64,000 bases of DNA. Source: a virus. Lineage: Duplodnaviria; Heunggongvirae; Uroviricota; Caudoviricetes. Where the stretch lies: positions 30,052 through 94,051 of the IMG/VR virus record IMGVR_UViG_3300017691_000005; one strand, given 5' to 3'. Below are positions 1 through 64,000 of this stretch, piece by piece. The notes beneath the pieces were generated by a model that worked only from the letters and a program-made list of their open reading frames with translations, searched no databases and was not told the DNA's origin. Positions within the stretch are counted from its first letter, which is position 1. The number at the start of each line of letters is the position of its first letter. The translations under genes were made by a program, and so were the position numbers.

Positions 1-1001
1 ACGTAGATGTTACTTTCGAAATAGCCCCCAACCATGACCACATCATCGTGGTATTTATCAATGGTGTCGCTGTTGCCTCTACTAAACTAACCGGGGGAAA
101 CAGAATTATTACCGGTGGAGGTCAGCACGGTATACAAGTCGGTAATTTCTCAAGTGTTGATTTTGAATATTACTATTCTGCTCAAGGTGATGCATCGTAT
201 GCTCCTGACACTTCAACTTTGCACGATGAAATTCGTGGCGGGTTCGCTAATGGTGTTATTCAATCCAATTGGTATAAGACAGCATTTTATGATGACCTTG
301 GCGGATTGTCTGGAACTAAAGATCTAGGTCGTAATGTTTTCTTTGATGATTATGGCGCAATTGTTCATGAGATCAGAGAATTTGACGTGACCTTTGAAAA
401 GCCCGTAGTCCATTCAAAGCCTTATGTAACAAATGAAAAAGTAGCAATACCGGCATACTTTGGTAACCCCTTTGGTGCTCATTTTGTCATGATTAATGCT
501 GGTAGAGAAGATGCTATTGTCAAAGGTGAAGATTCACAAACTTATGGTTCTGATAATACTGTTACTCAATCAGCGTTTATTTATGGTAGACAAATCTATC
601 AAGAAGACGCTGAAACAATTACCATTGTCAGCCAAGAGAATATAAATAAGCGTGGTGTTCAAAAAACACAGTTCGCTAGCCAGTATCTTCAAAATAAAGA
701 AGTTGGTGATGAGTTAGCAAGGTGGGTCGTCAAGCAATGGGGAAGTACCGTCAAAACTGCTAACGTTACCATCTTTGGTAATCCAATGCTAGAGGTTGGA
801 GATATTGTTACTGTCACTTATGTGCCTAAAGGAATATACGACAAAAAGTTTTACATCAACAAAATAGGTCATTCTTATAGCGCAGGTCTTGAAACCAACC
901 TCACTTTGAGGTCAGTGGCTAATGATGTTGTAGTGTCGATGAATTCCTTCAACACCGGGTCGGCTGGTCAGACATTACCGGGAACAGTTTACGTTACTTA
1001 A
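1..1001 (+). CDS. tail-associated structural protein (5' partial; reading frame open to window start)
   Basis: ORF 48..1001 has no stop upstream back to nt 3 in the same frame, so the gene is truncated by the window edge; it sits immediately upstream of Gly-rich and fiber-like tail genes. Confidence 0.45.
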   Translation, partial: VDVTFEIAPNHDHIIVVFINGVAVASTKLTGGNRIITGGGQHGIQVGNFSSVDFEYYYSAQGDASYAPDTSTLHDEIRGGFANGVIQSNWYKTAFYDDLGGLSGTKDLGRNVFFDDYGAIVHEIREFDVTFEKPVVHSKPYVTNEKVAIPAYFGNPFGAHFVMINAGREDAIVKGEDSQTYGSDNTVTQSAFIYGRQIYQEDAETITIVSQENINKRGVQKTQFASQYLQNKEVGDELARWVVKQWGSTVKTANVTIFGNPMLEVGDIVTVTYVPKGIYDKKFYINKIGHSYSAGLETNLTLRSVANDVVVSMNSFNTGSAGQTLPGTVYVT

Positions 1002-1014
1002 CCATTATAGATTA

Positions 1015-1374
1015 TTGAAGTATAATCAAATAATGGCTAATAATATTGTAATTGACCCTAGGTTTGCTAAACCTAAGAATGTTGTGGGGCTTGAAGACCC
1101 TGAAGAGGGTGTAAATTCCGGCGCTGACGGTACGGCAGCCGGTGCGGGCTCAGGTGACGGCGGCAACGCCGTAAACCCTGGCGGTGGAGGCTCCACAACA
1201 AATCCTAACAACCCAGGAACAAAGCCGGGCTCAGGGATACCAGCGCCTACCTTTGTTTTGTCTTCACAAGAACTAGTAATTGACTCTTTTAGAAACTACC
1301 GAGTAAATGCTATTCTCACTGTAACAAACGCTATTGATGGCGCAACTTACGAAATACGGATGAGTGAAAGTTAA
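1015..1374 (+). CDS. small Gly/Pro-rich structural (collagen-like) protein
   Basis: 119 aa, GAGSGDGGNAVNPGGGG low-complexity stretch; lies in the tail module. Confidence 0.4.
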   Translation: MKYNQIMANNIVIDPRFAKPKNVVGLEDPEEGVNSGADGTAAGAGSGDGGNAVNPGGGGSTTNPNNPGTKPGSGIPAPTFVLSSQELVIDSFRNYRVNAILTVTNAIDGATYEIRMSES

Positions 1375-2153
1375 TGATAACTAATGCTGGTAAAAACCAT
1401 ATCCTTAGAAGGAACGCGGGTATTGTCAATAGTATCGCTGACACTATTTTATTAGGTATTTCTAACACCGCTGAATCCGCAAATGACAATAGGCTTTCTC
1501 ATGAATTTATGCGTCTAGATGTTGTATCAATTTACCCTGACGTTGATAATGGCACTTTAGTATTTAAAACTGTTGTGCCCGCCGAGTTAAAAGGCTCTAT
1601 TTATGAAGTTGGTTTATTGTCGAGATCTTCTGTTGATGTTGATAATTATTACGATAAACTTTTAACCACTTTTGATCAAAACGAATTTTGGTCAAGCGGT
1701 AGCCTTATAACTAATGCAGGACGCGCTGGTGGCAACATGCTGAGGTTAACTGGTAATTCATTTGCTACAGTAAATTATGATCTTTCATATTACGTGGGAG
1801 AAGATATATTTGCGTTGGCAGTTAACTCTGCCACCAGCACAACCGTGACAATGAAGATAGGAAATAACTCATCAAATTATTTCTCTAAGTCAATATCTCT
1901 TAACAGCGGTTATCAGTTCATCAACTTTGCTAAGAGCAGTTTTAGTGTCAATGGTAATCCTACATGGAATGAAATAAAATATCTTGCTTTTGATGTGAGT
2001 AATGCAACTGTTGATTTAGATTCTTTAAGAGTGCAAAAGAAGAGCATCGTAGATACAACTTATGTATTAGTATCAAGAAAAGTATTTAGTTCCCCCTGGG
2101 AGAAGTTAGCGGGTTCCGAAAGAGAATTGGAGTATAGTCTAAAAATAGTATGA
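1374..2153 (+). CDS. hypothetical tail protein
   Basis: 259 aa ORF, ATGA overlap with upstream and downstream genes (translational coupling) inside the tail module. Confidence 0.4.
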   Translation: MITNAGKNHILRRNAGIVNSIADTILLGISNTAESANDNRLSHEFMRLDVVSIYPDVDNGTLVFKTVVPAELKGSIYEVGLLSRSSVDVDNYYDKLLTTFDQNEFWSSGSLITNAGRAGGNMLRLTGNSFATVNYDLSYYVGEDIFALAVNSATSTTVTMKIGNNSSNYFSKSISLNSGYQFINFAKSSFSVNGNPTWNEIKYLAFDVSNATVDLDSLRVQKKSIVDTTYVLVSRKVFSSPWEKLAGSERELEYSLKIV

Positions 2154-4699
2154 ACAAAGACATAAAGATGAATACCCTTATAGCGGGTAGAAATTATACA
2201 ATTCAAGTAAGAGCCAGGGTTGGCAACAACTACTCCGATTGGAGTGCAGCCTACACATTTAAAACTATAACTGACGGTGACCCACCAGCAATACCGTCAA
2301 AGCCCACTGTTGGCGACTATCTTGGAACCATCATTATTGGATGGGACGGAAAAGATAAAGATGGTAGGTCAATGGCCGCTGACTTCAAGCATGTTGAGGT
2401 TCATGTTGGAGACACTGATGGTTTTGTGCCTGACGCAAACTCTTTGAATACCACTTTGCCTGGCGCCATCTCCCAAGAGACTGCTATATCTGGTTTGACG
2501 ATGAACCAAACTTACTATGTTAAGTTTGTTGCCGTTGACACTTCAGATAATAAAAGCCAGCCATCTGAGAGCGGAAACGGCAAGCCTAAGAAAGTCACCG
2601 GGGATGCTTTAGATAATTTGGCGGTAGAAGTAGCCAACATCAACTTTAGTGCCAGAGACATTGGTGCGACCTTTGCTTTTTATGCTGACGAACCTCCAAC
2701 TAATAATGTCAAAGAAAAAGATATATGGTATGACACTAATGATGGTTATAAACAGTATGTTTATGCTAATGGGCAATGGAAAGACGTTAAGTCTGCTAGT
2801 GCTGAAGCGGTTGATCAGGTGGCTAGAGACAAAGCCGATCAAGCCCAGCAGTCCGCAAGCGGTAAGAACAAAATAACTTACTCTCTTAATGCGCCTAGCA
2901 ACACGTCCAATCCTGGTACAGCGGCAGGAGACGTGTGGTTCAGAAGAAATGACAACGGTGTCATTATTGCTCAGTATGAATGGACCGGAAGTCAATGGAT
3001 TGAGCGTAAGATCGAGAATGCTGTTATTGCCAATATTGACGCTGGAAAGATCACGGCAGGAACAATCTCAGCAGATCGTATTGGCGCTAGAACAATTACC
3101 GGTCAAATGCTTGTTATTGGAACTGTTGACAGCACTGTCATTGCTGACGGAGCAATCACTACATCAAAGATTACTGCAAACTCTTTGAATGCTGACCGTA
3201 TTACTTCTGGAACAATCACCACTGACAAAATTGGTGCGAATCAAATTACTGGCGCCAAGATCGCGGCGGGTGCCATCAGTGCCGGTAGTGCCATCATTGA
3301 CACTGCTGCAATTAACAGTGCTCAAATAGGAAGCCTAGAGGTAGGTAAGTTAACCTCTGGTGTCCTTAGCGCCGTCATTACGGTTTCTAATAGAATTCAA
3401 ACATCTACCGGATACCCTTCAGTTGACATTACATCTTCTGGTCTAACTTTCTACGGTAATGGTGGAAGTACCACAGTCAGCATGGACACTCAATCTGGAA
3501 ATGCTTCTTTCAATGGAGACATGGTTGCTAAGACCTGGTTCTCAAGAAACTATGTCAATGGCGGCGGATATATTCAGATTGGTAACTCAAGTCTAAACGA
3601 AGACAGCAACGATGAACTAAGGTTCTTTGTTAGCAACGGGGCGGTGGCTTTGAGATCACCGACTGCATGGCCGGGTAGGTTTAGAATTTCTCTAAGAGAC
3701 TCAGGTTATAACACAAGAGTTATTGACTTTGATGTTACCAAAGGAATTCTTGCTAACAGGTTCACTATGGGAGGTCAGTTCAATACCTATCCATATATGG
3801 AGTCTTATGACGCTGGACCTTCAGGTATCTGGATTAGAACAGTTCTTGAAGGAGGATATAACTTCTATATTGGAAGTGTTGAAAATTCTCACACTTGGAT
3901 TGCCAATGATCGAGTTGCTATTTCATTGTTGGGATCTAATCTAAATCAAATCAACTTTAGAAATTCTAGCAACACAGCCTATTGCAATATCCAAGCGAAC
4001 ACTGCATATTTTTCATCATTGTTTGTCAATGGAACACAGATTACTGGAAATGGCGGCGGTGGTAATGTTAATTATGCAAACACAGCCGGGTATGCAAACG
4101 AAGCAGGATTAGCCAGAAGAGTTGACTCGAACACCTCACAACTATTTCTTGGTGGTGGAGTCGCAAGTTTTGGTGGAGACTCAGTACTTATTCAAAATTA
4201 TGGATCTAGTACTTACACCCGTGTCCAGGGTGGCGCTGGTATGTATGTCGCGGGAGCATTCGCGGCTGCTGACAAGCGGTTCCTCATCCCACACCCTGTT
4301 GACAAAGACCGTTGGTTAACACACGGATCTACCGAGTCTCCGCAATCAGGAGTTGAATATTGGGGAGAGGTCGAACTAGATTCAAATGGTCAAGCAACAG
4401 TCACTTTGCCAACTTACTTTGAGGCGTTGGTTAAGACCGAAAATAGATCTACGTTCTTAACTCCTATTGATGAACCTTCAATGGGAGCGGCCTCTAAGAT
4501 AGTTGATGGAAAGTTTGTTGTAAAGGGTCCATCAAATGCTAAATTTTCTTGGCTTGTAAAGGCTGAAAGAAAGGGAGCGGACTTTGAAGTTGAGCCAAGA
4601 GTTGATAGTTCGGAAACTCCTGAGCCTGCACATTTGTTTGATTTCCCACCAGACGACCAAGAACAATGGAGGAAAGCACAAGAAGAAGCAAGCAATTGA
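2150..4699 (+). CDS. minor tail / tail fiber protein with FN3-like N-terminal domains and a tandem-repeat fiber region
   Basis: 849 aa; N-terminal fibronectin-III-like segments (YTIQVRARVGNNYSDWS, YYVKFVAVDTSDNKS); internal repeated I-T-x-x-K-I / D-R-I-T motifs spanning about nt 3000-3370. Confidence 0.6.
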   Translation: MNKDIKMNTLIAGRNYTIQVRARVGNNYSDWSAAYTFKTITDGDPPAIPSKPTVGDYLGTIIIGWDGKDKDGRSMAADFKHVEVHVGDTDGFVPDANSLNTTLPGAISQETAISGLTMNQTYYVKFVAVDTSDNKSQPSESGNGKPKKVTGDALDNLAVEVANINFSARDIGATFAFYADEPPTNNVKEKDIWYDTNDGYKQYVYANGQWKDVKSASAEAVDQVARDKADQAQQSASGKNKITYSLNAPSNTSNPGTAAGDVWFRRNDNGVIIAQYEWTGSQWIERKIENAVIANIDAGKITAGTISADRIGARTITGQMLVIGTVDSTVIADGAITTSKITANSLNADRITSGTITTDKIGANQITGAKIAAGAISAGSAIIDTAAINSAQIGSLEVGKLTSGVLSAVITVSNRIQTSTGYPSVDITSSGLTFYGNGGSTTVSMDTQSGNASFNGDMVAKTWFSRNYVNGGGYIQIGNSSLNEDSNDELRFFVSNGAVALRSPTAWPGRFRISLRDSGYNTRVIDFDVTKGILANRFTMGGQFNTYPYMESYDAGPSGIWIRTVLEGGYNFYIGSVENSHTWIANDRVAISLLGSNLNQINFRNSSNTAYCNIQANTAYFSSLFVNGTQITGNGGGGNVNYANTAGYANEAGLARRVDSNTSQLFLGGGVASFGGDSVLIQNYGSSTYTRVQGGAGMYVAGAFAAADKRFLIPHPVDKDRWLTHGSTESPQSGVEYWGEVELDSNGQATVTLPTYFEALVKTENRSTFLTPIDEPSMGAASKIVDGKFVVKGPSNAKFSWLVKAERKGADFEVEPRVDSSETPEPAHLFDFPPDDQEQWRKAQEEASN
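3000..3370 (+). repeat. internal tandem peptide/nucleotide repeats within the tail fiber gene
   Basis: repeated units ITADRIGARTITGQ / ITTSKITANSLNADRITSGTITTDKIGANQITGAKIAAGAISAG. Confidence 0.4.
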
Positions 4700-4713
4700 T
4701 AACTCAATGATGT

Positions 4714-4902
4714 TTGCGATACAATGAAGATAACAGAAAGGTCAAAATGACTGACAAAGAAATTGATGGTAAAAAGTTTTATGAAGCAAAGATTCAACTA
4801 CTTCAGCAAATTAATTCAAATTTGCAAGATAGTGTAGCAACTCTTCAAGTTCTTTTAGAAGAAGAAAGAAGTTCTAAGGATGCTGTTGACACGGAAGGCT
4901 GA
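4714..4902 (+). CDS. hypothetical small coiled-coil protein
   Basis: 62 aa ORF. Confidence 0.3.
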   Translation: MRYNEDNRKVKMTDKEIDGKKFYEAKIQLLQQINSNLQDSVATLQVLLEEERSSKDAVDTEG

Positions 4903-4965
4903 GTAGTCTAACGTATTCGTTACACTTGGAAGAAGATAAATAAAATAACTAACTAGAGAGAATAT

Positions 4966-5385
4966 ATGTTATTTAGGAAGAATAAAAAAGAAGAAGTAAA
5001 AGATAATAATATATATTACTCTAATGTTAAGTACTTTAATAATTCTTATATTAGAGATAAGACAGGTAGATACTATTTCATTTCTAATAATAAGAAATAT
5101 CTAATATCTTCTGAAAGAATTTTACAATCTTGGGCTCCTCCCGCTATAGCATTAAGTGATGATGAAACAATGAACACTTATAAACTTGGCGGGAGGCTAG
5201 GATTTAGGAATGGAACATTGATACTTGATCTCTCTTCTAATCTCTATTATCTAATCATAGAAAATAAGAAGAGAAAAGTGACAAGTCCAGATACCCTTGA
5301 CTCATTAGGTTATTCAATCTATGATGCTATAACCGTGTCAGAGGCAGAATCTAAATTACATGAAACAGGTGAGGATCTAGTATGA
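4966..5385 (+). CDS. hypothetical protein
   Basis: 139 aa ORF, AT-rich start, ATGA overlap with next gene. Confidence 0.4.
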   Translation: MLFRKNKKEEVKDNNIYYSNVKYFNNSYIRDKTGRYYFISNNKKYLISSERILQSWAPPAIALSDDETMNTYKLGGRLGFRNGTLILDLSSNLYYLIIENKKRKVTSPDTLDSLGYSIYDAITVSEAESKLHETGEDLV

Positions 5386-5819
5386 CTGAATCATATTCAC
5401 CTGTTACCATATCTAAAGGCCCATTATCTAGATCTTTGCTCGAAAGAATGGCTAACAACGATCAATGGCTTTTCGAGCACACGCCAAAGATGCGATACCA
5501 GTCCGCCGTGACAAAGGACAATGGTTTAAAGGTATTAGCCGGTAAAGCATACTATGGTCCCAACGATACAAATGATCGTCAGGATGTTACCGTTTACTTT
5601 GGTAGTTTCTTCAGTGTAGGATGTAATCCTATTGTTGTAGCCAACTCTGAACCTATTTCTGTAGGTTTTAGAAGATTGGTAACTGTTAGAGGAATTGGAA
5701 CATCTAATATAGATTACCGAGGATTCATCGGTCACGTTTCTAATCAAGAAAATGCATTGTCAGATCAGACTAAGATAGTTGTTGGTGGATATATGCATTA
5801 TATTGCTGTAGGATGGTAG
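5382..5819 (+). CDS. hypothetical protein
   Basis: 145 aa ORF. Confidence 0.4.
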   Translation: MTESYSPVTISKGPLSRSLLERMANNDQWLFEHTPKMRYQSAVTKDNGLKVLAGKAYYGPNDTNDRQDVTVYFGSFFSVGCNPIVVANSEPISVGFRRLVTVRGIGTSNIDYRGFIGHVSNQENALSDQTKIVVGGYMHYIAVGW

Positions 5820-5871
5820 AGGCTGGTGACTACAGGACACGTAAATAAAATTTGGTTAGGTAAAATTTTAA

Positions 5872-6285
5872 GTGTCTAACTGTGTGTTTTGCGGAGTAGA
5901 GTTTGAATCAATCTTTACTCAGACTATATGCGGTCCTACATGTTCAAAATTCAAAGATGAAAAATATAAATATGTGGAGCCAAATAATAAGTATTACACA
6001 GCACGACGACGTGCAAAGATGAAAAAGGGCGACAAGATTGTTGCTTTGATTGTGTTTGAGATGTATGACTGGACATGTTTCGTTTGCGGTGCTAGGATCG
6101 ACCCTCATCGTAGGACACCAGACCCTATGGCTGCTACTCTGGAACATGCCATTCCATTGAGTAAGAACGGCCAGCACACATGGTCTAATGTTTTCCCCGC
6201 CCATAATTTGTGCAACGCTGTAAAAGGCGATGACCTAAAAGAATTAGGTCTAATTGTCACTGATAGAGGTATACAGTTTATGTAA
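5872..6285 (+). CDS. HNH endonuclease
   Basis: EHAIPLSKNGQHTWSNVFPAHNLCNAVKGD HNH motif; N-terminal Cys cluster. Confidence 0.6.
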   Translation: MSNCVFCGVEFESIFTQTICGPTCSKFKDEKYKYVEPNNKYYTARRRAKMKKGDKIVALIVFEMYDWTCFVCGARIDPHRRTPDPMAATLEHAIPLSKNGQHTWSNVFPAHNLCNAVKGDDLKELGLIVTDRGIQFM

Positions 6286-6306
6286 CCTCCGAACATTGGA
6301 GAAGTA

Positions 6307-7068
6307 ATGAGTAATGATCTTAAATGGCTGATGTGTTCGGATGTGCATTTTCCACTTCACGATCCAAGGCTAGTAGAACTTTGGTTAAAGGTTGCTAAGG
6401 CGTTCAAGCCTGATGCCGTTGATCTTTTAGGTGATATTGATGACGCAGATACAACTGGTCGTTGGGCGACCGGAGCAGATATCACAAAACCAATTCAAGA
6501 CGCTGGTGTGAATCAGACAAAGAAGTTTCTTAAAGACATTCGTTATTATCTGCCAGATGCTGATTGCCATTTTCATGATGGTAACCACGGTTGGACTCGG
6601 CACGAAGCCTATCTAAAAAAGAATGCTCCCACCTTTGCATCGTTTATTGAACCCGACATGCTTTATGATTACCAGCAAGCGGGTTTCAATTGGCACCGTT
6701 ATGATGAGCCTCCGGTGAAAAGGTTTGGAGATATGTACGCCCATCATGGAGATTCGATCTCGAAACACGCGGGTGAGTCTGTTAGGAATGATTGCCTTAA
6801 TTGGGGCGTTTCAGTAGTTAGAGGACATTCACACAGAATGGGTAACTACAACATCACTTATCCAATTACAGGCAACAAGATTCGCGGGTTTGAGATTGGT
6901 CATCTTTGCAACTCTAGTGCAATGGATTACGATCGTTCTCCCAACTGGCAAGAAGGATTTGCTATTGCTCACGTAGTCAACGAAGATGGAGAACAAAAGG
7001 CTCACATGCAGTTGATTGAAATCCATGATTACACTTGCTTTGTTGATGGCGTGAAGTTTACTGCATAA
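6307..7068 (+). CDS. calcineurin-like metallophosphoesterase
   Basis: CSDVHFP ... LGDIDDAD ... GNHG metallophosphatase motifs. Confidence 0.6.
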   Translation: MSNDLKWLMCSDVHFPLHDPRLVELWLKVAKAFKPDAVDLLGDIDDADTTGRWATGADITKPIQDAGVNQTKKFLKDIRYYLPDADCHFHDGNHGWTRHEAYLKKNAPTFASFIEPDMLYDYQQAGFNWHRYDEPPVKRFGDMYAHHGDSISKHAGESVRNDCLNWGVSVVRGHSHRMGNYNITYPITGNKIRGFEIGHLCNSSAMDYDRSPNWQEGFAIAHVVNEDGEQKAHMQLIEIHDYTCFVDGVKFTA

Positions 7069-7271
7069 ATGATATAATTCGGCCGTGGATACAAAAATAA
7101 AACTACCGCTGCCAGGACCACTTAAACCATACGGTAAGTTAGTGGTTTTTGTTCTCGGACAGATAATATCAATTCTTGCGTATCAGTACTTAGATGATGT
7201 TACGGCATATTATGTCATTCAGTTCCTGACGGGTGCGGGTGTTTTCCAACAACCTAATATAACAAAGGAAG

Positions 7272-7907
7272 ATGTTAAACGTGCCGCACCCAAACACCGG
7301 GCTCACTGATATAACATATAGACCGGACAATTTGAAGTCTGCAAAAGACGATTTACCCGATGGTCTTTTATTTAATCTCAGAAGACAGAGAAACAAGTAC
7401 AAATATTTCTTTCTCAATGGCAGACTGCATAAAAAATTATCTGCCAATAGAGGTCTAGATATATTGAGTGCTTGGTCTTATGATACAAATACAGTAGTGA
7501 ACTATCCCTATAGCGCTGTCAAGAGTCAAATGAAGCCGGGATACTATACGAAAGAGGCTTGCGCCCTTCTTAATCGTCATAGGGTCACCGTTGTTAGAGC
7601 AATCTACGATGGAAAGATAGAAAGACCTCAAAGAGCATGGGTATCTTCTATTCCAATAGAAAAAAGAGATGAGACAGCAACTACAACGGGTTTGTACATA
7701 TGGTCAGAAGATGACATATTGAAAGCACATACTTATTTTGCTAATCAGTATATAGGATCATTGCCTAGCGACGATAGGGTAATAACTGCTCCTAAAACTT
7801 TAAGAAATAGAAGAGAAGTTAAGGCCATGTTAAACAACCAAGAAGTTTTTTACGCTAAGACTAAAGATGGTCAGTTTGTACCAATCTGGAAGGCACCGGA
7901 ATGGTAA
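7272..7907 (+). CDS. hypothetical protein
   Basis: 211 aa ORF. Confidence 0.4.
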   Translation: MLNVPHPNTGLTDITYRPDNLKSAKDDLPDGLLFNLRRQRNKYKYFFLNGRLHKKLSANRGLDILSAWSYDTNTVVNYPYSAVKSQMKPGYYTKEACALLNRHRVTVVRAIYDGKIERPQRAWVSSIPIEKRDETATTTGLYIWSEDDILKAHTYFANQYIGSLPSDDRVITAPKTLRNRREVKAMLNNQEVFYAKTKDGQFVPIWKAPEW

Positions 7908-8209
7908 AAGATTACAAAAAGTTAGAAGGTGATCTAACTCCTCTCAATGTAGCAACTCAAGCGGCCTATACACTAAACCTGATTGGTTCGCTTGCATCTG
8001 AGGTCAAGGATACTGATACACTACTGGCGGTAGCGAAACTGTGGATCGATATGGTTGAAGTCGCTGGACACGCAGTGGTTACTCCCGCCGACACACCAGA
8101 ACTAGCCAATGTTGTTGGCTTTCAACGAAATGAGGAAGAGAAATATGGCAGAACTGAGCCCGGTGAATCCACCGACGAAAATCACAGTAAATCAATCATT
8201 CAAGATTAA
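7901..8209 (+). CDS. hypothetical protein
   Basis: 102 aa ORF. Confidence 0.35.
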   Translation: MVKDYKKLEGDLTPLNVATQAAYTLNLIGSLASEVKDTDTLLAVAKLWIDMVEVAGHAVVTPADTPELANVVGFQRNEEEKYGRTEPGESTDENHSKSIIQD

Positions 8210-8363
8210 TCTTGGTAATTATCAGACAATGGATATTTACATTGGAATCGAAGACTCACCTCGCAATGGAGAGAACACGAATCAAGCATTTGAACGTGTT
8301 TACTCTTTTGTGCAACAAAAACTAGCGGAAAAAGTAGCAGAGGCGGAAACGGTACTTAAGTGA
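8145..8363 (+). CDS. hypothetical protein (internal start MAELSP with GAGGAAGAG RBS)
   Basis: ORF 8109..8363 overlaps the upstream gene; the internal ATG at 8145 has a good RBS. Confidence 0.3.
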   Translation: MAELSPVNPPTKITVNQSFKINLGNYQTMDIYIGIEDSPRNGENTNQAFERVYSFVQQKLAEKVAEAETVLK

Positions 8364-8686
8364 ACGAAGAAGAGATCAACGATCTAGTCACTCTGTATAA
8401 GGAAACTTATAACAAAGAACACGGTTGTTATCCTAATCTTAACAAGTTTAGAGACTCTTTTGGCTTTGCTTCAATGCTTCACGATTTCAATATTGTTGAG
8501 TGTAGAGAGATTATTGAGTACTTCTTCAAGACTGGCGGCGAGCACACCACTCGCCGTCTTTTTGAAAATTACGATGGTTTGAGGCAAGCCAAGGAAAAAT
8601 CAGACAGAGACCGTGACAAGATTGACAGTTTGCTAAAGGCAACTCAAGCGCGGGTCAAGCAATGGGAAGATAAACATCCTTCCTGA
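8360..8686 (+). CDS. hypothetical protein
   Basis: 108 aa ORF. Confidence 0.4.
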   Translation: MNEEEINDLVTLYKETYNKEHGCYPNLNKFRDSFGFASMLHDFNIVECREIIEYFFKTGGEHTTRRLFENYDGLRQAKEKSDRDRDKIDSLLKATQARVKQWEDKHPS

Positions 8687-8707
8687 AATTAGTAGAGGAC
8701 GTGAACA

Positions 8708-9922
8708 TTGACTCTCACAGAGGCAAAAGTAATTAATGCTGTAGTTATTAACAAAGATATTCATACATTGCTGACAGCACCCGATGAACTATTTACTGCT
8801 TATCACGATGTTTATGCAACACTCAAGAAGCATTATCAGAAATACCGTGCTGTACCATCTCTTGAATCACTTCAAAGACAACACCCTGATCTAGAGAAGT
8901 TTAATGCAGATGAACCGACTGCTTTTTACGTTGACGAGTTAAAGTCAGAGTACCTTAACAAACGCATGGAAGACCTTATTGTTAAGGCTGCCAATGCTCT
9001 AGATTCAGATATGACCCCTCAGGAAACTCTTGAGAAACTAACTAATTCGATTTCCAAACTTAGCGCTTTTACCTCTCAGGCTTCTGATCTGAATCTAAAA
9101 GATGTTGAGGCTGCGGAACGACACTTCCAAAATCAGGCAGAGCGAGCCAAGCAAAATGGTGGTGTGCCTGGAATCCCCACAGGATTCAAATCTCTAGATA
9201 GTGTTTACGCAACTGGTATGGCTCCCGGTCATTCTATTATTCTTTTCGGTAGAACCGGTAGGGGTAAAAGTCTGATTGCCGCACTGATGGCAGCCAAGGC
9301 ATATGCACAAGGGTATAAACCCATGATTGTTTCTCTTGAAATGTCTAAAGAGGAACAGATGGAACGTATCTATACCATTCTTGCTAGTGGTATCTTCACT
9401 ATGAGTGGTATGGCGCGCGGTGAGGTTGATCTAGAAGAGTTTAAGAGTTGGTCTGAAGACGCTCTTAAACAAGACTTCATCATTGTCTCTAATGAGGGTA
9501 ACCAAGACGTTACACCTAACTTTATTCAGGGAAAGATTAATCAGCATCGACCAGATGTTGTTATTCTAGATTATATGCAGTTGATGATGGACAATGGTAA
9601 GAACTCAGGTATGACCCCGCGTATGCTTGCTCTTTCCCGAGAGATCAAACTTCTTGCCGTATCTAGCAATATCCCTATCATTTCTATCTCAGGTATCACA
9701 GATAAGGATAATGATGACCAGAGTGAACCGCCTACTCTAGATCAGGTATCATGGTCGGCTGGTATCAAGTACGACGCTAACCTTGCTATTGCCGTACAGA
9801 AGGCACAAAATAGTAATATTATCGCTATGGTCATTCGTAAAAACAGAAATGGCGACCTGGCCGCTTGCTACCTTGATTGCGATATTGATAGGGGAATCTT
9901 TGAGGAAAGATTTACGCTATGA
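8708..9922 (+). CDS. DnaB-like replicative helicase
   Basis: Walker A GRTGRGKS, RecA-fold C-terminal domain, DnaB-like architecture. Confidence 0.65.
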   Translation: MTLTEAKVINAVVINKDIHTLLTAPDELFTAYHDVYATLKKHYQKYRAVPSLESLQRQHPDLEKFNADEPTAFYVDELKSEYLNKRMEDLIVKAANALDSDMTPQETLEKLTNSISKLSAFTSQASDLNLKDVEAAERHFQNQAERAKQNGGVPGIPTGFKSLDSVYATGMAPGHSIILFGRTGRGKSLIAALMAAKAYAQGYKPMIVSLEMSKEEQMERIYTILASGIFTMSGMARGEVDLEEFKSWSEDALKQDFIIVSNEGNQDVTPNFIQGKINQHRPDVVILDYMQLMMDNGKNSGMTPRMLALSREIKLLAVSSNIPIISISGITDKDNDDQSEPPTLDQVSWSAGIKYDANLAIAVQKAQNSNIIAMVIRKNRNGDLAACYLDCDIDRGIFEERFTL

Positions 9923-10194
9923 GTGACCAGATTATTAGAAGATTTCAACTTCATGGCTCAACGTCTTCTCCTTGGAAGCGCCGTGAACTTGAACTTCAAT
10001 TGCTTGCTCAGATGTATGATGAAGGATATGCTCAACTATTAGATATAGATACAACCTTTAAGACTGACTATGATGTAGAAAAAGATGTTTATAATTTTTC
10101 TTTGACCATTCAGGGAGTACATGTAGGTGATGAGCCGTGGAATACCGTCGTAACAGCGGGACGTACTATTCGGAAGACGCCATCCGTGCAGTAA
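9919..10194 (+). CDS. hypothetical protein
   Basis: 91 aa ORF, ATGA coupling. Confidence 0.35.
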   Translation: MSDQIIRRFQLHGSTSSPWKRRELELQLLAQMYDEGYAQLLDIDTTFKTDYDVEKDVYNFSLTIQGVHVGDEPWNTVVTAGRTIRKTPSVQ

Positions 10195-11186
10195 TTGACT
10201 TGTGTGAAGTTGAGGTAGTCACTGAAACAACTACCCACTTCATGCTCTACTGCCCGTTTCATGGTAATACTGATTCACCGTCTTTTGTGATTCAAAAAGA
10301 CGAACAAGGTTTGTTCAACTGCTTTAATCCATCGTGCGAAGAACGCGGTAATCTAAATCAATTCGTCAAGAAGGTTAAAGGCTGTAATGAGTTAGAAGCC
10401 GCTCGTATCATTTTGAAGGCCAGTAAAGAACACGCCCGACCAATCTCTGAAATTATTGCTAAGAGATTCAACGCCCCGCCCACCTTTGTGAAGTTTGAAG
10501 TAGATTTTGATGATCTTCATGAAAAGATGTGGGGTAGTCCTGCTCATGAATATATGAAGGGGCGGGGGTTTGAGGACTCAACTCTAGCCTATTTCAAAAT
10601 AGGATACAGTCAACTAAGAGACATGGTGATTGTTCCCATGTACTCTCCGGATGATCTGCCCATCGGTCTAATTGGAAGAGCCATACAAGAAAAGCGTTTT
10701 AAGAATTCAACTGGTCTCCCTAAGAAAGAGACACTGTGGAATTTCAATAACGCTAAGAAGAGTGATAGAGTTATTCTTGTTGAAAGTTCATTCGATGCTA
10801 TGAGAATCCATCAGGCGGGTTTCTCAGGAGCAGTGGCAACATTGGGTCCAATCGGACCTAGACATTTTGAGCAAATCAACCGAACATTTAATTCGGTTAT
10901 TATCATGACCGATGACGATAAAAAAGAGTACAGAAATGATTGTGCAAAGTGTCGTCGTGATGGATCGTATATGTGTTATGGTCATCAGCCGGGACTTGAA
11001 TTAGGAAAAAAGATTGCTGAAGGAACTAGTAATAAAAAGGTCTATTGGGCTAATTATGGAGATACTAGATTTCCTAAAGGTTGCAAGGATGCTTCAGATA
11101 TGACAGACGATCAGATACGTCAATGTATCAATGGAAGTGCTACTTCTTTTGAGTTGAAGATGAAGTACGGAACAGATGTAACTTGA
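10137..11186 (+). CDS. DnaG-like DNA primase (zinc-binding plus TOPRIM)
   Basis: CPFHGNTDSPSF zinc finger, TOPRIM segment VILVESSFDAMRIHQAG ... DDD. Confidence 0.65.
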   Translation: MEYRRNSGTYYSEDAIRAVIDLCEVEVVTETTTHFMLYCPFHGNTDSPSFVIQKDEQGLFNCFNPSCEERGNLNQFVKKVKGCNELEAARIILKASKEHARPISEIIAKRFNAPPTFVKFEVDFDDLHEKMWGSPAHEYMKGRGFEDSTLAYFKIGYSQLRDMVIVPMYSPDDLPIGLIGRAIQEKRFKNSTGLPKKETLWNFNNAKKSDRVILVESSFDAMRIHQAGFSGAVATLGPIGPRHFEQINRTFNSVIIMTDDDKKEYRNDCAKCRRDGSYMCYGHQPGLELGKKIAEGTSNKKVYWANYGDTRFPKGCKDASDMTDDQIRQCINGSATSFELKMKYGTDVT

Positions 11187-11253
11187 TCGAATCTGTGGTA
11201 AACTTGCTGGTAGAAGGCTCAGAGAAGCCTCGTATCTAAGGAGAATATTAAAA

Positions 11254-11970
11254 ATGACTAACGTAAAGAAAGGGCTAGCCGCCCTAAAACAGTTCAAACA
11301 AGACCAAGAAGAGCGCATTGCAGCAGCCTCTCGTCCTAAGGCAAATTGGTTTAGTTTTCCGGATAAACGAACAAATGTAGCAACTGTTAGATTCCTACAG
11401 GAACTAGATGAAGACGCTGAAAATTACAACCCGGACCGTGGTCTAGGCGCCCTTATTATTGAGCACCTGTCTCCAAACCCTGATTTCCGTAAGCAAAAGC
11501 GAGCCTCATGTACAGCAGACACAGAGGGTCATTGCTACGCATGTGAGCGTCACGCTGAGGATCGTAAGGCCGGGTGGGGTCAAAAGAGTTCACTTTACAT
11601 CAACGTGCTGTATTCATTCGATGAAGATGAAGCACCTAAGGTTGGTGTTCTAAAAAGAAACTTCAACTCTTCTTTTGTCACTCAGTTGATTGATGAGGCA
11701 GCAGAAGAGAACACAATTACTGATGCTAATTTCCGTATCACTCGTAGCGGTGATGGACCTACAACTCAGTTAACTCTAAAGAAACTATCTCCCGCTAAGG
11801 TTGCACCATTTGATGATTCAAAGGTTGAGGTGTTCAACCTAGAGCAAACCGTTCTTTATAACATTGCATATTCAGACCAGCCAAAGTATTATGGCTCTGG
11901 TGAAGAATTTGCTGCGAAAGAAGAGAAGGCAGAGCCTAAAAAGCCTGCTTTTGAAGATAACGAATGGTGA
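11254..11970 (+). CDS. hypothetical Zn-binding protein
   Basis: strong RBS AAGGAGAATATTAAAAATG; CxxC...C motifs (CTADTEGHCYACERH). Confidence 0.45.
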   Translation: MTNVKKGLAALKQFKQDQEERIAAASRPKANWFSFPDKRTNVATVRFLQELDEDAENYNPDRGLGALIIEHLSPNPDFRKQKRASCTADTEGHCYACERHAEDRKAGWGQKSSLYINVLYSFDEDEAPKVGVLKRNFNSSFVTQLIDEAAEENTITDANFRITRSGDGPTTQLTLKKLSPAKVAPFDDSKVEVFNLEQTVLYNIAYSDQPKYYGSGEEFAAKEEKAEPKKPAFEDNEW

Positions 11971-11980
11971 ATTAATGACA

Positions 11981-12012
11981 GGGGGCGGACTATTTTGGTC
12001 CGCCCCTATGTC
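11981..12012 (+). terminator. hairpin terminator-like element
   Basis: GGGGGCGGAC-TATTTTG-GTCCGCCCC inverted repeat after the stop at 11970. Confidence 0.4.
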
Positions 12013-12030
12013 ATTATATAAAGGAGATAA

Positions 12031-12264
12031 ATGGATGCAACAGACAAAGAGAATCTAACAGTTACATTAGACGCTCTTATTGATCGAGTAGTAAAGTTAA
12101 AAGGTTTTGAAGGTTATGAAGATAACGATATTGTTGATTTCATGTATGTTTTAGATGAGGCAAAGTTTATTGTTGCCGGTATTGTCTATAGCAATGGAAT
12201 TTCTATATGTGATCATGAAAAAGACCCTATGACTGGTGAATGTTTAAATGACGAGGACGACTAA
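12031..12264 (+). CDS. hypothetical protein
   Basis: 77 aa, RBS AAGGAGATAAATG. Confidence 0.4.
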   Translation: MDATDKENLTVTLDALIDRVVKLKGFEGYEDNDIVDFMYVLDEAKFIVAGIVYSNGISICDHEKDPMTGECLNDEDD

Positions 12265-12568
12265 TTGGTGGTCCTCATATAATGCGTATTTAAAATCGGC
12301 AGAGTGGACAGAGTTTAAAAAGTACTACTTCACCAGATATGCTAAACTCTGCCGGGTGTGTGGCAGTAGCCGACGTGTGGCTCTTCACCACCTACAATAT
12401 ATAAATTATCGCTCTAAAGACACTAGCCAATATGTGCCGTTATGTGAGGTGCATCATAATATGCTTACTAAAGAGTACAGACTCAAAGGTAAGAGATTAG
12501 GTATGTCTTTAGAGCAGTTTACTAAATTTTACATCATAAGAGAACGGGGCAAGCGAAAAGCCTATTAA
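12248..12568 (+). CDS. small HNH-like endonuclease
   Basis: CRVCGSSRRVALHHLQYINYR...CEVHHNMLT HNH-like Cys/His arrangement. Confidence 0.45.
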   Translation: MTRTTNWWSSYNAYLKSAEWTEFKKYYFTRYAKLCRVCGSSRRVALHHLQYINYRSKDTSQYVPLCEVHHNMLTKEYRLKGKRLGMSLEQFTKFYIIRERGKRKAY

Positions 12569-12597
12569 CGCTTGCCCTTCAACAAGAAGGGCTTATT

Positions 12598-15500
12598 ATG
12601 AGCGGATTTGCAAGTCTACATTGTCATACTGAACGTTCACCTATTGACTCAGTTGCTCGTATTGAAGAATATCTAGAGCGTGCTGTTGAAGTCGGTGTGC
12701 AGTCAGTAGCCACCACAGAGCATGGTCGCCTCAGCGGTTTCCGTGATAACCAGGCGGCTCAAGAAAAGTATGGAATGAAAGTCATCCAAGGGATTGAGAC
12801 ATACTTTTCATCTACTGATCGATTTGATCGTAGGAGCAGTAAGCAGAGGGATGACGGTTCGTCTGTCTACAACCACCTAATTTTGCTCGCAATGAATAAT
12901 AAAGGTCTGCGGAATCTCAACAAGATGAATGAGATTGCATGGACAGAAGGTTTTTATAACCAGGCACGTATTGACAAAGAACTATTAGAAAAATATGGAG
13001 ATGACATTATTGTCCTCTCTGGCTGTATGTCAGGTGTTATGGCCGAAGGTATTCTCAATGATGATATGCAAAAGGCTTACGATTGGGCCGGGTGGTTCAA
13101 GGATAAGTTTGAAGACAGGTTCTTTGTAGAACTACAGTCTGAGAATGATATTGCATTGAATACAGCCCTACTCAAAGTCGCTGACGATCTATCCATTAAG
13201 TCTGTCCTTACAGAAGATAGTCACATGGTCCGTCCATCAGATCGGTGGATTGAAGAGGCATTCCTAGTCCTATCGACTAAGCCTAACGCTGATAAGTCAG
13301 TCAAGTGGGAAAGTCTTCCCAAAGACATGCCAATGCTTGAGAAGTTTAACGCTCTTTATCCCGGTCGAAAGATGACCTTTGAGCATCTTGACCTATTCAT
13401 GGCTGGCCGGGAGCACAGGGAGAACAAACTCAAAGCACAAGGTATTGACCGTCCCGAACTATTTGATAATACGGTAAACATTGCCAATCGTGTAGAAGGA
13501 TATGATAATCCTACAAATCTTGATCTACTGCCCCGACCTAAGGCAGAAGATCCTGTAATTAAGTTCAGGCAGATGTGCCGACGTGGTATGAAGCAAAAAG
13601 GGCTTGCTGGTGATCCAGTGGCTGAGGCTCGTCTAAAGCATGAACTAAATGTCATCGAGTCTAAGAACCTCTCGTCATACCACCTCATCGTGGCAGACAT
13701 GATGAACTGGATTACCGCTCAGGGTATGCAGAAGGGGTTTGGTCGCGGTAGTGCTGGTGGCTCTCTAGCCAACTATGTTAGTAACATTACAGAGATCAAT
13801 CCACTACCCCATGACCTACTGTTTGAACGGTATCTAGACCCTTCTCGTGATGACCCCGCTGACATTGATTCTGATACATCAGACCAGGCGGCGGTGCTTG
13901 GTTATCTAACTCGTATGTATGAGCATGTCGCCAAGATTACTACTGTCAATTACTTTAAAGAGAAAAGCAGCCTGAAGGATGCTTGCAGTATTATCAAGGT
14001 TCCTTTTGCGGAGGCTAATAAAGCACTAAAGAACATTGAGTCGTTTGATGAGTACCTAGAAGATCCTGCTCTATCTGACTTTAGGTCAAGGTATCCTGAC
14101 GTGTTCAAGATTGCGAATGAGTTCAATGGACGTATTCGCGGTTATGGAATGCACGCATCGGGTGTTGTGGTGTCAAATAAAGACTTCACTGATTTTATGC
14201 CAATTGAGTCACGCCCGGCAGGCAAAGATGAGCGAGTGCCTGTTGTTGCTTACGATGGTAATGAAGTAGCAGAAATTGGCGCCTACAAGATTGACGTTCT
14301 TGGGGTTAAGACCCTCGCGGTTATTAACGACTGTATCAATCTTGTTGCTAAACGTCATGGTGTCAATGTCATCATGCGTGAAATTCCACTAGATGACGAT
14401 GCAGTATTTCAGAGTATCTCTGAGGGCTATACTCGTGGACTGTTTCAGGCTGAACAGTCGGCATCTACGAAACTCATCGTAGAGATGGGGGTTGATAACT
14501 TCAATGATCTTGTTGTGTCGAATGCTCTAGTGAGAACTGGTGCTTATAAGGCATTTGGTAAGGAGTACATTGCTCGTAAGCGTGGTAAGCGTAAGGTTAA
14601 GAGTATCCACCCAATCTATGATGCAATTACTAAAGACACTCTAGGTCTGCCTCTATATCAGGAAACCTGGATGAAGATTATGAACGAGTTCGCCGGTATG
14701 AACATGGGTGATGTTAATAAAGTTCGTAAACTAACCGCTAAGAAGAAGTCAGCAGAGGAACTAGCACCTTACCGTGAGAAGTTCATTTCTGGTGTGGTCG
14801 CTAATGCAGATATGGAAACAGCAGAATTCCTTTGGGAATGGCTACTCAAGACCTCTGAGTATCTGTTTAACAAGTCGCACGCTGTGGCTTATTCGATGCT
14901 GACAAATGCAACCGCATGGCTGAAGTATCACTACCCCCTTGAGTACATGCTTTCACTTCTACGCAATGAAGAAGACAAGGACGCTATTACTGACTACTTC
15001 ATTGAGGCAAAGCGTCTAGGTATTAAAATTCTTCTTCCTCACGTCAACAAGTCAAAGGTTCACCACGAGATTGAGGGTGATTCAATTCGAATTGGTCTTT
15101 CAAGCATCAAGTACATCTCCGATCTAACTGCGCCAAAAGTTTTGCGCTATGCTCCATACAAGAACTATCAGGATCTCTACAACAAGGTTATGGAGAAGGG
15201 TAACGGTCTTAATGTCCGCTTGCTTCAAGGCTTGAATGCTATTGGAGCGGCATCATTTGATGATAACCCTCCCAAGGGTAATGAAAGAGATAATCTTTAT
15301 GAGTATCTTCAAATCCCTGCGTTCAACTCTTCAGAATTGCTACCCAAGATTCGTTATCAGATGGATGCCATTGAAGATATTAGTGAAGATGGTATTTACA
15401 AGATTCTTGCTATGGTTCGTGGAGTTAAGAACGGTGACGGGTGGACCCGTGTGGATCTTGTAGATGAGAGCGGTTCCATTGGTCTGTTTACCAACGCTCC

Positions 15501-15879
15501 TCTAATCCAAGGCCAGATGTATGTGGTGTTTGCATCGGGTAGTAATATTGTGTCAGCAATTCCTATTGAGGATGTGTTGAACAAGGTGCGAGTACCTATG
15601 GTAGAGTATCTGTATAGAGATGAGTTCCCAAATATGAGTAATGACGACTACAAGGTCATCTCTTGGGAATCACGTAAAACTAAAGCCGGTAAAAATATGG
15701 CTACCGTTGTCATGAGCAACAACCAAAAAGAACTAACATCTGCGCTGGTATTTGATAGAGTTTTCCTACAGATGTATTCTATGTGTAAGCCAGGCAATGT
15801 GATTAGGCCAGAGATAGGCCGCATGAAAGATAATACGTTAACACTAAATGACTGTAGAGTACTCAGAGAAGTTTCCTGA
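12598..15879 (+). CDS. dnaE: DNA polymerase III alpha subunit (DnaE-type, PHP domain N-terminus)
   Basis: 1093 aa; PHP domain start LHCHTERSPIDSVA...ATTEHG; polymerase core motifs; good RBS. Confidence 0.8.
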   Translation: MSGFASLHCHTERSPIDSVARIEEYLERAVEVGVQSVATTEHGRLSGFRDNQAAQEKYGMKVIQGIETYFSSTDRFDRRSSKQRDDGSSVYNHLILLAMNNKGLRNLNKMNEIAWTEGFYNQARIDKELLEKYGDDIIVLSGCMSGVMAEGILNDDMQKAYDWAGWFKDKFEDRFFVELQSENDIALNTALLKVADDLSIKSVLTEDSHMVRPSDRWIEEAFLVLSTKPNADKSVKWESLPKDMPMLEKFNALYPGRKMTFEHLDLFMAGREHRENKLKAQGIDRPELFDNTVNIANRVEGYDNPTNLDLLPRPKAEDPVIKFRQMCRRGMKQKGLAGDPVAEARLKHELNVIESKNLSSYHLIVADMMNWITAQGMQKGFGRGSAGGSLANYVSNITEINPLPHDLLFERYLDPSRDDPADIDSDTSDQAAVLGYLTRMYEHVAKITTVNYFKEKSSLKDACSIIKVPFAEANKALKNIESFDEYLEDPALSDFRSRYPDVFKIANEFNGRIRGYGMHASGVVVSNKDFTDFMPIESRPAGKDERVPVVAYDGNEVAEIGAYKIDVLGVKTLAVINDCINLVAKRHGVNVIMREIPLDDDAVFQSISEGYTRGLFQAEQSASTKLIVEMGVDNFNDLVVSNALVRTGAYKAFGKEYIARKRGKRKVKSIHPIYDAITKDTLGLPLYQETWMKIMNEFAGMNMGDVNKVRKLTAKKKSAEELAPYREKFISGVVANADMETAEFLWEWLLKTSEYLFNKSHAVAYSMLTNATAWLKYHYPLEYMLSLLRNEEDKDAITDYFIEAKRLGIKILLPHVNKSKVHHEIEGDSIRIGLSSIKYISDLTAPKVLRYAPYKNYQDLYNKVMEKGNGLNVRLLQGLNAIGAASFDDNPPKGNERDNLYEYLQIPAFNSSELLPKIRYQMDAIEDISEDGIYKILAMVRGVKNGDGWTRVDLVDESGSIGLFTNAPLIQGQMYVVFASGSNIVSAIPIEDVLNKVRVPMVEYLYRDEFPNMSNDDYKVISWESRKTKAGKNMATVVMSNNQKELTSALVFDRVFLQMYSMCKPGNVIRPEIGRMKDNTLTLNDCRVLREVS

Positions 15880-16201
15880 CAGACCGCTTTGCCAGGTTTG
15901 TAAAAAGAACCTGGCAAAGCGTAGAGGAGACAAGTTTAGAAGTAAATGCAGTACTTGTGAGTCTGGGATGTCCAGGCATGATCGCGGGTATACAAAGCAT
16001 AAAAAAGATTATTGCGAGAATAAAAAATGTACAGCCCTTATTACCAGTAAGAAACAGTTGATTGTTCATCACATAGACTCTAATCATAGTAATAATGATC
16101 CTAGCAATTTATTAACCATCTGTAGAAATTGTGATGCATTGATAACAGACGAAAATAGAGACTATTTGAATATTAAATACAGGAGCAATATTGGAATTTG
16201 A
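15848..16201 (+). CDS. HNH endonuclease
   Basis: VHHIDSNHSNNDPSNLLTICRNCDALI HNH motif; overlaps the 3' end of the polymerase gene. Confidence 0.55.
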   Translation: MTVEYSEKFPDRPLCQVCKKNLAKRRGDKFRSKCSTCESGMSRHDRGYTKHKKDYCENKKCTALITSKKQLIVHHIDSNHSNNDPSNLLTICRNCDALITDENRDYLNIKYRSNIGI

Positions 16202-16351
16202 TAAAGAAGTACTTATGGCAGCCCTCATTGTAGGCGCCGGAGGGCAAATTAAGATCAGCAAAGATGATCTAGAGTTTGTGATTGGTAAGTCAATCGTTCT
16301 AGATCTCAATGAAGAAGAAGGAACCTACGAGTTCACAGTGCAGGAGCAGGC

Positions 16352-16693
16352 ATGAATTTTGACACGTATCAACAGCGCGCCCTTGAGACCGCTATTTACC
16401 CAGAGGCCACTACAGGGTCTTTCGCGGCCCTTAGTTACACAGTCCTAGGGCTGACTAACGAGGCCGGTGAAGTTGCGGGCAAGGTTAAGAAGGTTTGGCG
16501 TGATAATGATGGAGAATTAACTGAAGAGAAGAAAGATCAGATTGCTGATGAACTTTCTGATGTTCTTTGGTATGTTGCTACAGCAGCCAGAGAGATTAAT
16601 TATTCTTTAGAAGATATTGCTTGGAAGAACGTTGACAAACTAAAAAGTCGAAAAGACAGGGGAGTTCTAGGCGGTAGCGGAGATACCCGCTGA
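16352..16693 (+). CDS. MazG-like nucleoside triphosphate pyrophosphohydrolase
   Basis: LTNEAGEVAGKVKK ... DELSDVLWY MazG signature. Confidence 0.65.
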   Translation: MNFDTYQQRALETAIYPEATTGSFAALSYTVLGLTNEAGEVAGKVKKVWRDNDGELTEEKKDQIADELSDVLWYVATAAREINYSLEDIAWKNVDKLKSRKDRGVLGGSGDTR

Positions 16694-16785
16694 CCTGTTA
16701 TAATTGATATACGAAGTGCCCGGTAGGCGAAAGCCGCCGGGCCTTCCGTATATAAGCCGAACGGAGTGGCTTTAAGACTCCGTGA
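16694..16785 (+). promoter_or_regulatory. structured intergenic region (two hairpins) between MazG and the RecA-like gene
   Basis: GCCCGGTAGGCGAAAGCCGCCGGGC and ACGGAGTGGCTTTAAGACTCCGT inverted repeats. Confidence 0.3.
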
Positions 16786-16799
16786 TAAAAAGGAGAAAA

Positions 16800-17825
16800 A
16801 TGAACGTAGATGAGTTATTGGCGAATGCCAACATAAGTAATAAGATTAAGACACAGTTTACAAAAGCATCTGAGATTGAAAATACTTTTTATCCACTGGC
16901 TAGCGTAGGGCTCACCGACGCACTCGGCGGAGGTATTGGCGCCGGTAGGATGACAACGATTTATGGCAACACTTCTAGTGGCAAGTCAACACTACTTCTT
17001 TCCTCTGTTGCAAAGTGGCAAAAGATGGGACTAACGTGTTGCTATGTAGATAGCGAGATGACTTTTAGTAAGGAGTACGCAGAGTCTTTGGGCGTTGACA
17101 CAGATAACTTGATCCTTCTTCAAACTAAATCATTCGGTAAGGTGAATGATCAGGTCACTCCACTTGTCAAAGCGGGATTAGACATTCTCATTATTGATTC
17201 TATCTCTGATCTTCTTCCAGAGCAGTTCCTTGATGATAAAGGTGAGATCAAAGAGTTTGAGAAACAAAAGCAAATAGGCGCCCATGCTCGCTCCACAAGC
17301 ATTCTCATCAATAGTCTTCATTACGTTAATGATAAGACAGCATTGATTATGCTTTCGCAAACCACTACCGATCTTTCTGGCATGTATCCAGTTCAGATTC
17401 CTATGGGCGGAAAGAAACTTCTTTTTGGTTCTAGCCAAGTAGTTAAACTCACTTCAAGCAACAGCGATAAGAATATGATTGTTGGAGAAGTTTACAGTAA
17501 CGGTAAAGTCTTTCAAGAGAATATCGGACGTAAGGTAGAATTTAAGGTCGAAAAGAATAAGATGGCCGCACAGGGGCGTACTGGAACTTATGATTTGTAT
17601 TATGATGGCGATGTGTTAGGTATCGATTTCATTGGAGAGGCCGTAGACCTAGCCATTAAGTACGATATCGTTCAGGCTGCCGGTGCATGGAACAAATATG
17701 ATGGTCAGTCATTCCAGGGTCGTAAGGGAGTTATTGCATACTTCAAGGATAATCCTGAAGCGTTTGAGCAACTAACTCAGGAAATTTATGCACTGAAGAA
17801 CGGCGGGGAACTTGTCGGAGCGTGA
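16800..17825 (+). CDS. RecA-like ATPase / recombinase (RadA/UvsX/Sak4-like)
   Basis: Walker A GNTSSGKST, RecA fold; start moved to MNVDELL with AAAAGGAGAAAAATG RBS. Confidence 0.55.
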   Translation: MNVDELLANANISNKIKTQFTKASEIENTFYPLASVGLTDALGGGIGAGRMTTIYGNTSSGKSTLLLSSVAKWQKMGLTCCYVDSEMTFSKEYAESLGVDTDNLILLQTKSFGKVNDQVTPLVKAGLDILIIDSISDLLPEQFLDDKGEIKEFEKQKQIGAHARSTSILINSLHYVNDKTALIMLSQTTTDLSGMYPVQIPMGGKKLLFGSSQVVKLTSSNSDKNMIVGEVYSNGKVFQENIGRKVEFKVEKNKMAAQGRTGTYDLYYDGDVLGIDFIGEAVDLAIKYDIVQAAGAWNKYDGQSFQGRKGVIAYFKDNPEAFEQLTQEIYALKNGGELVGA

Positions 17826-18126
17826 GGAAGCAAAAAGAGACGGCGCCACGTTGGTTCCTAATTCCGGTAGGTCTAAAGGAACAGCGAAAGGTGATGCAAC
17901 ACTAGACCATTGGCTTATCGACTATAAGGAATATTCGAAGTCATATGGTGTTAGTGTAAGTAACTGGTCTAAGTTGTCTTCAGACGCTTGGAAGAATGGT
18001 CATCGAAACCCAACACTAAAACTAGTGTTGGGGGATGACGGTAAATATGTCAGACTGTTCGTTATCGATGAGAAGATGTTCCACGAAATGCATGAGGCAT
18101 GGAAGGAGAAGTATGACCAAGTTTGA
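17812..18126 (+). CDS. hypothetical protein
   Basis: 104 aa ORF. Confidence 0.35.
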   Translation: MSEREEAKRDGATLVPNSGRSKGTAKGDATLDHWLIDYKEYSKSYGVSVSNWSKLSSDAWKNGHRNPTLKLVLGDDGKYVRLFVIDEKMFHEMHEAWKEKYDQV

Positions 18127-18307
18127 GGAAATATTTGGAAAGAAAAGTTCTGAACCAGATAATTTGTTTTACACAGAAATAGAAGGAACTTTTGCTTGTA
18201 TGACGTGTAATGTCTATGTAGAAACGGGTAAGTGGTATCAAATGGACAGAGTTCTAGTCTGGGAGTGTCCTCAGGGTCACAAGAGTATGATTGAGAATTT
18301 TGGATGA
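18113..18307 (+). CDS. hypothetical Zn-ribbon protein
   Basis: internal start with GGAAGGAGAAGTATG RBS; CMTCNVY...CPQGH. Confidence 0.3.
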   Translation: MTKFEEIFGKKSSEPDNLFYTEIEGTFACMTCNVYVETGKWYQMDRVLVWECPQGHKSMIENFG

Positions 18308-18627
18308 TTGCTGAAACATTAGAAGGTGTAAGTGACCTAAATGAACTCAATGAAATAAGTGAGTTCTTACAAGATGAAATACTGGATGAGTGTTTGACAA
18401 ATGTAGTAAAATTGATTGCAAAGCCTGACATTCAACCTGCCACCGCAGCACGTCTCATCGTTCAGTTATCCGCAATGTCTTTGAAGTTTCGTATGATTGG
18501 TAAATATTATATGATTTATGATAAAGACGCTGATCAAGGAAGTAAGAAAAAAAACACTTATTTATCTTTGAGTGAAGGATTAGATAAGTTGGTAGATTCG
18601 TTGAAGTATATAGCAAGAGTATCTTGA
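18304..18627 (+). CDS. hypothetical protein
   Basis: 107 aa ORF. Confidence 0.4.
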   Translation: MIAETLEGVSDLNELNEISEFLQDEILDECLTNVVKLIAKPDIQPATAARLIVQLSAMSLKFRMIGKYYMIYDKDADQGSKKKNTYLSLSEGLDKLVDSLKYIARVS

Positions 18628-18674
18628 TATAACTTTGTGTTACAATAAACATAACTTAAGGAAAGCGGTTATCT

Positions 18675-19445
18675 ATGATGAAAGACCTTATTGCGGCTCG
18701 ACGACTGAGCCGCAAGAATAATGACCTATTAAAAATAGGTGACATTTTGATTGATCAGTATGAGCAGCAGAACAAGGCTGCCGCATTTCTGACCAAGAAG
18801 ACATTTTCACCTTCTGGTGTAGGTCAGTATCAGGGCTCTTGTCCTAGATATTGGTACGTGGCATTTAACGGCGCTGATTTTGAGTATAAGAACACACCTC
18901 TTAGTGTTGCAATTATGGCAAATGGAACCGCCGCCCATGATAGATTACAAACCGCTTTTGAAAAGGCCGGGGTGTTGTTGGAGAAGGAACTACCTATAGA
19001 ATTATCCGACCCCCCGGTCTTTGGTTATGCAGATGCTATTTTTGATATTGATGGTGAAAAGGTTGTTGGTGAGTTTAAGACAACTAACCAGGAAGCATTT
19101 GATTTTAGGAAGTTAAGTCAGCAGCCCGCCGAGGCCCACCGGTTGCAAATACTCTTGTATTTGAAAGCAACGGGTAATAAGCGCGGTGCAGTTATTTATG
19201 AGAATCGTAATACATTGCAGTTGTTAGTTATACCAGTTGAGATGGATGAGAAAAATGAAGAATGGTTAGAAAAGGCATTAGAGTGGATGCGAACAGTTCG
19301 ATCCGCCTTTGATAATAAACAAAAACCAAAACAACCCTTTCAACAAAGAAATAAGATTTGCCAAGAATGCCCCGTGTACGAAGCGTGCTGGTCGGACAAA
19401 GAATTCGATGTAGAAATCCCAAAGTTGGACCTCAAGGCACTATGA
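18675..19445 (+). CDS. Cas4-like PD-(D/E)XK exonuclease with Fe-S Cys cluster
   Basis: N-terminal GSCPRYWY and C-terminal CQECPVYEACW cysteines flanking a PD-(D/E)XK core. Confidence 0.55.
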   Translation: MMKDLIAARRLSRKNNDLLKIGDILIDQYEQQNKAAAFLTKKTFSPSGVGQYQGSCPRYWYVAFNGADFEYKNTPLSVAIMANGTAAHDRLQTAFEKAGVLLEKELPIELSDPPVFGYADAIFDIDGEKVVGEFKTTNQEAFDFRKLSQQPAEAHRLQILLYLKATGNKRGAVIYENRNTLQLLVIPVEMDEKNEEWLEKALEWMRTVRSAFDNKQKPKQPFQQRNKICQECPVYEACWSDKEFDVEIPKLDLKAL

Positions 19446-19720
19446 CCCATTGCGCTAATCCAGATTGCCCTAACAAGTTTGATCAAGTTAAGCATAATCA
19501 GAAATATTGCACCCCCGAGTGCTGTAAGATTGTCACCAATGCAGCACTCATGCGGGATTATTACAATAAAAAGGCCAGACTCGCGGGTAAGCCCAGAGTG
19601 TGCACCGAATGCAATACGACAAAATTATCAAGATACAATGAAACAGAAATTTGTTCGGAGTGTGTTGCAAAGCATAAAGCGAACAAGAGAGATAGACTAG
19701 TGCTTAGTTTGGGAATGTGA
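19442..19720 (+). CDS. Cys-rich zinc-ribbon protein
   Basis: multiple CxxC pairs (CANPDCPNKF, CTPECC, CTECN, CSEC); ATGA overlap with upstream gene. Confidence 0.4.
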   Translation: MTHCANPDCPNKFDQVKHNQKYCTPECCKIVTNAALMRDYYNKKARLAGKPRVCTECNTTKLSRYNETEICSECVAKHKANKRDRLVLSLGM

Positions 19721-20235
19721 AAGTAATCGGATTAGACTGCAATAGCAAAAGTATTGCATATTCAGAGTTGGACAATGGTGTCCTCAAAGATTATGGCTTG
19801 TTGAGTTTTTCCACAGATGATAGAAATAAAAGAGTCAAAGATGCATATCGTCAGGCGGCCAAGTTATTTGAAAACAAAAGTCCAGACGCTGTTGCCATAG
19901 AAGACGCTGTATTTGTTCAAAACCAACAATCTCTTATCACTCTGTCTTATTATTTTGGAGCAATTATTGCCGCCAGTCCAGTTAAGGTTTACAGCGTTAG
20001 ACCTTTAGAGTGGCAGAGCAATATTGGGAACAAGGTACTTAACGCCGGTCAGAAGAATTTAATTAAGATTGCTTCACCTGGCAAGAGCGAAACATGGTAT
20101 AAAAATAAGTACCGTGAATCAAGAAAAGATTTTACTCGTCAATGGGTAAAGACAAATTTTGGTGTAGAAATAGAAAGCGATGATATTTGTGATAGTGTCG
20201 GCATAGGATGGTGGTTACATACAAATGGCTCCTAA
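19717..20235 (+). CDS. RuvC-like Holliday junction resolvase
   Basis: N-terminal KVIGLDCNSKSIAYS, RuvC-like acidic residues; GTG start overlapping the upstream stop. Confidence 0.55.
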   Translation: MKVIGLDCNSKSIAYSELDNGVLKDYGLLSFSTDDRNKRVKDAYRQAAKLFENKSPDAVAIEDAVFVQNQQSLITLSYYFGAIIAASPVKVYSVRPLEWQSNIGNKVLNAGQKNLIKIASPGKSETWYKNKYRESRKDFTRQWVKTNFGVEIESDDICDSVGIGWWLHTNGS

Positions 20236-20395
20236 GATGTATACCAATCAAAATTGGTTAAAAACTCAATATCAAACATTAGGTAAGACTGCTGCTCAGA
20301 TAGCAAAAGAGCAAGGAACTACAGAGGTTACTATTTATAATTGGCTGAAGAAGTTTCAATTGATTCGTAATAGTCGAAAACTTAGTACTAGATGA
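20225..20395 (+). CDS. small HTH DNA-binding protein
   Basis: 56 aa; LGKTAAQIAKEQGTTEVTIYNWLKK helix-turn-helix. Confidence 0.35.
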   Translation: MAPKMYTNQNWLKTQYQTLGKTAAQIAKEQGTTEVTIYNWLKKFQLIRNSRKLSTR

Positions 20396-21078
20396 GATAC
20401 GTAATACTCTCTATAGATGATAGTAGAAAGAAATATACCGACTCAATCAGAAGACAACTTTGTGATTGGGAAGAAGTCAAGGTCGATTGCGTTAACGGTA
20501 ATGATAAAGATCAGTTAGACAGTGCTATTGAAGAGTTTGGAGTGACCATCGGGCCTGAAAGAAAGGTGGGCCAGATTGGATGCACGTTATCAACTCTAAG
20601 AGCGCTTAGTGCAGATAACGAGCCGGTACTCATCCTCAATGACGATGCCCTTCTATCAGAAAATTTTTCTGAAGAGTTTAGTCGCAGACTTTCTACGCTA
20701 CCTGAATACGATGTTTTTTCAGCGTTTATTCCTAGAGACCATGACTGGTATTTTTATTCAGGTGTTACTCTAAAAGATAGAATAACTAATCTAGAAAATC
20801 AGCATTATTCGAATGGTCATCCCATGTTTCAGTCAAATGGAACCACTTGTCGTGCCTATATGAGATATGGCGGGGTGGCACTTTATTTCACTCCCAATGG
20901 CAAGGATAAATACTTGTCTATGAGACACCTTGAAAAACAAATGGATGACGCATTATATTTGGCAAACTATCATCACACGATGAAAGTTTATACTAGTGTT
21001 CCACACTTACCAGACTTAGCCTATATTACGGGCACCGAGGACAGCATATGTCAGAATACGAGGTTATATTATGAGTGA
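20392..21078 (+). CDS. hypothetical protein
   Basis: 228 aa ORF. Confidence 0.4.
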   Translation: MRYVILSIDDSRKKYTDSIRRQLCDWEEVKVDCVNGNDKDQLDSAIEEFGVTIGPERKVGQIGCTLSTLRALSADNEPVLILNDDALLSENFSEEFSRRLSTLPEYDVFSAFIPRDHDWYFYSGVTLKDRITNLENQHYSNGHPMFQSNGTTCRAYMRYGGVALYFTPNGKDKYLSMRHLEKQMDDALYLANYHHTMKVYTSVPHLPDLAYITGTEDSICQNTRLYYE

Positions 21079-21475
21079 CAATGTAAATCATCCTACCCAC
21101 TACACCGCGCACGAAAGCGGTATTGAAGTCATTGAACTTTCAGAAAAGATGAATTTCTGCACGGGTAATGCTTTCAAATACGTGGCTCGCGCGGGTAAGA
21201 AGTGGGATGAGACAGAAGATCTAGAGAAGGCTCTTTGGTATCTTAATAGAGAGAAGTCTCGTAATGTTATTCTTCCTGACCGACCCGAAGTGTTTGAACT
21301 ATCTATAAAATATCTAGCAGCAGAGACAAACGATTACGTTTTTGATATTATTGCTCCTATCTTTGCTTATGCTTTTAAGAAGAGTGAGTACCCTCATGAT
21401 GTTCTCAAAGACGCTATCGAACAATTAGAGGAGTATATAAAATTTGTAAGAGGTGAAAAGGATGGCGGGAACTGA
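21071..21475 (+). CDS. DUF3310-family phage protein
   Basis: N-terminal NHPTHYT...IEVIE...GNAFKYVARAG motif typical of DUF3310. Confidence 0.55.
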   Translation: MSDNVNHPTHYTAHESGIEVIELSEKMNFCTGNAFKYVARAGKKWDETEDLEKALWYLNREKSRNVILPDRPEVFELSIKYLAAETNDYVFDIIAPIFAYAFKKSEYPHDVLKDAIEQLEEYIKFVRGEKDGGN

Positions 21476-21992
21476 ACTAGACTTAGCAGAACGTTACCAG
21501 CGACAAAACAAGGTCATTGAGTTACATCTTGAAGGACATTCGCCGAATGTTATTGCTAAGAAACTAAGTTATAAATATAAAGAAGTTGTTGAGCATATTG
21601 CTGAGTTCAACGAAATTTCTAAGAATGATGAGATGCTACGTGAACGTGGCCGTCAGTCTGTTCATAACTATGACGAATCTATCAATAGAGTTCAGCGCGA
21701 AATGTGGCGACTCGCTCAAGATGCTGAAGACGCCGGTGATTTAAAGACTAGAGGGACCATTCTCAAGTCCATTGCTGATACTCAAGCAAAACGTGTGGAA
21801 GTTCTTCAAAAATCTGGGATTCTTGCAGACAACAAGATTGTCGAAGAGATGGCAGCAACCGAAGAGAAGATGCGCGTACTTACAGAAATTTTAAGAGAGG
21901 TGTCACGACACTGCGATAACTGTAGAGTAGAAGTTGCTAGACAGTTGTCAATGCTCGCCGGTAGAACCGAAGAAATTGTCGTGGTTCAATAA
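21453..21992 (+). CDS. terminase small subunit candidate
   Basis: 179 aa, N-terminal HTH-like segment, immediately upstream and coupled to the terminase large subunit. Confidence 0.4.
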   Translation: MKRMAGTELDLAERYQRQNKVIELHLEGHSPNVIAKKLSYKYKEVVEHIAEFNEISKNDEMLRERGRQSVHNYDESINRVQREMWRLAQDAEDAGDLKTRGTILKSIADTQAKRVEVLQKSGILADNKIVEEMAATEEKMRVLTEILREVSRHCDNCRVEVARQLSMLAGRTEEIVVVQ

Positions 21993-23794
21993 TGAGTGTA
22001 GATTTTTCAGACATACTAGATCTTCTTAATGAAGATATCTTTGAAGAGACACCAGCAACAATAGAAGAGTTTGTTACCCAAAAAGATTATCTTGGGTTGC
22101 CGCCTTTATCTGATGAGCAGTATGATCTTATTAAAGCAAGCACCCAGATATATAAACAAGAAACTCTTGAAAATTTACTATCTGAGGATGAGGCTGCAAA
22201 ACGTTGGAGTCAAACATTCAATGAGGTAGTTGCTATTTGGGGAAAGGGTAGCGGTAAGGACTATTGTTCTGAAATATCTTGTTGCTACATCGTTCACCTT
22301 CTTTTATGTCTGAAAAATCCTCAAGAATACTTTGGTAAACCGCCGGGTGACTATATTGACATCATGAACATTGCGCTTAATGCTCAACAGGCTAATAACG
22401 TTTTCTTCAAAGGTTTGAGAGCCAGAGTAAGGAATAGCCCTTGGTTCGAAGGTCGTTTTGATGCTAGAGGTAGTGAAATAGAATTTGATAAGTCCATTCG
22501 CATCATTTCTGGTCATTCAGAGTCAGAATCTCTAGAAGGATATAACGTACTTGTTGTTGTACTCGATGAGATCGCTGGTTTCGATCAGGCTCCCACCACG
22601 GGACTAAGTAAGAGGATCACTGCTGATTCTACTTACAAGATGCACAGAGCGTCAGTAAGTTCTCGTTTTGGTAAGCAAGGTAAGTTAATTCTTCTTTCGT
22701 TCCCTCGTCACAAGTCAGATTTTATTATGACTAAATACAATGAAGTCGTGGCTGAGAAGGAAATTGTCAAGAAGACTCACGAATTCAAACTAGATCCAGA
22801 ACTTCCTGACGATATTGAATCCAACAAGTTCAAAATTGAATGGGAAGAAGATACTATTACTGCTTATCGTTTCCCAGGCGTGTATGCAATTAGGAGACCA
22901 ACATGGGCGGTCAACCCTACAAAACAGATTGACGATTTTGCCCTGTCCTTCTATCGTGACTCTGCCGACTCAATGGGACGCTTCGCTGCACAACCCCCTG
23001 AGACTGTGGATGCGTTCTTTCATGACGATGAGGTAATTAATAGATCGCTGAGTCAGCCAAACGGTGTTGACGAAGAGGGAAGGTTTAGAAACAGTTTTGA
23101 GCCTGATGTTGACAAACAGTATTTCCTTCATGTTGACTTGGCTCAGGTCCACGACCGCGCAGCGGTAGCGGTGGCCCATGTTGAGACATGGAAGCAAACA
23201 GAACTGTTTGGTCAAAAGTTTTCTATACAACCTTATATAGTTGTTGACTGTATAAGATACTGGACTCCTACCAAACAAGATCCTATTGATTTCAAAAACA
23301 TTCAAGATTTCATCATTGGATTGAAAAATCGTAAGTTCAATATTAAGTTAGTCTCATTCGACCAGTGGAACAGTTTTGCCATGATGGAGGAACTGTCTGG
23401 GTACGGTATGAAGACTAAACGTTTTAGTGTTGCAAATGATGAATATATCGATGTTAAGCAGATTATGCATGAAGGCCGGTTGCAGGGACCTGACATTCCT
23501 ATTCTTAAAGAAGAGATGAGAAGACTTAGATTATTCCCTAATGGAAAAATCGACCACCCCTATAACGGATCAAAGGACTTGTTGGACGCTATGGCAGGTG
23601 CTATAGTTAGTGCAGCATCGAACAGCGATCGTAACAGTTCTTTTGAGATTGAGGTTATGACTGCTGCCGACATTAGAGATAGTGCTCGTAAAGAAAGAGA
23701 ATTAGAGCGACCAGGAAAGGTGATCAAGGAAGCACCTAAGAATGAGATGCCAAATGAGTTGAGGGATTTCATTACTAAAATGAAAATGTTCTAG
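21992..23794 (+). CDS. terminase large subunit
   Basis: Walker A GKGSGKD, Walker B VVVLDEIAGF, C-terminal RNaseH-like nuclease (DLAQVHDRAAVAV ... DHPYNGSKDLLDAMAGA). Confidence 0.75.
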   Translation: MSVDFSDILDLLNEDIFEETPATIEEFVTQKDYLGLPPLSDEQYDLIKASTQIYKQETLENLLSEDEAAKRWSQTFNEVVAIWGKGSGKDYCSEISCCYIVHLLLCLKNPQEYFGKPPGDYIDIMNIALNAQQANNVFFKGLRARVRNSPWFEGRFDARGSEIEFDKSIRIISGHSESESLEGYNVLVVVLDEIAGFDQAPTTGLSKRITADSTYKMHRASVSSRFGKQGKLILLSFPRHKSDFIMTKYNEVVAEKEIVKKTHEFKLDPELPDDIESNKFKIEWEEDTITAYRFPGVYAIRRPTWAVNPTKQIDDFALSFYRDSADSMGRFAAQPPETVDAFFHDDEVINRSLSQPNGVDEEGRFRNSFEPDVDKQYFLHVDLAQVHDRAAVAVAHVETWKQTELFGQKFSIQPYIVVDCIRYWTPTKQDPIDFKNIQDFIIGLKNRKFNIKLVSFDQWNSFAMMEELSGYGMKTKRFSVANDEYIDVKQIMHEGRLQGPDIPILKEEMRRLRLFPNGKIDHPYNGSKDLLDAMAGAIVSAASNSDRNSSFEIEVMTAADIRDSARKERELERPGKVIKEAPKNEMPNELRDFITKMKMF

Positions 23795-23802
23795 GAGGAA
23801 AA

Positions 23803-24318
23803 ATGGGATTTGGACTTGTCACACGTCAGGAGATTGTTGAGGTTCTGACTGAAAGAGATGGGTATTCGTGCTATCTTTTTGGCTGCACTCTTCCATTTAC
23901 CGAGGACAATCCACCTACTATTGACCACTTCATGCCTCAGGAATGGTGCCGCAGGCAGGGTTGGACTTTTGAGCAGATCAACGATATTTCAAATTTGAAG
24001 TTGGCTCACAAAAAGTGTAACTCTCTGAAGAGCAACATTGTTCCGAATGAGGATGGAACAATTGACATTCCTGTGCGAGAGCCTAGAAGTATCAAATCAC
24101 CTCGCTCACCTATTTGTGATACCTGTTATTCAGGTCGTCTACTTTTGGCGGGTGAAGAGTGTGAAATGTGTGGCTCAGGTCCTCAACCTGCATCTGCTCC
24201 TAAGTATCTACAGGTTCCTATCAAGGAGTGTGACCACGATCAAACTTATTGCGCCTACTGTTACATCGGTATCATTCCTCGAAAGAGCGCACTAGAGCAT
24301 CTTTTAGTTGGGCCATGA
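23803..24318 (+). CDS. HNH endonuclease (terminase-associated)
   Basis: TIDHFMPQEWCRRQGW...NLKLAHKKCNSLKSN HNH motif; C-terminal Cys clusters. Confidence 0.6.
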   Translation: MGFGLVTRQEIVEVLTERDGYSCYLFGCTLPFTEDNPPTIDHFMPQEWCRRQGWTFEQINDISNLKLAHKKCNSLKSNIVPNEDGTIDIPVREPRSIKSPRSPICDTCYSGRLLLAGEECEMCGSGPQPASAPKYLQVPIKECDHDQTYCAYCYIGIIPRKSALEHLLVGP

Positions 24319-24536
24319 CTCTATTTATTACATCTTATGTGTTATGCGGGGTGGGGTTATCACTCATGGTAACCTTTGCCCTGTATAAAAATCCTGTATT
24401 TCGTAAATATTTCTTTGGCGTATTTAAGAATGATATAGGTGTATCAAAAGATTGGGCTATTGTTATTATGTTTGTTATGTACATACTGCTATGGCCTTAT
24501 TTTATGATAATGTCAATTTTGAAGACTAGGGCTTGA
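24315..24536 (+). CDS. small membrane protein (2 TM)
   Basis: internal start MTLFITSYV, ATGA overlap, two hydrophobic helices. Confidence 0.4.
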   Translation: MTLFITSYVLCGVGLSLMVTFALYKNPVFRKYFFGVFKNDIGVSKDWAIVIMFVMYILLWPYFMIMSILKTRA

Positions 24537-24571
24537 CACCATCGTTTGAGCAATGTAGTCTTATAGCATAT

Positions 24572-24642
24572 TGCCCCGTGGTGTAACGGCAGCACAAAAG
24601 TTTCTGGTACTTTTGGTCTTAGTTCGAATCTAGGCGGGGTAG
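24572..24642 (+). tRNA. tRNA-Gln (CTG)
   Basis: 7-bp acceptor TGCCCCG/CGGGGTA, anticodon loop TTCTGGT, T-arm CTTAG-TTCGAAT-CTAGG, 3-bp D-stem. Confidence 0.6.
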
Positions 24643-24710
24643 CGCTAAATAATCACAGTTTTGTTATACTGAGTTAACACTTGCGTGTAACGCTAAGGAG
24701 GTGCTACAGT

Positions 24711-24800
24711 ATGGCTAAAGGATTGAACGTAACAACAGCGAAGCCAAAGAAGAATGGAAAGATTGCTTCTAAGCCCGTTGGACAGAAGTTAACTAAGTGA
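24711..24800 (+). CDS. small lysine-rich basic protein (29 aa)
   Basis: strong RBS CTAAGGAGGTGCTACAGTATG; MAKGLNVTTAKPKKNGKIASKPVGQKLTK. Confidence 0.35.
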   Translation: MAKGLNVTTAKPKKNGKIASKPVGQKLTK

Positions 24801-24878
24801 TTTAAGTTGTGCGAGTCGAATGTTATCGATTATCTTATGTCGAAAATCTCGATAGCAGTTAACATATTCGCACACATT

Positions 24879-24949
24879 GTCGGTGTAGTTTAATGGTAGA
24901 ACAAGACGCTTCCAACGTTTTAGCGGGAGTTCGATTCTCCCTACCGGCT
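24879..24949 (+). tRNA. tRNA-Gly (TCC)
   Basis: acceptor GTCGGTG/TACCGGC, D-arm GTTT-AATGGTA-GAAC, anticodon loop CTTCCAA, T-arm GGGAG-TTCGATT-CTCCC. Confidence 0.65.
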
Positions 24950-25048
24950 CGTTCACAACCTAGAGAGTCTGTAACCAGTTTACAGCGAACCCGCACTACC
25001 AGGAGGCGGGGAGTTTGGGAGGGTATTGTCTAGGAAGAACCTCTATTT

Positions 25049-25120
25049 GGCCTCATCGTCTATCGGTTAGGATACAGGACTTTCATTCCTGTGGACGGAG
25101 TTCGACTCTCCGTGAGGCTG
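25049..25120 (+). tRNA. tRNA-Glu (TTC)
   Basis: acceptor GGCCTCA/TGAGGCT, anticodon arm CAGGA-CTTTCAT-TCCTG, T-arm CGGAG-TTCGACT-CTCCG. Confidence 0.6.
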
Positions 25121-25210
25121 CGTAATGGTACGGAGGAATTCGGTTATCTTCAATATGGTGAATCGCGGCTCGGCCGCATAACCCGAATCCATAACATGAC
25201 CATTCATTTA
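25121..25210 (+). ncRNA. inter-tRNA structured element (a), Y-RNA-like family member
   Basis: motif GGAGGAATTCGGTTATC paired with downstream CCCGAATCC, internal GCGGCTCGGCCGC hairpin, 3' motif CCATAACATGACC; flanking AATGGT/ACCATT helix. Confidence 0.4.
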
Positions 25211-25284
25211 TCCGGTGCCACTGTGGGTAAGTCGGGGAGCCTCCAAAACTCCTGTCAGTTAGAGTTCGATTCTCTACACCGGGG
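25211..25284 (+). tRNA. tRNA-Trp (CCA), D-arm atypical
   Basis: acceptor TCCGGTG/CACCGGG (U1-G72), anticodon loop CTCCAAA, T-arm TAGAG-TTCGATT-CTCTA. Confidence 0.45.
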
Positions 25285-25285
25285 C

Positions 25286-25618
25286 GTGGAAAATTTCTGG
25301 AAGGGATCTTTCGCTCCCATAAGAAAACATATTGTTGGATATGACTTCGGTAATTTGGCAGTCAACCCTGGCGATGGAGAAGTTTATATAGAAGTAACTT
25401 TACATTTTGGCGGCGTCACTCAAGGTAAGAAATGGGGCGACAACGGAGGTGAAGGTTATACATACTATTTACTGTATGATAGTGTTCCAGAACAAGATCT
25501 AAGAGAAATCCTAGATGATCCACAATACGTTGAGTTTGATTCAACATTAAGAATCATAGGGAATTATGCAGATGGATACGTAGTTCTATATCCAGCAAAA
25601 TTAATTCCAAGTATATAA
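25286..25618 (+). CDS. hypothetical protein (N-terminus of ORF 25091..25618 trimmed because it overlaps tRNAs)
   Basis: GTG at 25286 is the first start after tRNA-Trp; weak RBS. Confidence 0.3.
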   Translation: MENFWKGSFAPIRKHIVGYDFGNLAVNPGDGEVYIEVTLHFGGVTQGKKWGDNGGEGYTYYLLYDSVPEQDLREILDDPQYVEFDSTLRIIGNYADGYVVLYPAKLIPSI

Positions 25619-25693
25619 CGGGATATAGCGCAGTTTGGTCAGCGCGCTCGGTTTGGGTCCGAGAGGCCGTGGGTTCGAATCCCTCTATCCCGA
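25619..25693 (+). tRNA. tRNA-Pro (TGG)
   Basis: acceptor CGGGATA/TATCCCG, D-arm GCGC-AGTTTGGTCA-GCGC, anticodon arm CTCGG-TTTGGGT-CCGAG, T-loop TTCGAAT. Confidence 0.65.
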
Positions 25694-25706
25694 CGTAGTA
25701 CGATAT

Positions 25707-25779
25707 GGGTGTATAGTTCAGCGGTTAGAGCACTATCCTGATAAGATAGAAGTCGTGAGTTCAAATCTCACTGCACCTA
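25707..25779 (+). tRNA. tRNA-Ile (GAT)
   Basis: anticodon arm CTATC-CTGATAA-GATAG, T-arm GTGAG-TTCAAAT-CTCAC, acceptor GGGTGTA/TGCACCT. Confidence 0.65.
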
Positions 25780-25975
25780 CTTGAATGAGTCGAAGAGTTT
25801 CGGTTATCAACCTTTGTCTAATAAACAAATTAACACCGATTCTCACAACATATTCATTCTCAAGTTTCAAGGTACGAATGTCTTTCTTTATCAAAAGTTC
25901 AACTCTTTTATTTTCCACCACAAGGAAAATAGCCCGTTGGGGGCGCTGGAAGCCAATAACATGACCTTGATTTAT
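25780..25975 (+). ncRNA. inter-tRNA structured element (b), Y-RNA-like family member (long variant)
   Basis: 5' motif CGAAGAGTTTCGGTTATC (25801-25818), 3' motif CAATAACATGACCTTGAT (25954-25971) identical to element (d); no credible ORF. Confidence 0.35.
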
Positions 25976-26048
25976 GCATGTCGGTGGCGCTGGTGTGTCA
26001 GAGACTTTTACACAGTCTTGTAGAAGAGTTCAATCCTCTTGGCATGTA
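25976..26048 (+). tRNA. tRNA-Val (TAC)
   Basis: acceptor GCATGTC/GGCATGT, D-stem TGGC/GTCA, anticodon arm AGACT-TTTACAC-AGTCT, T-arm AAGAG-TTCAATC-CTCTT. Confidence 0.6.
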
Positions 26049-26066
26049 CACACAGAAAGGTTCCTC

Positions 26067-26588
26067 ATGATAGAGGTAACGTTCCTTACTCATACGTTAG
26101 AGTATATTATTACTTACAAAGATGTACCGGCAAACCTTTATTACACAATGGTAATACCTCAGGAGGTAATGTTGGTTAGTGATATACCTTATAATGTTAT
26201 TGCATCAATAGATACTAAAGAGAAATATTTGCAGATGGCTAATGCTCTTCAAGATGTTATTATCGAAATGAAATCATTAATCAAGTCTGTAAACTTAACT
26301 GCTGGCATTATTGATCATAAAATGGTTGAATTGACAGACAGTAATAATTTTAACAGCCTGTCAGCACAACTACCGGCAATGAAAGAGATGGTACTATGTC
26401 CTCGTAAGGGCGAGGTTACTAAAGACAGCATTTACGGTTCTGAGTGCGAGGCGGTCCCTAATGCCCTTTGGAATGTCATTCAACACCTGAATGATGATCA
26501 TAGACTTACCCGTGAAGAAATTGCTGATTGGGTGAGAACTTTACCGTTTGATACTACATTCAAAAATCCCAATATGGATAAAGCCTAA
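26067..26588 (+). CDS. hypothetical protein (start moved to MIEVTF downstream of tRNA-Val)
   Basis: ORF 25974..26588 overlaps a tRNA at its 5' end; the internal ATG at 26067 follows AAAGG. Confidence 0.4.
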   Translation: MIEVTFLTHTLEYIITYKDVPANLYYTMVIPQEVMLVSDIPYNVIASIDTKEKYLQMANALQDVIIEMKSLIKSVNLTAGIIDHKMVELTDSNNFNSLSAQLPAMKEMVLCPRKGEVTKDSIYGSECEAVPNALWNVIQHLNDDHRLTREEIADWVRTLPFDTTFKNPNMDKA

Positions 26589-26598
26589 GGAGAATATT

Positions 26599-26811
26599 AT
26601 GAACACAATGATTGAAGCCAAGGTTGCAGAAATTCGTAGTAATATCACTGACTCTGAACTAGAGGGTATGACTCGTCCGTTTGACCTAGCAGACGCAATT
26701 ATGGAGGGTTCCAGTGTGTCGAGTCAGTCATACACTTGGGGTAACGGTGAAAATGCTTGTGCTTTGTCAGCGGCTGTCATGTCCGCTAAAGCACGCGGCT
26801 ATCTAGATTGA
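26599..26811 (+). CDS. hypothetical protein
   Basis: RBS GGAGAATATTATG. Confidence 0.4.
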   Translation: MNTMIEAKVAEIRSNITDSELEGMTRPFDLADAIMEGSSVSSQSYTWGNGENACALSAAVMSAKARGYLD

Positions 26812-27344
26812 ATTTTCTGAGAAGGCCGGTCAAGAATATGATTCCACCGTTTGTTCTTCAATGTCAGACATTTTATAGATCTAGAGTATCTGAGACCGGT
26901 AGCGATGATCCATTTAAAACATATCCAGAACAACGCAAAAAAGTTACATTCGATGAGGCCAACCTTATCAGCAGTCGTGTAGACGACGGGTATGGAGGAC
27001 AAAGTAATTATCATCGACCAGTTCTAGATATAGATATTCCTATAGCGGTAGTCCCTAGTTCTACATTAGGTCATAATCACCTCTTCATCAATAAGGAGAT
27101 GACCAGTGATCAATATCAAAGACTGCTAGAAGTTCTTCGTGATCTAGGTATTATTGAACATGGATACATGAAGCAGTTTAATATTCTTGGAGAGACATGT
27201 GTACGAACACCTCATGCTCCTAAGGGTAGTGCTTTAGAGAAACAAATTAACGAAGAGTTTAAACAGTCTTCTGAGAAAGAAGATATTAAGAAACAGATTG
27301 AGATCTTGCAGTCGCGTCTTGACGCGCTTGAAGATGGTTGGTAG
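26808..27344 (+). CDS. hypothetical protein
   Basis: 178 aa ORF, ATGA coupling. Confidence 0.45.
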   Translation: MNFLRRPVKNMIPPFVLQCQTFYRSRVSETGSDDPFKTYPEQRKKVTFDEANLISSRVDDGYGGQSNYHRPVLDIDIPIAVVPSSTLGHNHLFINKEMTSDQYQRLLEVLRDLGIIEHGYMKQFNILGETCVRTPHAPKGSALEKQINEEFKQSSEKEDIKKQIEILQSRLDALEDGW

Positions 27345-27351
27345 AGTTATA

Positions 27352-27462
27352 CATGTTGAGCCGGAAGAGTTCGGTTATCTATCTGTCAAATAGGCGACAC
27401 GGTTCGATTCCGTGATTGGATGGTTCCTAGTTAAAACCCGAAGTCTATAACACGTTCAACAC
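27352..27462 (+). ncRNA. inter-tRNA structured element (c), Y-RNA-like family member with T-arm-like hairpin
   Basis: GGAAGAGTTCGGTTATC ... CACGG-TTCGATT-CCGTG ... GGATGGTTCC ... CCCGAAGTCTATAACACG; closing helix GTTGA/TCAAC. Confidence 0.4.
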
Positions 27463-27591
27463 TTAGATTTGCTTGTCTTGACTAGACAAGAGCCAGCGGA
27501 TATACCCAGAGGGACTAGTCATTCTTCGCCATACCCGCCTGTCACAACAGGTATATTTGTAAAGGGTATGGATCATCGCGGCTGGCACCCT

Positions 27592-27667
27592 GCCCATTGG
27601 TGCTGCGTTGGTTGCGGCAGCGATTCTTATAAAATCGTGGCCCTGAGTTCAATTCTCAGAATGGGTA
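27592..27667 (+). tRNA. tRNA-Ile (TAT)
   Basis: acceptor GCCCATT/AATGGGT, D-stem TGCT/GGCA, anticodon arm CGATT-CTTATAA-AATCG, T-arm CTGAG-TTCAATT-CTCAG. Confidence 0.5.
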
Positions 27668-27816
27668 CTTCAAGGTACGGATGCTATTCGGTTATCGAAT
27701 TTGGATCGAGTTGAGGGAGTTCGAATCTCTCTGCCCGCACTTCATGCGGGTATGGTGTAATGGCAGCACGCTAAAAACCCGAATGCAATAACATGACCTT
27801 GATACCTGGAAGTACA
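27666..27816 (+). ncRNA. candidate YrlA-like Y RNA with circularly permuted tRNA-like domain (element d)
   Basis: outer helix GTACTTCAAGGTA (27666-78) / TACCTGGAAGTAC (27804-16); order T-arm GGGAG-TTCGAAT-CTCTC, acceptor-3' TGCCCGC, loop ACTTCAT, acceptor-5' GCGGGTA, TG, D-arm GTG-TAATGGCAG-CAC; motifs TATTCGG/CCCGAAT and CAATAACATGACC; about 320 nt upstream of the Ro60 gene. Confidence 0.5.
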
Positions 27817-27895
27817 ATCCGAAAGTTGGCGACGGAGACGGTCTTGAAAACCGTTGAGCGTAAAAGCCTTGTGGGTTCGACCCCCACTGCTTCCG
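27808..27895 (+). tRNA. tRNA-Ser (TGA), class II
   Basis: acceptor GGAAGTA/TGCTTCC, D-stem TCCG/CGGA, anticodon arm ACGGT-CTTGAAA-ACCGT, long variable arm, T-arm GTGGG-TTCGACC-CCCAC. Confidence 0.55.
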
Positions 27896-27921
27896 CATCA
27901 TCCCTACTACATTAGGAAAAT

Positions 27922-28137
27922 ATGTCTGAAGTATTATGGACAGATAAACAGCAATTAGAAGATCTTGTAGGTCTTATTACAAAAGCCGTGATGGACGGTG
28001 CGTTTATTGGATACTCTGAAGTCACAGAGCCTAAACTCCTAAAAGTAATTTCAGATACTTCTATGGCTGTGACAAAACTTTACACAGATTTTCTCAACCG
28101 AGAAGCAAACACTATTTCCCAGAAAGGGGACGAATAA
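27922..28137 (+). CDS. hypothetical protein
   Basis: 71 aa, RBS AGGAAAATATG; stop overlaps the start of the Ro60 gene. Confidence 0.45.
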   Translation: MSEVLWTDKQQLEDLVGLITKAVMDGAFIGYSEVTEPKLLKVISDTSMAVTKLYTDFLNREANTISQKGDE

Positions 28138-29789
28138 TGAGTAACTCACTTATTAAGAACACCGCTGCTACTAAGGCACGCAAGAACACAACTCCTCAGA
28201 CCGTTAAGGCTGATGAGGCTCAGGTCAAGAACAACGCGGGTGGATTTACATTCGTTGTTAGTGATCGTGACCGTCTAGAGCGATTCCTGATTCTAGGTAC
28301 CGATGGAGGTACTTATTACGTATCAGAGAAGAAGATTACTGACCAGAATATTGCATTCCTTCGTAATCTTCTATCCCAAGACGAGCGTCTAGTCGTTGAT
28401 GCTGCCGTTGATGTTTCTGTTAATGGACGTGCATACAAGAACAGCCCTGCAATTTTTGCTATCGCTCTTGCTCTAACCGAGGGCAAGGATAAGGAATATG
28501 CACGAGAGGCATTTAACAAGGTAGTTCGTACTGGAACTCATCTATTTGAGGCTGTTGAATATATTAATAACCTTGGTGGTTGGGGGCGCGCAAAGCGTAA
28601 GGCTGTTGCGGGTTGGTACGAGTCTAAGGATGCTGACTCTCAGGCATACCAGACTGTCAAGTACCGTCAGCGAAATGGGTGGACTCACAAGGATGTCCTA
28701 CGTCTGAGCCACGCAAAGCCTGATCCTTACGTTGCTAATTTCGCCCTAGGTAAGAAGGTTGTCTCTGATGACAAGCCTCAGGTAATTTCTGGTTTTGAGG
28801 CTGCACAGTCGGCCGGGTCCGAGAAGGAAGTAATTTCTGTTCTTGAGACTTATAAGAATCTTCCTTGGGAGGCTATTCCTACCGAGTTCCTTAAGTCAGA
28901 TAAGGTTTGGAAGACTCTTTTCTACAACAACCAACTAAACGGTCAAGCGCTTGTTCGTAATATTGTCCGTCTTTCTCGACTAAATGCCTTCAATGATATG
29001 CAGTTTGCTGCTGACTATGCCAAGCGACTAACTGACGAAGAGATGATTAAGAAGACACGTCTTCACCCAATCAACTATCTAAATGCAGTTGTCGTTTATG
29101 AACAGGGTCAGATTGAGCGTCAGGGCAATTACGGTTACTACGGAGGATCTCGTAAGAAGGATTGGCAGACCAGTTCAGTCATCATTGATGCTCTCAATGA
29201 AGGTTTCCATTCTTCATTCAAGTCTGTTGAGCCTGCCGGTAAGCGCACTCTAGAAGCAATTGATGTTTCAGGTTCCATGAGTTCGCCTGCAATTGGTCTT
29301 GACCTTTCATGTGCTCAGGTATCTGCTGCAATTGCTATGACTATTGCTCGTACCGAGCCTGCTCACATTATCCGTGGTTTTACTACCGGAAGTGGAAGCC
29401 GTTATAACTGGCGAGGCACAGCAGAACTTACTGATCTTGGTATTTCTGCTAAGACTTCTCTTTCTTCCGCAATGAGTAAGGTTCGGAAGAATAACTTCGG
29501 TGGTACTGATTGTGCTATGCCGATGATTTGGGCTCTTGAGAACAAGGTTGAGGTAGATACGTTTGTTGTCGTCACAGACAACGAGACATGGGCCGGGAGT
29601 ATTCACCCTCACCAGGCTCTAAAGAAGTACCGCGATCAAATGGGTATTGATGCACGTCTTGCGGTTCTAGGTGTCGCATCCACTGAGTTCACTATCGCTG
29701 ATCCTAAGGATAAGGGAATGATGGATTTTGTTGGGTTTGACTCCAATGCACCTCGCGTTCTAGCAGATTTCTCTGCTGGCCGTCTGTAA
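28137..29789 (+). CDS. rsr: Ro60/Rsr ortholog (TROVE domain plus vWA domain with MIDAS)
   Basis: 550 aa; hallmark FLILGTDGGTYYVSEKK (cf. GSEGGTYY of Ro/Rsr), SPAIFAIALAL; C-terminal vWA with MIDAS DVSGSMS at about residue 378, as in Ro60. Confidence 0.8.
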   Translation: MSNSLIKNTAATKARKNTTPQTVKADEAQVKNNAGGFTFVVSDRDRLERFLILGTDGGTYYVSEKKITDQNIAFLRNLLSQDERLVVDAAVDVSVNGRAYKNSPAIFAIALALTEGKDKEYAREAFNKVVRTGTHLFEAVEYINNLGGWGRAKRKAVAGWYESKDADSQAYQTVKYRQRNGWTHKDVLRLSHAKPDPYVANFALGKKVVSDDKPQVISGFEAAQSAGSEKEVISVLETYKNLPWEAIPTEFLKSDKVWKTLFYNNQLNGQALVRNIVRLSRLNAFNDMQFAADYAKRLTDEEMIKKTRLHPINYLNAVVVYEQGQIERQGNYGYYGGSRKKDWQTSSVIIDALNEGFHSSFKSVEPAGKRTLEAIDVSGSMSSPAIGLDLSCAQVSAAIAMTIARTEPAHIIRGFTTGSGSRYNWRGTAELTDLGISAKTSLSSAMSKVRKNNFGGTDCAMPMIWALENKVEVDTFVVVTDNETWAGSIHPHQALKKYRDQMGIDARLAVLGVASTEFTIADPKDKGMMDFVGFDSNAPRVLADFSAGRL

Positions 29790-29790
29790 C

Positions 29791-29822
29791 AAAGAGGCGG
29801 GGCCAACTGGCCCCGCCTCCCT
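29791..29822 (+). terminator. stem-loop terminator after rsr
   Basis: GAGGCGGGGCC-AACT-GGCCCCGCCTC perfect inverted repeat. Confidence 0.5.
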
Positions 29823-29830
29823 TACGTTGA

Positions 29831-30370
29831 TTGGATGACATGACTAATACTGGTTATATTCGCACGCCTAAAATTGGTCACAGCGTAAAAGTAAACGACA
29901 CTTATACTGGCGATTTTGCAATTATTGGTGAAGTGCTTACTGTTGCGGCTGTAGGATCTCAAGGTGAAGTATCCGTTAAAGAATTGTTTGTTAGTAAGAC
30001 AAATCAAAACAAGCAGTACCCTCAGTATTATAGACAGAATCCTATTCTACTTTCTTATGAGTATAATCTTATTGAGTATCCAACCATCAAAGATAAGTTT
30101 GATGCGGACGTTAACGTTGGGGATTATGTTGTAGTAGCCCCGGCGGTACATGGTGGTCACATTGAGCGTGGTGTCATTAAGACAACTTCTATTAACAACC
30201 AATATGGCAGAGATAATCAGGCATTTACTTTGGAAGTTGACACTGAGACACGGTATTGGGAGGCGGAAGATCGTAAATTTTCGGTTCCTAAAAAAACAAT
30301 TAGGCATTATGGTTCCTCGGCGGGTCTATTGCTTCTGACCAAAGCAGTTGACAGGTTTGACGCTCCCTGA
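29831..30370 (+). CDS. hypothetical protein
   Basis: 179 aa ORF. Confidence 0.45.
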   Translation: MDDMTNTGYIRTPKIGHSVKVNDTYTGDFAIIGEVLTVAAVGSQGEVSVKELFVSKTNQNKQYPQYYRQNPILLSYEYNLIEYPTIKDKFDADVNVGDYVVVAPAVHGGHIERGVIKTTSINNQYGRDNQAFTLEVDTETRYWEAEDRKFSVPKKTIRHYGSSAGLLLLTKAVDRFDAP

Positions 30371-30430
30371 CATAATTTAGTCATCAGGGAAGCGGAGGAT
30401 GACGGTTACCTCTTGAAATAATCCGTCTTT

Positions 30431-30502
30431 GCCCTCATAGTATAGTGGTTAGTACATTGGTTTCTCAGGCCAAAAGTCGGAGTTCGATTCTCCGTGGGGG
30501 TA
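30431..30502 (+). tRNA. tRNA-Glu (CTC)
   Basis: acceptor GCCCTCA/TGGGGGT, D-arm GTAT-AGTGGTTA-GTAC, anticodon loop TTCTCAG, T-arm CGGAG-TTCGATT-CTCCG. Confidence 0.55.
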
Positions 30503-30584
30503 CGCGGGTCTTTATGATATAAGCATTAGATAGATTCTAGATACTCGATCTAATCGAATGGCTGCTAGCATTAGCCCCCCGCTC

Positions 30585-30716
30585 CATACGCGCCCAGGGT
30601 TTGTGGGGGAACGTGGTCGGTGTCATAGGCTGTTGTAAAACCACGGAAGGTACAACCGTGAGAGTGCGACTAAGCCGGTCTTTAACGTTTGGAGGTTCGA
30701 TTCCTCCTTCGCGTAC
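30585..30716 (+). other. tRNA-like structured element (acceptor-like helix TACGCG/CGCGTA plus T-arm GGAGG-TTCGATT-CCTCC enclosing about 100 nt); unresolved
   Basis: canonical T-arm at 30689-30705 followed by CGCGTA complementary to 30595-30600; no standard cloverleaf found; internal hairpin CACGG-AAGGTACAA-CCGTG. Confidence 0.3.
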
Positions 30717-30855
30717 GTTAGTGAGTGCTATACAATCCGAAACTGATGGACAGCATAAATCAGTATAGGACAAAGCACAGAGTCAAAATTCATAAGCCGT
30801 GCTGTGGCTAGAAAAGTAGACAAGTAGGGGTTAGGAACCTGATGCACTAACACCC

Positions 30856-30927
30856 GTCCTAGTGGTATAACGGTTATTATTTTTGCTTGCCAAGCAAACG
30901 ACGCCAGTTCGACTCTGGTCTAGGACT
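30856..30927 (+). tRNA. tRNA-Gly (GCC)
   Basis: acceptor GTCCTAG/CTAGGAC, anticodon arm TTTGC-TTGCCAA-GCAAA, T-arm GCCAG-TTCGACT-CTGGT. Confidence 0.6.
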
Positions 30928-30944
30928 CAACCGAAAGGATTACA

Positions 30945-31190
30945 ATGATTACAGATTATTTTGGTCAGGAACTTCATAAGGGAGATCTCGTAACAGCGGC
31001 GGTTGCCAGTGGTAGATCCTCAGGAGGTCAAAGAGTTGGCATTTTAGTTAAAGAGCCTGAAGAGAAAAAGATGTTAACTATTGAACTTGTTCCTCCGCCT
31101 ACAAACGGTTATGATCGATCAACTGTTTCAGTAAATTACTCAAGATCCAAAGTAATAAAACTTCCCAAGGAGTATACCTTTCTGGTATAG
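30945..31190 (+). CDS. hypothetical protein
   Basis: 81 aa ORF with RBS AAAGGATTACAATG. Confidence 0.4.
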   Translation: MITDYFGQELHKGDLVTAAVASGRSSGGQRVGILVKEPEEKKMLTIELVPPPTNGYDRSTVSVNYSRSKVIKLPKEYTFLV

Positions 31191-31208
31191 TTCTCTATGG
31201 TGTCTGTG

Positions 31209-31279
31209 TTGTAATGGAAGCATGAGAGATTGTGTCCCTCTCGGAGACGGATCGTTACCGTCCAGACACACAGCGGCCA
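31209..31279 (+). tRNA. tRNA-His (GTG) (alternative reading Thr-TGT); non-canonical T-loop ATCGTTA
   Basis: perfect acceptor GTGTCTG/CAGACAC with an extra G at -1 (His-like), anticodon arm AGAGA-TTGTGTC-CCTCT (A31.C39), T-arm GACGG-ATCGTTA-CCGTC. Confidence 0.4.
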
Positions 31280-31339
31280 AGTGATGTATTAGGTACCGTG
31301 ATATCCGGTGGCTTGGTAATTGAAACCCTAATACTTTTA

Positions 31340-31445
31340 TATCGGGTCGATTGAATTCGTTTATCTTCGCCAATGATTGAAGGCTAGTGGTTCGACTCCA
31401 CGGCACAGGGATGGTTCCCATCGAATTCTTACACATATCTGATTT
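31340..31445 (+). ncRNA. inter-tRNA structured element (e), Y-RNA-like family member with T-arm-like hairpin
   Basis: GAATTCGTTTATC ... GTGG-TTCGACT-CCAC ... GGATGGTTCC ... CGAATTCTTACACATATC; GAATTCG/CGAATTC helix. Confidence 0.35.
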
Positions 31446-31447
31446 AT

Positions 31448-31519
31448 GGACTGTTAGCATAGATGGCAATGCGTTCGGTTGAAGCCCGAAAGAATAGGGA
31501 TCGTTACCCTGGCAGTCTA
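31448..31519 (+). tRNA. tRNA-Phe (GAA); non-canonical T-loop ATCGTTA
   Basis: acceptor GGACTGT/GCAGTCT, D-arm GCAT-AGATGGCA-ATGC, anticodon arm TTCGG-TTGAAGC-CCGAA, T-arm TAGGG-ATCGTTA-CCCTG. Confidence 0.55.
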
Positions 31520-31520
31520 C

Positions 31521-31560
31521 GTAACCCGGTTGAATGGCAGCCGGGTTTTTCTATGAGAGG
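31521..31560 (+). terminator. rho-independent terminator-like hairpin
   Basis: ACCCGG-TTGAATGGCAG-CCGGGT followed by TTTTT. Confidence 0.45.
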
Positions 31561-31568
31561 AGAGCCTA

Positions 31569-32447
31569 ATGTTCTGGCTCATTGTTTTTAGCGCTCTTGT
31601 AATTATTTTTCTTCTGGCTGTAGCAGCCGCTGTCATTACTAAATCCCCTGGCCCAAGGCTAGTAGCAGCACTAGTTCTAGTGATTGCACTAGTATTCACA
31701 GCATTTAATTCATTTACCACGGTTGGTGCTCGTAGCGTGGGTATTCAAACTGGATTTGGTAAGTACATGCAGACCCTTGATAATGGTTTCCACATCAAGG
31801 CGCCTTATTCCAGTGTTGAAGAGTTCAGCACTCAAGTTCAGTACCTTGACCTAAATGGTGAGGGTGATGCTGTTGCCGTGACATTCAAGGGCGGCGGCGG
31901 TGGTAATGTAAATGCTACGGTCCGCTGGCGTATCGATGCCAAGCAGGCTGAGAATCTTTGGAGTAAGTACCGTACATTTGAAGCGGTAAGGGATCAACTA
32001 GTGACTTCTTCTGCTAAGGATTCATTCCGAGTTGTTGTTGCCAACTACACTCCTAATGATGCTCGTAGTGGTGAGAACATTCGACCCATTACTGAGGCGG
32101 TAGTTGCTGACCTTTCCAAGAATCTCGCTAATGACGGTATTGTGATTGACTCTGTATCCATTTCTTCTCTTGGTCTAGATGCAAATAGTCAAGCAAGTCT
32201 TGACCGTATTGTTCAAGCCAATAATGATATTGAACGTGCTACCGCTGAACAGCAGAGGGCTCAGATTGATGCTGAGACTGCTCGTATCCGTCAGGAAACC
32301 GGCGCGCTCGCTCCTGAGGCTAATATTCGTTACTGCCTTGAACTGGTGAACAGTTGGGACGTTGCCAAGAATGGTAATCTTCCCGCGACATTTAACTGTG
32401 CGCTGACTGATCCTGCAAATATCACTCCCGTTCTCCCGGTACAGTGA
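31569..32447 (+). CDS. SPFH/band-7 (prohibitin/stomatin-like) membrane protein
   Basis: N-terminal TM helix, SPFH-type core, C-terminal coiled coil (AEQQRAQIDAETARIRQE). Confidence 0.65.
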   Translation: MFWLIVFSALVIIFLLAVAAAVITKSPGPRLVAALVLVIALVFTAFNSFTTVGARSVGIQTGFGKYMQTLDNGFHIKAPYSSVEEFSTQVQYLDLNGEGDAVAVTFKGGGGGNVNATVRWRIDAKQAENLWSKYRTFEAVRDQLVTSSAKDSFRVVVANYTPNDARSGENIRPITEAVVADLSKNLANDGIVIDSVSISSLGLDANSQASLDRIVQANNDIERATAEQQRAQIDAETARIRQETGALAPEANIRYCLELVNSWDVAKNGNLPATFNCALTDPANITPVLPVQ

Positions 32448-32548
32448 TGAAAGTATCAGCCACGATTTTTGGCGGCATAGTAATCGCAGTAGCAAGTTCA
32501 ATAGGCACTATCATGTATATAGGTAATAAAATGTTTGGACATTCCTGA
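32447..32548 (+). CDS. small hydrophobic membrane peptide (33 aa)
   Basis: MKVSATIFGGIVIAVASSIGTIMYIGNKMFGHS; TGATG overlap with the SPFH gene. Confidence 0.3.
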   Translation: MKVSATIFGGIVIAVASSIGTIMYIGNKMFGHS

Positions 32549-32709
32549 TGGCTATTGTCGAGTTTCAAGTACTCAAAACTTATACAGTTAATGGTCGAGT
32601 ATTTGAACATGGTCTCTATTCAGCCGATGATGAATGTGATCACAACGTTATCGGAGCAAATGGCGGCGGTAGGAAATGTACTAAATGCACCGGATGGTTC
32701 TGCTACTGA
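32548..32709 (+). CDS. small Zn-ribbon protein (53 aa)
   Basis: CDH...CTKCTGWFC; TGATG coupling. Confidence 0.3.
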   Translation: MAIVEFQVLKTYTVNGRVFEHGLYSADDECDHNVIGANGGGRKCTKCTGWFCY

Positions 32710-32734
32710 TTGACAAGTCCTGAGTAAGACTATA

Positions 32735-32803
32735 AACTGCTTACGCCCCTACTAGCGGATCTAGGTTGATGGCTACGAACCATTTCTCGGGAGTTCAACT
32801 CTC
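32735..32803 (+). tRNA. tRNA-Arg (ACG)
   Basis: perfect acceptor GCCCCTA/TAGGGGC, anticodon arm GATGG-CTACGAA-CCATT, T-arm GGGAG-TTCAACT-CTCCC. Confidence 0.55.
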
Positions 32804-32851
32804 CCTAGGGGCTCTTTTATAGTTTTAAAAGTACCGGCGTATAATCATTCC

Positions 32852-33007
32852 ATGAGGTACTTAGCACAAGTCATACTGGCGGTAGAGGTAGAAGCCTATC
32901 AAGTCAGTGATGCAAAAGAAGCAATAGAGGATTGTCTTAATATGGAGAATTGCGGAAGTCTTTCAGTGGTTGATCTAGAGATACAAGATATAGATGAACT
33001 TAAATGA
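32852..33007 (+). CDS. small acidic protein (51 aa)
   Basis: ORF MRYLAQVILAVEVEAYQVSD... Confidence 0.3.
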   Translation: MRYLAQVILAVEVEAYQVSDAKEAIEDCLNMENCGSLSVVDLEIQDIDELK

Positions 33008-33158
33008 ACTAAGCAATGTCCAGGTAGTTCAATGGTGTAATTCATGTAATGCTGACGAAGCGGTACATGTGATTGAAGTTGAACTAGATTGGGGTAAAGA
33101 GTCTTTGCAGATTTGTCACGGGTGCCTTAAAGAACTCAAGAAAAGAGGTTTGTTATGA
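32994..33158 (+). CDS. small Zn-ribbon protein (54 aa)
   Basis: CNSC...CHGC. Confidence 0.3.
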   Translation: MNLNELSNVQVVQWCNSCNADEAVHVIEVELDWGKESLQICHGCLKELKKRGLL

Positions 33159-33275
33159 ACGTGGGTACAATAGGTGCTATTTGCGGAATCGTAGCGCTGG
33201 TACTTGTGCTGGTCTTGGTTCTCTGATACAGTAGACATCACGTCCTGAGGATGACGTATTGAAAACTCCTCATAT

Positions 33276-33347
33276 GCCTTCGTGGTCCAATGGATACGAC
33301 AGAAGATTTCTACTCTTTTGATGGGAGTTCGATTCTCTCCGGGGGCG
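33276..33347 (+). tRNA. tRNA-Arg (TCT)
   Basis: acceptor GCCTTCG/CGGGGGC (two G-U), anticodon arm GAAGA-TTTCTAC-TCTTT, T-arm GGGAG-TTCGATT-CTCTC. Confidence 0.5.
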
Positions 33348-33392
33348 CGGGTTAGCAGTTGAAAAATACCGGCATCGCCAAAAACTGCGTAT

Positions 33393-33464
33393 GGACTCAT
33401 AGTGAAAAGGTTATCACAATCGCCTGTCGAGCGATTAGTGCGGGTTCGAGCCCCGCTGGGTTCG
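33393..33464 (+). tRNA. tRNA-Asp (GTC)
   Basis: acceptor GGACTCA/TGGGTTC, D-arm GTGA-AAAGGTTA-TCAC, anticodon arm ATCGC-CTGTCGA-GCGAT, T-arm GCGGG-TTCGAGC-CCCGC. Confidence 0.65.
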
Positions 33465-33579
33465 CGGTAACGCTGGCTGTGCAGCGGATACAATACTAGG
33501 ATATTCGCGTGAGAGAATCCTAGTGAAGAGAAGAGGGATGATTAATCACGCTCTACCCCTCGTAAATCACACAGCATAT

Positions 33580-33651
33580 GGGTCGTTCGTATAACGGTTA
33601 TTACTTGAGGCTCTTAACCTTAAAATCAGAGTTCGATTCTCTGGCGACCTA
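33580..33651 (+). tRNA. tRNA-Lys (CTT)
   Basis: acceptor GGGTCGT/GCGACCT, anticodon arm TGAGG-CTCTTAA-CCTTA, T-arm CAGAG-TTCGATT-CTCTG. Confidence 0.6.
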
Positions 33652-33797
33652 CGTAATAGCACAGCAGGGCAAGCGCTGAAAGACAAGTTCCGAGGGTACA
33701 GTTAAGATGGTCTCGCCCATTTGCCGGGGTGTAAAGAGACAACCTGAGAGGAATAATTGCTATTAACACTGCTATGATTTGCAAGTCGTAGCAGCAT

Positions 33798-33868
33798 GGG
33801 CTACAAGCATTAAGGTGATGCAACAGACTTTTAATCTGTGGAACAGGGATCGTTACCCTGGTGGCCTA
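33798..33868 (+). tRNA. tRNA-Lys (TTT); non-canonical T-loop ATCGTTA
   Basis: acceptor GGGCTAC/GTGGCCT, D-arm GCAT-TAAGGTG-ATGC, anticodon arm ACAGA-CTTTTAA-TCTGT, T-arm CAGGG-ATCGTTA-CCCTG. Confidence 0.55.
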
Positions 33869-33895
33869 CAATACACCTTCTAACAAGGGATTAAA

Positions 33896-34105
33896 ATGTT
33901 TATTTCTAGAAGATACAAATACCCTGAGTCACTAAAATTGTGGCGCAGTACGGGTTTTTATATGCATCTGCCTAAGAAGTACTATTATGGTTATGCTCGC
34001 ATTGTCACCAAGAAGAAACTTTACACTCTTTGGTATCACGGTAATCCTTATCGACCGGGTAAAATCTTTGAAGTATCTGACCGAACCAAACTCTTTGGAG
34101 GATGA
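33896..34105 (+). CDS. hypothetical protein
   Basis: 69 aa ORF. Confidence 0.35.
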   Translation: MFISRRYKYPESLKLWRSTGFYMHLPKKYYYGYARIVTKKKLYTLWYHGNPYRPGKIFEVSDRTKLFGG

Positions 34106-34497
34106 CAATGCCTACTAATTGGGTTTACAAGCCTTATAGTTATAACTGGCGGTATGGATGGAAGAAAAACCTCAAGAACCTGGTTGATTATCCCGGAAAG
34201 ATTAAAACTCACATAGTAGGCCGGGTTGTTAAAGGCTACTCTTGGTATGACTGGATTAACTTTGATGATTATCTTTCTAGTGTCATCATATCTGGCCTCA
34301 AGGATTTCAAGAATAATAGTCATGGATATCCTGGCGAATTGACCTTAGAAGAGTGGAATCGTCGCCTTGATATTATGATCGAAGGATTCACCATTATTAA
34401 TAATGGATGGTCTTATAAAAGAACTGAAGACCAGAAGCGTACTGTTCGTCTCGCTAAGTTTTATTTGATGTATCACTTTGAAAGTCTTTGGGATTGA
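34102..34497 (+). CDS. hypothetical protein
   Basis: 131 aa ORF. Confidence 0.45.
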   Translation: MTMPTNWVYKPYSYNWRYGWKKNLKNLVDYPGKIKTHIVGRVVKGYSWYDWINFDDYLSSVIISGLKDFKNNSHGYPGELTLEEWNRRLDIMIEGFTIINNGWSYKRTEDQKRTVRLAKFYLMYHFESLWD

Positions 34498-34512
34498 GAG
34501 TATGATTTTCAT

Positions 34513-34764
34513 ATGAAAACACAATTATATCCAGAGCCAGAATGTACCTGTATGAGAGTATGGCTTGCCGTCATTCCACCCCCACCATGCCCGGTTCACG
34601 GTCAAGCCTATATGTTAAAAGTAAGCAATATGGTTTCATCTAGTTTAGATTGTAAAACCATCAAAACTAATATGTTAACTATTAAAGATATTGCCGGTTA
34701 TTCAATTACGACAAATAGTATTGTTAATGGATCAATTAGGACTCGCTACCTTGACGGTCTGTAG
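34513..34764 (+). CDS. hypothetical protein
   Basis: 83 aa ORF. Confidence 0.35.
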   Translation: MKTQLYPEPECTCMRVWLAVIPPPPCPVHGQAYMLKVSNMVSSSLDCKTIKTNMLTIKDIAGYSITTNSIVNGSIRTRYLDGL

Positions 34765-34813
34765 TAGATCATGTATGCTCAGTAACAACACCGGCCCGGT
34801 GTAAAGGGCACAT

Positions 34814-34884
34814 GGCGTAGACAGCGGGATGCTGGGGCGTGACTGTAAATCACTACCATGAAGGTTCGAGTCCTTCCTGCGCTA
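34814..34884 (+). tRNA. tRNA-Tyr (GTA), short/atypical D and variable regions
   Basis: acceptor GGCGTAG/CTGCGCT, anticodon loop CTGTAAA on stem GTGA/TCAC, T-arm GAAGG-TTCGAGT-CCTTC. Confidence 0.45.
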
Positions 34885-34963
34885 CTTGATCAGATTTCGA
34901 ATATGATCTAGACATTCTCATGGTTTAGTGCGCCTGAGATGAGTCGATAAAAATAGCACGCCA

Positions 34964-35034
34964 GCCGGGTTAGTTTAATGGTAGAACATAAGACTCATAT
35001 CCTTAGAACAGTGGTTCGATTCCACTACTCGGTA
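34964..35034 (+). tRNA. tRNA-Met (CAT)
   Basis: acceptor GCCGGGT/ACTCGGT, D-arm GTTT-AATGGTA-GAAC, anticodon loop CTCATAT, T-arm AGTGG-TTCGATT-CCACT. Confidence 0.55.
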
Positions 35035-35042
35035 CTTGCGGG

Positions 35043-35112
35043 GATGGAGAAATAGTGTCTCGCTAGGCTCATAACCTAGAGATCACCTGTTGCGAGTACA
35101 GGCCACGCTACC
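35043..35112 (+). pseudogene. tRNA-Met-like (CAT) element with encoded CCA but an unpairable acceptor stem (pseudo-tRNA or atypical)
   Basis: D-arm GAGA-AATAGTG-TCTC, anticodon arm CTAGG-CTCATAA-CCTAG, T-arm-like CCTGT-TGCGAGT-ACAGG, 3' end CCACGCT-A-CCA; the 5' segment GCGGGGA does not pair with the 3' acceptor strand. Confidence 0.3.
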
Positions 35113-35129
35113 AATTTGTAACTACAACG

Positions 35130-35474
35130 ATGGAGTTTGTAATGTTTGACATTCCTGATGATCACTCTGGTCCCTACGTCATTGTGGAACTAGTAAGCCA
35201 TCATAATATCAAGCCAGTTCGTTATGTAGCGGATTTCAATATTGCCACGTATCTAATTAAGGTTGTTTATAACACAGGCCATCACAGACTTATGCAAGAA
35301 TCAGACTTTGCTATTTATAAGGCTGAGGCTGACAAGCGTTATAGAACCTTCCTTCAAAGCATTAAGCATCTATCGGATGAAGAGATTAAAAATGGTGGCT
35401 GCCAGGTCCAGGGCAACCACCGCACCAATCCAGAAACTTTTCCCTATATTTACGCGGCAGTATCGATTCCGTGA
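35130..35474 (+). CDS. hypothetical protein
   Basis: 114 aa ORF. Confidence 0.35.
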   Translation: MEFVMFDIPDDHSGPYVIVELVSHHNIKPVRYVADFNIATYLIKVVYNTGHHRLMQESDFAIYKAEADKRYRTFLQSIKHLSDEEIKNGGCQVQGNHRTNPETFPYIYAAVSIP

Positions 35475-35700
35475 CGCTTCATTAGTGCGATAGTGTTACG
35501 GGCGCTAGCACCATTGGCGGCAGGAGTAGAGCCAACGTAAATCTGCTGGCCCTGCGGACCTCGCCACACGAGGTGCTTGTTGCCAGTGATGTTAATCGTC
35601 CATCCTTCCTTTAGAGCCTGCTTGGCGATCTTGCGCCACTGGCGGGGGATGCTGGTCATCTCTGCTGGCTTGTTCGTCATAAGGGATACAGTACTGCCCA
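35450..35700 (-). CDS. HicA-like toxin (YcfA/HicA family mRNA interferase) homolog, lone minus-strand gene
   Basis: AKQALKEGWTINITGNKHLVWRGPQGQQIYVGSTP...TIALMKRHGI matches the HicA pattern (GW...GSHH...P...); local GC about 55%, higher than the surroundings. Confidence 0.45.
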
Positions 35701-35785
35701 TGAGATGACTTGACAAGGGACCAAAGAACCTATCACTCGTTCGCGCTAGGACGTCACAGATAGTGACTGATTCATAAGGAGAATC

Positions 35786-35995
35786 ATGACTATATATGAT
35801 AGTAATTCAATCAATGGCACAATGTTGCCGATCAATGAGTATGTTCTTGCCAATTGCTTTAATCTATTGCAGGACGAGAGCGGCCAAAATGTATATTGGC
35901 TAGAGACTAAAGAACATGATGGGTTTGTTTTGATTTGGCCTGATGGTGAGTCATTCCATACGTATCATCACCCTGAAGATTGGTTTAATGTATAA
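35786..35995 (+). CDS. hypothetical protein
   Basis: 69 aa ORF, RBS AAGGAGAATCATG. Confidence 0.35.
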   Translation: MTIYDSNSINGTMLPINEYVLANCFNLLQDESGQNVYWLETKEHDGFVLIWPDGESFHTYHHPEDWFNV

Positions 35996-36002
35996 TAGCC
36001 TT

Positions 36003-36509
36003 ATGAGAAAGGCTAAGATAGGAGACATAGGTCTCTACACCATCTCCGGTCCTTTGGGCTGGATCATTTCTGTTGGGCAGGCTGCTTTAGGAGATGGTTC
36101 TAAATATACTCATGCATTTATTGTGACCAATGATGATGAGGTTCTGGCGGCTCAACCTAGAGGCGCTAGATATGATCCTCTCCACATATACTATGGACAC
36201 TCAGTCATACTTGATGTACCTTTGACAGACCTTCAGAGGGCTCTTATTGTTGAGAACACTAAGAGGCTTGAAGGTGTTAAGTACGGTTTTTCGGGGTATC
36301 TATATATCATACTTTCATCCTTTAATATAAGACCTAAATGGTTGGTGAACTATGTCACTAACAATGGTAGAATGATATGTTCTCAGTTGGTTGACTTTGT
36401 GTATGCTCAATCTGGTGTTCATCTTTTCAATGATGGACGACAGCCTTTTGACGTTACACCAGGCGACTTGGCTGATCTTATATGGAAGGATTATAAATTA
36501 AATGGCTAA
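36003..36509 (+). CDS. hypothetical protein (possible papain-fold peptidase-like)
   Basis: 168 aa from internal start MRKAKIGDIGLY. Confidence 0.3.
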   Translation: MRKAKIGDIGLYTISGPLGWIISVGQAALGDGSKYTHAFIVTNDDEVLAAQPRGARYDPLHIYYGHSVILDVPLTDLQRALIVENTKRLEGVKYGFSGYLYIILSSFNIRPKWLVNYVTNNGRMICSQLVDFVYAQSGVHLFNDGRQPFDVTPGDLADLIWKDYKLNG

Positions 36510-36642
36510 GTTAAGTTCTAAGAAAAAGGCTCAAGCAAAAGCCAATGCTAAACGCAGAGGTAAAAAAGCCGGTGCATACGACAATCTTCGTGCTGCCGGT
36601 AAAAAGATGAAAGCCACATCTGGGAAGAAGAAAAAGAAGTAA
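36502..36642 (+). CDS. small highly basic lysine-rich protein (46 aa)
   Basis: MAKLSSKKKAQAKANAKRRGKKAGAYDNLRAAGKKMKATSGKKKKK. Confidence 0.35.
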   Translation: MAKLSSKKKAQAKANAKRRGKKAGAYDNLRAAGKKMKATSGKKKKK

Positions 36643-36969
36643 TTGTATGAATATTATGCCTCTTATGTAAGAACTGTTGATGGAGACACAGCAGTTTGTA
36701 ATATAGATGTAGGTTTTCACATGACTATTAATGATGTCACTTTAAGGTTTCTTAGGATCAATACTCCTGAAATAAGCAAAAAAGATCCGGGAGCATTAGA
36801 GGCTAAGAACTTTACTTTGAAGTGGTTTGAGCGTAACAAAAAGTTTATTGTCAAAACATTTGAGAAAGATGCTTTTGGTAGATGGCTCAGTGAAGTCTAT
36901 TCCATAAGTGGTACCAATCTCAATGATTTACTATTAGAAAAGGGTTTGGCTGTTCCTTTTACTAAATAG
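36643..36969 (+). CDS. staphylococcal-nuclease-like thermonuclease (SNase fold)
   Basis: VDGDTAV...LRFLRINTPE...FGRWLSEV SNase motifs. Confidence 0.55.
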   Translation: MYEYYASYVRTVDGDTAVCNIDVGFHMTINDVTLRFLRINTPEISKKDPGALEAKNFTLKWFERNKKFIVKTFEKDAFGRWLSEVYSISGTNLNDLLLEKGLAVPFTK

Positions 36970-36973
36970 TTGT

Positions 36974-37047
36974 GGCGGTGGTGTTGCTGGCTGTGGCCGT
37001 TCGCCTGCAAAGCGAAATGTTTTAGGGTTCGATTCCCTTCACCGCTT
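36974..37047 (+). tRNA. tRNA-Cys (GCA)
   Basis: acceptor GGCGGTG/CACCGCT, anticodon arm TTCGC-CTGCAAA-GCGAA, T-loop TTCGATT. Confidence 0.5.
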
Positions 37048-37171
37048 CTTAGGAAGTTGATAGTTCCTAAAGGTGTTACGGTGTTCTACTATAATCAAAC
37101 CGCGCTCGGATGATGCGACAGTTCATCAAAGGAAAGAAGTTGCATTGCTATCGTGCAAAAACTTTCCGCCC

Positions 37172-37246
37172 GCCCACGTATCGGGCCAGTTTCCTAAACT
37201 GTGCTACCGTAGTAGGATCAGGCGAGTTCGAATCTCGCCGTGGGCT
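37172..37246 (+). other. tRNA-like gene with canonical acceptor and T-arm but unresolved core
   Basis: perfect acceptor GCCCACG/CGTGGGC, T-arm GCGAG-TTCGAAT-CTCGC; the D/anticodon region cannot be folded canonically by eye. Confidence 0.3.
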
Positions 37247-37271
37247 CTTAATCGGTGACAAAGGAGATTAA

Positions 37272-37673
37272 ATGAAAGTTGTCATCAAAGAGGTTAGTGA
37301 CCTTACTGATGAGGAGTTTGCAAAGTGTTATCGACTAAACTTTGGTGCTAGAGGGCAGATGCGTGATGATCTTTTAGATCATCGTCATAATCCACCTGCA
37401 ATCAAAAAGACTGCTAAAGTTATCATGATTGTTAACGAGGATAAACTAATTGGTTGGTCACTCGTTTTTCCTATTCGTAAGACAAAAGGCTACGCAGCAC
37501 ACTTTTACATTCGCTATAGCCACCGTCGTAGAGGCTATGGTACGCTGTTACTACAGAAGGTCGCGGAGATTGATCCGCGACCATTAGTTTTCCCCCACGA
37601 TAATAGAAGCGGCGGCCTGCTCAAAAAGGAGCCGGTGCGCTGTCATGTCTCTGAGAGGATTTGGTTGAGATGA
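37272..37673 (+). CDS. GNAT family N-acetyltransferase
   Basis: IMIVNEDKLIGWSLVFP...RRRGYGTLLLQKV acetyl-CoA binding motif. Confidence 0.55.
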   Translation: MKVVIKEVSDLTDEEFAKCYRLNFGARGQMRDDLLDHRHNPPAIKKTAKVIMIVNEDKLIGWSLVFPIRKTKGYAAHFYIRYSHRRRGYGTLLLQKVAEIDPRPLVFPHDNRSGGLLKKEPVRCHVSERIWLR

Positions 37674-37861
37674 AATCTGTAAATTATACTGTATATGGAG
37701 ACGAGACTAGGCTTCGTAATCTCGCGGAAGAGTACGAGTACATTGGCCGAAACGTCAAACTTGAACTAGAAAAAGGTCGTCTTACGGTCCTAGCACTACC
37801 TCCACGCAAACCTAAAGAAGATAAGAAGACTGTTCGTAAGCCCCGTTCTGACAAGGAGTAA
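37661..37861 (+). CDS. hypothetical protein
   Basis: 66 aa ORF. Confidence 0.35.
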   Translation: MVEMKSVNYTVYGDETRLRNLAEEYEYIGRNVKLELEKGRLTVLALPPRKPKEDKKTVRKPRSDKE

Positions 37862-37863
37862 GT

Positions 37864-38223
37864 ATGCTGACTACCGGTAATGATGAGTATGCAATTTATA
37901 AGGCTGCTGACGTTCTCTACCGGCATCTAGCAGATCGGGGGGTATACAAGAGTGTTACATCCCTTGCTTACGATCTAATTCGTAATATTAATGAACTAAA
38001 GGACAAGCCTGCCGGTTGGTTTATTGGTGGAGCGGGTTGGCATATGGTTCGTCTTCTAGAGAATAATCTTGAAGATGAATACAATGAAGCACATGTATAT
38101 ATCGGTGTTAACGTTCTAGAGTTTTATCCTTATTCTAAGCACTACCATCTGGTGCATAATGGTAATAAAGATTGGGAGTATTTTGAAACGCCCGAAATTT
38201 CCGATGAGGAGCAAAGTGCATGA
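37864..38223 (+). CDS. hypothetical protein
   Basis: 119 aa ORF. Confidence 0.4.
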   Translation: MLTTGNDEYAIYKAADVLYRHLADRGVYKSVTSLAYDLIRNINELKDKPAGWFIGGAGWHMVRLLENNLEDEYNEAHVYIGVNVLEFYPYSKHYHLVHNGNKDWEYFETPEISDEEQSA

Positions 38224-38435
38224 AACTTGAAGATTACATAAAGAAAGATGCGGACAGTCCTCTAAAAAGGTCTGAAGTCGTTGATACGCTAATCGCCGGT
38301 AAGATTGCTATCAATGCAATGGCTGATGGATTTGATATAAATAACCTTCCAGAAACTGCTAATGGTATGCGTGGTGTGGCAGCGGCGTATGAAGTAGCAG
38401 CCTTCCTTATTACACACATTGAGGTGCTAGATTGA
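38220..38435 (+). CDS. hypothetical protein
   Basis: 71 aa ORF. Confidence 0.35.
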   Translation: MKLEDYIKKDADSPLKRSEVVDTLIAGKIAINAMADGFDINNLPETANGMRGVAAAYEVAAFLITHIEVLD

Positions 38436-38650
38436 GCGGTTTTAATCCTGATTACAAACCCCAGACGGCTCATGTCATTCTTAATCAAGAACAAACACAG
38501 GCTATTCGTGCCCTCCTTCAACTGGTACATTATGACGATCTAGCACAGAGTTGGAGTAATCTTCTTCCAAAGGTTCTTCAGGTGCAGTACCGTCCTAGCC
38601 AGTATGACAAAGATTTTGATCTTGCTGAGAATGAGCCGGGTGGTAGTTGA
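38432..38650 (+). CDS. hypothetical protein
   Basis: 72 aa ORF. Confidence 0.35.
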   Translation: MSGFNPDYKPQTAHVILNQEQTQAIRALLQLVHYDDLAQSWSNLLPKVLQVQYRPSQYDKDFDLAENEPGGS

Positions 38651-38823
38651 TGCCACAGTTTAGGGCTTATATCCGAACATCTTCTCACATTGATCTTGAT
38701 GCTAATGATATGTATCATGCAGACGTAATTATCAGGAATATGAATCGAGAACAACTTGAAAATCAAATGGTTCTTGATTATATCGATGTAGATTCGGATG
38801 AGTTTCCAGAGGAGATTGGCTGA
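38650..38823 (+). CDS. hypothetical small protein
   Basis: 57 aa, TGATG coupling. Confidence 0.3.
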   Translation: MPQFRAYIRTSSHIDLDANDMYHADVIIRNMNREQLENQMVLDYIDVDSDEFPEEIG

Positions 38824-39101
38824 TGGTTGAATTAGATGATAAACAAGTTATGGCCTTAGTCACTATATTGTCTTACGTTGACTATGATAAGTATCCTCAT
38901 TTACATAAATACTATGACATGCTACCGCCAGATATCTCAGAGTTTGGTGAGTCATACATTTGACGTGACCGAACGGGGGATGCTACGATAGACATATCGC
39001 ACACGGACAAGGCTTTGGCCCGTGAGATAGTTCAAGCGGTGGTACGTCCACTCAATGATTATCAAGCCGGGATGGGAAGCGAGTGGTGATGCGATATTTA
39101 T

Positions 39102-39173
39102 TCTCCTATAGCACAATGGTTAGTGCAAGCGGCTGTTAACCGCTGGATCTTAGTTCGACTCTAGGTGGGAGAG
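39102..39173 (+). tRNA. tRNA-Asn (GTT)
   Basis: acceptor TCTCCTA/TGGGAGA (U1-A72), D-arm GCAC-AATGGTTA-GTGC, anticodon arm AGCGG-CTGTTAA-CCGCT, T-arm CTTAG-TTCGACT-CTAGG. Confidence 0.6.
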
Positions 39174-39301
39174 CGCAATGACGAGTATAAATAATAACTA
39201 AATAGTAATATTGATTACGGTACGAATGTTGTGGGTTACCTTGCAGCAGTCGAAAGACAACACTCGTCACTCCCATAGCAGCAAACAATACCGTGATTAA
39301 T

Positions 39302-39372
39302 GCCAGTTTCGTACAATGGTAGTACAATTGTCTTGTAAACAATTAATACGGGTTCGATTCCTGTAACTGGCT
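39302..39372 (+). tRNA. tRNA-Thr (TGT)
   Basis: perfect acceptor GCCAGTT/AACTGGC, D-arm GTAC-AATGGTA-GTAC, anticodon arm ATTGT-CTTGTAA-ACAAT, T-loop TTCGATT. Confidence 0.65.
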
Positions 39373-39484
39373 CGCCGTCAAGACCTGAAAAGGCTTGTCA
39401 GAGCAACGCGGTGAATTTATACTAGTTAAACGGTTTACTGCACAGCCCAAATACTTGTGGTCATGCAATGGTATTTGGGCGCAT

Positions 39485-39558
39485 GGGGAATTCGTTCAAT
39501 GGTAGGACAGTTGCTTTGCAAGCAATCGACAGGGGTTCGACTCCCCTATTCTCCACCA
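39485..39558 (+). tRNA. tRNA-Ala (TGC), CCA encoded
   Basis: acceptor GGGGAAT/ATTCTCC, anticodon arm GTTGC-TTTGCAA-GCAAT, T-arm AGGGG-TTCGACT-CCCCT, 3' ACCA. Confidence 0.6.
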
Positions 39559-39626
39559 TGCTAGATGATTATGTTATATACACTATATCGGCCGAATAGT
39601 GTTGAATTTTTCACTAGCATGTTTAT

Positions 39627-39702
39627 TCCGCGATGGTCTGCTGGCAGGGCCGACATGACTTTGGATCATGGTACGACGTAGGTTCGATTCCTACTCGCGG
39701 AG
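39627..39702 (+). tRNA. tRNA-Gln (TTG)
   Basis: perfect acceptor TCCGCGA/TCGCGGA, anticodon arm CATGA-CTTTGGA-TCATG, T-arm GTAGG-TTCGATT-CCTAC; D-arm atypical. Confidence 0.45.
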
Positions 39703-39712
39703 CACAAAATAA

Positions 39713-39740
39713 TAACCCCGGCAAAAGTCGGGGTTTCGTC
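39713..39740 (+). terminator. rho-independent terminator closing the first tRNA array
   Basis: CCCCGG-CAAAAGT-CGGGG followed by TTT. Confidence 0.55.
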
Positions 39741-39755
39741 GTATAAGGAGATAAA

Positions 39756-40064
39756 ATGCTCTATGCGGTTATGAGAAATTCAGACCTTAATGAAGGTCGT
39801 GGACATAATATTCTTGTCGGTATTTATGAAAACCTTGACGATGCTGTAGAAGAGGTTAAAAAATGGGGTGTCATGGGTGTAGGCACTGGTGATATCTATG
39901 AGGTCAGAATGAATTCTGCTGATAGTTACGGTCCTAGAATTTGGGGGTATCGTAAAGACTTGGCTGATAAATGGGGTTATGGCTTTGTTGATAATAGAGA
40001 CGCCCCGACTAATGATCCAGAATTCAATGAATATCTAAGGCTTAAGAGGAAGTTCGGAGGCTGA
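39756..40064 (+). CDS. hypothetical protein
   Basis: 102 aa, RBS AAGGAGATAAAATG. Confidence 0.4.
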   Translation: MLYAVMRNSDLNEGRGHNILVGIYENLDDAVEEVKKWGVMGVGTGDIYEVRMNSADSYGPRIWGYRKDLADKWGYGFVDNRDAPTNDPEFNEYLRLKRKFGG

Positions 40065-40065
40065 T

Positions 40066-40476
40066 ATGTTCTGGCTTATTCTTGGTATTGTCGTCTTTAT
40101 CTTTATGTTTTATGCTGCCGTAGCGGAAGACGAACCTGAATTTGTTGTAGGCGGAATTATAGGGTTCGTTTTTATTTTCGTAGGAATGAACGCTCTTTTT
40201 GCCGGGACTATGGATCAGTCTCGTACATATGAGGTAAAGCCGCTTGTTGCTATCGATGGTGCAGGCTCTCTCATTCAGATTGATGACTCGGAATGTTACT
40301 ACAATAACGGTACTGGTATTGAGTCTGTAGGGCGCAATAAATGTGAAATTGTTGAGTCGGAGCGGTCCGAGATGAAAACCACTCATTATTCTTCTAATAA
40401 TGTATGGACCTTTTTCGACTGGACTGATTACAATCGTTTCTATGTAACTAGGGAGCAGATTTCTTATGGGAATTGA
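40066..40476 (+). CDS. membrane protein (2 TM N-terminus)
   Basis: 136 aa ORF. Confidence 0.4.
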   Translation: MFWLILGIVVFIFMFYAAVAEDEPEFVVGGIIGFVFIFVGMNALFAGTMDQSRTYEVKPLVAIDGAGSLIQIDDSECYYNNGTGIESVGRNKCEIVESERSEMKTTHYSSNNVWTFFDWTDYNRFYVTREQISYGN

Positions 40477-40648
40477 CTGGACTCGATGGTTCAAAGACCC
40501 TCCAATTGTTATTGACGGTTATAAATACACTCAAGAAGGTGTACCTCTTTGTGCTTGTAAACACGCTCGAAATGAACATATTGGTGTTTGCTGGAAAATG
40601 TTTTGCGCTTGCACAAACTTCACTCAGGCTAGAGTTATGAATGGATGA
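40466..40648 (+). CDS. small Cys/His-rich protein
   Basis: 60 aa ORF. Confidence 0.3.
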   Translation: MGIDWTRWFKDPPIVIDGYKYTQEGVPLCACKHARNEHIGVCWKMFCACTNFTQARVMNG

Positions 40649-40889
40649 TCCAGATTGGGATTGTTTAGATTGTCAGTGTGACACTCATTTAGAATATTAT
40701 ATGGTTAAGGACAAATTGTGGAAGAAATACGGTGCGGGTGAAGCCATGTTGTGCATCGGTTGTTTAGAAGTTAGGATGAGTCGTCAACTAGAACCTAATG
40801 ATTTCACTAACTACCCAATCAACAATCCTTCTTTTTGGAAAAAATCTAATCGCTTGATCAGCCGACTGACAGGAGTATTCGATGATTGA
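40641..40889 (+). CDS. Zn-finger protein
   Basis: CLDCQCDTH...CIGC. Confidence 0.35.
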   Translation: MDDPDWDCLDCQCDTHLEYYMVKDKLWKKYGAGEAMLCIGCLEVRMSRQLEPNDFTNYPINNPSFWKKSNRLISRLTGVFDD

Positions 40890-41403
40890 CACTCGTAATG
40901 TTATTGATTATTACAAGGGTTGGGAGAACGAGTTTATTGTTGATCATCTGGATACTTCTCGACTCCCTATGTCCGTTGTAACTGAAAACGTTTCAGGAGA
41001 TTTTCATAAGGCCAATATTCTTAGAACTGCTGAGGGGTTCAATCTAAAGGAGTTTTGGATTGTTGGTTCTAAGAAGTGGGACCGCCGTGCAGCCGTTGGA
41101 GCCCACCACAGGATGCCGGTACGTTATTCTGCTAGCCTCGCAGACATGGTGTTCAGCCTTGATGCGGAGCCATACATCGTCACACTAGATAACGTTCCAG
41201 GCGCTGTGTCCCTTTACGATTACGAGTGGAAGCCGAACACAATGATGATTGTTGGTGAGGAGCAGCGCGGGGTAAGTAATGACGCTATTGATATTGCCAA
41301 CGATGTAGTGTATATTCCTATGAGGGGCGCAGTGAGATCATTCAGTGTTTCTACTGCTGCCGGTATTGCCATGTCATCTTATGTGCAGCAAATGATTAAA
41401 TAA
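40882..41403 (+). CDS. SpoU/TrmH-family RNA 2'-O-methyltransferase
   Basis: SPOUT motifs IVGEEQRGVS ... SFSVSTAAGIAMSSY. Confidence 0.6.
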   Translation: MIDTRNVIDYYKGWENEFIVDHLDTSRLPMSVVTENVSGDFHKANILRTAEGFNLKEFWIVGSKKWDRRAAVGAHHRMPVRYSASLADMVFSLDAEPYIVTLDNVPGAVSLYDYEWKPNTMMIVGEEQRGVSNDAIDIANDVVYIPMRGAVRSFSVSTAAGIAMSSYVQQMIK

Positions 41404-41410
41404 CTGAATA

Positions 41411-41497
41411 TGGAGCGGTGGCTGAGTCTGGTCTAAGGCGTGCGACTGCTAATCGCATGGGTTTAATCGCCCCGCAGGTTCGAATCCTGTTCGCTCC
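41411..41497 (+). tRNA. tRNA-Ser (GCT), class II
   Basis: acceptor GGAGCGG/TCGCTCC, anticodon arm TGCGA-CTGCTAA-TCGCA, long variable arm, T-arm GCAGG-TTCGAAT-CCTGT. Confidence 0.6.
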
Positions 41498-41528
41498 GCA
41501 TTAAAATAGATTCAGATATAATTAATTC

Positions 41529-41951
41529 ATGATAAGAGATACCGTACTGTATAAACCTATTACCGTGTTGCTATGTTTGGCATCATTTAGAACGTTTTTT
41601 TACGGCTTAGGTTTTGCAGTAGGTTCCATTGAAGTAAAAGGTCTGTTGGTGTGGTCTTATATTGCAGCGACTGGTCTCAATCCTTTTTTGTTTGGGTGGA
41701 TTGTTCTACTTGTTGCTTCGGCATCAATTATATCTTTATTCTTCTGTTCATATAGACTTACAAATTATTTTGTGACAGGTCAAGCGCTGGTATGGATGTA
41801 TGTGACTTTGTGTTACCTGCTAAATTTAGACATCATATTAGCATTAGTATCAGGACTATCAACGTGTTTAATCATAGGTTATTTGAACTTTATTTTTGTT
41901 CAGTTTTCAAACGTTATGCCAAAAAGATCTAGGAAGTCAACTCCAATCTAG
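41529..41951 (+). CDS. multi-pass membrane protein
   Basis: 140 aa, four hydrophobic helices. Confidence 0.4.
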   Translation: MIRDTVLYKPITVLLCLASFRTFFYGLGFAVGSIEVKGLLVWSYIAATGLNPFLFGWIVLLVASASIISLFFCSYRLTNYFVTGQALVWMYVTLCYLLNLDIILALVSGLSTCLIIGYLNFIFVQFSNVMPKRSRKSTPI

Positions 41952-41976
41952 GCTTGACCCGAACGGGTGAACGTGC

Positions 41977-42432
41977 TTGAATACTCGTATTCCAACAAGG
42001 GAGGCACAATGTTTACTCGTCCTTCATACCACGACTACATCTTCTCCAAGGGTCATATTTCAAATAAAGGAGAAGTCGTTTCTTAATATTGCCATTCGTG
42101 CTGCTGAAGATTCTGAATGCTCTCAGCGCCACGGGGCAGTGGTTGTCAAGTCTGGTAGCGTCCATTCCATTGCTACCAATCGGTACAGAAACTCGCCCAC
42201 CTTTGTTCCCAGCGATAATCCTGAGGGCAAGGGAACAATTTTCTCCTTCCATGCTGAGGGTAGAGCAATCGACCGGGCCGTTGGAGATACAATCTTTGTT
42301 GCTAGAGTAAGCCCCGCCGGAGAGCCAAGACTCTCTATGCCATGTGTCATGTGCTTTAACCAAATTGAGCAGGCGGGGTTTAAGAAGATTGTTTTCACAA
42401 CCAACAATGGCGCAGCCAAGATCTATCTCTAG
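41977..42432 (+). CDS. dCMP/cytidine deaminase family protein (start uncertain)
   Basis: HAEGRAI...PCVMCFNQI zinc-binding deaminase motifs; TTG start at 41977 lacks a good RBS. Confidence 0.55.
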   Translation: MNTRIPTREAQCLLVLHTTTTSSPRVIFQIKEKSFLNIAIRAAEDSECSQRHGAVVVKSGSVHSIATNRYRNSPTFVPSDNPEGKGTIFSFHAEGRAIDRAVGDTIFVARVSPAGEPRLSMPCVMCFNQIEQAGFKKIVFTTNNGAAKIYL

Positions 42433-42440
42433 GGAGTACG

Positions 42441-42983
42441 ATGCAAACGTTTCTAACTAGCAAAGATTTTAGAACCTCTGCTGAACAATTGGACAACAAG
42501 AGACTCAACAACCAACTGAATGAATCTCGGGTAATTCTTGCAGCACTTGCCAAGAAGGCTAACGGTGAGACAAAGGTTCCTTGGAGTAATCATCCTGCCC
42601 CCAAAATGTGGGAGGGGTATGAAGATGCATTTATGCAATACAACCTTGCTCACGCTTATGAAGCACAAGACCGAGGTATTAAGATCGATGTAAATTGGGA
42701 TGCCATCGTAAGTATTTATGAGGATACTTTTGCATCTATGTTTCGGGGTTTGTTCTTCCCTCCGTGGTATGTAGATTCAGTTCAACTTGACAAAGTTCTT
42801 ACCACCCACCAAGCCAATCTTTATCGTAAAGATCCTGATTTCTATGCTGAGTGGAAGTGGATTAGCGATTGGCTCTATGAGAATGAGTCATGGAGTGTTT
42901 GTTGCCCTGTAAGGAATAAGAAGAACGGCGCTTGGGTGAAGCGTTGTGATTATTACTGGCCTACACATAAGGAGACATCATGA
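42441..42983 (+). CDS. hypothetical protein; weak resemblance to pyrimidine-dimer DNA glycosylase (DenV-like) N-terminal pattern
   Basis: LDNKRLNNQLNESRVILAAL ... WSNHPAPKMWEGYE pattern reminiscent of endonuclease V family; unverified. Confidence 0.3.
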   Translation: MQTFLTSKDFRTSAEQLDNKRLNNQLNESRVILAALAKKANGETKVPWSNHPAPKMWEGYEDAFMQYNLAHAYEAQDRGIKIDVNWDAIVSIYEDTFASMFRGLFFPPWYVDSVQLDKVLTTHQANLYRKDPDFYAEWKWISDWLYENESWSVCCPVRNKKNGAWVKRCDYYWPTHKETS

Positions 42984-43354
42984 CAAAGATTGATTATGAC
43001 ACAGCAGTAAAGGATGTTCAGGAAATTATCAAGGGTCGAGAAGACTATGTTTACGTCAACCCTTTTGGAAAGAAGGCGGGTGGCGAGGATGGGCTGAATT
43101 GCTACTACTTCGATCCTAATAACGGTCAACCTTCATGTATTGTAGGACACGTTTTTGCCAAGCATGGTGTAACTTTTGAAGATGTTGGTGTAATGAATGA
43201 CAATTGTATTATGGATGCAATTTATGTAGCCGGTATTGATCTAGATTATCAAACAAGGTATTTTCTTGAGGCTATTCAAGAGCGTCAAGATAGTGGTGTA
43301 CCCTGGGGCGAATCTGTTAGTCGAACTATGAAAGAGGACTTTAGTGGCGATTAA
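42980..43354 (+). CDS. hypothetical protein
   Basis: 124 aa ORF. Confidence 0.4.
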   Translation: MTKIDYDTAVKDVQEIIKGREDYVYVNPFGKKAGGEDGLNCYYFDPNNGQPSCIVGHVFAKHGVTFEDVGVMNDNCIMDAIYVAGIDLDYQTRYFLEAIQERQDSGVPWGESVSRTMKEDFSGD

Positions 43355-43547
43355 ACCCAACACATGTGTCCATTTCAAGTGGATAGACGACGAGCATTGT
43401 GAAATTTACATTGATGAGAATTATGTAGGGGCGCTCGACCATGAAATTCATGGATGGGCGGGTGTTGAAGATATAGTGCAAATGCTTAATCGTATGATCC
43501 TCATCAAAGGATGGGACGTAAAAGTAGAAGGAGACCGGGGTGTCTAA
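43344..43547 (+). CDS. hypothetical protein
   Basis: 67 aa ORF. Confidence 0.35.
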   Translation: MAIKPNTCVHFKWIDDEHCEIYIDENYVGALDHEIHGWAGVEDIVQMLNRMILIKGWDVKVEGDRGV

Positions 43548-43758
43548 TCGAGAAACTGAAAATTATCAAGAAAACCTAGAACTAATTCTTGCTGTAACAA
43601 AAACACTCAATAGTGATATCTTTCCAGAGAGCAAGGATTATTATGTTCGAGTAGAACTAATTGAAGCCGGGACTCACCGACGAGCCGGTAGTTGGAATGA
43701 CGAGATTGCTAATGACTGTTGGTCTTTTGCATGGGATTGGGAGGATCAAAACAAATGA
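43540..43758 (+). CDS. hypothetical protein
   Basis: 72 aa ORF. Confidence 0.35.
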   Translation: MSNRETENYQENLELILAVTKTLNSDIFPESKDYYVRVELIEAGTHRRAGSWNDEIANDCWSFAWDWEDQNK

Positions 43759-44051
43759 CAACTATCGAAGAAATTAAAGCCTACGTAAAACAAAAAGGAG
43801 GATATTGCACTTGGGATGATATCCTACATCAATTTAATGGCCTCTCTATTGAAGAGAACATAATTGGTGATCGACGTTGGTATACTGATTATGAATATGT
43901 TGCTAAATTCGGAGACAAGTTTTTTAGAATGTTTTACGGAGTAGGTTCTACTGAGTATCAAGAGAATGAAGAAATGGAATATGCTATCGAAACACTCGCA
44001 GAAGTTGAGCCGGTAGAAGTTAAAGTTATTAAGTATAAGGTTAAGAAGTGA
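43755..44051 (+). CDS. hypothetical protein
   Basis: 98 aa from MTTIEEIK, ATGA overlap. Confidence 0.4.
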   Translation: MTTIEEIKAYVKQKGGYCTWDDILHQFNGLSIEENIIGDRRWYTDYEYVAKFGDKFFRMFYGVGSTEYQENEEMEYAIETLAEVEPVEVKVIKYKVKK

Positions 44052-44227
44052 TGTATCAACGTGATCCATCGATAGTGTGTGAAGATGCTGAAAATGAAAT
44101 GTTCAGATACCTTGAGGACGAAATTCAAAGCGGGTATATATCTCGCGACCTTCTAAATGCATATATTCGAAAATATTATGAATGGTATGATCAATGGATT
44201 GAGTGGTGTGAACAGGGGGATATGTGA
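44051..44227 (+). CDS. hypothetical small protein
   Basis: 58 aa, GTGATG coupling. Confidence 0.3.
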   Translation: MYQRDPSIVCEDAENEMFRYLEDEIQSGYISRDLLNAYIRKYYEWYDQWIEWCEQGDM

Positions 44228-44348
44228 CAGACAGCGTAGATATGTTCGGGCCTGGTATTGCTGAAAAATGTTATCTACCAGGTTGTGAGAAATGGATTAC
44301 TGGTGCTTCAGACTATTGCAGTCCAGAACATGAGGAGATTAGTAGAAA

Positions 44349-44531
44349 ATGACATTTTCGAAGCGTATTGATGCTGTTATTGAAACCCTACGGGATATTC
44401 ATGATGATGCTGAAGATTGCGGTGCCAGAGCGGTGTACCATAAGATTCAAGAGGCTCTAGGCCCGCTTGAAAGTGCGTCCTACGCAGGAGATCAGTACCT
44501 TGATGGGACACTGGAATATGCTGATAATTGA
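44349..44531 (+). CDS. hypothetical protein
   Basis: 60 aa ORF. Confidence 0.35.
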   Translation: MTFSKRIDAVIETLRDIHDDAEDCGARAVYHKIQEALGPLESASYAGDQYLDGTLEYADN

Positions 44532-44532
44532 C

Positions 44533-44745
44533 CAAAACGAGGAGTAGTGGCAGACGTGGAGCGAAAGCGCGGCGAGCGCGTCGACTACTGGTGGCCCGAC
44601 TACCGCGACCGCACTGAGAGGCGAACGGCCCTGGTCATCGGCGGCGATCGGAGGAAGGCGCGCCTCCGCACGGCAGAGAACGAGGTCATCACGAAGCCCT
44701 GGGGCGAAGTGCTGACGCACGACGAGCCCTGACCCGAGCGACCGG
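44533..44745 (+). other. high-GC mini-cassette 1 (conserved 5' and 3' boundaries, one small ORF)
   Basis: about 68% GC interior vs about 40-45% flanks; 5' boundary ACGAGGAGTAGTGGCAGACGTGGAGCG, 3' boundary CCTGACCCGAGCGACCGG. Confidence 0.5.
44547..44732 (+). CDS. small Arg/Asp-rich protein encoded by high-GC cassette 1
   Basis: GTG start 6 nt after GAGGAG; MADVERKRGERVDYWWPDYRDRTERRTALVIGGDRRKARLRTAENEVITKPWGEVLTHDEP. Confidence 0.35.
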   Translation: MADVERKRGERVDYWWPDYRDRTERRTALVIGGDRRKARLRTAENEVITKPWGEVLTHDEP

Positions 44746-44835
44746 TATAGGTTGACACAGCCCTAAGCATCAACTAAGATATGAAGTACCAGAAACCGCC
44801 GGGTTTGCTCACGAAATCTTACGGCTTCTGGTCTT

Positions 44836-44918
44836 GCTGGTGTGGTGGAATATGGTATACACGTATGATTTAGGCTCATATGCCGCAAGGCTTGCAGGTT
44901 CGATTCCTGTCACCAGTA
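44836..44918 (+). tRNA. tRNA-Leu (TAG), class II
   Basis: acceptor GCTGGTG/CACCAGT, anticodon arm TATGA-TTTAGGC-TCATA, variable stem GCC-GCAA-GGC, T-arm GCAGG-TTCGATT-CCTGT. Confidence 0.55.
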
Positions 44919-44941
44919 CATAATTTAATATGGACCGATAG

Positions 44942-45013
44942 TGAAATGGCTATCACGCTTCCTTGACTCGGAAGTAATTCGGGTTCGAATCCCGGTCGGT
45001 CTACTGCGCGGTA
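44942..45013 (+). tRNA. tRNA-Val (GAC)
   Basis: acceptor GGACCGA/TCGGTCT, D-arm GTGA-AATGGCTA-TCAC, anticodon arm CTTCC-TTGACTC-GGAAG, T-loop TTCGAAT. Confidence 0.55.
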
Positions 45014-45074
45014 GTGTAAGTAGGATAAGCGCTGTAAGTGAAGGATGATGCGGTAACATCTACCGGAGCGAATC

Positions 45075-45160
45075 AGTGAAAAATCCTAGGCGAGTTTACC
45101 GACTCGTTAGCACCCCGGCCTCATAAGCCGGAAGTGAGGTGTCAAATCCTCCCAAGCAAC
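45075..45160 (+). other. tRNA-like element with CTCATAA (CAT) anticodon-arm hairpin and terminal ACCA; no pairable acceptor
   Basis: CGAGT-TTACCG-ACTCG hairpin, CCGGC-CTCATAA-GCCGG hairpin, GAGG-TGTCAAAT-CCTC T-arm-like hairpin, 3' CAAGCAACCA; resembles element 35043-35112. Confidence 0.25.
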
Positions 45161-45163
45161 CAT

Positions 45164-45246
45164 GCCCTTATGGTGAAATTAGGCAGACACGATTGATTCA
45201 AAATCAATTGCCGCAAGGCGTACCGGTTCGAGTCCGGTTAGGGGTA
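45164..45246 (+). tRNA. tRNA-Leu (CAA), class II
   Basis: acceptor GCCCTTA/TAGGGGT, anticodon arm ATTGA-TTCAAAA-TCAAT, variable stem GCC-GCAA-GGC, T-arm ACCGG-TTCGAGT-CCGGT. Confidence 0.55.
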
Positions 45247-45250
45247 CTCT

Positions 45251-45329
45251 GGGGTAGACGGGTTATTCGACGTTGGTAAAGCCGTATACGGAACCACGAC
45301 GGACTAGGGTTCGACTCCCTACTACTCCA
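45251..45329 (+). other. tRNA-like gene (acceptor plus canonical T-arm) with non-canonical core containing the palindrome CCGTATACGG
   Basis: acceptor GGGGTAG/CTACTCC, T-arm TAGGG-TTCGACT-CCCTA; internal region forms a long hairpin instead of D/anticodon arms. Confidence 0.3.
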
Positions 45330-45348
45330 CTTTATAATTAAATACTAA

Positions 45349-45429
45349 GCCTTAGTGGTGGAACGGCATACACGGCGCACTTAAAATGCGCTGCCGAAAG
45401 GATTGCGGGTTCGAATCCCGCCTAAGGTA
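45349..45429 (+). tRNA. tRNA-Leu (TAA), class II
   Basis: acceptor GCCTTAG/CTAAGGT, anticodon arm GCGCA-CTTAAAA-TGCGC, T-arm GCGGG-TTCGAAT-CCCGC. Confidence 0.6.
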
Positions 45430-45432
45430 CAT

Positions 45433-45613
45433 GGCTAGATACGGTCCTGTGACAACACAGGAAGAGTTAGATATTGCTCTTGAAGAATGGGATGAGTTGT
45501 ATCCTGATCCTGATGAGGAGCCAACTATAGATATATTTGATTATCTAGGTTGGTCATCTTCTGATTTTTATGAGTGGCAACGAACTGGTGTCATTCCAAA
45601 GGAGGAATTGTGA
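45433..45613 (+). CDS. hypothetical acidic protein (start after tRNA-Leu)
   Basis: MARYGPVTTQEELD... ; ORF 45386..45613 trimmed at its tRNA-overlapping 5' end. Confidence 0.35.
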
Positions 45614-45789
45614 AAATAGGAAGCGCAGCATTATTGAGAGATAAGCATGGCAATGAGTATTCCGAGGAAGCAATGTTGCTTGCTTTGCTTTTAAAGGCAA
45701 AAGGTAATGAAAGAGGATCAGAAGAAGAAGACGGTATTCGTAGGCTTCTTGATGATCCAAATATTAAAGGTGAACGCCCCCGTCGATGA
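45610..45789 (+). CDS. hypothetical small protein
   Basis: GTG start after AAGGAGGAATT RBS. Confidence 0.3.
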   Translation: MKIGSAALLRDKHGNEYSEEAMLLALLLKAKGNERGSEEEDGIRRLLDDPNIKGERPRR

Positions 45790-45802
45790 TGGGGGCGTTT
45801 TT
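45768..45802 (+). terminator. rho-independent terminator
   Basis: AACGCCCCCGTCGATGATGGGGGCGTTTTTC. Confidence 0.6.
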
Positions 45803-45833
45803 CTATTTACTGTAACTAAAGTACAATCTAATT

Positions 45834-46253
45834 ATGGCTACCTATGATTTTTCTGCTAAGTCTAAAGCAAACGTGTCTCTACCAGTCGGTATGAATATTA
45901 CTAATCACCGCGTTTTCTTTAAGTACAGTGATTCAACAACAATGAGAAACGCTGTTGAGTTTGAAATTATACCTGTTGTCATGGATGGCAAAAACATAAA
46001 GTTTCAGTTGCCCCTTTTTAATTCAACTATATATTATGAGTTGTACAGCAATCGCTTAGGCAGAATATATCAGCAGCAGCAAGGACAAATAATTAATGTA
46101 CCAGGCGGTCCGTCTCAAGAGTATGTTAGAACTGTAAACTTTAATGAGCCTGATAGAAATGGTAATGTTAATGTTGCTGGTGGAGGATCAGGTAGCGGTC
46201 CTATAGTTTATGTTGATCCAGATAATGAAGGCGTTCTTATTTTAGAATATTAA
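45834..46253 (+). CDS. hypothetical (virion-associated?) protein
   Basis: 139 aa ORF preceding the fiber genes. Confidence 0.4.
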   Translation: MATYDFSAKSKANVSLPVGMNITNHRVFFKYSDSTTMRNAVEFEIIPVVMDGKNIKFQLPLFNSTIYYELYSNRLGRIYQQQQGQIINVPGGPSQEYVRTVNFNEPDRNGNVNVAGGGSGSGPIVYVDPDNEGVLILEY

Positions 46254-46311
46254 GTATCTCCATTTGTATATTTTGATGTTAGAATGACATCAAACAATTG
46301 GAGGGCGATTA

Positions 46312-47520
46312 ATGACTGTAACTGTAGTAAACGGTAATCCCATACAACCTGCCGTTATCAAGGTCAATGTTCCGGGAATTCCTGGGGCTCCTGGTAAAAA
46401 TGTAGAACTAACTAAAAGTGCCACACATATTCAATGGCGAGTAGTAGGCGATACTAACTGGATTAATTTAGTTGCTTTAAGTGAGATTACAGGTTCAGGC
46501 GGTGGAGGCGCACAAGACTTATCTGCCTATGCTAAAACAGCAGATGTTCAAACTGCTCTAAATGCAAAGGTAAATACGACAACAACAATTTCCGCTGGAA
46601 CTGGATTAACAGGTGGTGGTGATTTAAGCGCTAACAGAACATTAGCGGTTACTTATGGAACTGCTGCTGGCACCGCTGCTCAAGGAAATGATTCTAGATT
46701 AACAAACACTAGAACTCCTACTGATAACACTGTATCAACAGCAAAAATAGTTGATGGTGCTGTTACTTCTGCAAAAATAGCAGACGGCACAATCATGAAT
46801 TCTGATGTTTCAGCAACCGCAGCAATTGCTGTATCTAAAATATCTGGTCTTTCCGCTGTAGCAACTACTGGATCTTATAATGATTTAGTAGACAAGCCCG
46901 CCGGAGGCTCTGGCGGAACTGTTTCTGATGCGACAACAACTTCAAAGGGTGTCGTGCAATTGGCGGGTGATTTGGCTGGCACTGCCACTGCTCCCACCGT
47001 TCCGGCGCTGGCTAATAAGGTGAACAGTAACGACTCAAGATTGACAGATGCTCGTACTCCTACCGATGGTTCTGTAACTACTGCCAAATTGGCTGATAAC
47101 TCGGTAACATCTAGTAAGATAGTAGACGGAACAATAGTCAATGCTGATATCTCGACTTCCGCCGCTATTGCTGCTTCTAAAGTAGCAGGGCTTTCTACTG
47201 TTGCTACCACTGGCTCTTATAATGACCTATTAAATAAACCGGCTTCTGGCTCGGGTGGAGTCTCAGTATCTGATGATCCAGATAACTCAGACGCTGTAAT
47301 ACTTGAAACTGGTGTTACAGCCACAGATAGTATTGTTAGTGGTTTTGTTTCTTCTAATGGAAGTCAAACTAACAATGCTGTGAAAACAGTCGCCGCTTCA
47401 CAAATTCCTAGTAATATTGTTCTAGGTGATGGTATAAATAGGATTGTAAAAATGACACAATCTGCATATGACGCATTGGCGACAAAAGATCCAAATACTT
47501 TGTATGTGGTTTCTGAATGA
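46312..47520 (+). CDS. tail fiber protein with duplicated about 75-aa repeat module
   Basis: two copies of ...SRLT(N/D)(T/A)RTPTD..V(S/T)TAK(I/L)(V/A)D..VTS.KI.DGTI.N.D.S..AAIA.SK..GLS.VATTGSYNDL..KP..GSGG. Confidence 0.55.
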   Translation: MTVTVVNGNPIQPAVIKVNVPGIPGAPGKNVELTKSATHIQWRVVGDTNWINLVALSEITGSGGGGAQDLSAYAKTADVQTALNAKVNTTTTISAGTGLTGGGDLSANRTLAVTYGTAAGTAAQGNDSRLTNTRTPTDNTVSTAKIVDGAVTSAKIADGTIMNSDVSATAAIAVSKISGLSAVATTGSYNDLVDKPAGGSGGTVSDATTTSKGVVQLAGDLAGTATAPTVPALANKVNSNDSRLTDARTPTDGSVTTAKLADNSVTSSKIVDGTIVNADISTSAAIAASKVAGLSTVATTGSYNDLLNKPASGSGGVSVSDDPDNSDAVILETGVTATDSIVSGFVSSNGSQTNNAVKTVAASQIPSNIVLGDGINRIVKMTQSAYDALATKDPNTLYVVSE

Positions 47521-49088
47521 CACCTTTATATATAGGATCAAAATCCGTAAAACTTGGTAATTCTAAATTATTTTTGGGAACAAAGTTATTAAACGCTGTT
47601 TCAAGCCAAGTTAACCCAAATAATCTTTGGAAGCCTATACAGCAAGTAGATTACCAACTATCCACTCATCCTGAACTAAAGCCTATTGCTGATCAGCCAC
47701 AGGCAAAATGGATTAATGGTGATACCCCTCAATCAACTATTTCTAGTTGGGCAGCAGAAGCCAACGGTAAAACTATGCTTCTTGTTGTTTACGCTATTCC
47801 CGGTAGAGATAACGGTCAGTATTCAGCCGGTGGGTTCGCTAATCAAACTCAGTATCTAAACTTTTGTAATCTTGTAAAGAATGGTATTGGTTCTGCTCCA
47901 TCTATTATTGTTCTTGAACCAGATGCTTTAGGTTTGTCAGAAGGAATCAGCGATAGCACTCTAAGGGCTGAAAGAATAGATACTCTAAAAAAGGCCGCTG
48001 CTATTTTTGGAAGTATTCCAACTTCAGAAACTTATATTGAAACATCCAAATGGTTGACTCCGGCGAGGAATGCTGAATTACTCCAATCTGTCAATGTTCA
48101 AAATATCTCTGGTATTTGCTTGAATGTTTCCGGATACGAATCTCAGAGTTATTGTTACACTTATGGTAATAATGTTATTTCTATTTTGAACTCAAACGGC
48201 TTAACTGGTAAGAAATTCATTGTTGATTCAAGTAGAAATGGTAATGGAGATCTAACTAGTGACTACGGCGCAGTAGGTCAGCCTTGGATTAATGCTGGTT
48301 TGACATGGTGTAATCCTCCGGGTAGGGCTCTTGGTCCTTTGCCCGGTACAGTTTCAGGTCAGCCGAATTGTAGAGGAACTTTTTGGATTAAAAATCCTGG
48401 TGAGTCTGATGGAACCTTCCCTACAGTTGCTCAGTCTAATTATTTTGGTGAAAATGCTCCCTCTGCTGGTCTTTTCTGGGTACCGGCTGCTAGGTCGTTA
48501 CTTGGCTTAAATCCTCAGTCAACTGCAACCGCTAGAAAACTTTCCAGCCTAAAGGAAAACTTTTCGTCTGGCTTGGGAGAGTTTGCTACGGCATCCAGCG
48601 GAGGTGTTTCTGTAGTTAGTGGCCGCGCCAGAATTGTTGCTGATTCTACTTATGCAACTTTGGGCACAACTAACATATTCTCGTTGAAAGACTCTGAAGT
48701 TTACGCGGCTGTCTATCCGCCATCATCTTTTGATGCCACAGAAACTTGGGCTCAATTCGTTGTTGAATCAAACACCGCCCCAGCGGGAACTAGACTTAGA
48801 ATTCAAGTAGACAATTCTAAAATTGTACTATCAAATGACGCAGGATATTACGACTCGGCGGCGGTAGTGTTGGATTACAGTTTGAACTATCGCTACTTAA
48901 GAATAAGAGAGTCTTCTGGTACTGTTTATTTTGAGACATCAGCGGTTGGAACAGACTGGACGGTACTCAAACAAGTGCCGACCCCTAGTTACATAACAAA
49001 TGCCGCTGATTGTAGATTTGCAGTAATTGCTTATAAAAATACATCAACTGGCTATGTTGAGGTTGATAATGTTAATGTCACCAGTTGA
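47517..49088 (+). CDS. glycoside hydrolase family 6-like (cellulase-type) domain protein, probably tail-associated depolymerase
   Basis: VVYAIPGRDNGQYSAGG and IIVLEPDALG match the two GH6 signature patterns (Cys replaced by Asn in the first). Confidence 0.5.
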   Translation: MTPLYIGSKSVKLGNSKLFLGTKLLNAVSSQVNPNNLWKPIQQVDYQLSTHPELKPIADQPQAKWINGDTPQSTISSWAAEANGKTMLLVVYAIPGRDNGQYSAGGFANQTQYLNFCNLVKNGIGSAPSIIVLEPDALGLSEGISDSTLRAERIDTLKKAAAIFGSIPTSETYIETSKWLTPARNAELLQSVNVQNISGICLNVSGYESQSYCYTYGNNVISILNSNGLTGKKFIVDSSRNGNGDLTSDYGAVGQPWINAGLTWCNPPGRALGPLPGTVSGQPNCRGTFWIKNPGESDGTFPTVAQSNYFGENAPSAGLFWVPAARSLLGLNPQSTATARKLSSLKENFSSGLGEFATASSGGVSVVSGRARIVADSTYATLGTTNIFSLKDSEVYAAVYPPSSFDATETWAQFVVESNTAPAGTRLRIQVDNSKIVLSNDAGYYDSAAVVLDYSLNYRYLRIRESSGTVYFETSAVGTDWTVLKQVPTPSYITNAADCRFAVIAYKNTSTGYVEVDNVNVTS

Positions 49089-49124
49089 TAAAATATATTA
49101 CTTAGATAAAACAAGGAGGACTCA

Positions 49125-50681
49125 TTGTCAATAAGAACACCAAAATTAGTAAACGGTAAGATAGGTTTGTCAACAATTCCCGATGGGATCTCTGCGGACA
49201 AAACCGTAGATGGAAGCAATAATAAAGTATTTACTTCAGCAGAAAAGACAAAACTAGCAGGATTATCAAGTGGTTCAGGTTCTGGCGGAGGGGCTAGTCA
49301 GACAGATATTGCTAATGCTATAGCCACTGAGGGAACTCAAGTTCGTAATACTCTTTTGACATTATTTGGTAACGTCAACTGGAAGATGGATACGGATAAT
49401 GTTCCATACTTTACGGCTATAACCGCAGGAACAAATGCAGGTTCTTCAGGCTCTACAGGTGGAGGTTCTGCTCCCGGCATTGTTTACGCTATTGCCCCTC
49501 CATCGGGGTTGACTGCAATTGCAGCAGACGGTACAACCGATGACCGCGCTAACCTACAGGCGGCCTTAGATTACGTTAAGACAACTTTTGGTGGGGGGAC
49601 AGTCATGTTGCCTGCTAAGACCATTAAGTGTAATACCGGACTATCCATTCCTTCCGGAGTGACCTTGAGGGGCGTATCTGGTAAATCAACACTAGATTTC
49701 TCTAGTATTAGTACTAGTGGAGGTGTGGCAATTAGCAGTAGTGGATCTGGTACATATCCACTGTTAGGTGTTAACGTAAAGGGGCCAAATGGCGGTGACA
49801 AAAATACTTATCCAAGCAACAACTGCACTGGCGTTCAAACTTCTGGTATTGGTGTGACAGTGAGGGATGTAAGTATTACAGGATTCTCTGTTGGCTTAGA
49901 CCTTACTCTTTCTGATTCCTTTTTCTTCTTAGGGGATAATCTATCAATCGGTAATTGTGGAGTTTGTGTTGATATGAATCAGAGGGCTGAACACAATGGA
50001 GGGTCTGTACCATCTGAAAATGGCGAAAGAATGGTATTCCAAAACTGCGCTTTTTATAATTCTCAAGTTGGCTTTGATGTTGCCGGTTCCGGTATAGACG
50101 CATTTTTCTTTGGCACCTCTTTTGACTACTTGGGCTTGCATGGAAAAATTGATGACGGCTTTGTTCACATTGTTGGTTGTCACGTAGAAACAGGTTACGC
50201 GGCCAATAATAACAATTGGGGCTCTATGAACAGGTATATGTTCGACATGGTAAATGAAGGTCGTTTCGAAATATCTAATACAAGATTTGAAGTAAGAGAT
50301 TCTGGGGTTTATGCACTGATTACTCCGGACAGAGGCCCAAATAATTACAATTCAGGTTTTGTAAGACTTGACGGTACAAATACTTGGTATGGTCAACTTC
50401 CTGCTGAGACTCGTCAATTCAATGACAGAGATATGCTTTACTTCCCTGGTAATTCTGCCACTAGAATTGCTTACAGCCCTTTTGCAAGTAAATGGTCTCC
50501 GGTAAGAGCGAGTTACGTTGCTAACGATGGCACTCCTGAGCCAGTGGGACATAGAGCAAGGATTTCTGCTATGAGCGTTTCAACTAACGCAGGTAATCCC
50601 CCTAATTATTCTGTTACAATATCTAGAGATTTAAATTCAGGCGCTACAGCCGCCGACGGATGGGTGGAGGTTTGCTACTAA
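49125..50681 (+). CDS. tailspike/depolymerase with pectate-lyase-like right-handed beta-helix
   Basis: DGTTDDRANLQAALDYV...GGTVMLPAKTIKCNTGLSIPSGVTLRG pectate_lyase_3-type N-terminus; Gly/Ser-rich linker. Confidence 0.55.
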   Translation: MSIRTPKLVNGKIGLSTIPDGISADKTVDGSNNKVFTSAEKTKLAGLSSGSGSGGGASQTDIANAIATEGTQVRNTLLTLFGNVNWKMDTDNVPYFTAITAGTNAGSSGSTGGGSAPGIVYAIAPPSGLTAIAADGTTDDRANLQAALDYVKTTFGGGTVMLPAKTIKCNTGLSIPSGVTLRGVSGKSTLDFSSISTSGGVAISSSGSGTYPLLGVNVKGPNGGDKNTYPSNNCTGVQTSGIGVTVRDVSITGFSVGLDLTLSDSFFFLGDNLSIGNCGVCVDMNQRAEHNGGSVPSENGERMVFQNCAFYNSQVGFDVAGSGIDAFFFGTSFDYLGLHGKIDDGFVHIVGCHVETGYAANNNNWGSMNRYMFDMVNEGRFEISNTRFEVRDSGVYALITPDRGPNNYNSGFVRLDGTNTWYGQLPAETRQFNDRDMLYFPGNSATRIAYSPFASKWSPVRASYVANDGTPEPVGHRARISAMSVSTNAGNPPNYSVTISRDLNSGATAADGWVEVCY

Positions 50682-51190
50682 TGGTTCAAAATAAAAATGT
50701 TCGCACCGCGACAGAAAGTTATGTTGATAGTAAGACTGGCGCAGCAGGCGGTTTTCCAAATTCTTTTGCTGATGTTTATTTAGGAAGTGGAGATGGATCA
50801 ACGGGGAGACAAACCATAGGAGCGTCTTTCACCACTGTGAACTTAGATCAAAAAAATTTTGATCCGAGTAACTTATTTGATGTTTCTAGCCATGAATATA
50901 ATGTGCCCGCTGATGGTGTATATATGATTTCTGCTAGGATACGTATAGTAGATGGACAAAATACAGGTCAAAAAAACTTGGGTATAGGAGTACACACTTC
51001 TAATACAGATCACGTTTCATTTACTTGGATTATTCAGACAGTGACTGGAAGTGAATCTAACCGTAAGACTTACAGTTATCAGAGAATGGGTAAGTTCAAT
51101 GCTAATGAAAAGTTAAGACTCTATACATATTGTGAAGGTGGAGATCAAAGTATTAATAACGCATCTCTATCGATTGTGAGGGTTGCATAA
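50660..51190 (+). CDS. hypothetical tail-associated protein
   Basis: 176 aa ORF. Confidence 0.4.
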   Translation: MGGGLLLMVQNKNVRTATESYVDSKTGAAGGFPNSFADVYLGSGDGSTGRQTIGASFTTVNLDQKNFDPSNLFDVSSHEYNVPADGVYMISARIRIVDGQNTGQKNLGIGVHTSNTDHVSFTWIIQTVTGSESNRKTYSYQRMGKFNANEKLRLYTYCEGGDQSINNASLSIVRVA

Positions 51191-51570
51191 TGCCAGATGT
51201 TGTTCTTCCCGGTGCTCCACCGGCCGCCACTATTGGCAATGAAGATATGCCAGCAAATGTAGATTTAAAGATCTATCAAGGAGATTATAAAGTTTGGTTG
51301 TTTCAAATAGCGGATTCAAATAATACGCCTATTGATGTTTCCAATTTGACTCCAAAGGCTCAATTTAAACTAAATTATATGGATTCGAATCCAATTACTT
51401 TAAATACAACAATTGAAAGCAATCAGGTTAAGATGGAACTTACGTCTTCTCAATCAAATAGTTTAGTTTCTGATGCATATATTTATGATGTTCAATTGAC
51501 TGATTCTTTGGGTAGAGTGAAAACTTATATTACTGGTGATGTCACAGTAGTCCCACAAGTCACTACTTGA
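51190..51570 (+). CDS. hypothetical protein
   Basis: 126 aa ORF. Confidence 0.4.
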   Translation: MPDVVLPGAPPAATIGNEDMPANVDLKIYQGDYKVWLFQIADSNNTPIDVSNLTPKAQFKLNYMDSNPITLNTTIESNQVKMELTSSQSNSLVSDAYIYDVQLTDSLGRVKTYITGDVTVVPQVTT

Positions 51571-51691
51571 ACATTCTAAACTAATTAATTTACTATTGTT
51601 ATTGTTTTGTTATAGGGTCGGTTAGCCTGGTCCGTTTTGCCATGATAATATCTTCTTAGGAAGACCAAACTACGACAAGGATGAGATTAAA

Positions 51692-52633
51692 TTGGCAAAG
51701 CATAGGGCTCAACGACCGTATGAAAGAAAAATTGAACAGTTATCTAAAGTAAATAAACCTAAGATGGCGGCACTGATACTAGTGCCGCCACTTCTTTTGG
51801 GTACAACTCCTGCTTCTTCGATTGAACAAACATCAGAAGCAACTCCAATAGTTCAAGAAGTTGATTCAACTGAAGAGTCTAAAGACTTAAATACTCAGTT
51901 AGTTGCTCTAGACACAAGTACTCCTGACATGTACTATAAGAGCGAGCGCCGCCGCGCTATGGCTTTAGAGCAGATGAATGCTGCTGATGCCGGTTTGAGA
52001 ATACAAGCCCAAGAAGCACAAGCGGCCCAAGAGCGTATTGATGCTGAAAAAGCCGAGCAAGAAAGAATAATTGCAGAGCAAAAGGCAAAAGAGGATGCTG
52101 AACAACAGCGTTTAGCAGAAGAAAAGCGCAAGGCTGAACAAAAGGTTGTAGCCGTAAAGAAGGCTGAACCTAAGAAAGAAAAAATAGAACTTACTGAGGC
52201 TGAACAAGCACAAGCCAGTAAAGTTCCCGATCAAGAACTTTCAGCCACAGAATCATTTAAGATATCTGAAACAGTCAAAGAAACAAATAACTCAGATGTT
52301 TTTAGTATTGCTGAAAGGTACATCGGAGTTCCATACAAGTATGGTGGTACTGATCCAGACACAGGTATTGACTGTTCGGCTTACGTTAGACTAGTCTATA
52401 GTCAACTTGGTGTGGATCTACCCCGAACCTCTGGTGAGCAAGCAAAAAGAGGCGTGGCGGTTTCTGCTGATGAGGCGCGCCCGGGGGATTTAGTGTTTTT
52501 CGGTAGCACTGTTCACCACGTAGGTATTTATGCTGGCAACGGGAAGATGATAGATTCCCGTAAGACTGGCACCACAATAGATTATAGAGATATGTGGTAT
52601 ACCGAAAGAATCCAATACAGAAGAGTCCTTTAA
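51692..52633 (+). CDS. NlpC/P60 family peptidoglycan endopeptidase with N-terminal signal/TM segment and Ala/Glu/Lys-rich coiled coil (lysin candidate)
   Basis: C-terminal DCSAYVRLVYSQLGVDLPRTSGEQ...GDLVFFGS...HHVGIYAGNGKMIDS (Cys-His catalytic pair); hydrophobic MAALILVPPLLLGTTPASS. Confidence 0.6.
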   Translation: MAKHRAQRPYERKIEQLSKVNKPKMAALILVPPLLLGTTPASSIEQTSEATPIVQEVDSTEESKDLNTQLVALDTSTPDMYYKSERRRAMALEQMNAADAGLRIQAQEAQAAQERIDAEKAEQERIIAEQKAKEDAEQQRLAEEKRKAEQKVVAVKKAEPKKEKIELTEAEQAQASKVPDQELSATESFKISETVKETNNSDVFSIAERYIGVPYKYGGTDPDTGIDCSAYVRLVYSQLGVDLPRTSGEQAKRGVAVSADEARPGDLVFFGSTVHHVGIYAGNGKMIDSRKTGTTIDYRDMWYTERIQYRRVL

Positions 52634-52657
52634 TGGTTTAACATTTGGAGAGAAAGT

Positions 52658-54538
52658 ATGCGTCCTAATACACAACTTATCACTCAGCAAGGAGATCTTG
52701 GCGGCGAGAAAGTTGCAATGTCTTTTGATGAAAATAGCATTGCACACCTTATGGGTGTTCTTAGCGACCTTTACAGTGATCCAGAACTAGCAGTAATTCG
52801 AGAATATAGTACTAATGCCCTTGATTCTCATAAAGAGGCTGGAACTACGGCTCCCATTGAGATCTCAACTCCTAACCGTCTGTCTCCCTTCTTTAAGGTA
52901 AAGGACTACGGCGTGGGGATGAGCGCTGAAGATATTCGTAATGTATATTCTAAATACGGTGCTTCAACAAAACGGGGTACAAACACCCAAACGGGAATGC
53001 TTGGTCTAGGATGTAAGAGTGCTCTGACTTATACCAGTCAGTTCACTGTTATTGGAATTAAGAATGGGATCAAGACTCAAGTTTCCATTTCACGCTCTGC
53101 TGATGGCGGGGGAGTGATGGAGGTTATTGACGAAACACCCACCGACCTTCCTAATGGTGTAGAAATTAGTATTCCTGCACAGAGAAGTCACAACTTCGAT
53201 GAAAAGATTATAGACTTTTTTAGGTATTGGGATATTGACTCCGTACTCATTGATGGAGAAAAGCGTAAAGACAACAAGTTTATCAAAATTAGTGACGATC
53301 TTTATCTAGATCCTCGTCGTAACAGCGGCCCAGATAAAATCGTCATGGGTAATATTTCTTATCCCGTCGATACAAAAATCAATTATGATTTTAACTTTCC
53401 CGTAGTTTTTTACGCACCCATTGGCTCAGTAGACTTCACTCCAAGTCGTGAGCAGATGCATATGACCATTAGGACTAATGCTTACATACAGCAACTTAAA
53501 AAAGATGCTGAAAAAATAGTGGAAACATATACCAACGATGCTCTAGCCAATGCCACAACACGGGCAGAAGCGTTGATTGAATCTGCTAAACTGCACAACG
53601 TTCTTCGTATGCAAACAATTACGTGGAACAAAGAAGTTGTGCCTTCTTATTTTACTCGGGATGGGTGGAAGACGAAAGGTTATGGCTACAGCACTAACAA
53701 AGTCTACACTTTGATTCCATATGAAAAGATTGTCACAAACTTTCCTTGTGTCAGTGTTTCTCCAAACCAGAAGAAAAAAATTACTGAGTGGAAGAAACTG
53801 AATAATGTTGATGAAAATGTCCCACTGGTAATTTTTGATAAGTTGCCAGATAACCCTTGGCTAAAAGATTTTCCAGCAATTGACTGGAAAGATATTGACG
53901 CTATTCAACTACCGAAGGCTCCACGGGCTCCGGCTAAAAAGAGGGTTGTTCAGCCTCAAGAAGTACTTCAGTTTTCTGACGGAACTTACGTTACCCCAGC
54001 CCCGACCGGTAAGGATCTGGTATACTGGTTCAAGTCCAACCGGTACCAGGGTTGGCAGTATGAGCCGGTGAGGTCTCTTCTTAAGAATGCTGTAGTCGCT
54101 GAAATACAGCCACGGCAAGAAGATAAATTTAAAAGAAAGAACCCTAAGGCTCAAGAGTTCCGTGAGTACCTTAAATTAAAGATTAAAGAACAGGTGGATG
54201 CACTACCTCCCAACCCACCTGTTAAGGTGCTTCTAGCCCATGAGGATGAACGATGGGCTTACGGTAAAAACATCAATGACTACGACGATCCTGATCTCAA
54301 GAACATTATTGCAAGATTTAAAGAAAGTCGTAATGGTGTTGATCCCCAAGTTAAAAAGATCGATGAAATTATTGATCTTGCCGTTCGATGGGGCGTACCT
54401 CATAAATATGAAATCAAAAAAATCAACCAACCAAGCGTAATTGTTAACAGGTATCCGTTTGTTCACCAAAGTTATCACCACCACAATCTTATACAGCCAA
54501 TGAATGCTGTATACCATCAGTATTACAAAACTAACTAA
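52658..54538 (+). CDS. rIIA: rIIA-like protein (GHKL ATPase fold)
   Basis: LAVIREYSTNALDSH / IEISTPNRLSPFFKVKDYGVGMS / YGASTKRGTNTQTGMLGLGCKSALTY align with T4 rIIA IRAVVRELITNMIDAH / [23 protein letters not shown] / [26 protein letters not shown]. Confidence 0.7.
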   Translation: MRPNTQLITQQGDLGGEKVAMSFDENSIAHLMGVLSDLYSDPELAVIREYSTNALDSHKEAGTTAPIEISTPNRLSPFFKVKDYGVGMSAEDIRNVYSKYGASTKRGTNTQTGMLGLGCKSALTYTSQFTVIGIKNGIKTQVSISRSADGGGVMEVIDETPTDLPNGVEISIPAQRSHNFDEKIIDFFRYWDIDSVLIDGEKRKDNKFIKISDDLYLDPRRNSGPDKIVMGNISYPVDTKINYDFNFPVVFYAPIGSVDFTPSREQMHMTIRTNAYIQQLKKDAEKIVETYTNDALANATTRAEALIESAKLHNVLRMQTITWNKEVVPSYFTRDGWKTKGYGYSTNKVYTLIPYEKIVTNFPCVSVSPNQKKKITEWKKLNNVDENVPLVIFDKLPDNPWLKDFPAIDWKDIDAIQLPKAPRAPAKKRVVQPQEVLQFSDGTYVTPAPTGKDLVYWFKSNRYQGWQYEPVRSLLKNAVVAEIQPRQEDKFKRKNPKAQEFREYLKLKIKEQVDALPPNPPVKVLLAHEDERWAYGKNINDYDDPDLKNIIARFKESRNGVDPQVKKIDEIIDLAVRWGVPHKYEIKKINQPSVIVNRYPFVHQSYHHHNLIQPMNAVYHQYYKTN

Positions 54539-54546
54539 GGAGAAAT

Positions 54547-55650
54547 ATGAAATACTCTCTTGTCAACCACGACACCTTCTCTAACATTACCGTTGTTCAC
54601 GACGGGGAACTTTATACTGCTAGTAACGATCATCCTGCTTTTGAATCTATCGTAAAGGGAGCGATGAGTGGAGATGAATCCATTATTTCGCTATTTAACC
54701 CCGAGAAGGCGGTAGCAGAATCGTTTAACAAGGTATCTGAACGTGTATCACTACGATCAGGTAAGGTATATCTAGACAATGAACTTGTAGATGGCTCTCT
54801 TACTGACCAAATTGTTCGATTCCACAGCGAGGGACAAGACTTCACTCCTCTTGTGAAGTTCCTAGAGAACATTGCTAATAATCCTTCCTCTCACAGTCGT
54901 ACTCAACTTTATGATTGGCTGCGTAACCGAGACTTCACTATTGATTCTGACGGTCATATTATTGGTTACAAGGGCGTTCAGACAAGTACAAATAGTGAAG
55001 GTGTTACTGAGTACCATTCCATTAGCCGTGGTGACGCGATCGTTGATGGTGTCGAGCACAGTGGGGCGATTCCTAACTATGTGGGTGCAGTTGTTGAAAT
55101 GCCTCGTAGCGCTGTTACATGGAACCCCAATATTGCCTGCAACACTGGCCTGCACGCCGGTACATGGCGTTATGCAAGTGACTTTGCCCGTGGCGCTACT
55201 TTGACCGTTAGCATTAATCCTCGTGACGTTGTGTCCGTTCCTCACGACTCTGACTCTGAAAAGATTCGTGTATGCCGATACACTGTTCTTGAAGTAGTTG
55301 ATAGTCCTTATGGTTCTTCTTATCACGATACGACTCCTGTTGAAGAGTCTACTGATGATGCAATTGACTATGAAACTGAAAATGACGAAGACACTGTGGC
55401 GACTGATCCCGCCAGTGATGAGGCGCCCAAAAGCGGAGTTTTTGATGACTCGCAGGAATCTGTTTCAGACGTTGAAAGCGAAGATGAAGACGATTCTGAC
55501 CTAAACGCTGAATGGGATGCTTCTTACGCTTATGAATATAACGAAGATGAAGACGAAGATGATGGAGACGACGAAGATGATCTTGAAGAAGAGCAAACTG
55601 TCGATCCTCCCGTAAAGGGTCTTGATTTTGGCAAATGGGGTACAAACTAA
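54547..55650 (+). CDS. rIIB: rIIB-like protein with acidic C-terminal tail
   Basis: FTPLVKFLENIANNPSSHSRTQLYDWL...DSDGHIIGYKGV and GAVVEMPRSAVTWNPNIACNTGLHAGTWRYA...INPRDVVSVPHDSDSEKIRVCRYTVLEVV align with T4 rIIB. Confidence 0.65.
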   Translation: MKYSLVNHDTFSNITVVHDGELYTASNDHPAFESIVKGAMSGDESIISLFNPEKAVAESFNKVSERVSLRSGKVYLDNELVDGSLTDQIVRFHSEGQDFTPLVKFLENIANNPSSHSRTQLYDWLRNRDFTIDSDGHIIGYKGVQTSTNSEGVTEYHSISRGDAIVDGVEHSGAIPNYVGAVVEMPRSAVTWNPNIACNTGLHAGTWRYASDFARGATLTVSINPRDVVSVPHDSDSEKIRVCRYTVLEVVDSPYGSSYHDTTPVEESTDDAIDYETENDEDTVATDPASDEAPKSGVFDDSQESVSDVESEDEDDSDLNAEWDASYAYEYNEDEDEDDGDDEDDLEEEQTVDPPVKGLDFGKWGTN

Positions 55651-55723
55651 TTAAAACGGTGGGGCGGAATCTTAAGATTCCGCCCCACTTCCCATACAAT
55701 ACGGACAGTGTTAGGGTGTAGCC

Positions 55724-55939
55724 ATGAGTGAAGATGCATTCGAAAAGTTTGGTTCAACCCATAGCAAGCAGGCGTTGATGTATGGGCAGAAGCAGAAGAC
55801 AAAGACCTGCACCTGCGGCCGAGGAAAGATTTACACAGGAGAGAACTCTAAGTTTAATCCTGTTGTTGACGGCCGACAGGTATGCCAGGAGTGCAAGGTA
55901 GATTCTATTTACGCAAGCGTGGGTCTTAATCGTGGATGA
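55724..55939 (+). CDS. small Zn-ribbon protein
   Basis: CTCGRG...CQECK. Confidence 0.35.
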   Translation: MSEDAFEKFGSTHSKQALMYGQKQKTKTCTCGRGKIYTGENSKFNPVVDGRQVCQECKVDSIYASVGLNRG

Positions 55940-56046
55940 TAAATACTATTACGGTGCTGTCGCTAGAGCCTCAGCGCTTATTGCGGGGTATCATGATTGG
56001 ATGAATGTCACTAAATGGCCTATCGAAGATGACACATGGGAAGAGG

Positions 56047-56223
56047 ATGAGATCTTTGGCTAGTCTAGAGTGTTTTGATTGTGATACAGTAATCACTTCT
56101 AAGAGCGTCCACGATTTTCAGAATTGCAAGTGTGGAAATATCTTTGTCGATGGTGGAAATGATTACACTCGTATTGGCTGGAAAAACGGGAACTGGCGTG
56201 AAATTGACGCAAGCGAAGAGTAG
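56047..56223 (+). CDS. small Zn-binding protein (start MRSLASLECFDCDT after GGAAGAGG RBS)
   Basis: CFDCD...CKCG motifs. Confidence 0.3.
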   Translation: MRSLASLECFDCDTVITSKSVHDFQNCKCGNIFVDGGNDYTRIGWKNGNWREIDASEE

Positions 56224-56364
56224 GAGCAGACGAGATGGAGCGCACCGCAGACGACGTGATCGCCGACGTGAAGGACGCCGTGCGAGGTGAGAGCGACGAT
56301 GACAGCATCCGCGTGCCCGTGCGGGACCTGAGACTGCTGCTCGACCGCCTGACCTGAGCGACCG
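56218..56364 (+). other. high-GC mini-cassette 2 (conserved boundaries, one small ORF)
   Basis: about 66% GC; 5' GAGTAGGAGCAGACGAGATGGAGCG, 3' CCTGACCTGAGCGACCG (16 of 17 identical to cassette 1). Confidence 0.5.
56235..56357 (+). CDS. small acidic protein encoded by high-GC cassette 2 (40 aa)
   Basis: MERTADDVIADVKDAVRGESDDDSIRVPVRDLRLLLDRLT; RBS AGGAG. Confidence 0.3.
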   Translation: MERTADDVIADVKDAVRGESDDDSIRVPVRDLRLLLDRLT

Positions 56365-56385
56365 ATACCATCAGACGAAATCAAA

Positions 56386-56553
56386 ATGATTAATATCAAG
56401 CCTTGTAAAAATTGTCATTCACCTGAAAGGCTACAGCGTGTTGATGTATTTCAAACTGCTGATCCTGCACCGCACACTATGACATCGTATAAGATGACAT
56501 GTCTTAATTGCGGTTATATCAACGGCGAAGGAGAAGATAATGGGAGCACCTAG
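56386..56553 (+). CDS. small Zn-ribbon protein (55 aa)
   Basis: CKNCH...CLNCG. Confidence 0.3.
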   Translation: MINIKPCKNCHSPERLQRVDVFQTADPAPHTMTSYKMTCLNCGYINGEGEDNGST

Positions 56554-56890
56554 GTTTTGGTTTAGTGAATACGAATGGCCTAAGGGAAAGTTCTTTGACA
56601 AAGGAAATGACGAGTTTACTCGTTCAACTTTCGTAATTCGCCTGCCAAAAGAACACGCTATCGTAATCCCCTACAAGTATTGTACGTGTGAGGATTGTGA
56701 TGTTCAGCGGGGTGAGAATAACGGGTATAGGCTTATTCTTGAAGACATTGAAGATGATGACGAGTTTGTAGATTATCTCATCAACGTTCACAAGTATTCC
56801 AAGAATAGACTGCCTCTGAATGAGTTTCTTGGATGGTCTGAGGAAGAACTCAATCGGTATTTTAATTACGGGCTTGTTCCTGTATTTTGA
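56540..56890 (+). CDS. hypothetical protein
   Basis: 116 aa ORF. Confidence 0.4.
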   Translation: MGAPRFWFSEYEWPKGKFFDKGNDEFTRSTFVIRLPKEHAIVIPYKYCTCEDCDVQRGENNGYRLILEDIEDDDEFVDYLINVHKYSKNRLPLNEFLGWSEEELNRYFNYGLVPVF

Positions 56891-56959
56891 TTTGACAATG
56901 GAATATAAGACTCCTACCATTAAGTAGATTTTAGAATCTATTTATTAGGAGGTATTAAT

Positions 56960-57313
56960 ATGGCAATTCCAGGTAATTCAGTAAATCCAACACCTGAGAC
57001 ACCCGCTAGCCGTTGGGCTAGAGACACACAGTCTCGTCGTGGTGATGTTCAGATGGCTAAGGATGGAAGCGGTAATCCTATTTTGACCGAAAGAGGCTGG
57101 ACAACTTTGGCTTACCAGTCCGGTACACGTAATGATCGTGAATACGTTCAGCGTCGTGGTGACTGGTACATCAGTGAGACTAATGGAGTGCAGACTTTGG
57201 TTTACGATGTTGACGGACGTAACGACCGTGAGTATGTAAACTACACTACAGGTATTTCCGCTATCACTGGCGCTAAGGGTGATAGATTTGATGCTTTGAA
57301 GGCTGCAACCTGA
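56960..57313 (+). CDS. hypothetical protein with internal repeats (RNDREYV x3)
   Basis: 117 aa; RBS TTAGGAGGTATTAATATG; repeats GTRNDREYVQRRG / GRNDREYVNYT. Confidence 0.4.
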   Translation: MAIPGNSVNPTPETPASRWARDTQSRRGDVQMAKDGSGNPILTERGWTTLAYQSGTRNDREYVQRRGDWYISETNGVQTLVYDVDGRNDREYVNYTTGISAITGAKGDRFDALKAAT

Positions 57314-57337
57314 TCTATTAATCACCATCAAGTTGTA

Positions 57338-57378
57338 GTACACTAGAAGGCGGGAGCAAAACGCTCCCGCCTTCGCCA
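57338..57378 (+). terminator. rho-independent terminator
   Basis: AGGCGGGAGC-AAAACG-CTCCCGCCT followed by a T-rich tract. Confidence 0.55.
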
Positions 57379-57570
57379 TTTATTAGACTAATGTAAGGAA
57401 CATAATGATTCTAAATCTTGCTAATGCAGAAGTATTTGTACGTAAAACTCCCGGCTATTCTTGGGATGGCTGGACTATTGAGCAATTCGTACCTAATGAT
57501 CGTGCAGCAACAAGGGTGAACGGCGCATTCCGTAATGGTGTTTGGGGCTTTCTCAATCGCTATGAAGTAA

Positions 57571-57903
57571 ATGAAAAGGGTAAATACAATCTCCGACACA
57601 GTAATAAATCAGTTAGGTCTTGATCTTCAGTCTTTAGAGTGGCAGAAACTAAGTCTCTGTCCGGGGGTTCCTCCCAAACTCTTCTATGAAGACTATGAAA
57701 AAGATGCAGAAAATGCCAAACAAATAGATGCTTTATGTTTATCTTGTCCAGTGATGAAGCAGTGTGCTGAAGCGGGCATGGATGGGGAGCACGGTGTTTG
57801 GGGTGCTATTTTTTGGGACGGCACTGGCAAACCTGACAAATCAAAGAATAAACATAAAACTGAAAGTGTTTGGGAAGAGATAAGGAGCAGGCTTAGTGAT
57901 TGA
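57571..57903 (+). CDS. WhiB-like (Wbl) Fe-S transcription factor
   Basis: C-x26-C-x2-C-x5-C (LCPGV...LCLSCPVMKQC) followed by the GVWGA turn. Confidence 0.5.
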   Translation: MKRVNTISDTVINQLGLDLQSLEWQKLSLCPGVPPKLFYEDYEKDAENAKQIDALCLSCPVMKQCAEAGMDGEHGVWGAIFWDGTGKPDKSKNKHKTESVWEEIRSRLSD

Positions 57904-58144
57904 TACGATTAAAAATGTTATCAGTTTAAAAGCCGCTCCTTATCGCGGTCTTGAATATGACATTGTTGAATACCCAGGTTATTACACAATGAGACTCTAT
58001 AGAGATAATTTTGACTCATTTCCGGATAATAAACGATTAGCCTTTTCTGAATGGATATCTGAAATAATCAAGAATACCCGCGCGGTAGGTATTGATTTTT
58101 ATTTGGAGGTATACAATGATCGAGAATCCGGTATTCATTCTTAG
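57896..58144 (+). CDS. hypothetical protein
   Basis: 82 aa ORF. Confidence 0.35.
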   Translation: MIDTIKNVISLKAAPYRGLEYDIVEYPGYYTMRLYRDNFDSFPDNKRLAFSEWISEIIKNTRAVGIDFYLEVYNDRESGIHS

Positions 58145-58272
58145 CGAGTCAGTAGTGGGTAAAATGGTAAGACGACTGGCTTATGGGGCAGAAGTAGTAT
58201 TTACTGCTGATGGCATTGTCTACCAAACCTTTGTTGACGATGAAGATTTTATAGAGTTGGAGGGGTATATTA

Positions 58273-58518
58273 ATGAATAAACAAGGAATCACATGCTCTG
58301 TGTGTTCTGCTCAAAAACTGAACCTTGTTGTTAGAAAATCAAAACTCATGACAGATATGAAATTATATTTGTGTAATGAGTGTGATGAAGAGGGTAGAGA
58401 ACCAAGGTATCTAATTATTTTGGTAGGTAGGGCTAAAGGTGGAGAACATGTTTCTAAATACCTTAAGCAAAAAAAGTACGTTGGAAAAGAAATTCTTGCC
58501 ATTGAATTAGTAAAATAA
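58273..58518 (+). CDS. small Zn-ribbon protein
   Basis: CSVCS...CNEC. Confidence 0.35.
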   Translation: MNKQGITCSVCSAQKLNLVVRKSKLMTDMKLYLCNECDEEGREPRYLIILVGRAKGGEHVSKYLKQKKYVGKEILAIELVK

Positions 58519-58542
58519 GTAAGGCAAGATTACAATGAGTTT

Positions 58543-58947
58543 GTGAATAAAATCAGAGCAGAAGTGTGGCGCTTCATGGACCGTCCTGAGTACATGGTGT
58601 TGTTTCTGTTTGCTCTGTTTATTACTATTTACGGCTTCCTAACTTGCACCCCCATTGTGGGGTTTGGCATGGCTTCTGTAACGGCGTCCGCGTGGGGATT
58701 AGATGTTCAAATATGGGCTGGTGTTTACTTTGCTTTTTCAGGCTTAGTAACTCTTTTTGGGTTTGCCCTAAAAAATAAGTTCGTTATTATGCAGGGATCT
58801 TTATCGATGTTCTGCTGCTTTTTGTTTGCATCTATATTAAGAATTCTTACCTACGGTCTGGACCCTCTTGGATGGCTAATCTTTTTATTTATGGCTATAG
58901 TTGTTGGAGCCTGCCGACTATGCCTTGAGAGTAAAAATTCCCCTTGA
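58543..58947 (+). CDS. membrane protein (4 TM)
   Basis: 134 aa hydrophobic ORF. Confidence 0.4.
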   Translation: MNKIRAEVWRFMDRPEYMVLFLFALFITIYGFLTCTPIVGFGMASVTASAWGLDVQIWAGVYFAFSGLVTLFGFALKNKFVIMQGSLSMFCCFLFASILRILTYGLDPLGWLIFLFMAIVVGACRLCLESKNSP

Positions 58948-59243
58948 TGGAAGGTTCAGCCGCAATATTTGCGTTACTCGGGACTATATTTGGTGGCGCT
59001 GGGCTAAAGATCGTTGAGGCTTTACTTTTAAGGAAAAAAGATAGGGATACAACTGCTACTGATTTGAGGCAAGAACTCAGAGAAGAAGTAAGATATCTGA
59101 GAGAACAACTTAAAGATGCTGAAGAAGAGTTAGACGAACAAAGGCAAAAACATCTTGCTGTTATGCAAGATTACTTAGATGTTCAGTCTAAACTAAATGC
59201 TTTGGCAACTGAAATAAAGCCACAAGCACCTAAAGGAGAGTAA
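58944..59243 (+). CDS. membrane-anchored coiled-coil protein (holin/spanin-like?)
   Basis: N-terminal TM then charged coiled coil; directly downstream of the 4-TM protein. Confidence 0.35.
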   Translation: MMEGSAAIFALLGTIFGGAGLKIVEALLLRKKDRDTTATDLRQELREEVRYLREQLKDAEEELDEQRQKHLAVMQDYLDVQSKLNALATEIKPQAPKGE

Positions 59244-59260
59244 TTATTCACTTCCACGTC

Positions 59261-59503
59261 ATGATGAGCGCGGGTGGTGTATGTTTTAGAGAAAAGACCT
59301 TTGAAGATAAGTATGAAGCAATAGAACTGTTTCTAACTCTTCAAAGGTCTTTGTATAGCAATAGCACTACTAATCCTGCTACGGCTGAATTGGCACTCAT
59401 GAAAATGATCGATGCGGAAACCTTTTTAGGTGTTTACATTGGTGATGTTCTGTCAGTATCTCTTCATCCATGTGATAAATGTTTCTTGTATATCTACAAT
59501 TAA
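59261..59503 (+). CDS. hypothetical protein
   Basis: 80 aa ORF. Confidence 0.35.
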   Translation: MMSAGGVCFREKTFEDKYEAIELFLTLQRSLYSNSTTNPATAELALMKMIDAETFLGVYIGDVLSVSLHPCDKCFLYIYN

Positions 59504-59511
59504 GGAAGATA

Positions 59512-59691
59512 ATGAAAACACTTGTTGTTGAAATAGATTTTGATGATGACATTCAAGGCGCCGTTGCTTCTGTATCTGAAGTCTTGGCGAAATTTGAGAT
59601 AAGTAAAATCTCTTGGAAAGACAAACAACCCGCTGGAACGTGGAATCATCGCACCGCTTCAACCGCTAGGAGTGCTCTTGAGGGCATCTGA
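59512..59691 (+). CDS. hypothetical protein
   Basis: RBS TAAGGAAGATAATG. Confidence 0.35.
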   Translation: MKTLVVEIDFDDDIQGAVASVSEVLAKFEISKISWKDKQPAGTWNHRTASTARSALEGI

Positions 59692-59903
59692 GGCTGTCCA
59701 GAGAGTTTTATCTTCGGGCGGTCAGAGGTGGAAGATTGACGGGCAGATGGTTTTGCCTACTGAAAGCCAAATAGAAGATACGATTGATTCAATGGTAGAC
59801 ACATTAATTAGTAATCCTGAAGCCTCGCAGATTGAGGTTGGTGGTGTTATAGTTGCTCGTCTAGAAGGCCATTTCGACATATACGTTAGGGTGGGAGAGT
59901 ATA

Positions 59904-60323
59904 ATGATTGAAAAACTGTATTACACTCATAGTTTTGATGCTGATTCAAGCGCCATGCTAAAAGTTTATTATGCAGCGCCCGAACAAAAACTTGTTATCG
60001 AGTGGGATAACGAAAACTATAGCGTCTATTCTGACATTAGTAGGACTGCCTACGAAGAATTTAAAGCGGCTCCCTCTAAGGGGAGTTTTTATCACACACG
60101 TATCTATAAGAGTGCTAAATGGCAACCTGCAAGTAATAATATTGAATTGGTTGAAACACCTAAAACGATGGTCGCCAATCAAATTTTTACATCAGAAAAG
60201 GATTTTTCTGTTGACAATGGACAAAAGTACTATGAAATCACTACCCGTGTTCCCGCCGGTAGTCTAGAAGAGTTACTACCTAAACTATCTGGCCTCAATG
60301 TAGTAAACATCAAGGTTCTCTAA
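59904..60323 (+). CDS. hypothetical protein
   Basis: 139 aa ORF. Confidence 0.4.
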   Translation: MIEKLYYTHSFDADSSAMLKVYYAAPEQKLVIEWDNENYSVYSDISRTAYEEFKAAPSKGSFYHTRIYKSAKWQPASNNIELVETPKTMVANQIFTSEKDFSVDNGQKYYEITTRVPAGSLEELLPKLSGLNVVNIKVL

Positions 60324-60490
60324 TGGGAATTCTTATTGGCTCTATTATTTTTGGGATTCCACTAGCCATTCTATGTATCTTCTTGAACTATCTTATTGAT
60401 AGATACTTCTTTCTAAGGATTGACCATCAATCGATTGAAAAAGAGACAATTCGTTCGGCTGAAAACCGGGACGATAGTTTATATTACTGA
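60323..60490 (+). CDS. small membrane protein (55 aa)
   Basis: MGILIGSIIFGIPLAILCIFLNYLIDRYFF... Confidence 0.3.
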   Translation: MGILIGSIIFGIPLAILCIFLNYLIDRYFFLRIDHQSIEKETIRSAENRDDSLYY

Positions 60491-60840
60491 TATTGTTCAA
60501 TATGATGATGCCCTCATTGGTGAAATAGACGATGAGGGTACGCTCTTAGTATTTCATCGTTGGCAAGTTAAAGAGATTATTGCTTAAGTTTTAACTCTCA
60601 GTGGTTGCGCCGTCCCGCTCCGTCATGTTAGGTTGTGACAACAGCAGCGACCAAAGAGGGGGTTGTGCATGGACGATATGTTTATTATTCGTGACCAAGA
60701 AACAACTTTGTTGGCTGTAAGAATGCCGAATGATTTCTTTGCTGTTGGTACCGTTAGTAAAGACGGAATACCTAGTGTGTATATGAGCAAAGAACAAGTT
60801 AATGCATTCTGCAAATGGGTCAACCAGCAGGAGGACAATA

Positions 60841-60999
60841 ATGTCTGATACATTCACCCGGGAGCAGATTCTTAATCTTATCTGGATGAAAATAGGAAGT
60901 ATTCCCGGATTCGACCTTAATTCTCAAATTGCCAGGGATACCATTACAGACTATTTTGATAATGAACTAACCTTGATGAAGGAGAATCCTTATGCGTAA
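60841..60999 (+). CDS. hypothetical small protein
   Basis: RBS AGGAGGACAATAATG. Confidence 0.35.
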   Translation: MSDTFTREQILNLIWMKIGSIPGFDLNSQIARDTITDYFDNELTLMKENPYA

Positions 61000-61345
61000 C
61001 ACACCTAGGCGTCCCAAGCGGTATCTAAATGTTACAGGTTTTATTGTCGTGGGAGCATTTATTGCTCTAGTTGTTCTTGCTATCACATTCTTTACAAGTA
61101 AGCATGAAGAAGTTATTACTGTCAGTGACAAAGAGCGGGTGTGTTCTGCCAATACTCATGACTGTAAGTATCTTGTTTTTACCGAAAACGGTACTTATGA
61201 GAACACTGACACGCTTCTAGCGTTTAAGTTCAACTCTTCTGACATTCAAGGACAACTCAAGCCTGGTGAAACGTATACTGTTGACGTTTGGGGTTTTAGG
61301 CAGCCTATTCTTTCTTGGTATCCGAACATCTTGGAGGTTAAGTAA
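60992..61345 (+). CDS. membrane-anchored protein
   Basis: 117 aa, N-terminal TM. Confidence 0.4.
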   Translation: MRNTPRRPKRYLNVTGFIVVGAFIALVVLAITFFTSKHEEVITVSDKERVCSANTHDCKYLVFTENGTYENTDTLLAFKFNSSDIQGQLKPGETYTVDVWGFRQPILSWYPNILEVK

Positions 61346-61521
61346 TGTATCGTTTTTGCATTTATCAAGCCGGTTATGAAAGCATCTGGGAAACCGGCAA
61401 ACTAGCCAGCGCAATTGCTCGTCTAGACGAGTACAAAGATATGTATCTAGATGTTGCAAAGATGTGGATTGAAAAAGATGGAACCGTTATTTACGAATTC
61501 GACTACGAGGATGCGGCATGA
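61345..61521 (+). CDS. hypothetical small protein
   Basis: 58 aa, TAATG coupling. Confidence 0.35.
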   Translation: MYRFCIYQAGYESIWETGKLASAIARLDEYKDMYLDVAKMWIEKDGTVIYEFDYEDAA

Positions 61522-61829
61522 GCGAAAAAATTGTCTGTCGGATCGACGCTAACAAGCGTGAGGTTATTGTCTTCCGTAAGGATGCGGACGGAGAAACCAC
61601 ACAGGAGCGTTATAAGGCGGTACTACTCAAGGATGCTGAGTGGGGCGCGGGGATGGTGAGAGGCGAAGTGGTAGAAACTTATAAATTTCCTGTCACATCT
61701 AATATGCCTAGGCGTGCATATTACAACTCCAATCACGTTCCACGCTATGTGGATAAGTACACCAGGAAAATTCTTACTGAGTCGTCTGCGGTTATGCTCA
61801 CTGGAAGTTCCGCGCTCTATGCAGACTGA
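61518..61829 (+). CDS. hypothetical protein
   Basis: 103 aa ORF. Confidence 0.4.
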   Translation: MSEKIVCRIDANKREVIVFRKDADGETTQERYKAVLLKDAEWGAGMVRGEVVETYKFPVTSNMPRRAYYNSNHVPRYVDKYTRKILTESSAVMLTGSSALYAD

Positions 61830-62295
61830 ACAGGCTCTAGGCAATCTAGATTCAGCAAAGGCAATTTTCGAAGCAGATCGTAAAGGCTGTGTTCCTGATG
61901 GATGGAATCGTGTAGGTTCGGGAGCCTATCGTAATGCTTACCGATCTCCTGATGGTTTTGTGTATAAGGTTTGTAAGCACAGATTTAATTCGAGTGAAGA
62001 CAATGTAGAAGAAATTAACGCATATCAGAAGATTCTGGCTAAAAAACTCACTAAAAGTGGATGGCGTGTAGCGCCGGTAGTCAGTTATGATTTTGTTCAC
62101 GGTTCTTCTAATGTAACAGTCAATGTTATGGAGTTTGTAGAAGGACAACATGAAAAGATGACTTTGGATAACCAATATGAAAAATGGGAAGAAATCGAGA
62201 ATGCTTTCTTTGCATTTGGTTTGATTGACGGTCATTGCGGGAACTATATAGTGACAGGTAATGGTGAAAAGGTAATTATAGATTTGGCTTCGTAA
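61819..62295 (+). CDS. small protein-kinase-like protein (atypical kinase catalytic loop)
   Basis: LIDGHCGNYIV...KVIIDLAS resembles the kinase catalytic loop HxDxxxxN plus a metal-binding DxG-like motif; start moved to MQTEQ. Confidence 0.3.
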   Translation: MQTEQALGNLDSAKAIFEADRKGCVPDGWNRVGSGAYRNAYRSPDGFVYKVCKHRFNSSEDNVEEINAYQKILAKKLTKSGWRVAPVVSYDFVHGSSNVTVNVMEFVEGQHEKMTLDNQYEKWEEIENAFFAFGLIDGHCGNYIVTGNGEKVIIDLAS

Positions 62296-62306
62296 AGGAG
62301 ATCTAG

Positions 62307-62576
62307 ATGGCAGTGTCAGATTTAGATCTCCTTGCGTTGGAGATCGAAGAACATAATATTCCATGTGATTCTCTTTGGCATGAAGAGTTTGCATGGCCTA
62401 TGGAGAGAGCAACTTACATCCTTGATGCTTTCTGCAATAACTGTAGGACCAGTTTCAATAATCTTATGATGGACGATATTTGTATTGCCTACTTAGAAAA
62501 ACGTGGCAGTCATAATTTCCATTGTAGAAAGTGTCGCAAGGTTGGCTCAACGGTATGGTCTTACATCCCAATTTGA
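62307..62576 (+). CDS. Cys-rich protein
   Basis: 89 aa with CNNC...CRKC. Confidence 0.35.
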   Translation: MAVSDLDLLALEIEEHNIPCDSLWHEEFAWPMERATYILDAFCNNCRTSFNNLMMDDICIAYLEKRGSHNFHCRKCRKVGSTVWSYIPI

Positions 62577-62643
62577 TATCTATTTGATACCGAAAGGGAT
62601 ATACTGATCAAATCCCGCCCGCTTGGGTAATTTTAGGAGAATT

Positions 62644-62829
62644 ATGGAAGATACCGCTAGAGTTTTGGAGGAAACTCTAAAAAGAGTTAACATTGCGCTT
62701 GAGAGTGGATCACTGGTAGAGCGTAAGCAGCAACGTGTTCAAGAAAACTTTGACGTTGTACGCAGTAGAATTTCATCTATAGAAAATCGCATGAGTTCAT
62801 TCGATATTAAATATCCATACGGCAACTAG
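62644..62829 (+). CDS. hypothetical protein
   Basis: RBS TTTTAGGAGAATTATG. Confidence 0.35.
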   Translation: MEDTARVLEETLKRVNIALESGSLVERKQQRVQENFDVVRSRISSIENRMSSFDIKYPYGN

Positions 62830-62837
62830 GAGAAACA

Positions 62838-63026
62838 ATGAAAATCACCAAGCCGATCTTTGCTGAGGACATTGCAGTTGGCGACTACCTGTTTGAAGGA
62901 GAGGTAGTTTCAGTACAAGATAATTATGAGAGTACTGAATGTGTTGATGTTTATGTTGAGGGCGAAGATGACCCAATCGTTTATCGATGTGATGAAACAG
63001 TTGAAATTTACCTAGACCGAGCATAA
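62838..63026 (+). CDS. hypothetical acidic protein
   Basis: 62 aa ORF. Confidence 0.35.
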   Translation: MKITKPIFAEDIAVGDYLFEGEVVSVQDNYESTECVDVYVEGEDDPIVYRCDETVEIYLDRA

Positions 63027-63029
63027 CTA

Positions 63030-63068
63030 TTAAGGTGCGGGGCTCAAAAAAGGCTCCGCACTTTTTTA
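63030..63068 (+). terminator. rho-independent terminator
   Basis: GTGCGGGGCTC-AAAAAA-GGCTCCGCAC followed by TTTTTT. Confidence 0.55.
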
Positions 63069-63103
63069 GTCTCATCGTAATACTTTATAAAAATAGGAGA
63101 GAC

Positions 63104-63361
63104 ATGTCCGAGTGCGGGTGTGACCCTGGTGATAATGAGAATGGTTATCACGAAACAAGATCAGATGCCTGTAAAGCAATTGAACTAGAGCAATGGGCTG
63201 TTGCAGTTAAATTAGGTAGACAGATGGCTTATGAAGAGTTTAAAAAGACTCATTCCCGTTTTGACTGTTTAGTGGCTTACCCTGATGAGTATTTTGAAGA
63301 GGCTTGGGAGCGTGCTGAAGAGTCTGTAAATAGATCTATTGAGCGTTCCAAAAGATCTTGA
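63104..63361 (+). CDS. hypothetical protein
   Basis: RBS AGGAGAGACATG. Confidence 0.35.
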   Translation: MSECGCDPGDNENGYHETRSDACKAIELEQWAVAVKLGRQMAYEEFKKTHSRFDCLVAYPDEYFEEAWERAEESVNRSIERSKRS

Positions 63362-63427
63362 GAAACTTTGTTCAAGTTGTTGCATAGACCGACCGATGCA
63401 GGTAATGTTCATTCCAACGAACCGAAC

Positions 63428-63584
63428 TAACCGAGGAGTTGTGACAGATGCTCGCTGACCATTTCGAGGTGGCCCTGAATGAGTGCAACTGCGGTCTGAC
63501 CTTCTCCGACCAGCGACTGTTTGTAGTCCACTACGCCTACATGCAGATGTGCGAGCCCCGGCCGCGTCCAGCCTGAATCGACCG
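63428..63584 (+). other. high-GC mini-cassette 3 (conserved boundaries, one small ORF)
   Basis: about 60% GC; 5' AACCGAGGAGTTGTGACAGATG (18 of 22 identical to cassette 1), 3' CCTGAATCGACCG. Confidence 0.45.
63448..63576 (+). CDS. small Cys-containing protein encoded by high-GC cassette 3 (42 aa)
   Basis: MLADHFEVALNECNCGLTFSDQRLFVVHYAYMQMCEPRPRPA. Confidence 0.25.
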   Translation: MLADHFEVALNECNCGLTFSDQRLFVVHYAYMQMCEPRPRPA

Positions 63585-63610
63585 TTAACATCAATTATTA
63601 AGGAGTAAAG

Positions 63611-63937
63611 ATGAAGCGACGAACTCTTATGGGAGGTGTTGCTCTATGTCTTAGTTTGAGCGCATGTGCAGAACCATCCCCCGAGATTACTTTGGTAAAC
63701 GCTCTTAATGATTCTGGTTACAAGATTAATGAATCTAATATTGATGCTGTCATTTATGAGGCGGATAAGATTTGTGAAATGAATCAGTCTGAATTTGACC
63801 AGTGGTATCGCGCTAGTGTAACGGCTGAAGTTCTTATGTATGGTGAGCCTCGCTATGATGATGATCAGGCTTGGCGTAATTATTGTATTTCCACGATGCC
63901 TGAGGGCACTTATCCAGTTTGGAATTTTAATGGATAG
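63611..63937 (+). CDS. secreted lipoprotein
   Basis: signal peptide with lipobox MKRRTLMGGVALCLSLSAC; RBS TAAGGAGTAAAGATG. Confidence 0.5.
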   Translation: MKRRTLMGGVALCLSLSACAEPSPEITLVNALNDSGYKINESNIDAVIYEADKICEMNQSEFDQWYRASVTAEVLMYGEPRYDDDQAWRNYCISTMPEGTYPVWNFNG

Positions 63938-64000
63938 TTGGATTCGCAAGGACCGTGACGCATGGGGAGAGGAAAGCATTAAGTTGCTTCTTTCTATCTG

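What the first reader, a model, noticed from the sequence alone, without database searches (positions are those of the whole stretch)
25121..31447. Family of five related structured elements occupying tRNA-tRNA spacers
Five intergenic elements share a conserved 5' motif GAAGAGTTCGGTTATC and a 3' motif CCCGAA(T)..ATAACA(T/C)G(ACC), with a variable core that often contains a T-arm-like hairpin GG-TTCGAxT-CC and GGATGGTTCC. Their positions are (a) 25121-25210 between Glu and Trp, (b) 25780-25975 between Ile and Val, (c) 27352-27462, (d) 27666-27816 between Ile2 and Ser, and (e) 31340-31445 between His and Phe. In every copy the NTTCGG of the 5' motif pairs with the downstream CCGAAN, and compensatory changes are seen (GAATTCG/CGAATTC in e). 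The sequence immediately after the upstream tRNA pairs with the sequence immediately before the downstream tRNA (AATGGT/ACCATT in a, GTTGA/TCAAC in c, the 13-bp helix in d). Elements (b) and (d) share an identical 18-mer CAATAACATGACCTTGAT. These are neither ORFs nor canonical tRNAs. They could be a Y-RNA-like ncRNA family serving the Ro protein, tRNA-array processing or spacer modules, or a small mobile RNA element that targets tRNA arrays.
Basis: seen in the sequence. Interest (0 to 1): 0.8.

Follow-up and report, generated by a model that had tools for sequence, protein, structure and literature searches.

The report
Eight phage Y RNAs around Ro60
These are eight small structured RNA genes, relatives of the bacterial "Y RNAs" that partner the RNA-quality-control protein Ro60, packed between tRNA genes around a phage's own Ro60 gene; the kind of RNA is already known, but this copy number and the tRNA-flanked layout are a useful, so far unannotated example.

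Summary
The repeats are real, but the inventory needs correcting. There are eight elements, not five: 24809-24873, 25124-25204, 25783-25859, 25867-25970, 27355-27460, 27670-27802, 31341-31443 and 39214-39297, all on the + strand.

All eight share one architecture: a terminal 5'/3' helix, an asymmetric internal loop (5' CG(G/A)A, 3' AACAU-like), a second helix, UUAUC, then a variable core.

ORF 28137-29789 encodes Ro60 (TROVE plus Ro60 vWA domains). I built a covariance model only from elements next to Ro60 in other phages, including mycobacteriophage ET08, in which YrlA is published. Its top eight hits in the 64-kb window are exactly these eight. Element d scores 81 bits, with T arm, closed acceptor-like stem and D arm in YrlA order.

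Both helices covary strongly, within the window and across 13 related loci. Among IMG/VR loci chosen by motif alone, model hits coincide with Ro60.

Verdict: Y RNA-like (YrlA/YrlB-type) partners of a phage Ro60, probably released from the tRNA array by tRNA-processing enzymes. This is a new member of a known kind. Rfam's YrlA threshold is not reached. Ro60 binding and processing are inferred, not shown.

The parts
24809..24873 (+). Y RNA-like element f (65 nt, minimal). Layout: GUGCGAGU / CGAA / UGUUAUCGA / UUAUC / 14-nt loop / UCGAUAGCA / GUUAACAU / AUUCGCAC. Ends 5 nt before tRNA-Gly(tcc).
Evidence: Found by the descriptor scan and the 5'-motif profile. Model R1, built from relatives only: 48.1 bits, E 2.7e-8. 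R2: 43.8 bits, E 1.8e-9. Carries the strict published motif GNCGAAN0-1G. Its centroid fold has the family architecture.
25124..25204 (+). Y RNA-like element a (81 nt). Layout: AAUGGU-A-CGGA-GGA-A-UUCGG-UUAUC, a core of two small hairpins, then CCGAA-UCC-AUAACAUG-ACCAUU. Lies 2 nt after tRNA-Glu(ttc) and 6 nt before tRNA-Trp.
   Evidence: R2 24.5 bits, E 2.8e-4. R1 19.2 bits. Fold. The core motif UCUUCAAUAUGGUGAAU is shared with L003:4646-4726 and L012:2719-2790.
25783..25859 (+). Y RNA-like element b1 (77 nt). Layout: GAAUGAGU-CGAA-GAG-UU-UCGGU ... ACCGA-UU-CUC-ACAACAU-AUUCAUUC, with a single-hairpin core. Lies 2 nt after tRNA-Ile(gat) and 7 nt before b2.
   Evidence: R1 46.7 bits, E 5.7e-8. 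R2 35.7 bits, E 2.6e-7. MFE equals centroid, z -2.4. Strict GNCGAAG motif.
25867..25970 (+). Y RNA-like element b2 (104 nt). Layout: UCAAGGU-A-CGAA-UG-U-CUUUC-UUUAUC, a core of three hairpins (the first an AU-rich T-loop-like hairpin, AAAAG-UUCAACU-CUUUU), then GGAAG-C-CA-AUAACAUG-ACCUUGA. Ends 5 nt before tRNA-Val(tac).
   Evidence: R2 19.7 bits, E 5e-3, the weakest of the eight. 5'-motif profile 12.0 bits. Fold. Helix 2 is fully compensated relative to d (CUUUC/GGAAG versus AUUCGG/CCGAAU). The core resembles Belfort L001:3300-3395.
27355..27460 (+). Y RNA-like element c (106 nt). Same stem module; core holds a hairpin, a T arm (CACGGUUCGAUUCCGUG) and a mini-hairpin GGAUGGUUCC. Ends 677 nt upstream of Ro60.
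   Evidence: R2 51.2 bits, E 1.7e-11, with the T arm aligned to the model's T arm. Fold.
27670..27802 (+). Y RNA-like element d (133 nt), YrlA type. Stem module, V hairpin, T arm 27713-27731, closed 7-8-bp acceptor-like stem-loop 27732-27752, D arm 27753-27773, then the 3' strand. Lies 1 nt after tRNA-Ile(tat), 5 nt before tRNA-Ser(tga), and ends 335 nt upstream of Ro60.
   Evidence: R2 81.1 bits, E 1.5e-19, a full-length match to all five helices. MFE fold z -2.4. The order of modules matches the ET08 element that contains Rfam's best YrlA hit in that locus.
31341..31443 (+). Y RNA-like element e (103 nt), a variant. Layout: AUCGGGU-CGA-UU-GAAUUCG-UUUAUC, a core with a hairpin, a T arm (GUGGUUCGACUCCAC) and GGGAUGGUUCCC, then CGAAUUC-UU-ACACAU-AUCUGAU. 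Starts 1.55 kb downstream of the Ro60 stop and ends 4 nt before tRNA-Phe.
   Evidence: R2 27.7 bits, E 4e-5. MFE equals centroid with the family architecture. The 5' end GGGUCGA resembles the GGGUCGGA consensus of relatives.
39214..39297 (+). Y RNA-like element g (84 nt). Layout: AUUACGGUA-CGAA-UGUUGUGGG-UUACC-core-CCCAUAGCA-GCAAACAA-UACCGUGAU. Ends 4 nt before tRNA-Thr and starts 9.4 kb downstream of Ro60.
Evidence: Descriptor scan score 31-33. R2 28.7 bits, E 2e-5. MFE equals centroid, z -2.4. Helix 2 is compensated relative to f (GUGGG/CCCAU versus AUCGA/UCGAU).
28137..29789 (+). Ro60 gene (550 aa), the presumed protein partner.
   Evidence: Pfam TROVE 1.3e-33 and Ro60 vWA domain 1.5e-60. 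PHROG 850 'RNA-binding protein' 5.8e-102. 61-64% identical to the Ro-like proteins of Streptomyces phages Belfort, Gilson, Peebs and StarPlatinum, and about 42% to those of Bxz1-type mycobacteriophages.
24879..27894 (+). tRNA genes that abut the upstream elements: Gly 24879-24950, Glu 25049-25121, Trp 25211-25285, Ile 25707-25780, Val 25976-26049, Ile(tat) 27592-27668 and Ser(tga) 27808-27894. Further on, Phe 31448-31520 and Thr 39302-39373 abut e and g.
   Evidence: ARAGORN. tRNA-Ser was seen only through the Rfam tRNA clan, at 36.4 bits. Gaps between elements and tRNAs are computed.
31523..31547 (+). Terminator-like hairpin plus U tract directly after tRNA-Phe; a possible end of the transcription unit that contains e.
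   Evidence: Consensus scan. A pattern match only.

Best explanation
The elements are eight paralogous Y RNA-like non-coding RNAs (the bacterial/phage YrlA/YrlB class), encoded on the same strand as a phage Ro60 gene inside a tRNA array. The phage resembles the Streptomyces cluster-BE phages.

All eight share a Ro60-binding-type module. The 5' and 3' ends pair into a 6-9-bp terminal helix. Next comes an asymmetric internal loop, with CG(G/A)A on the 5' strand (the GNCGAAN0-1G region that Ro60 is thought to contact) and a 6-9-nt AACAU-type stretch on the 3' strand. Then follow a second helix of about 9 bp, often with a one-nucleotide bulge, and a conserved UUAUC.

The cores differ. d has a full circularly permuted tRNA mimic (V, T arm, closed acceptor-like stem, D arm). 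c and e have a T arm plus a small GG-containing hairpin. b2 has a T-loop-like hairpin. a, b1, f and g have simple hairpins.

Inferred mechanism. The RNAs are transcribed with the tRNAs. RNase P cutting at the 5' end of the downstream tRNA would release them with a 4-6-nt 3' tail. 3'-end processing of the upstream tRNA (or a cut between tandem copies) would set the 5' end. Each RNA then binds phage Ro60 through the shared stem, while its own core gates the Ro60 cavity or tethers Ro60 to different partners, for example host PNPase as in the known Ro60-Y RNA-PNPase complexes.

Shown here: the sequence family, the covarying structure, homology to Ro60-linked elements of other phages, the linkage to Ro60, and the adjacency to tRNAs. 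Inferred: transcription, processing sites, Ro60 binding and downstream function.
For: (1) Ro60 is encoded at 28137-29789.

(2) Each of the eight folds on its own into the same terminal helix / internal loop / helix / core layout.

(3) Covariation among the eight window copies: 90.2% of cells pair versus 62.3% in shuffles (0/500); 15 of 18 pairs change on both sides; slid controls 31-50%. Cognate terminal strands pair better than non-cognate ones, mean 7.1 versus 4.2.

(4) 39 elements curated from 13 Ro60 loci of other phages: 88.3% versus 63.9% (0/500), and the terminal helix pairs in 99.6% of cells. The model-based alignment of 53 hits gives 92.5% versus 62.2%, with 30 of 31 pairs changed on both sides across H1, H2, T, AS and D.

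(5) Model R2 was built from 11 YrlA-type elements of other phages and contains no window sequence. RNAalifold on its alignment predicts H1, H2, T arm, 7-bp acceptor-like stem and D arm, with 28 of 32 pairs compensated. R2's top eight hits in the window are exactly these eight, all on the + strand, from 81.1 bits (E 1.5e-19) down to 19.7 bits (E 5e-3). The ninth hit is a tandem-tRNA artefact. R1, a stem-only model from relatives, finds f and b1 at E of about 1e-8.

(6) Link to the described family. Rfam's YrlA model gives its best hit in the ET08 locus inside L002:3656-3803 (37.4 bits), and sub-threshold hits in two Belfort elements. Chen et al. 2014 (PMC4201824) report YrlA in ET08 and 21 other phages, within 4 kb of Ro60 on the same strand, with a 5' GNCGAAN0-1G motif, a YUAY and a V-T-AS-D domain. 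The phiLo study (PMC12135203) defines phage Y RNA-like RNAs by a 5'-3' stem flanking an internal bulge that carries CGAA, and shows they bind phage Ro60.

(7) Association with Ro60. Among 119 IMG/VR loci picked only by the motif GTCGRAN{4,8}TCGGTTATC, 22 have R2 hits. Of these, 19 are in Ro60-encoding contigs and the other 3 are cut by contig or locus ends. None of the 97 R2-negative loci has Ro60.

(8) All 53 hits in the window and 13 loci are on the Ro60 strand.

(9) tRNA adjacency. Six of the eight window elements end 4-6 nt before a tRNA 5' end, and three start 1-2 nt after a tRNA 3' end. Of all 47 curated elements, 38 abut a tRNA (10 nt or less) or another element (15 nt or less).
Against: Rfam's YrlA model (gathering score 69 bits) gives no hit to any window element, even at E<=10 on a 601-nt slice around c and d. 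Relatives reach only 28-37 bits.

The strict published motif GNCGAAN0-1G is present in only 2 of the 8 elements (f, b1). a, b2, d and g have GUACG(G/A)A, and e has GUCGAUUG.

Folding energies alone are unremarkable, with z from -0.7 to -2.4.

Element g lies 9.4 kb from Ro60, outside the 4-kb neighbourhood used in the literature.

The weakest copies (b2 at E 5e-3, a at E 2.8e-4) would not stand alone; they rest on the shared motif and architecture.

My curated alignments chose helix ends by eye, and the model-derived alignment leans towards the model's structure. There is no expression, processing or binding data for this phage or its relatives.
Confidence: 0.85

Rival explanations
1. They are structured spacers of the tRNA array. 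On this reading they serve as leader/trailer modules that insulate neighbouring pre-tRNAs or guide RNase P, RNase Z or RNase E, and have no role with Ro60.
For: Most copies abut tRNAs within a few nucleotides, and their terminal helix brings the two flanking tRNA ends together. They sit in a dense same-strand array with few promoter or terminator signals.
Against: Most tRNA-tRNA spacers of the same array lack them; there are only 8 elements for about 30 tRNAs, clustered around Ro60. ET08 has three elements next to Ro60 with no tRNA within 2.4 kb. Elements c and several relatives are not tRNA-flanked. Model hits track Ro60 in independent contigs. The shared loop matches the motif reported for Ro60-bound RNAs.
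Confidence: 0.07
2. They are decayed or rearranged tRNA genes: tRNA pseudogenes, or fused halves of neighbouring tRNAs. On this reading the T-arm and D-arm similarity is a relic without present function.
For: d, c and e carry T arms. The D arm of d (GGUGUAAUGGCAGCAC) is nearly identical to that of the phage's own tRNA-Gln. Tandem tRNAs can mimic the T-AS-D order; see the ninth R2 hit and the warning in PMC4201824. ARAGORN mis-calls two relatives' elements as tRNAs.
Against: Four of the eight have no tRNA-like part, yet keep the same stem module. All helices, including the non-tRNA helices H1 and H2, keep pairing through compensatory changes across distant phages, which indicates selection. The acceptor-like stem is closed by a loop, and there is no anticodon arm.
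Confidence: 0.04
3. They are a small mobile element (MITE-like or RNA-mediated) that inserts into tRNA arrays. On this reading the terminal helix is a terminal inverted repeat.
For: There are multiple copies with complementary termini. b2 and d share identical termini (an 11-mer and an 18-mer) around unrelated cores.
Against: All copies here and in 13 related loci are on one strand. The termini differ between copies and covary, with conserved G-U pairs that are meaningful only in RNA of the + strand. I saw no target-site duplications at the ends of the eight copies when reading the sequence. Orthologous subtypes sit at syntenic positions in distant phages, for example after tRNA-Ile and before tRNA-Ser.
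Confidence: 0.02
4. They are cis-acting regulatory structures, such as attenuators or stability and processing elements, that control expression of Ro60 or neighbouring small ORFs.
For: c and d lie directly upstream of Ro60 on the same strand.
Against: Copies also lie downstream of Ro60 (e, g; also L106 and L121) and between tRNAs. No terminator or anti-terminator alternative is evident. The tRNA-like domain and the shared protein-binding-type loop are unexplained by this reading.
Confidence: 0.02

Closest known systems
YrlA (Y RNA-like A; Rfam RF02553) of Salmonella Typhimurium, Mycobacterium smegmatis and mycobacteriophages such as ET08 (Chen et al. 2014, PMC4201824)
   Same: Encoded beside Ro60 on the same strand. 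The 5' and 3' ends pair. A CGAA-type motif lies near the 5' end, followed by YUAY. Element d has the same V-T-AS-D permuted tRNA mimic, with a 7-8-bp closed acceptor-like stem as in M. smegmatis YrlA. A model containing the ET08 element scores d at 81 bits.
   Different: No window element gives any hit to the Rfam model, so the gathering score is not reached. The 5' motif is mostly CGGA or has an extra base (GUACGRA). Both strands of the internal loop are conserved (3' AACAU), whereas for Salmonella and M. smegmatis only the 5' strand was described as recognisable. Here the RNA is flanked by tRNA genes at 1 and 5 nt.
[quoted passage not shown]
   Same: These are additional Ro60-bound RNAs encoded next to the tRNA-like one. 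They share the stem / CGAA loop / stem module but have a simple hairpin or only a T arm. a, b1, f and g (hairpins) and c and e (T arm only) fit this description. M. smegmatis YrlA and YrlB are processed from one precursor, as proposed here.
   Different: Two per genome were described in those systems. Here there are seven besides d, in at least four core types, spread over 14.5 kb and interleaved with tRNAs. No binding data exist for them.
Metazoan Y RNAs and nematode stem-bulge RNAs (from my own knowledge; Rfam RF00019 was among the families scanned)
   Same: Small RNAs whose paired termini carry the Ro60 site while a variable loop gives each paralog its own role; multi-copy families exist (4 in human, many sbRNAs in C. 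elegans).
   Different: No detectable sequence similarity: no Rfam Y_RNA hit. There is no GGUCCGA bulged helix. Metazoan Y RNAs are independent Pol III genes with La-bound U tails and lack a tRNA-like domain.
tRNA-punctuated release of non-tRNA RNAs (MHV68 tRNA-miRNA units, MALAT1 mascRNA, plant tRNA-snoRNA units; from my own knowledge, as a functional analogy only)
   Same: A non-tRNA RNA lies directly beside a tRNA or tRNA-like structure, so RNase P or RNase Z cleavage defines its end.
   Different: Those are eukaryotic or herpesviral systems. Processing has not been shown here.

Membership tests
Bacterial/phage Y RNA-like RNAs (YrlA/YrlB class, Chen et al. 2014) | Encoded close to a Ro60/TROVE gene (within about 4 kb) on the same strand | tested here: met
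   Ro60 lies at 28137-29789. Seven of the eight elements lie within 3.3 kb of it and all eight are on its strand. g is 9.4 kb away. The same holds in 13 related loci and in the Ro60-positive motif-selected loci.
Bacterial/phage Y RNA-like RNAs (YrlA/YrlB class, Chen et al. 2014) | The 5' and 3' ends pair into a stem that flanks an internal loop or bulge, followed by a second stem (the stem-bulge-stem Ro60 module) | tested here: met
   Independent folds of all eight. Covariation of both helices.
Bacterial/phage Y RNA-like RNAs (YrlA/YrlB class, Chen et al. 2014) | The 5'-strand motif GNCGAAN0-1G (CGAA motif) | tested here: inconclusive
   The strict motif is in f and b1 only. CG(A/G)A at the same position is in 7 of 8, and e has CGAU. 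Across 47 elements, 17 match strictly and 29 match with CG[AG]A, against about 1% of random 26-mers.
YrlA (Rfam RF02553) | A circularly permuted tRNA-like domain: (V), T arm, closed acceptor-like stem, D arm, enclosed by the 5'/3' stem | tested here: met
   Met for element d only. It gives a full-length R2 alignment over all five helices at 81.1 bits and its MFE fold shows the same helices. c and e have the T arm only.
YrlA (Rfam RF02553) | A score at or above Rfam's gathering threshold (69 bits) | tested here: not met
   No YrlA hit in the window at E<=1 over 24 kb or at E<=10 over 27300-27900. The ET08 locus, in a phage with published YrlA, reaches only 37.4 bits, and Belfort elements 28-30 bits. 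The Rfam model therefore under-detects phage members.
Bacterial/phage Y RNA-like RNAs (YrlA/YrlB class, Chen et al. 2014) | Physical association with Ro60 and Ro60-dependent accumulation; tRNA-type modifications (pseudouridine 55, dihydrouridine) | not testable with these tools
   This needs immunoprecipitation, gel-shift and Northern experiments and modification mapping.
Canonical tRNA genes | Cloverleaf with an anticodon arm and an open acceptor stem | tested here: not met
   ARAGORN calls none of the eight. No Rfam tRNA-clan hit overlaps them. d has a loop-closed acceptor-like stem, and the long 5'/3' stem takes the place of the anticodon arm.
MITE-like mobile elements | Terminal inverted repeats with target-site duplications; insertion in either orientation; near-identical copies | tested here: not met
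   All 53 hits are on one strand. The termini covary and contain G-U pairs. Apart from the conserved motifs, and the termini shared by b2 and d, the copies differ widely in sequence and in core. I saw no target-site duplications when reading the sequence around the ends.

The most novel reading that the evidence does not exclude
The most novel reading not excluded: this phage lineage has turned the Y RNA into a modular, tRNA-punctuated toolkit. Eight RNAs share one Ro60-docking stem and carry different effector cores: a full tRNA mimic, tRNA-elbow mimics with only a T arm and a GG hairpin, and plain hairpins. All would be cut out of the tRNA array by the host's RNase P and tRNA 3'-end enzymes. 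Their supply would then be coupled to phage tRNA production, and each would direct phage Ro60 (possibly with host PNPase) to a different task, for example surveillance or protection of phage tRNAs against host anticodon nucleases.
Probability: 0.25. Interest if true: 0.7.

Novelty: new member of a known kind. Interest (0 to 1): 0.5.

Why it matters
Ro60 and its Y RNAs are conserved from bacteria to humans, but what the variable part of a Y RNA does is still largely open.

This phage group offers a natural series: five to eight paralogs per genome with one constant Ro60-type stem and at least four kinds of core. That series could be used to ask which core recruits which partner.

The tight tRNA-Y-tRNA packing makes a concrete, testable prediction about how bacterial or phage Y RNA ends are made.

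There is also a practical point. The five GenBank records of Streptomyces phages I inspected annotate no RNA at the corresponding elements, and at least one element is probably mis-annotated as a tRNA. Rfam's YrlA model misses them. A phage-aware model would improve annotation.

Tried and rejected
Searches that found nothing or too little:
- Megablast of 25000-32000 against the phage collection found nothing. The window has no close sequenced relative there, so I reached relatives through the Ro60 protein instead.
- Rfam scans of the window gave no Y_RNA or YrlA hit.
- The stem-only model R1, whose cores were replaced by GAAA, recovered only the short-core copies f, b1 and, marginally, a. Long cores are penalised as insertions. 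R2 solved this.
- My regular-expression and helix descriptor scan is noisy and produces many coding-region false positives. I used it only to propose candidates.
- My crude classification of core types by regular expression was unreliable for D arms.

Ideas considered and rejected:
- I considered whether the conserved GUUAU of the 5' motif pairs with the AUAAC of the 3' motif. It cannot nest with UUCGG/CCGAA, because the order is X Y ... X' Y'. Both motifs are nearly invariant, so covariation gives no information. I treat them as single-stranded or protein-contact elements and leave them unexplained.

Other negative results:
- Other spacers of the array gave no blastn match in any fetched locus: 27461-27591, 24951-25048, 30504-30855, 31272-31340, 33466-33579, 33653-33797, 39374-39484, 45005-45163 and four more.
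- The supplement of Chen et al. 2014 and two Wolin-lab reviews are not held in the library. I therefore could not check the published ET08 coordinates or the list of 22 phages.

Full report
SETTING

The window carries a same-strand array of about 30 tRNA genes between 24.5 and 45.4 kb (ARAGORN; Rfam). It lies downstream of a terminase large subunit gene (21992-23794) and an HNH endonuclease gene (23803-24318).

Inside the array, ORF 28137-29789 encodes a 550-aa Ro60. It matches Pfam TROVE (1.3e-33) and the Ro60 vWA domain (1.5e-60).

Megablast of 25000-32000 against the phage collection finds nothing. At the protein level the Ro60 is 61-64% identical to the 'Ro-like RNA binding protein' of large Streptomyces phages (Belfort, Gilson, Peebs, StarPlatinum; Stanwilliamsviridae, cluster BE). 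It is about 42% identical to that of Bxz1-type mycobacteriophages such as ET08. The gene order terminase, HNH, tRNAs, Ro60 matches Belfort.

Yes, with corrections. The exact 10-mer TTCGGTTATC occurs four times, plus one copy with a single mismatch. The quoted pairings exist and appear in the minimum-free-energy fold of each element taken alone. None of the elements is called a tRNA.

First, element (b) is two complete tandem elements. In b1 (25783-25859) the UCGGU pairs with ACCGA at 25835. b2 (25867-25970) has its own 5' half and owns the 18-mer shared with d.

Second, two copies were missed. These are f (24809-24873) and g (39214-39297). A descriptor scan and an nhmmer profile of the 5' half both separate eight sites (12-17 bits) from everything else (6.7 bits or less).

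Third, the terminal helix of d is 7 bp.

ANATOMY

All eight share one layout, in this order:
- a terminal helix H1 of 6-9 bp, made by the two ends;
- an asymmetric internal loop, with CG(G/A)A(A) on the 5' strand and 6-9 nt ending in AACAU, AACAC or ACAU on the 3' strand;
- a helix H2 of about 9 bp, often with a one-base bulge or a 1x1 mismatch;
- a conserved UUAUC (UUACC in g);
- a variable core of 14-82 nt.

The conserved GUUAU (5') and AUAAC (3') cannot pair at the same time as UUCGG/CCGAA without crossing. I treat them as loop elements.

The cores fall into types:
- d has a V hairpin, a T arm (27713-27731), a closed 7-8-bp acceptor-like stem-loop (27732-27752) and a D arm (27753-27773).
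- c and e have a T arm followed by the small hairpin GG(G)AUGGUUCC(C).
- b2 has an AU-rich T-loop-like hairpin plus two more hairpins.
- a has two small hairpins.
- b1, f and g have a single hairpin or loop.

STRUCTURE IS UNDER SELECTION

Within the window, the eight copies have different H1 sequences that pair with their own partner much better than with the partners of other copies (mean 7.1 versus 4.2). On an alignment of the eight stem modules, 90.2% of cells pair. That compares with 62.3% in shuffles (0 of 500 reach it) and 31-50% when partners are slid. 15 of 18 pairs change on both sides. Examples in H2 are AUUCGG/CCGAAU (d), CUUUC/GGAAG (b2), AUCGA/UCGAU (f) and GUGGG/CCCAU (g).

Folding energies alone are weak evidence, with z from -0.7 to -2.4.

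RELATIVES

I fetched 13 Ro60 loci: five Streptomyces phages, ET08 and seven IMG/VR contigs. Every one has one to six such elements in my curation, 39 in all, on the Ro60 strand and mostly within 2.3 kb upstream of it. None is annotated in the GenBank records.

Their stem modules give 88.3% paired cells versus 63.9% in shuffles (0/500). The terminal helix pairs in 99.6% of cells, and 9 of its 11 pairs change on both sides. For example, the innermost pair is U-A in 22 elements and C-G in 17. The second pair is G-U in 31 of 39 elements, which makes sense only for RNA read from this strand.

Eleven full-length elements of the tRNA-like type align with invariant GGUUCGAAUCC. RNAalifold on that alignment predicts H1, H2, T arm, a 7-bp acceptor-like stem and D arm, with 28 of 32 pairs compensated.

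NON-CIRCULAR TEST OF HOMOLOGY

Covariance model R2 was built from those eleven elements only and contains no window sequence. I ran it over the whole window with filters off. Its eight best hits are exactly the eight elements, all on the + strand:

- d: 81.1 bits, E 1.5e-19, full length through all five helices
- c: 51.2 bits
- f: 43.8 bits
- b1: 35.7 bits
- g: 28.7 bits
- e: 27.7 bits
- a: 24.5 bits
- b2: 19.7 bits, E 5e-3

The ninth hit (34832-35006, 17.9 bits) spans two adjacent tRNAs. This is the artefact that Chen et al. warn about. A stem-only model from the relatives (R1) finds f and b1 at E of about 1e-8.

Across the window plus the 13 loci, R2 gives 53 hits, all on the Ro60 strand. 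The resulting alignment has 92.5% paired cells versus 62.2% in shuffles, and 30 of 31 pairs change on both sides.

Two caveats apply. I chose helix ends by eye in the curated alignments. And a model-derived alignment leans towards the model's structure; the slid-partner controls (34-46%) speak against this being the whole effect.

WHAT IT IS

Chen et al. 2014 (PMC4201824) described YrlA RNAs as follows:
- encoded within 4 kb of Ro60 on the same strand, in 254 bacteria and 22 phages including ET08;
- a 5' GNCGAAN0-1G motif thought to contact Ro60;
- a YUAY;
- a tRNA-like domain in the order V, T, acceptor-like stem-loop, D.

Second Y RNAs in the same loci (YrlB, Yrn2) are simpler hairpins, sometimes with a T arm, and can be processed from the same precursor.

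[quoted passage not shown] It showed that they bind the phage Ro60 and form complexes with host PNPase.

The window elements fit this description. Rfam's YrlA model places its best hit in the ET08 locus inside the element I used (37.4 bits), and it touches two Belfort elements (28-30 bits). Element d aligns module by module with that ET08 element.

ASSOCIATION TEST

I scanned IMG/VR with the motif GTCGRAN{4,8}TCGGTTATC. It returned 119 loci, most of them expected to be chance matches.
- R2 hits (E<1e-3) occur in 22 of the 119.
- Of those 22, 17 contain Ro60 in the fetched stretch.
- Two more are in Ro60-encoding contigs: L094 is on the same contig as L053, and L095 shows the Ro60 N-terminus at its edge.
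- Three are cut by contig or locus ends.
- None of the 97 loci without R2 hits contains Ro60.

In the Ro60-positive loci the elements are on the Ro60 strand, usually upstream and sometimes downstream (L106, L121). Some contigs carry five or six copies (L021, L062, L085).

HOW IT PROBABLY WORKS

Shown here: eight paralogs share a conserved, covarying stem and loop module of the Ro60-binding type and differ in their cores. They are linked to Ro60. They are packed against tRNA genes.

The packing is tight:
- f ends 5 nt before tRNA-Gly.
- a sits 2 nt after tRNA-Glu and 6 nt before tRNA-Trp.
- b1 starts 2 nt after tRNA-Ile; b2 follows after 7 nt and ends 5 nt before tRNA-Val.
- d sits 1 nt after tRNA-Ile(tat) and 5 nt before tRNA-Ser.
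- e ends 4 nt before tRNA-Phe.
- g ends 4 nt before tRNA-Thr.

Among all 47 curated elements, 38 abut a tRNA (10 nt or less) or another element (15 nt or less).

Inferred: the RNAs are co-transcribed with the tRNAs. RNase P cleavage at the downstream tRNA would release each with a short A/U-rich 3' tail. Processing of the upstream tRNA's 3' end would free the 5' end. The shared stem would dock each RNA on phage Ro60. The different cores would gate the Ro60 cavity or tether it to different partners, as Y RNA does with PNPase in Deinococcus, Salmonella and phiLo. [quoted passage not shown] None of these steps can be tested with sequence alone.

RIVALS

Pure tRNA-spacer modules. This is contradicted by ET08, where three elements lie next to Ro60 and no tRNA is within 2.4 kb. 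It is also contradicted by the restriction of the elements to Ro60-encoding contigs.

tRNA pseudogenes. This is contradicted by selection on the non-tRNA helices and by the four copies that have no tRNA-like part.

Mobile elements. This is contradicted by the single orientation, the G-U-containing covarying termini and the syntenic subtypes.

Cis-regulators of Ro60. This does not explain the copies downstream of Ro60 or between tRNAs.

MEMBERSHIP AND NOVELTY

By architecture, genomic context and a custom model, the elements belong to the bacterial/phage Y RNA-like class, and d is of the YrlA type. Two formal criteria are not met or only partly met:
- Rfam's gathering score is not reached; there is no hit at all in the window.
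- The strict GNCGAAN0-1G motif is present in only two of the eight copies.

I therefore call this a new member of a known kind. I found no paper describing Y RNAs in Streptomyces phages. A 2026 note on cluster BE2 genomes and a review of jumbo phages mention only the Ro protein.

Beyond the literature I could read are the copy number (eight here, five to seven in some relatives, against two in the characterised bacterial and phage systems), the range of core types, and the tRNA-punctuated layout.

Interest is moderate, 0.5. A specialist would not be surprised that a phage Ro60 has Y RNAs, but would find the modular eight-member set and its implied biogenesis worth testing.

Noticed in passing
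L012:3959-4031 (Streptomyces phage Blueeyedbeauty, MH536814 67008-67080); L004:4031-4115 and 4250-4322: The GenBank 'tRNA-His(gtg)' of Blueeyedbeauty overlaps the 5' two-thirds of a YrlA-type element (L012:3958-4093). ARAGORN did not reproduce this tRNA call here. Conversely, ARAGORN calls a 'tRNA-Val' and a 'tRNA-Asp' over two Y-like elements of the IMG/VR contig L004. Y-like RNAs are therefore sometimes mis-annotated as tRNAs and may inflate phage tRNA counts.
   Followed up: partly
window 27461-27591: The 131-nt spacer between element c and tRNA-Ile(tat) folds unusually well: -43.5 kcal/mol, z -3.2, 0 of 200 shuffles as stable. It forms a 7-bp hairpin whose loop holds TTGACT, plus a three-way junction closed by GCCAGC/GCUGGC. 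It is not a member of the Y-like family and has no blastn match in the fetched loci. It could be another small RNA or a promoter region.
   Followed up: partly
window 27808-27894: A tRNA-Ser(UGA) with an unusual D region is missed by ARAGORN. It is seen only as an Rfam tRNA-clan hit (tRNA-Sec model, 36.4 bits, below threshold). Its position after a YrlA-type element matches the annotated tRNA-Ser(tga) of Belfort and Blueeyedbeauty.
   Followed up: partly
window 30504-30855: A 352-nt spacer between tRNA-Glu(ctc) and tRNA-Gly(gcc) has no convincing ORF. It contains a perfect T-arm-like hairpin, GGAGGTTCGATTCCTCC (30691-30707). No tRNA, Y-like element or Rfam family is called there, and its folding z-scores are unremarkable.
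   Followed up: partly
window 45251-45332 and 34814-34884: There is a sub-threshold Rfam tmRNA hit (42.9 bits against a gathering score of 47) covering only 82 nt between two tRNA-Leu genes. Cluster BE phages are reported to encode one tmRNA. There is also a sub-threshold tRNA hit (28.1 bits) at 34814-34884 that ARAGORN does not call. Together with the next tRNA-Met, that hit produces the ninth, false, R2 match.
   Followed up: no
window 25867-25877 / 27670-27680 and 25955-25972 / 27787-27804: Elements b2 and d have identical termini around completely different cores and different second helices: the 5' 11-mer TTCAAGGTACG and the 3' 18-mer CAATAACATGACCTTGAT. This suggests recent gene conversion or exchange of the terminal module between paralogs.
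   Followed up: no
window 29795-29822: Directly after the Ro60 stop codon lies an 11-bp G+C-rich hairpin, GAGGCGGGGCC-AACT-GGCCCCGCCTC, without a following U tract. The terminator scan does not flag it. It could be a U-tract-less terminator or a 3'-end stabiliser.
   Followed up: no
window 27664-27669 with 27810-27815: The last bases of tRNA-Ile(tat) (GTACTT) are complementary to bases 3-8 of tRNA-Ser (AAGTAC). In a precursor this could extend the terminal helix of element d by 6 bp across a 7-nt bulge. It may be chance, or it may affect the order of processing.
   Followed up: no
L021:7167-7873 (IMGVR_UViG_3300024284_000007), L062:141-829, L085:710-2034: Other Ro60-linked phage contigs carry five or six Y-like elements in tight tandem arrays with spacing of about 110-140 nt, some with two or three full tRNA-like copies. 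Multi-copy Y RNA sets seem common in this phage group.
   Followed up: partly

Follow-up and report, generated by a model that had tools for sequence, protein, structure and literature searches.

A Ro60/Rsr gene lying shortly downstream of tRNA genes in a phage genome raises the question of whether the same phage also encodes an RNA partner for this protein, and of what kind that RNA would be. The combination of a phage Ro60 with a permuted-tRNA-like Y RNA has already been published (Chen et al. 2014, PMC4201824; Wang 2018, 10.1101/312249; NAR 2025, PMC12135203), and the fresh points here are only a Y RNA array inside a tRNA array and a tRNA-like cassette that is swapped in the closest relative. 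The locus was analysed within a 64-kb window, meaning the whole stretch of DNA considered (42% GC), which comes from an uncultured relative of large Streptomyces phages. Positions 27669-27807 very probably encode a Y RNA of the YrlA class that partners the Ro60 encoded about 330 nt downstream.

The ORF at 28137-29789 (+ strand) encodes a full-length Ro60/Rsr ortholog of 550 aa with a TROVE ring of HEAT repeats and a C-terminal vWA domain carrying a MIDAS. Its product matched the Pfam profiles TROVE (PF05731, 1.3e-33, above the cut-off) and vWA_Ro60 (PF25045, 1.5e-60), and a PDB sequence search aligned it with D. radiodurans Rsr (2nvo, 2.4e-107, residues 18-549) and, over its full length, with X. 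laevis Ro60 (1yvp, 8.1e-95); the Ro60 of Thermus phage phiLo was not among the matches of that search. The sequence-only reading had recognised the Ro60 architecture and suggested the TROVE profile as a check, and the TROVE, vWA and PDB matches all agree with it. The GTDGGTYY motif lies at residue 54, and the DVSGSMS MIDAS that had been placed at about residue 378 is present, at residue 376.

The surrounding genes form one + strand block in the order Y RNA, tRNA-Ile, Y RNA, tRNA-Ser, small ORF, Ro60 and hairpin. The small ORF (27922-28137, 71 aa), which ends in a stop codon overlapping the start codon of Ro60, has a homolog in the closest relative only (L016, 51% identity) and has no Pfam match. 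Behind the Ro60 stop codon, the sequence reads as a GC-rich hairpin, GAGGCGGGGCC-AACT-GGCCCCGCCTC (29794-29819), which is probably a terminator, though one without a clear T run; it was absent from the terminator-scan output, and promoter and terminator scans gave nothing above background. The element had been reported to lie between tRNA-Ile and tRNA-Ser, and both flanks stand: tRNA-Ile(UAU) at 27592-27668 is called by ARAGORN, and a tRNA-Ser(UGA)-like gene occupies 27808-27895. The latter received no ARAGORN call and scored below threshold against Rfam tRNA-Sec (36.4 bits, cut-off 47), and its assignment is based on alignment with the orthologous tRNA-Ser(tga) genes annotated in phages Belfort and Blueeyedbeauty, an alignment that contains a 3-nt insertion in the D-loop. 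These neighbours are predicted to set the ends of the Y RNA, the 3' end of tRNA-Ile(UAU) defining its 5' end and the 5' end of the tRNA-Ser-like gene (an RNase P site) defining its 3' end.

The predicted mature RNA, supported by the covariance model R1, covariation and the MFE fold, consists of a Ro-binding scaffold around a tRNA-like module, with all parts on the + strand. In the scaffold, the 5' strand of the 7-bp lower stem, TCAAGGT (27670-27676), is followed by an A and the bulge CGGA (27678-27681), which stands opposite AAUAACAUG; strand and bulge together (27670-27681) are the predicted Ro60-binding site. The 9-bp upper, anticodon-like stem begins with TGC-T-ATTCGG (27682-27691), which pairs with CCGAATGCA (27779-27787), and the internal loop AATAACATG (27788-27795) leads into the 3' strand of the lower stem, ACCTTGA (27796-27802), directly 3' of the AACAU motif conserved in the family (columns 264-268 of alignment A5). 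Directly 3' of the first upper-stem strand is UUAUC (27692-27696), of which U28, A30 and C32 are invariant in 54/54 aligned elements. The enclosed module then runs in permuted order through a V (variable-arm-like) hairpin, TCGA-ATTTGGA-TCGA (27695-27709), which appears in the MFE structure, lies outside the R1 model and is variable across the family; a T arm, GGGAG-TTCGAAT-CTCTC (27715-27731); the acceptor 3' strand TGCCCGC (27732-27738), the 7-nt loop ACTTCAT (27739-27745) and the acceptor 5' strand GCGGGTA (27746-27752), which close a 7-bp hairpin (27732-27752); TG (U8-G9, 27753-27754); and a D arm, GTGT-AATGGCA-GCAC (27755-27769), carrying A14, G18, G19 and A21, after which a 9-nt linker, GCTAAAAAC, starts at 27770. 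The order from T arm to D arm had been read from the letters and is confirmed at 27715-27769, except that the acceptor strands, described as perfectly complementary, form six Watson-Crick pairs and one G.U. The elbow nucleotides G18, G19, U54, U55, C56 and A58 are all in place, and once an artificial anticodon arm is supplied, ARAGORN calls a tRNA from the acceptor, D and T arms. The MFE fold of 27669-27807 reproduces the family structure, V hairpin included, with a modest folding z-score of -2.3.

The termini had been described as forming a 13-bp helix. Such a helix exists (27665-27677 / 27803-27815, with the 3' strand TACCTGGAAGTAC), consisting of 12 pairs and one A.G mismatch, and its 5' strand reaches 3-4 nt back into the tRNA-Ile(UAU) call, its 3' strand 8 nt into the start of the tRNA-Ser-like gene. 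Because its 3' strand overlaps the acceptor 5' strand of that gene, the outer helix is restricted to the precursor. It might nevertheless be the functional unit, as a precursor processing stem that unites the tRNA-Ile 3' and tRNA-Ser 5' ends or makes maturation of tRNA-Ser and of the Y RNA mutually exclusive, with the interior being secondary; the helix is real, is the MFE choice when flanking bases are included, and is retained in L016, where a C-to-T change keeps a G.U pair. L016 is nearly identical at this place and therefore gives the outer helix no independent support, and the helix is missing in the homologous loci of L003/L005, Belfort and L001. By homology and in the family alignment, the conserved lower stem corresponds to the inner 7 bp, 27670-27676 / 27796-27802; TCAAGGT/ACCTTGA is also the MFE stem after removal of the tRNA bases, and ordinary processing of the tRNA ends would necessarily destroy the outer helix. 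An outer helix as the functional unit is therefore very improbable, and the inner 7 bp are the stem of the YrlA-class Y RNA.

The assignment to a Y RNA family is carried by homology and covariation. The R1 model was built solely from seven elements outside the window, among them the element that precedes Ro60 in mycobacteriophage ET08, and all five helices were predicted by RNAalifold from non-window seeds before the window was examined. R1 matched 27668-27804 over model positions 1-137 of 137 (84.7 bits), and with an E-value of 2.5e-18 in the 64-kb window from an independent model, the element exceeds chance. Across 19 full-length homologs, with slid alignments and 500 shuffles as controls, 92.8% of cells were paired (34-48.5% in the slid controls), double changes occurred in 30/34 pairs, and 0/500 shuffles equalled the score. 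All five helices covary, and the 54-member alignment concurs; among the 19 homologs, pairing and double changes reached 88.8% and 7/8 pairs in the upper stem (helix 2), 100% and 4/5 in the T arm (helix 3) and 96.7% and 7/7 in the acceptor (helix 4), with 95.6% pairing in the D arm (helix 5). An unfitted MAFFT alignment including the window recovered the lower, upper, T and D helices. Combined, the full-length match and the covariation of every helix bear out the YrlA-type architecture and the permuted acceptor/T/D arrangement that had been proposed. Columns G7, G9, C11 and G12 are nearly invariant among the 54 members, the bulge reads CGAA in 24/54 and CGGA in 15/54, and 54/55 family matches lie on the Ro60/tRNA strand.

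The Rfam YrlA model (RF02553), which the sequence-only reading had put forward as a check, gave no match to the element in a search of 151 nt with a limit as loose as E<=10. The ET08 element (L011:3654-3805), which was equated with the published YrlA by our own extraction and a partial RF02553 match, itself scored only 37.4 bits at model positions 23-87, below the gathering score of 69 bits; the Rfam model therefore fails to cover phage members. ET08, whose YrlA is published, is one of the phages in Fig. 1D of Chen et al. (2014, PMC4201824), where YrlA features and 22 phages were described. The tRNA-like module in the window is homologous to the ET08 element, and the scaffold around it is conserved from mycobacteriophages to the window. 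Relative to the putative Ro60-contact motif published for YrlA, GNCGAAN0-1G near the 5' end (PMC4201824), UACGGAUG in the element is only a loose match, which keeps the C, the G, the final A and the G, with two deviations (bulge UACGGA versus GNCGAA). As in YrlA (PMC4201824; RF02553), the RNA gene shares the strand of Ro60/Rsr and is less than 0.5 kb away from it (for the class, about 4 kb is allowed), a 5' CGRA motif follows the lower stem, the published YUAY at the start of the V region corresponds to UUAUC, and the T arm, closed acceptor hairpin and D arm follow in the same permuted order with the tRNA elbow nucleotides; the 7-bp acceptor stem is shared with M. smegmatis YrlA. Unlike published YrlA, the element escapes the Rfam model, is separated from a tRNA gene on either side by only 1-5 nt, belongs to a set of at least eight Y-like paralogs, and has a tRNA-like core that the nearest relative has exchanged en bloc.

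The tRNA likeness itself suggests two other origins. Permuted tRNA genes, as in Cyanidioschyzon merolae and some archaea, likewise put the 3' half first, and in their primary transcript a loop closes the acceptor end; such a transcript would be circularised and then cut open in that loop, yielding a functional tRNA. The part order, the canonical 7-bp acceptor stem and the acceptance of the arms by ARAGORN with an artificial anticodon arm fit this account, and related phages (Belfort) encode an RNA ligase and a polynucleotide kinase in the same region. Joining the ends, however, yields no 5-bp anticodon stem with a 7-nt loop; the termini form 7-bp and 9-bp stems with the CGGA/AAUAACAUG internal loop, and this Y RNA scaffold (lower stem, CGRA bulge, AACAU loop) is common to members lacking the tRNA-like part. 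Additionally, tRNA position 26 is replaced by the 9-nt linker GCUAAAAAC, no bulge-helix-bulge splice motif or encoded CCA is visible, and the Rfam tRNA model gives a 14.1-bit partial match only. Unlike permuted tRNA genes, the element has a Ro-binding scaffold at its termini and no spliceable anticodon stem, and a mature tRNA is underivable from it; we regard a permuted tRNA gene as extremely improbable. The element could alternatively be a functionless spacer, the decayed remnant of a tRNA 3' half and the next 5' half, as its place inside a dense tRNA array, the miscalling of its L002 homolog as tRNA-Asp by ARAGORN and the proposed origin of YrlA from dimeric pre-tRNAs (10.1101/312249) might suggest. 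The two 'halves' pair with each other through a helix that covaries in 19 sequences, and the flanking scaffold is conserved from mycobacteriophages to the window, both of which argue against decay.

The closest relative, L016, whose Ro60 is 79% identical, speaks against a remnant as well. It keeps the Y RNA scaffold almost base for base and replaces the whole tRNA-like core by a different sequence in which every stem is preserved, which points to selection on structure and leaves a decayed remnant with scarcely any probability. Among cultured phages, Streptomyces phages of the Stanwilliamsviridae (Belfort, Blueeyedbeauty) and Rhodococcus phage Trina share with the window the gene order terminase, HNH, tRNA array, Ro60 and Band-7 protein, and they too carry Y-like elements upstream of a 'Ro-like RNA binding protein', including between tRNA-Ile and tRNA-Ser. 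The Ro60 of the window is 64% identical to that of the Streptomyces phages and 49% to that of Trina, the terminase is 53% identical, and there was no DNA-level match between the window and this group. Belfort, Blueeyedbeauty and Trina each gave 6-7 R1 matches per genome.

The single Y RNA of the sequence-only reading is real and is one of at least eight Y-like elements in the window, all on the + strand, seven of which adjoin tRNA genes within 0-6 nt. About 200 nt 5' of the main element, a second Y RNA-like gene (27352-27463; R1 51.1 bits, E 3.1e-10) has the Ro-binding scaffold, V hairpin and T arm without acceptor or D arm, and is 96% identical in L016, where a lower-stem G.U becomes G-C. Between the two, an uncertain third stem, GCCAG-CGGA-TATACCC ... 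GGGTATG ... CTGGC (27491-27589), was seen by sequence reading and MFE; it has no R1 match and is absent from L016. Further upstream lie a minimal element (24807-24875; R1 41.1 bits, E 7.9e-08) with 9-bp lower and upper stems in the descriptor scan, which stops 3 nt 5' of tRNA-Gly(UCC); an element between tRNA-Glu and tRNA-Trp (25124-25204; R1 15.8 bits, E 0.034, filters off, also matched by the descriptor scan); one directly 3' of tRNA-Ile(GAU) (25781-25861; R1 32.2 bits) with an ortholog at L016 665-746; and one supported by R1 (23.2 bits, E 5.4e-4, filters off) and its fold (25865-25972), which has AU-rich T-, acceptor- and D-like hairpins and the same lower stem as the main element and stops 3 nt 5' of tRNA-Val. 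In the cultured relatives the copies are grouped within 2-4 kb upstream of Ro60, whereas the window copies are more dispersed, with two lying 1.5 kb and 9.4 kb downstream of it: 31338-31446, which has a T arm and stops 1 nt 5' of tRNA-Phe (R1 26.6 bits), and 39213-39298, with a 14-bp lower and a 9-bp upper stem in the descriptor scan, which stops 3 nt 5' of tRNA-Thr (R1 28.9 bits).

We give an even chance to the broader proposal that in this phage, as in related Streptomyces, Rhodococcus and Mycobacterium phages, the tRNA array also serves as an array of Y RNA genes, with 5 to at least 8 paralogs sharing one Ro60-binding scaffold. Effector modules would be interchangeable among a full permuted tRNA, a T arm only and a bare hairpin; RNase P and 3' processing would excise Y RNAs and tRNAs from the same precursors; close relatives would exchange the tRNA-like module as a cassette; and the resulting adaptor repertoire would program a single Ro60, possibly for different RNA targets or host partners. 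No description of Y RNA arrays inside tRNA arrays was found in the literature searched; Listeria phage CKA15, in which three abundant RNAs precede a Ro-like gene, offers the nearest hint (PMC12282133).

The same multiplicity could mean that the Y-like RNAs work mainly without Ro60, as tRNA mimics titrating host tRNA-binding enzymes or defence nucleases or as processing punctuation of the tRNA array. At least eight copies face one Ro60 gene, seven of them adjoin tRNA genes, and mycobacteriophage NoodleTree retains a YrlA with its Ro60 reduced to a fragment, which leaves strict dependence of the Y RNA on a phage Ro60 unproven. However, M. smegmatis, the host of NoodleTree, encodes an Rsr of its own (PMC4201824), conservation in every copy is highest in the scaffold that matches the published Ro60-binding motif, and the copies in cultured relatives cluster near Ro60. 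A mainly Ro60-independent role is accordingly improbable, and a partnership with Ro60 is the preferred reading.

For this partnership, the block of Y RNA, tRNA and Ro60 genes may be transcribed as a polycistron, from which the Y RNA would be freed by RNase P at the tRNA-Ser 5' end and by 3' processing of tRNA-Ile. Ro60 would bind the lower stem and bulge, and the tRNA-like module, of a kind for which a permuted-tRNA description and the crystal structure of S. Typhimurium YrlA (PDB 6CU1) are available (bioRxiv 10.1101/312249), would fold as an L-shape and be modified by host TruB/Dus enzymes, as YrlA is by TruB and DusA. RNase P cleavage of a 7-bp acceptor stem has been described (PMC4201824), and the acceptor hairpin here may likewise be opened since it has 7 bp, as in M. 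smegmatis YrlA. By analogy with other systems, the module is presumed to tether Ro60 to a host effector, most likely PNPase, giving a RYPER-like machine comparable to those of D. radiodurans, Salmonella and Thermus phage phiLo that, during infection, could redirect how structured RNAs are degraded or quality-controlled; the role suggested by the sequence-only reading, RNA quality control or tRNA surveillance, would be of this kind. The Ro60 of phiLo binds Yrl RNAs and host PNPase, which makes it the experimental precedent for both steps (PMC12135203). phiLo resembles the window in having a phage Ro60 and more than one upstream Y RNA-like gene (Yrl1/Yrl2), each with a stem-bulge-stem and a CGAA-type motif; the passages describing these RNAs mention no tRNA-like domain, two Y RNA copies compare with at least eight in the window, and the host lineages are unrelated.

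These results add an uncultured lineage, related to large Streptomyces phages, to the known carriers of the Ro60/Y RNA system. Their practical yield is a covariance model that works and a set of loci, which show that actinophages carry Y RNA families of several copies within their tRNA arrays. Should the array proposal be true, Belfort, Blueeyedbeauty, Trina and Bxz1-like mycobacteriophages would be tractable systems for addressing the purpose of the YrlA tRNA-like domain and the viral need for Ro60. All deposited records examined in the Streptomyces/Rhodococcus phage group are without Y RNA annotation, and some of them place hypothetical CDSs or 'tRNA-OTHER' features over the Y-like elements.

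The ORF at window positions 28137-29789 (+) encodes a 550-aa protein that matches the Pfam families vWA_Ro60 (1.5e-60) and TROVE (1.3e-33). In a PDB search, its alignments to D. radiodurans Rsr (2nvo, 2.4e-107), X. laevis Ro60 (1yvp, 8.1e-95) and human RO60 run from one end to the other. The protein has GTDGGTYY at residue 54 and, as its MIDAS motif, DVSGSMS at residue 376. The Pfam and PDB matches settle the identity of the protein, bearing out the Ro60 call of the sequence-only reading. Relatives of this protein were detected by tblastn in 358 phage records, of which 212 are from Mycobacterium phages, 115 from Streptomyces phages and the rest from others, the best being Streptomyces phages of the Stanwilliamsviridae (64% identity, labelled 'Ro-like RNA binding protein'). 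The terminase encoded near Ro60 is 53% identical to that of the same phages, and the gene order of the window is that of tRNA-rich actinophage relatives. Given these identities, the lack of a DNA-level match to the window by megablast among 50,697 phage records and a window GC content of 42%, the source phage is, judged from sequence, an uncultured, distant relative of the tRNA-rich actinophages (Stanwilliamsviridae-like).

Upstream of Ro60, the YrlA-class Y RNA (27669-27807, +) lies between a tRNA-Ile(UAU) and a tRNA-Ser(UGA)-like gene. Every internal part that had been named for it was found in the sequence of the + strand: a T arm (27715-27731), an acceptor 3' strand (27732-27738) and 7-nt loop, an acceptor 5' strand (27746-27752) followed by U8-G9, and a D arm (27755-27769); the acceptor helix includes one G.U pair. 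When the acceptor, D and T arms were un-permuted and an anticodon arm was supplied, ARAGORN accepted this element and three homologs as tRNAs. A copy of the core from a resident tRNA was considered and rejected, as the best match, tRNA-Gly(UCC), agreed at 37/48 positions and no convincing donor was seen. The upstream tRNA-Ile(UAU) (27592-27668 by ARAGORN) has a long D loop and is among the tRNAs that fail the Rfam tRNA gathering score. The downstream tRNA-Ser(UGA)-like gene (27808-27895, +) is uncalled by ARAGORN and scores under the Rfam threshold; it can be aligned to the tRNA-Ser(tga) genes annotated in Streptomyces phages Belfort and Blueeyedbeauty, from which it differs by a 3-nt D-loop insertion and C8. 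Its T stem shows a compensatory change in the closest relative, L016. Across the window, ARAGORN called 28 tRNAs, and 22 were found at the gathering score of the Rfam tRNA model.

To obtain homologs, Ro60-gene relatives were taken from IMG/VR, JGI metagenomes and GenBank phages and their upstream regions were read, revealing similar elements upstream of Ro60 relatives, including three recognized by eye just upstream of Ro60 in mycobacteriophage ET08. A covariance model (R1) was built from seven of these elements, none from the window, in a MAFFT alignment (A2) on which RNAalifold predicted five helices: lower stem, upper stem, T, 7-bp acceptor and D. R1 matched window 27668-27804 over its full length (84.7 bits, E 2.5e-18). 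The alignment to R1 (A3) comprised nineteen full-length matches drawn from 12 loci and the window. In this alignment, 92.8% of cells held standard pairs, vs. 34-48.5% when partners were slid by 1-3 columns; 30/34 pairs had changes on both sides, and none of 500 shuffles reached any observed covariation measure. Compensatory changes occurred in all five helices, with the T helix 100% paired and the acceptor 96.7% paired and covarying at 7/7 pairs, such that the permuted acceptor/T/D arrangement proposed from the window alone holds across the 19 homologs. An unfitted MAFFT/RNAalifold run with the window included regained the lower, upper, T and D helices and lost the acceptor, solely because a length-variable hairpin was misaligned.

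The terminal helix is a part of the earlier description that required revision. The proposed outer helix (27665-27677 / 27803-27815; 12 pairs plus an A.G mismatch) is present in the sequence, but one strand takes in the 3' end of tRNA-Ile(UAU) and the other the first 8 nt of the tRNA-Ser(UGA)-like gene, and the conserved lower stem is the inner 7 bp. The placement of this stem follows from the AACAU that directly precedes its 3' strand in every family member, which sets it in the window at TCAAGGT (27670-27676) / ACCTTGA (27796-27802); it is followed by an internal loop of A-CGGA opposite AAUAACAUG and an upper stem at 27682-27691 / 27779-27787. The minimum free energy fold of the predicted mature RNA (27669-27807) is this family structure (-43.1 kcal/mol, z -2.27). 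The outer helix is retained in L016, which is nearly identical at that site, and was not found in the upstream regions of L003/L005, L001 (other relatives) or Belfort. Spanning the whole Y RNA, it is in competition with the acceptor stem of the tRNA-Ser-like gene as well as with the conserved lower stem of the Y RNA. It is possibly a pairing of the precursor only.

The most telling single comparison is that with L016 (Ga0182212_1001442), whose Ro60 is 79% identical to that of the window. Between L016 2403-2542 and window 27668-27804, there is one change in the first 32 nt and one in the last 47 nt, and the core of 74-76 nt between them has a different sequence in L016, in which the V, T (GTTGG/CCGAC), acceptor (TCGCCCG/CGGGCGG) and D (GGCT/AGCC) stems are all preserved. 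The tRNA-like core looks like an exchanged cassette.

These features agree with those of the known YrlA family. Chen et al. 2014 (PMC4201824) define its members by a position near Ro60 on the same strand, by GNCGAAN0-1G at the 5' end, by a conserved YUAY where the V region begins, by stem-loops of the T, AS and D types, and by tertiary nucleotides like those of tRNA. The window element shares all of the structural features and matches the 5' motif loosely, with UACGGAUG; among 54 phage family members, the bulge is CGAA in 24 and CGGA in 15. YrlA has been reported in 254 bacteria and 22 phages, the YrlA of ET08 being shown in Fig. 1D of that study (PMC4201824). Wang et al. 2018 solved the tRNA-like domain and describe most YrlA RNAs as similar to circularly permuted tRNAs in which the acceptor loop is closed (10.1101/312249). 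The YrlA-class identity of the element is real and the original interpretation right, but the element belongs to an already described kind and its novelty was overstated. The suggested search with the Rfam YrlA model (RF02553) gave no match to the element, either at gathering or at E<=10. Because the ET08 element itself reaches 37.4 bits, short of the cut-off of 69, this result is read as a limit of the reach of the Rfam seed rather than the absence of a YrlA, while the element is still not counted as a member of the Rfam family.

R1 also detected seven further Y-like elements in the window, all on the + strand: 27352-27463 (51.1 bits), 24807-24875 (41.1 bits), 25781-25861 (32.2 bits), 39213-39298 (28.9 bits), 31338-31446 (26.6 bits), 25865-25972 (23.2 bits, filters off) and 25124-25204 (15.8 bits). 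Common to them is a putative Ro-binding scaffold of lower stem, CGRA bulge and upper stem with UUAUC ... AACAU; a T arm is present in some of them, and in one there are AU-rich hairpins resembling the T, acceptor and D arms. Counting the YrlA-class element, 7/8 lie within 0-6 nt of a tRNA gene on at least one side (6/7 of the further ones), the exception being 27352-27463, which is 128 nt upstream of tRNA-Ile. A hand-written descriptor (lower stem, CGRA, upper stem, UUAYC, and ACAN before the 3' strand) found seven elements, all of them on the + strand when both strands were scanned, with a mean of 0.02 in 200 shuffles; it was composed after the elements had been seen, and R1 alone is the independent evidence. 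The exact scaffold pattern GGTACGGATGNTATTCGGTTATC had no match in IMG/VR.

Across 22 sources, 54/55 R1 matches at E<=1e-3 were on the Ro60 strand. An alignment of minimal Y-like elements by MAFFT (A4) had misaligned 3' strands, for which reason a second model was not built and the R1-fitted alignment of 54 members (A5) was used instead. In A5, pairing reaches 87% in one scaffold helix and 91% in the other, with covariation at every pair; 38 members have a T arm and approximately 26 have acceptor and D arms. In Belfort, R1 matches six sites over 49 kb, and five of these are no more than 2.2 kb upstream of Ro60; Rhodococcus phage Trina has seven, all <=3.7 kb upstream. The points worth following are the array organization and the cassette-like way in which the tRNA-like module is exchanged; no description of Y RNA arrays in actinophages was found in the literature searched, and, in a Listeria phage, three RNAs upstream of a gene for a Ro-like protein have been reported to be abundant (PMC12282133).

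With respect to locus layout, a promoter-like site (TTGACG-17-TAGAGT, 27319-27347, +) ends 5 nt before the Y-like RNA at 27352-27463. This is followed by an uncertain element (27491-27589, +; GCCAG-CGGA-TATACCC ... GGGTATG ... CTGGC), tRNA-Ile, the YrlA-like RNA, the tRNA-Ser-like gene, a 71-aa ORF overlapping the Ro60 start, Ro60, and a GC-rich hairpin of 11 bp without a T run (29794-29819, +), 3' of the Ro60 stop codon. The promoter-like site and hairpin would bracket a Y RNA-tRNA-Ro60 operon, with neither the promoter nor the terminator scan above shuffled background. Considered as a third neighboring Y RNA, the stem-bulge-stem with CGGA at 27491-27589 has no R1 match, lacks UUAUC and AACAU and has no counterpart in L016; either a divergent Y RNA or an insertion could account for it. 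The 71-aa ORF was rejected as a conserved partner, being found only in L016 (51% identity) and having no Pfam match.

In the proposed mechanism, the Y RNA-tRNA-Ro60 block would be co-transcribed, the Y RNA would be set free by tRNA-end processing, and Ro60 would bind at the lower stem and bulge. A host factor may be recruited by the tRNA-like module, and PNPase is the best precedent for it because of three systems: in D. radiodurans, Rsr is tethered to PNPase by a Y RNA (PMC4201824); in Salmonella, YrlA is part of an Rsr-PNPase complex (PMC4201824); and, for Thermus phage phiLo, Ro60, Yrl RNAs and host PNPase are described as a ternary complex (PMC12135203). An RNase P cut between 27745 and 27746 is also predicted from the closed acceptor stem of 7 bp, by analogy with the cleavage that has been reported in YrlA of M. 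smegmatis.

Y RNA annotation was absent at these loci in the phage records examined, some of which carry CDSs or 'tRNA-OTHER' instead. In Trina (L012 3634-3842), a RefSeq pseudo 'tRNA-OTHER' overlies Y RNAs, and hypothetical CDSs cover Y RNAs in ET08 (gp219, L011 3758-3931) and in mycobacteriophage NoodleTree (gp112/gp113, L027 2592-2931). NoodleTree retains a full YrlA (L027 2656-2803, 114 bits) and a minimal Y-like element, with Ro60 down to a fragment (query residues 20-102). An acceptor-less element at 2250-2322 of another relative (L002) is miscalled tRNA-Asp by ARAGORN. Belfort carries an RNA ligase, a polynucleotide kinase and a tmRNA within its tRNA/Y RNA/Ro60 region (L025 32899-34804). 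Downstream of Ro60, the window encodes a Band-7/SPFH protein (31569-32447, +), which is also directly downstream in Trina and approximately 7.5 kb downstream in Belfort. Further along, a SpoU-family RNA methyltransferase (40882-41403, +) and a cytidine/adenosine-deaminase-like protein (41977-42432, +) flank tRNA-Ser(GCU) and are possible phage tRNA-modifying enzymes of the array.
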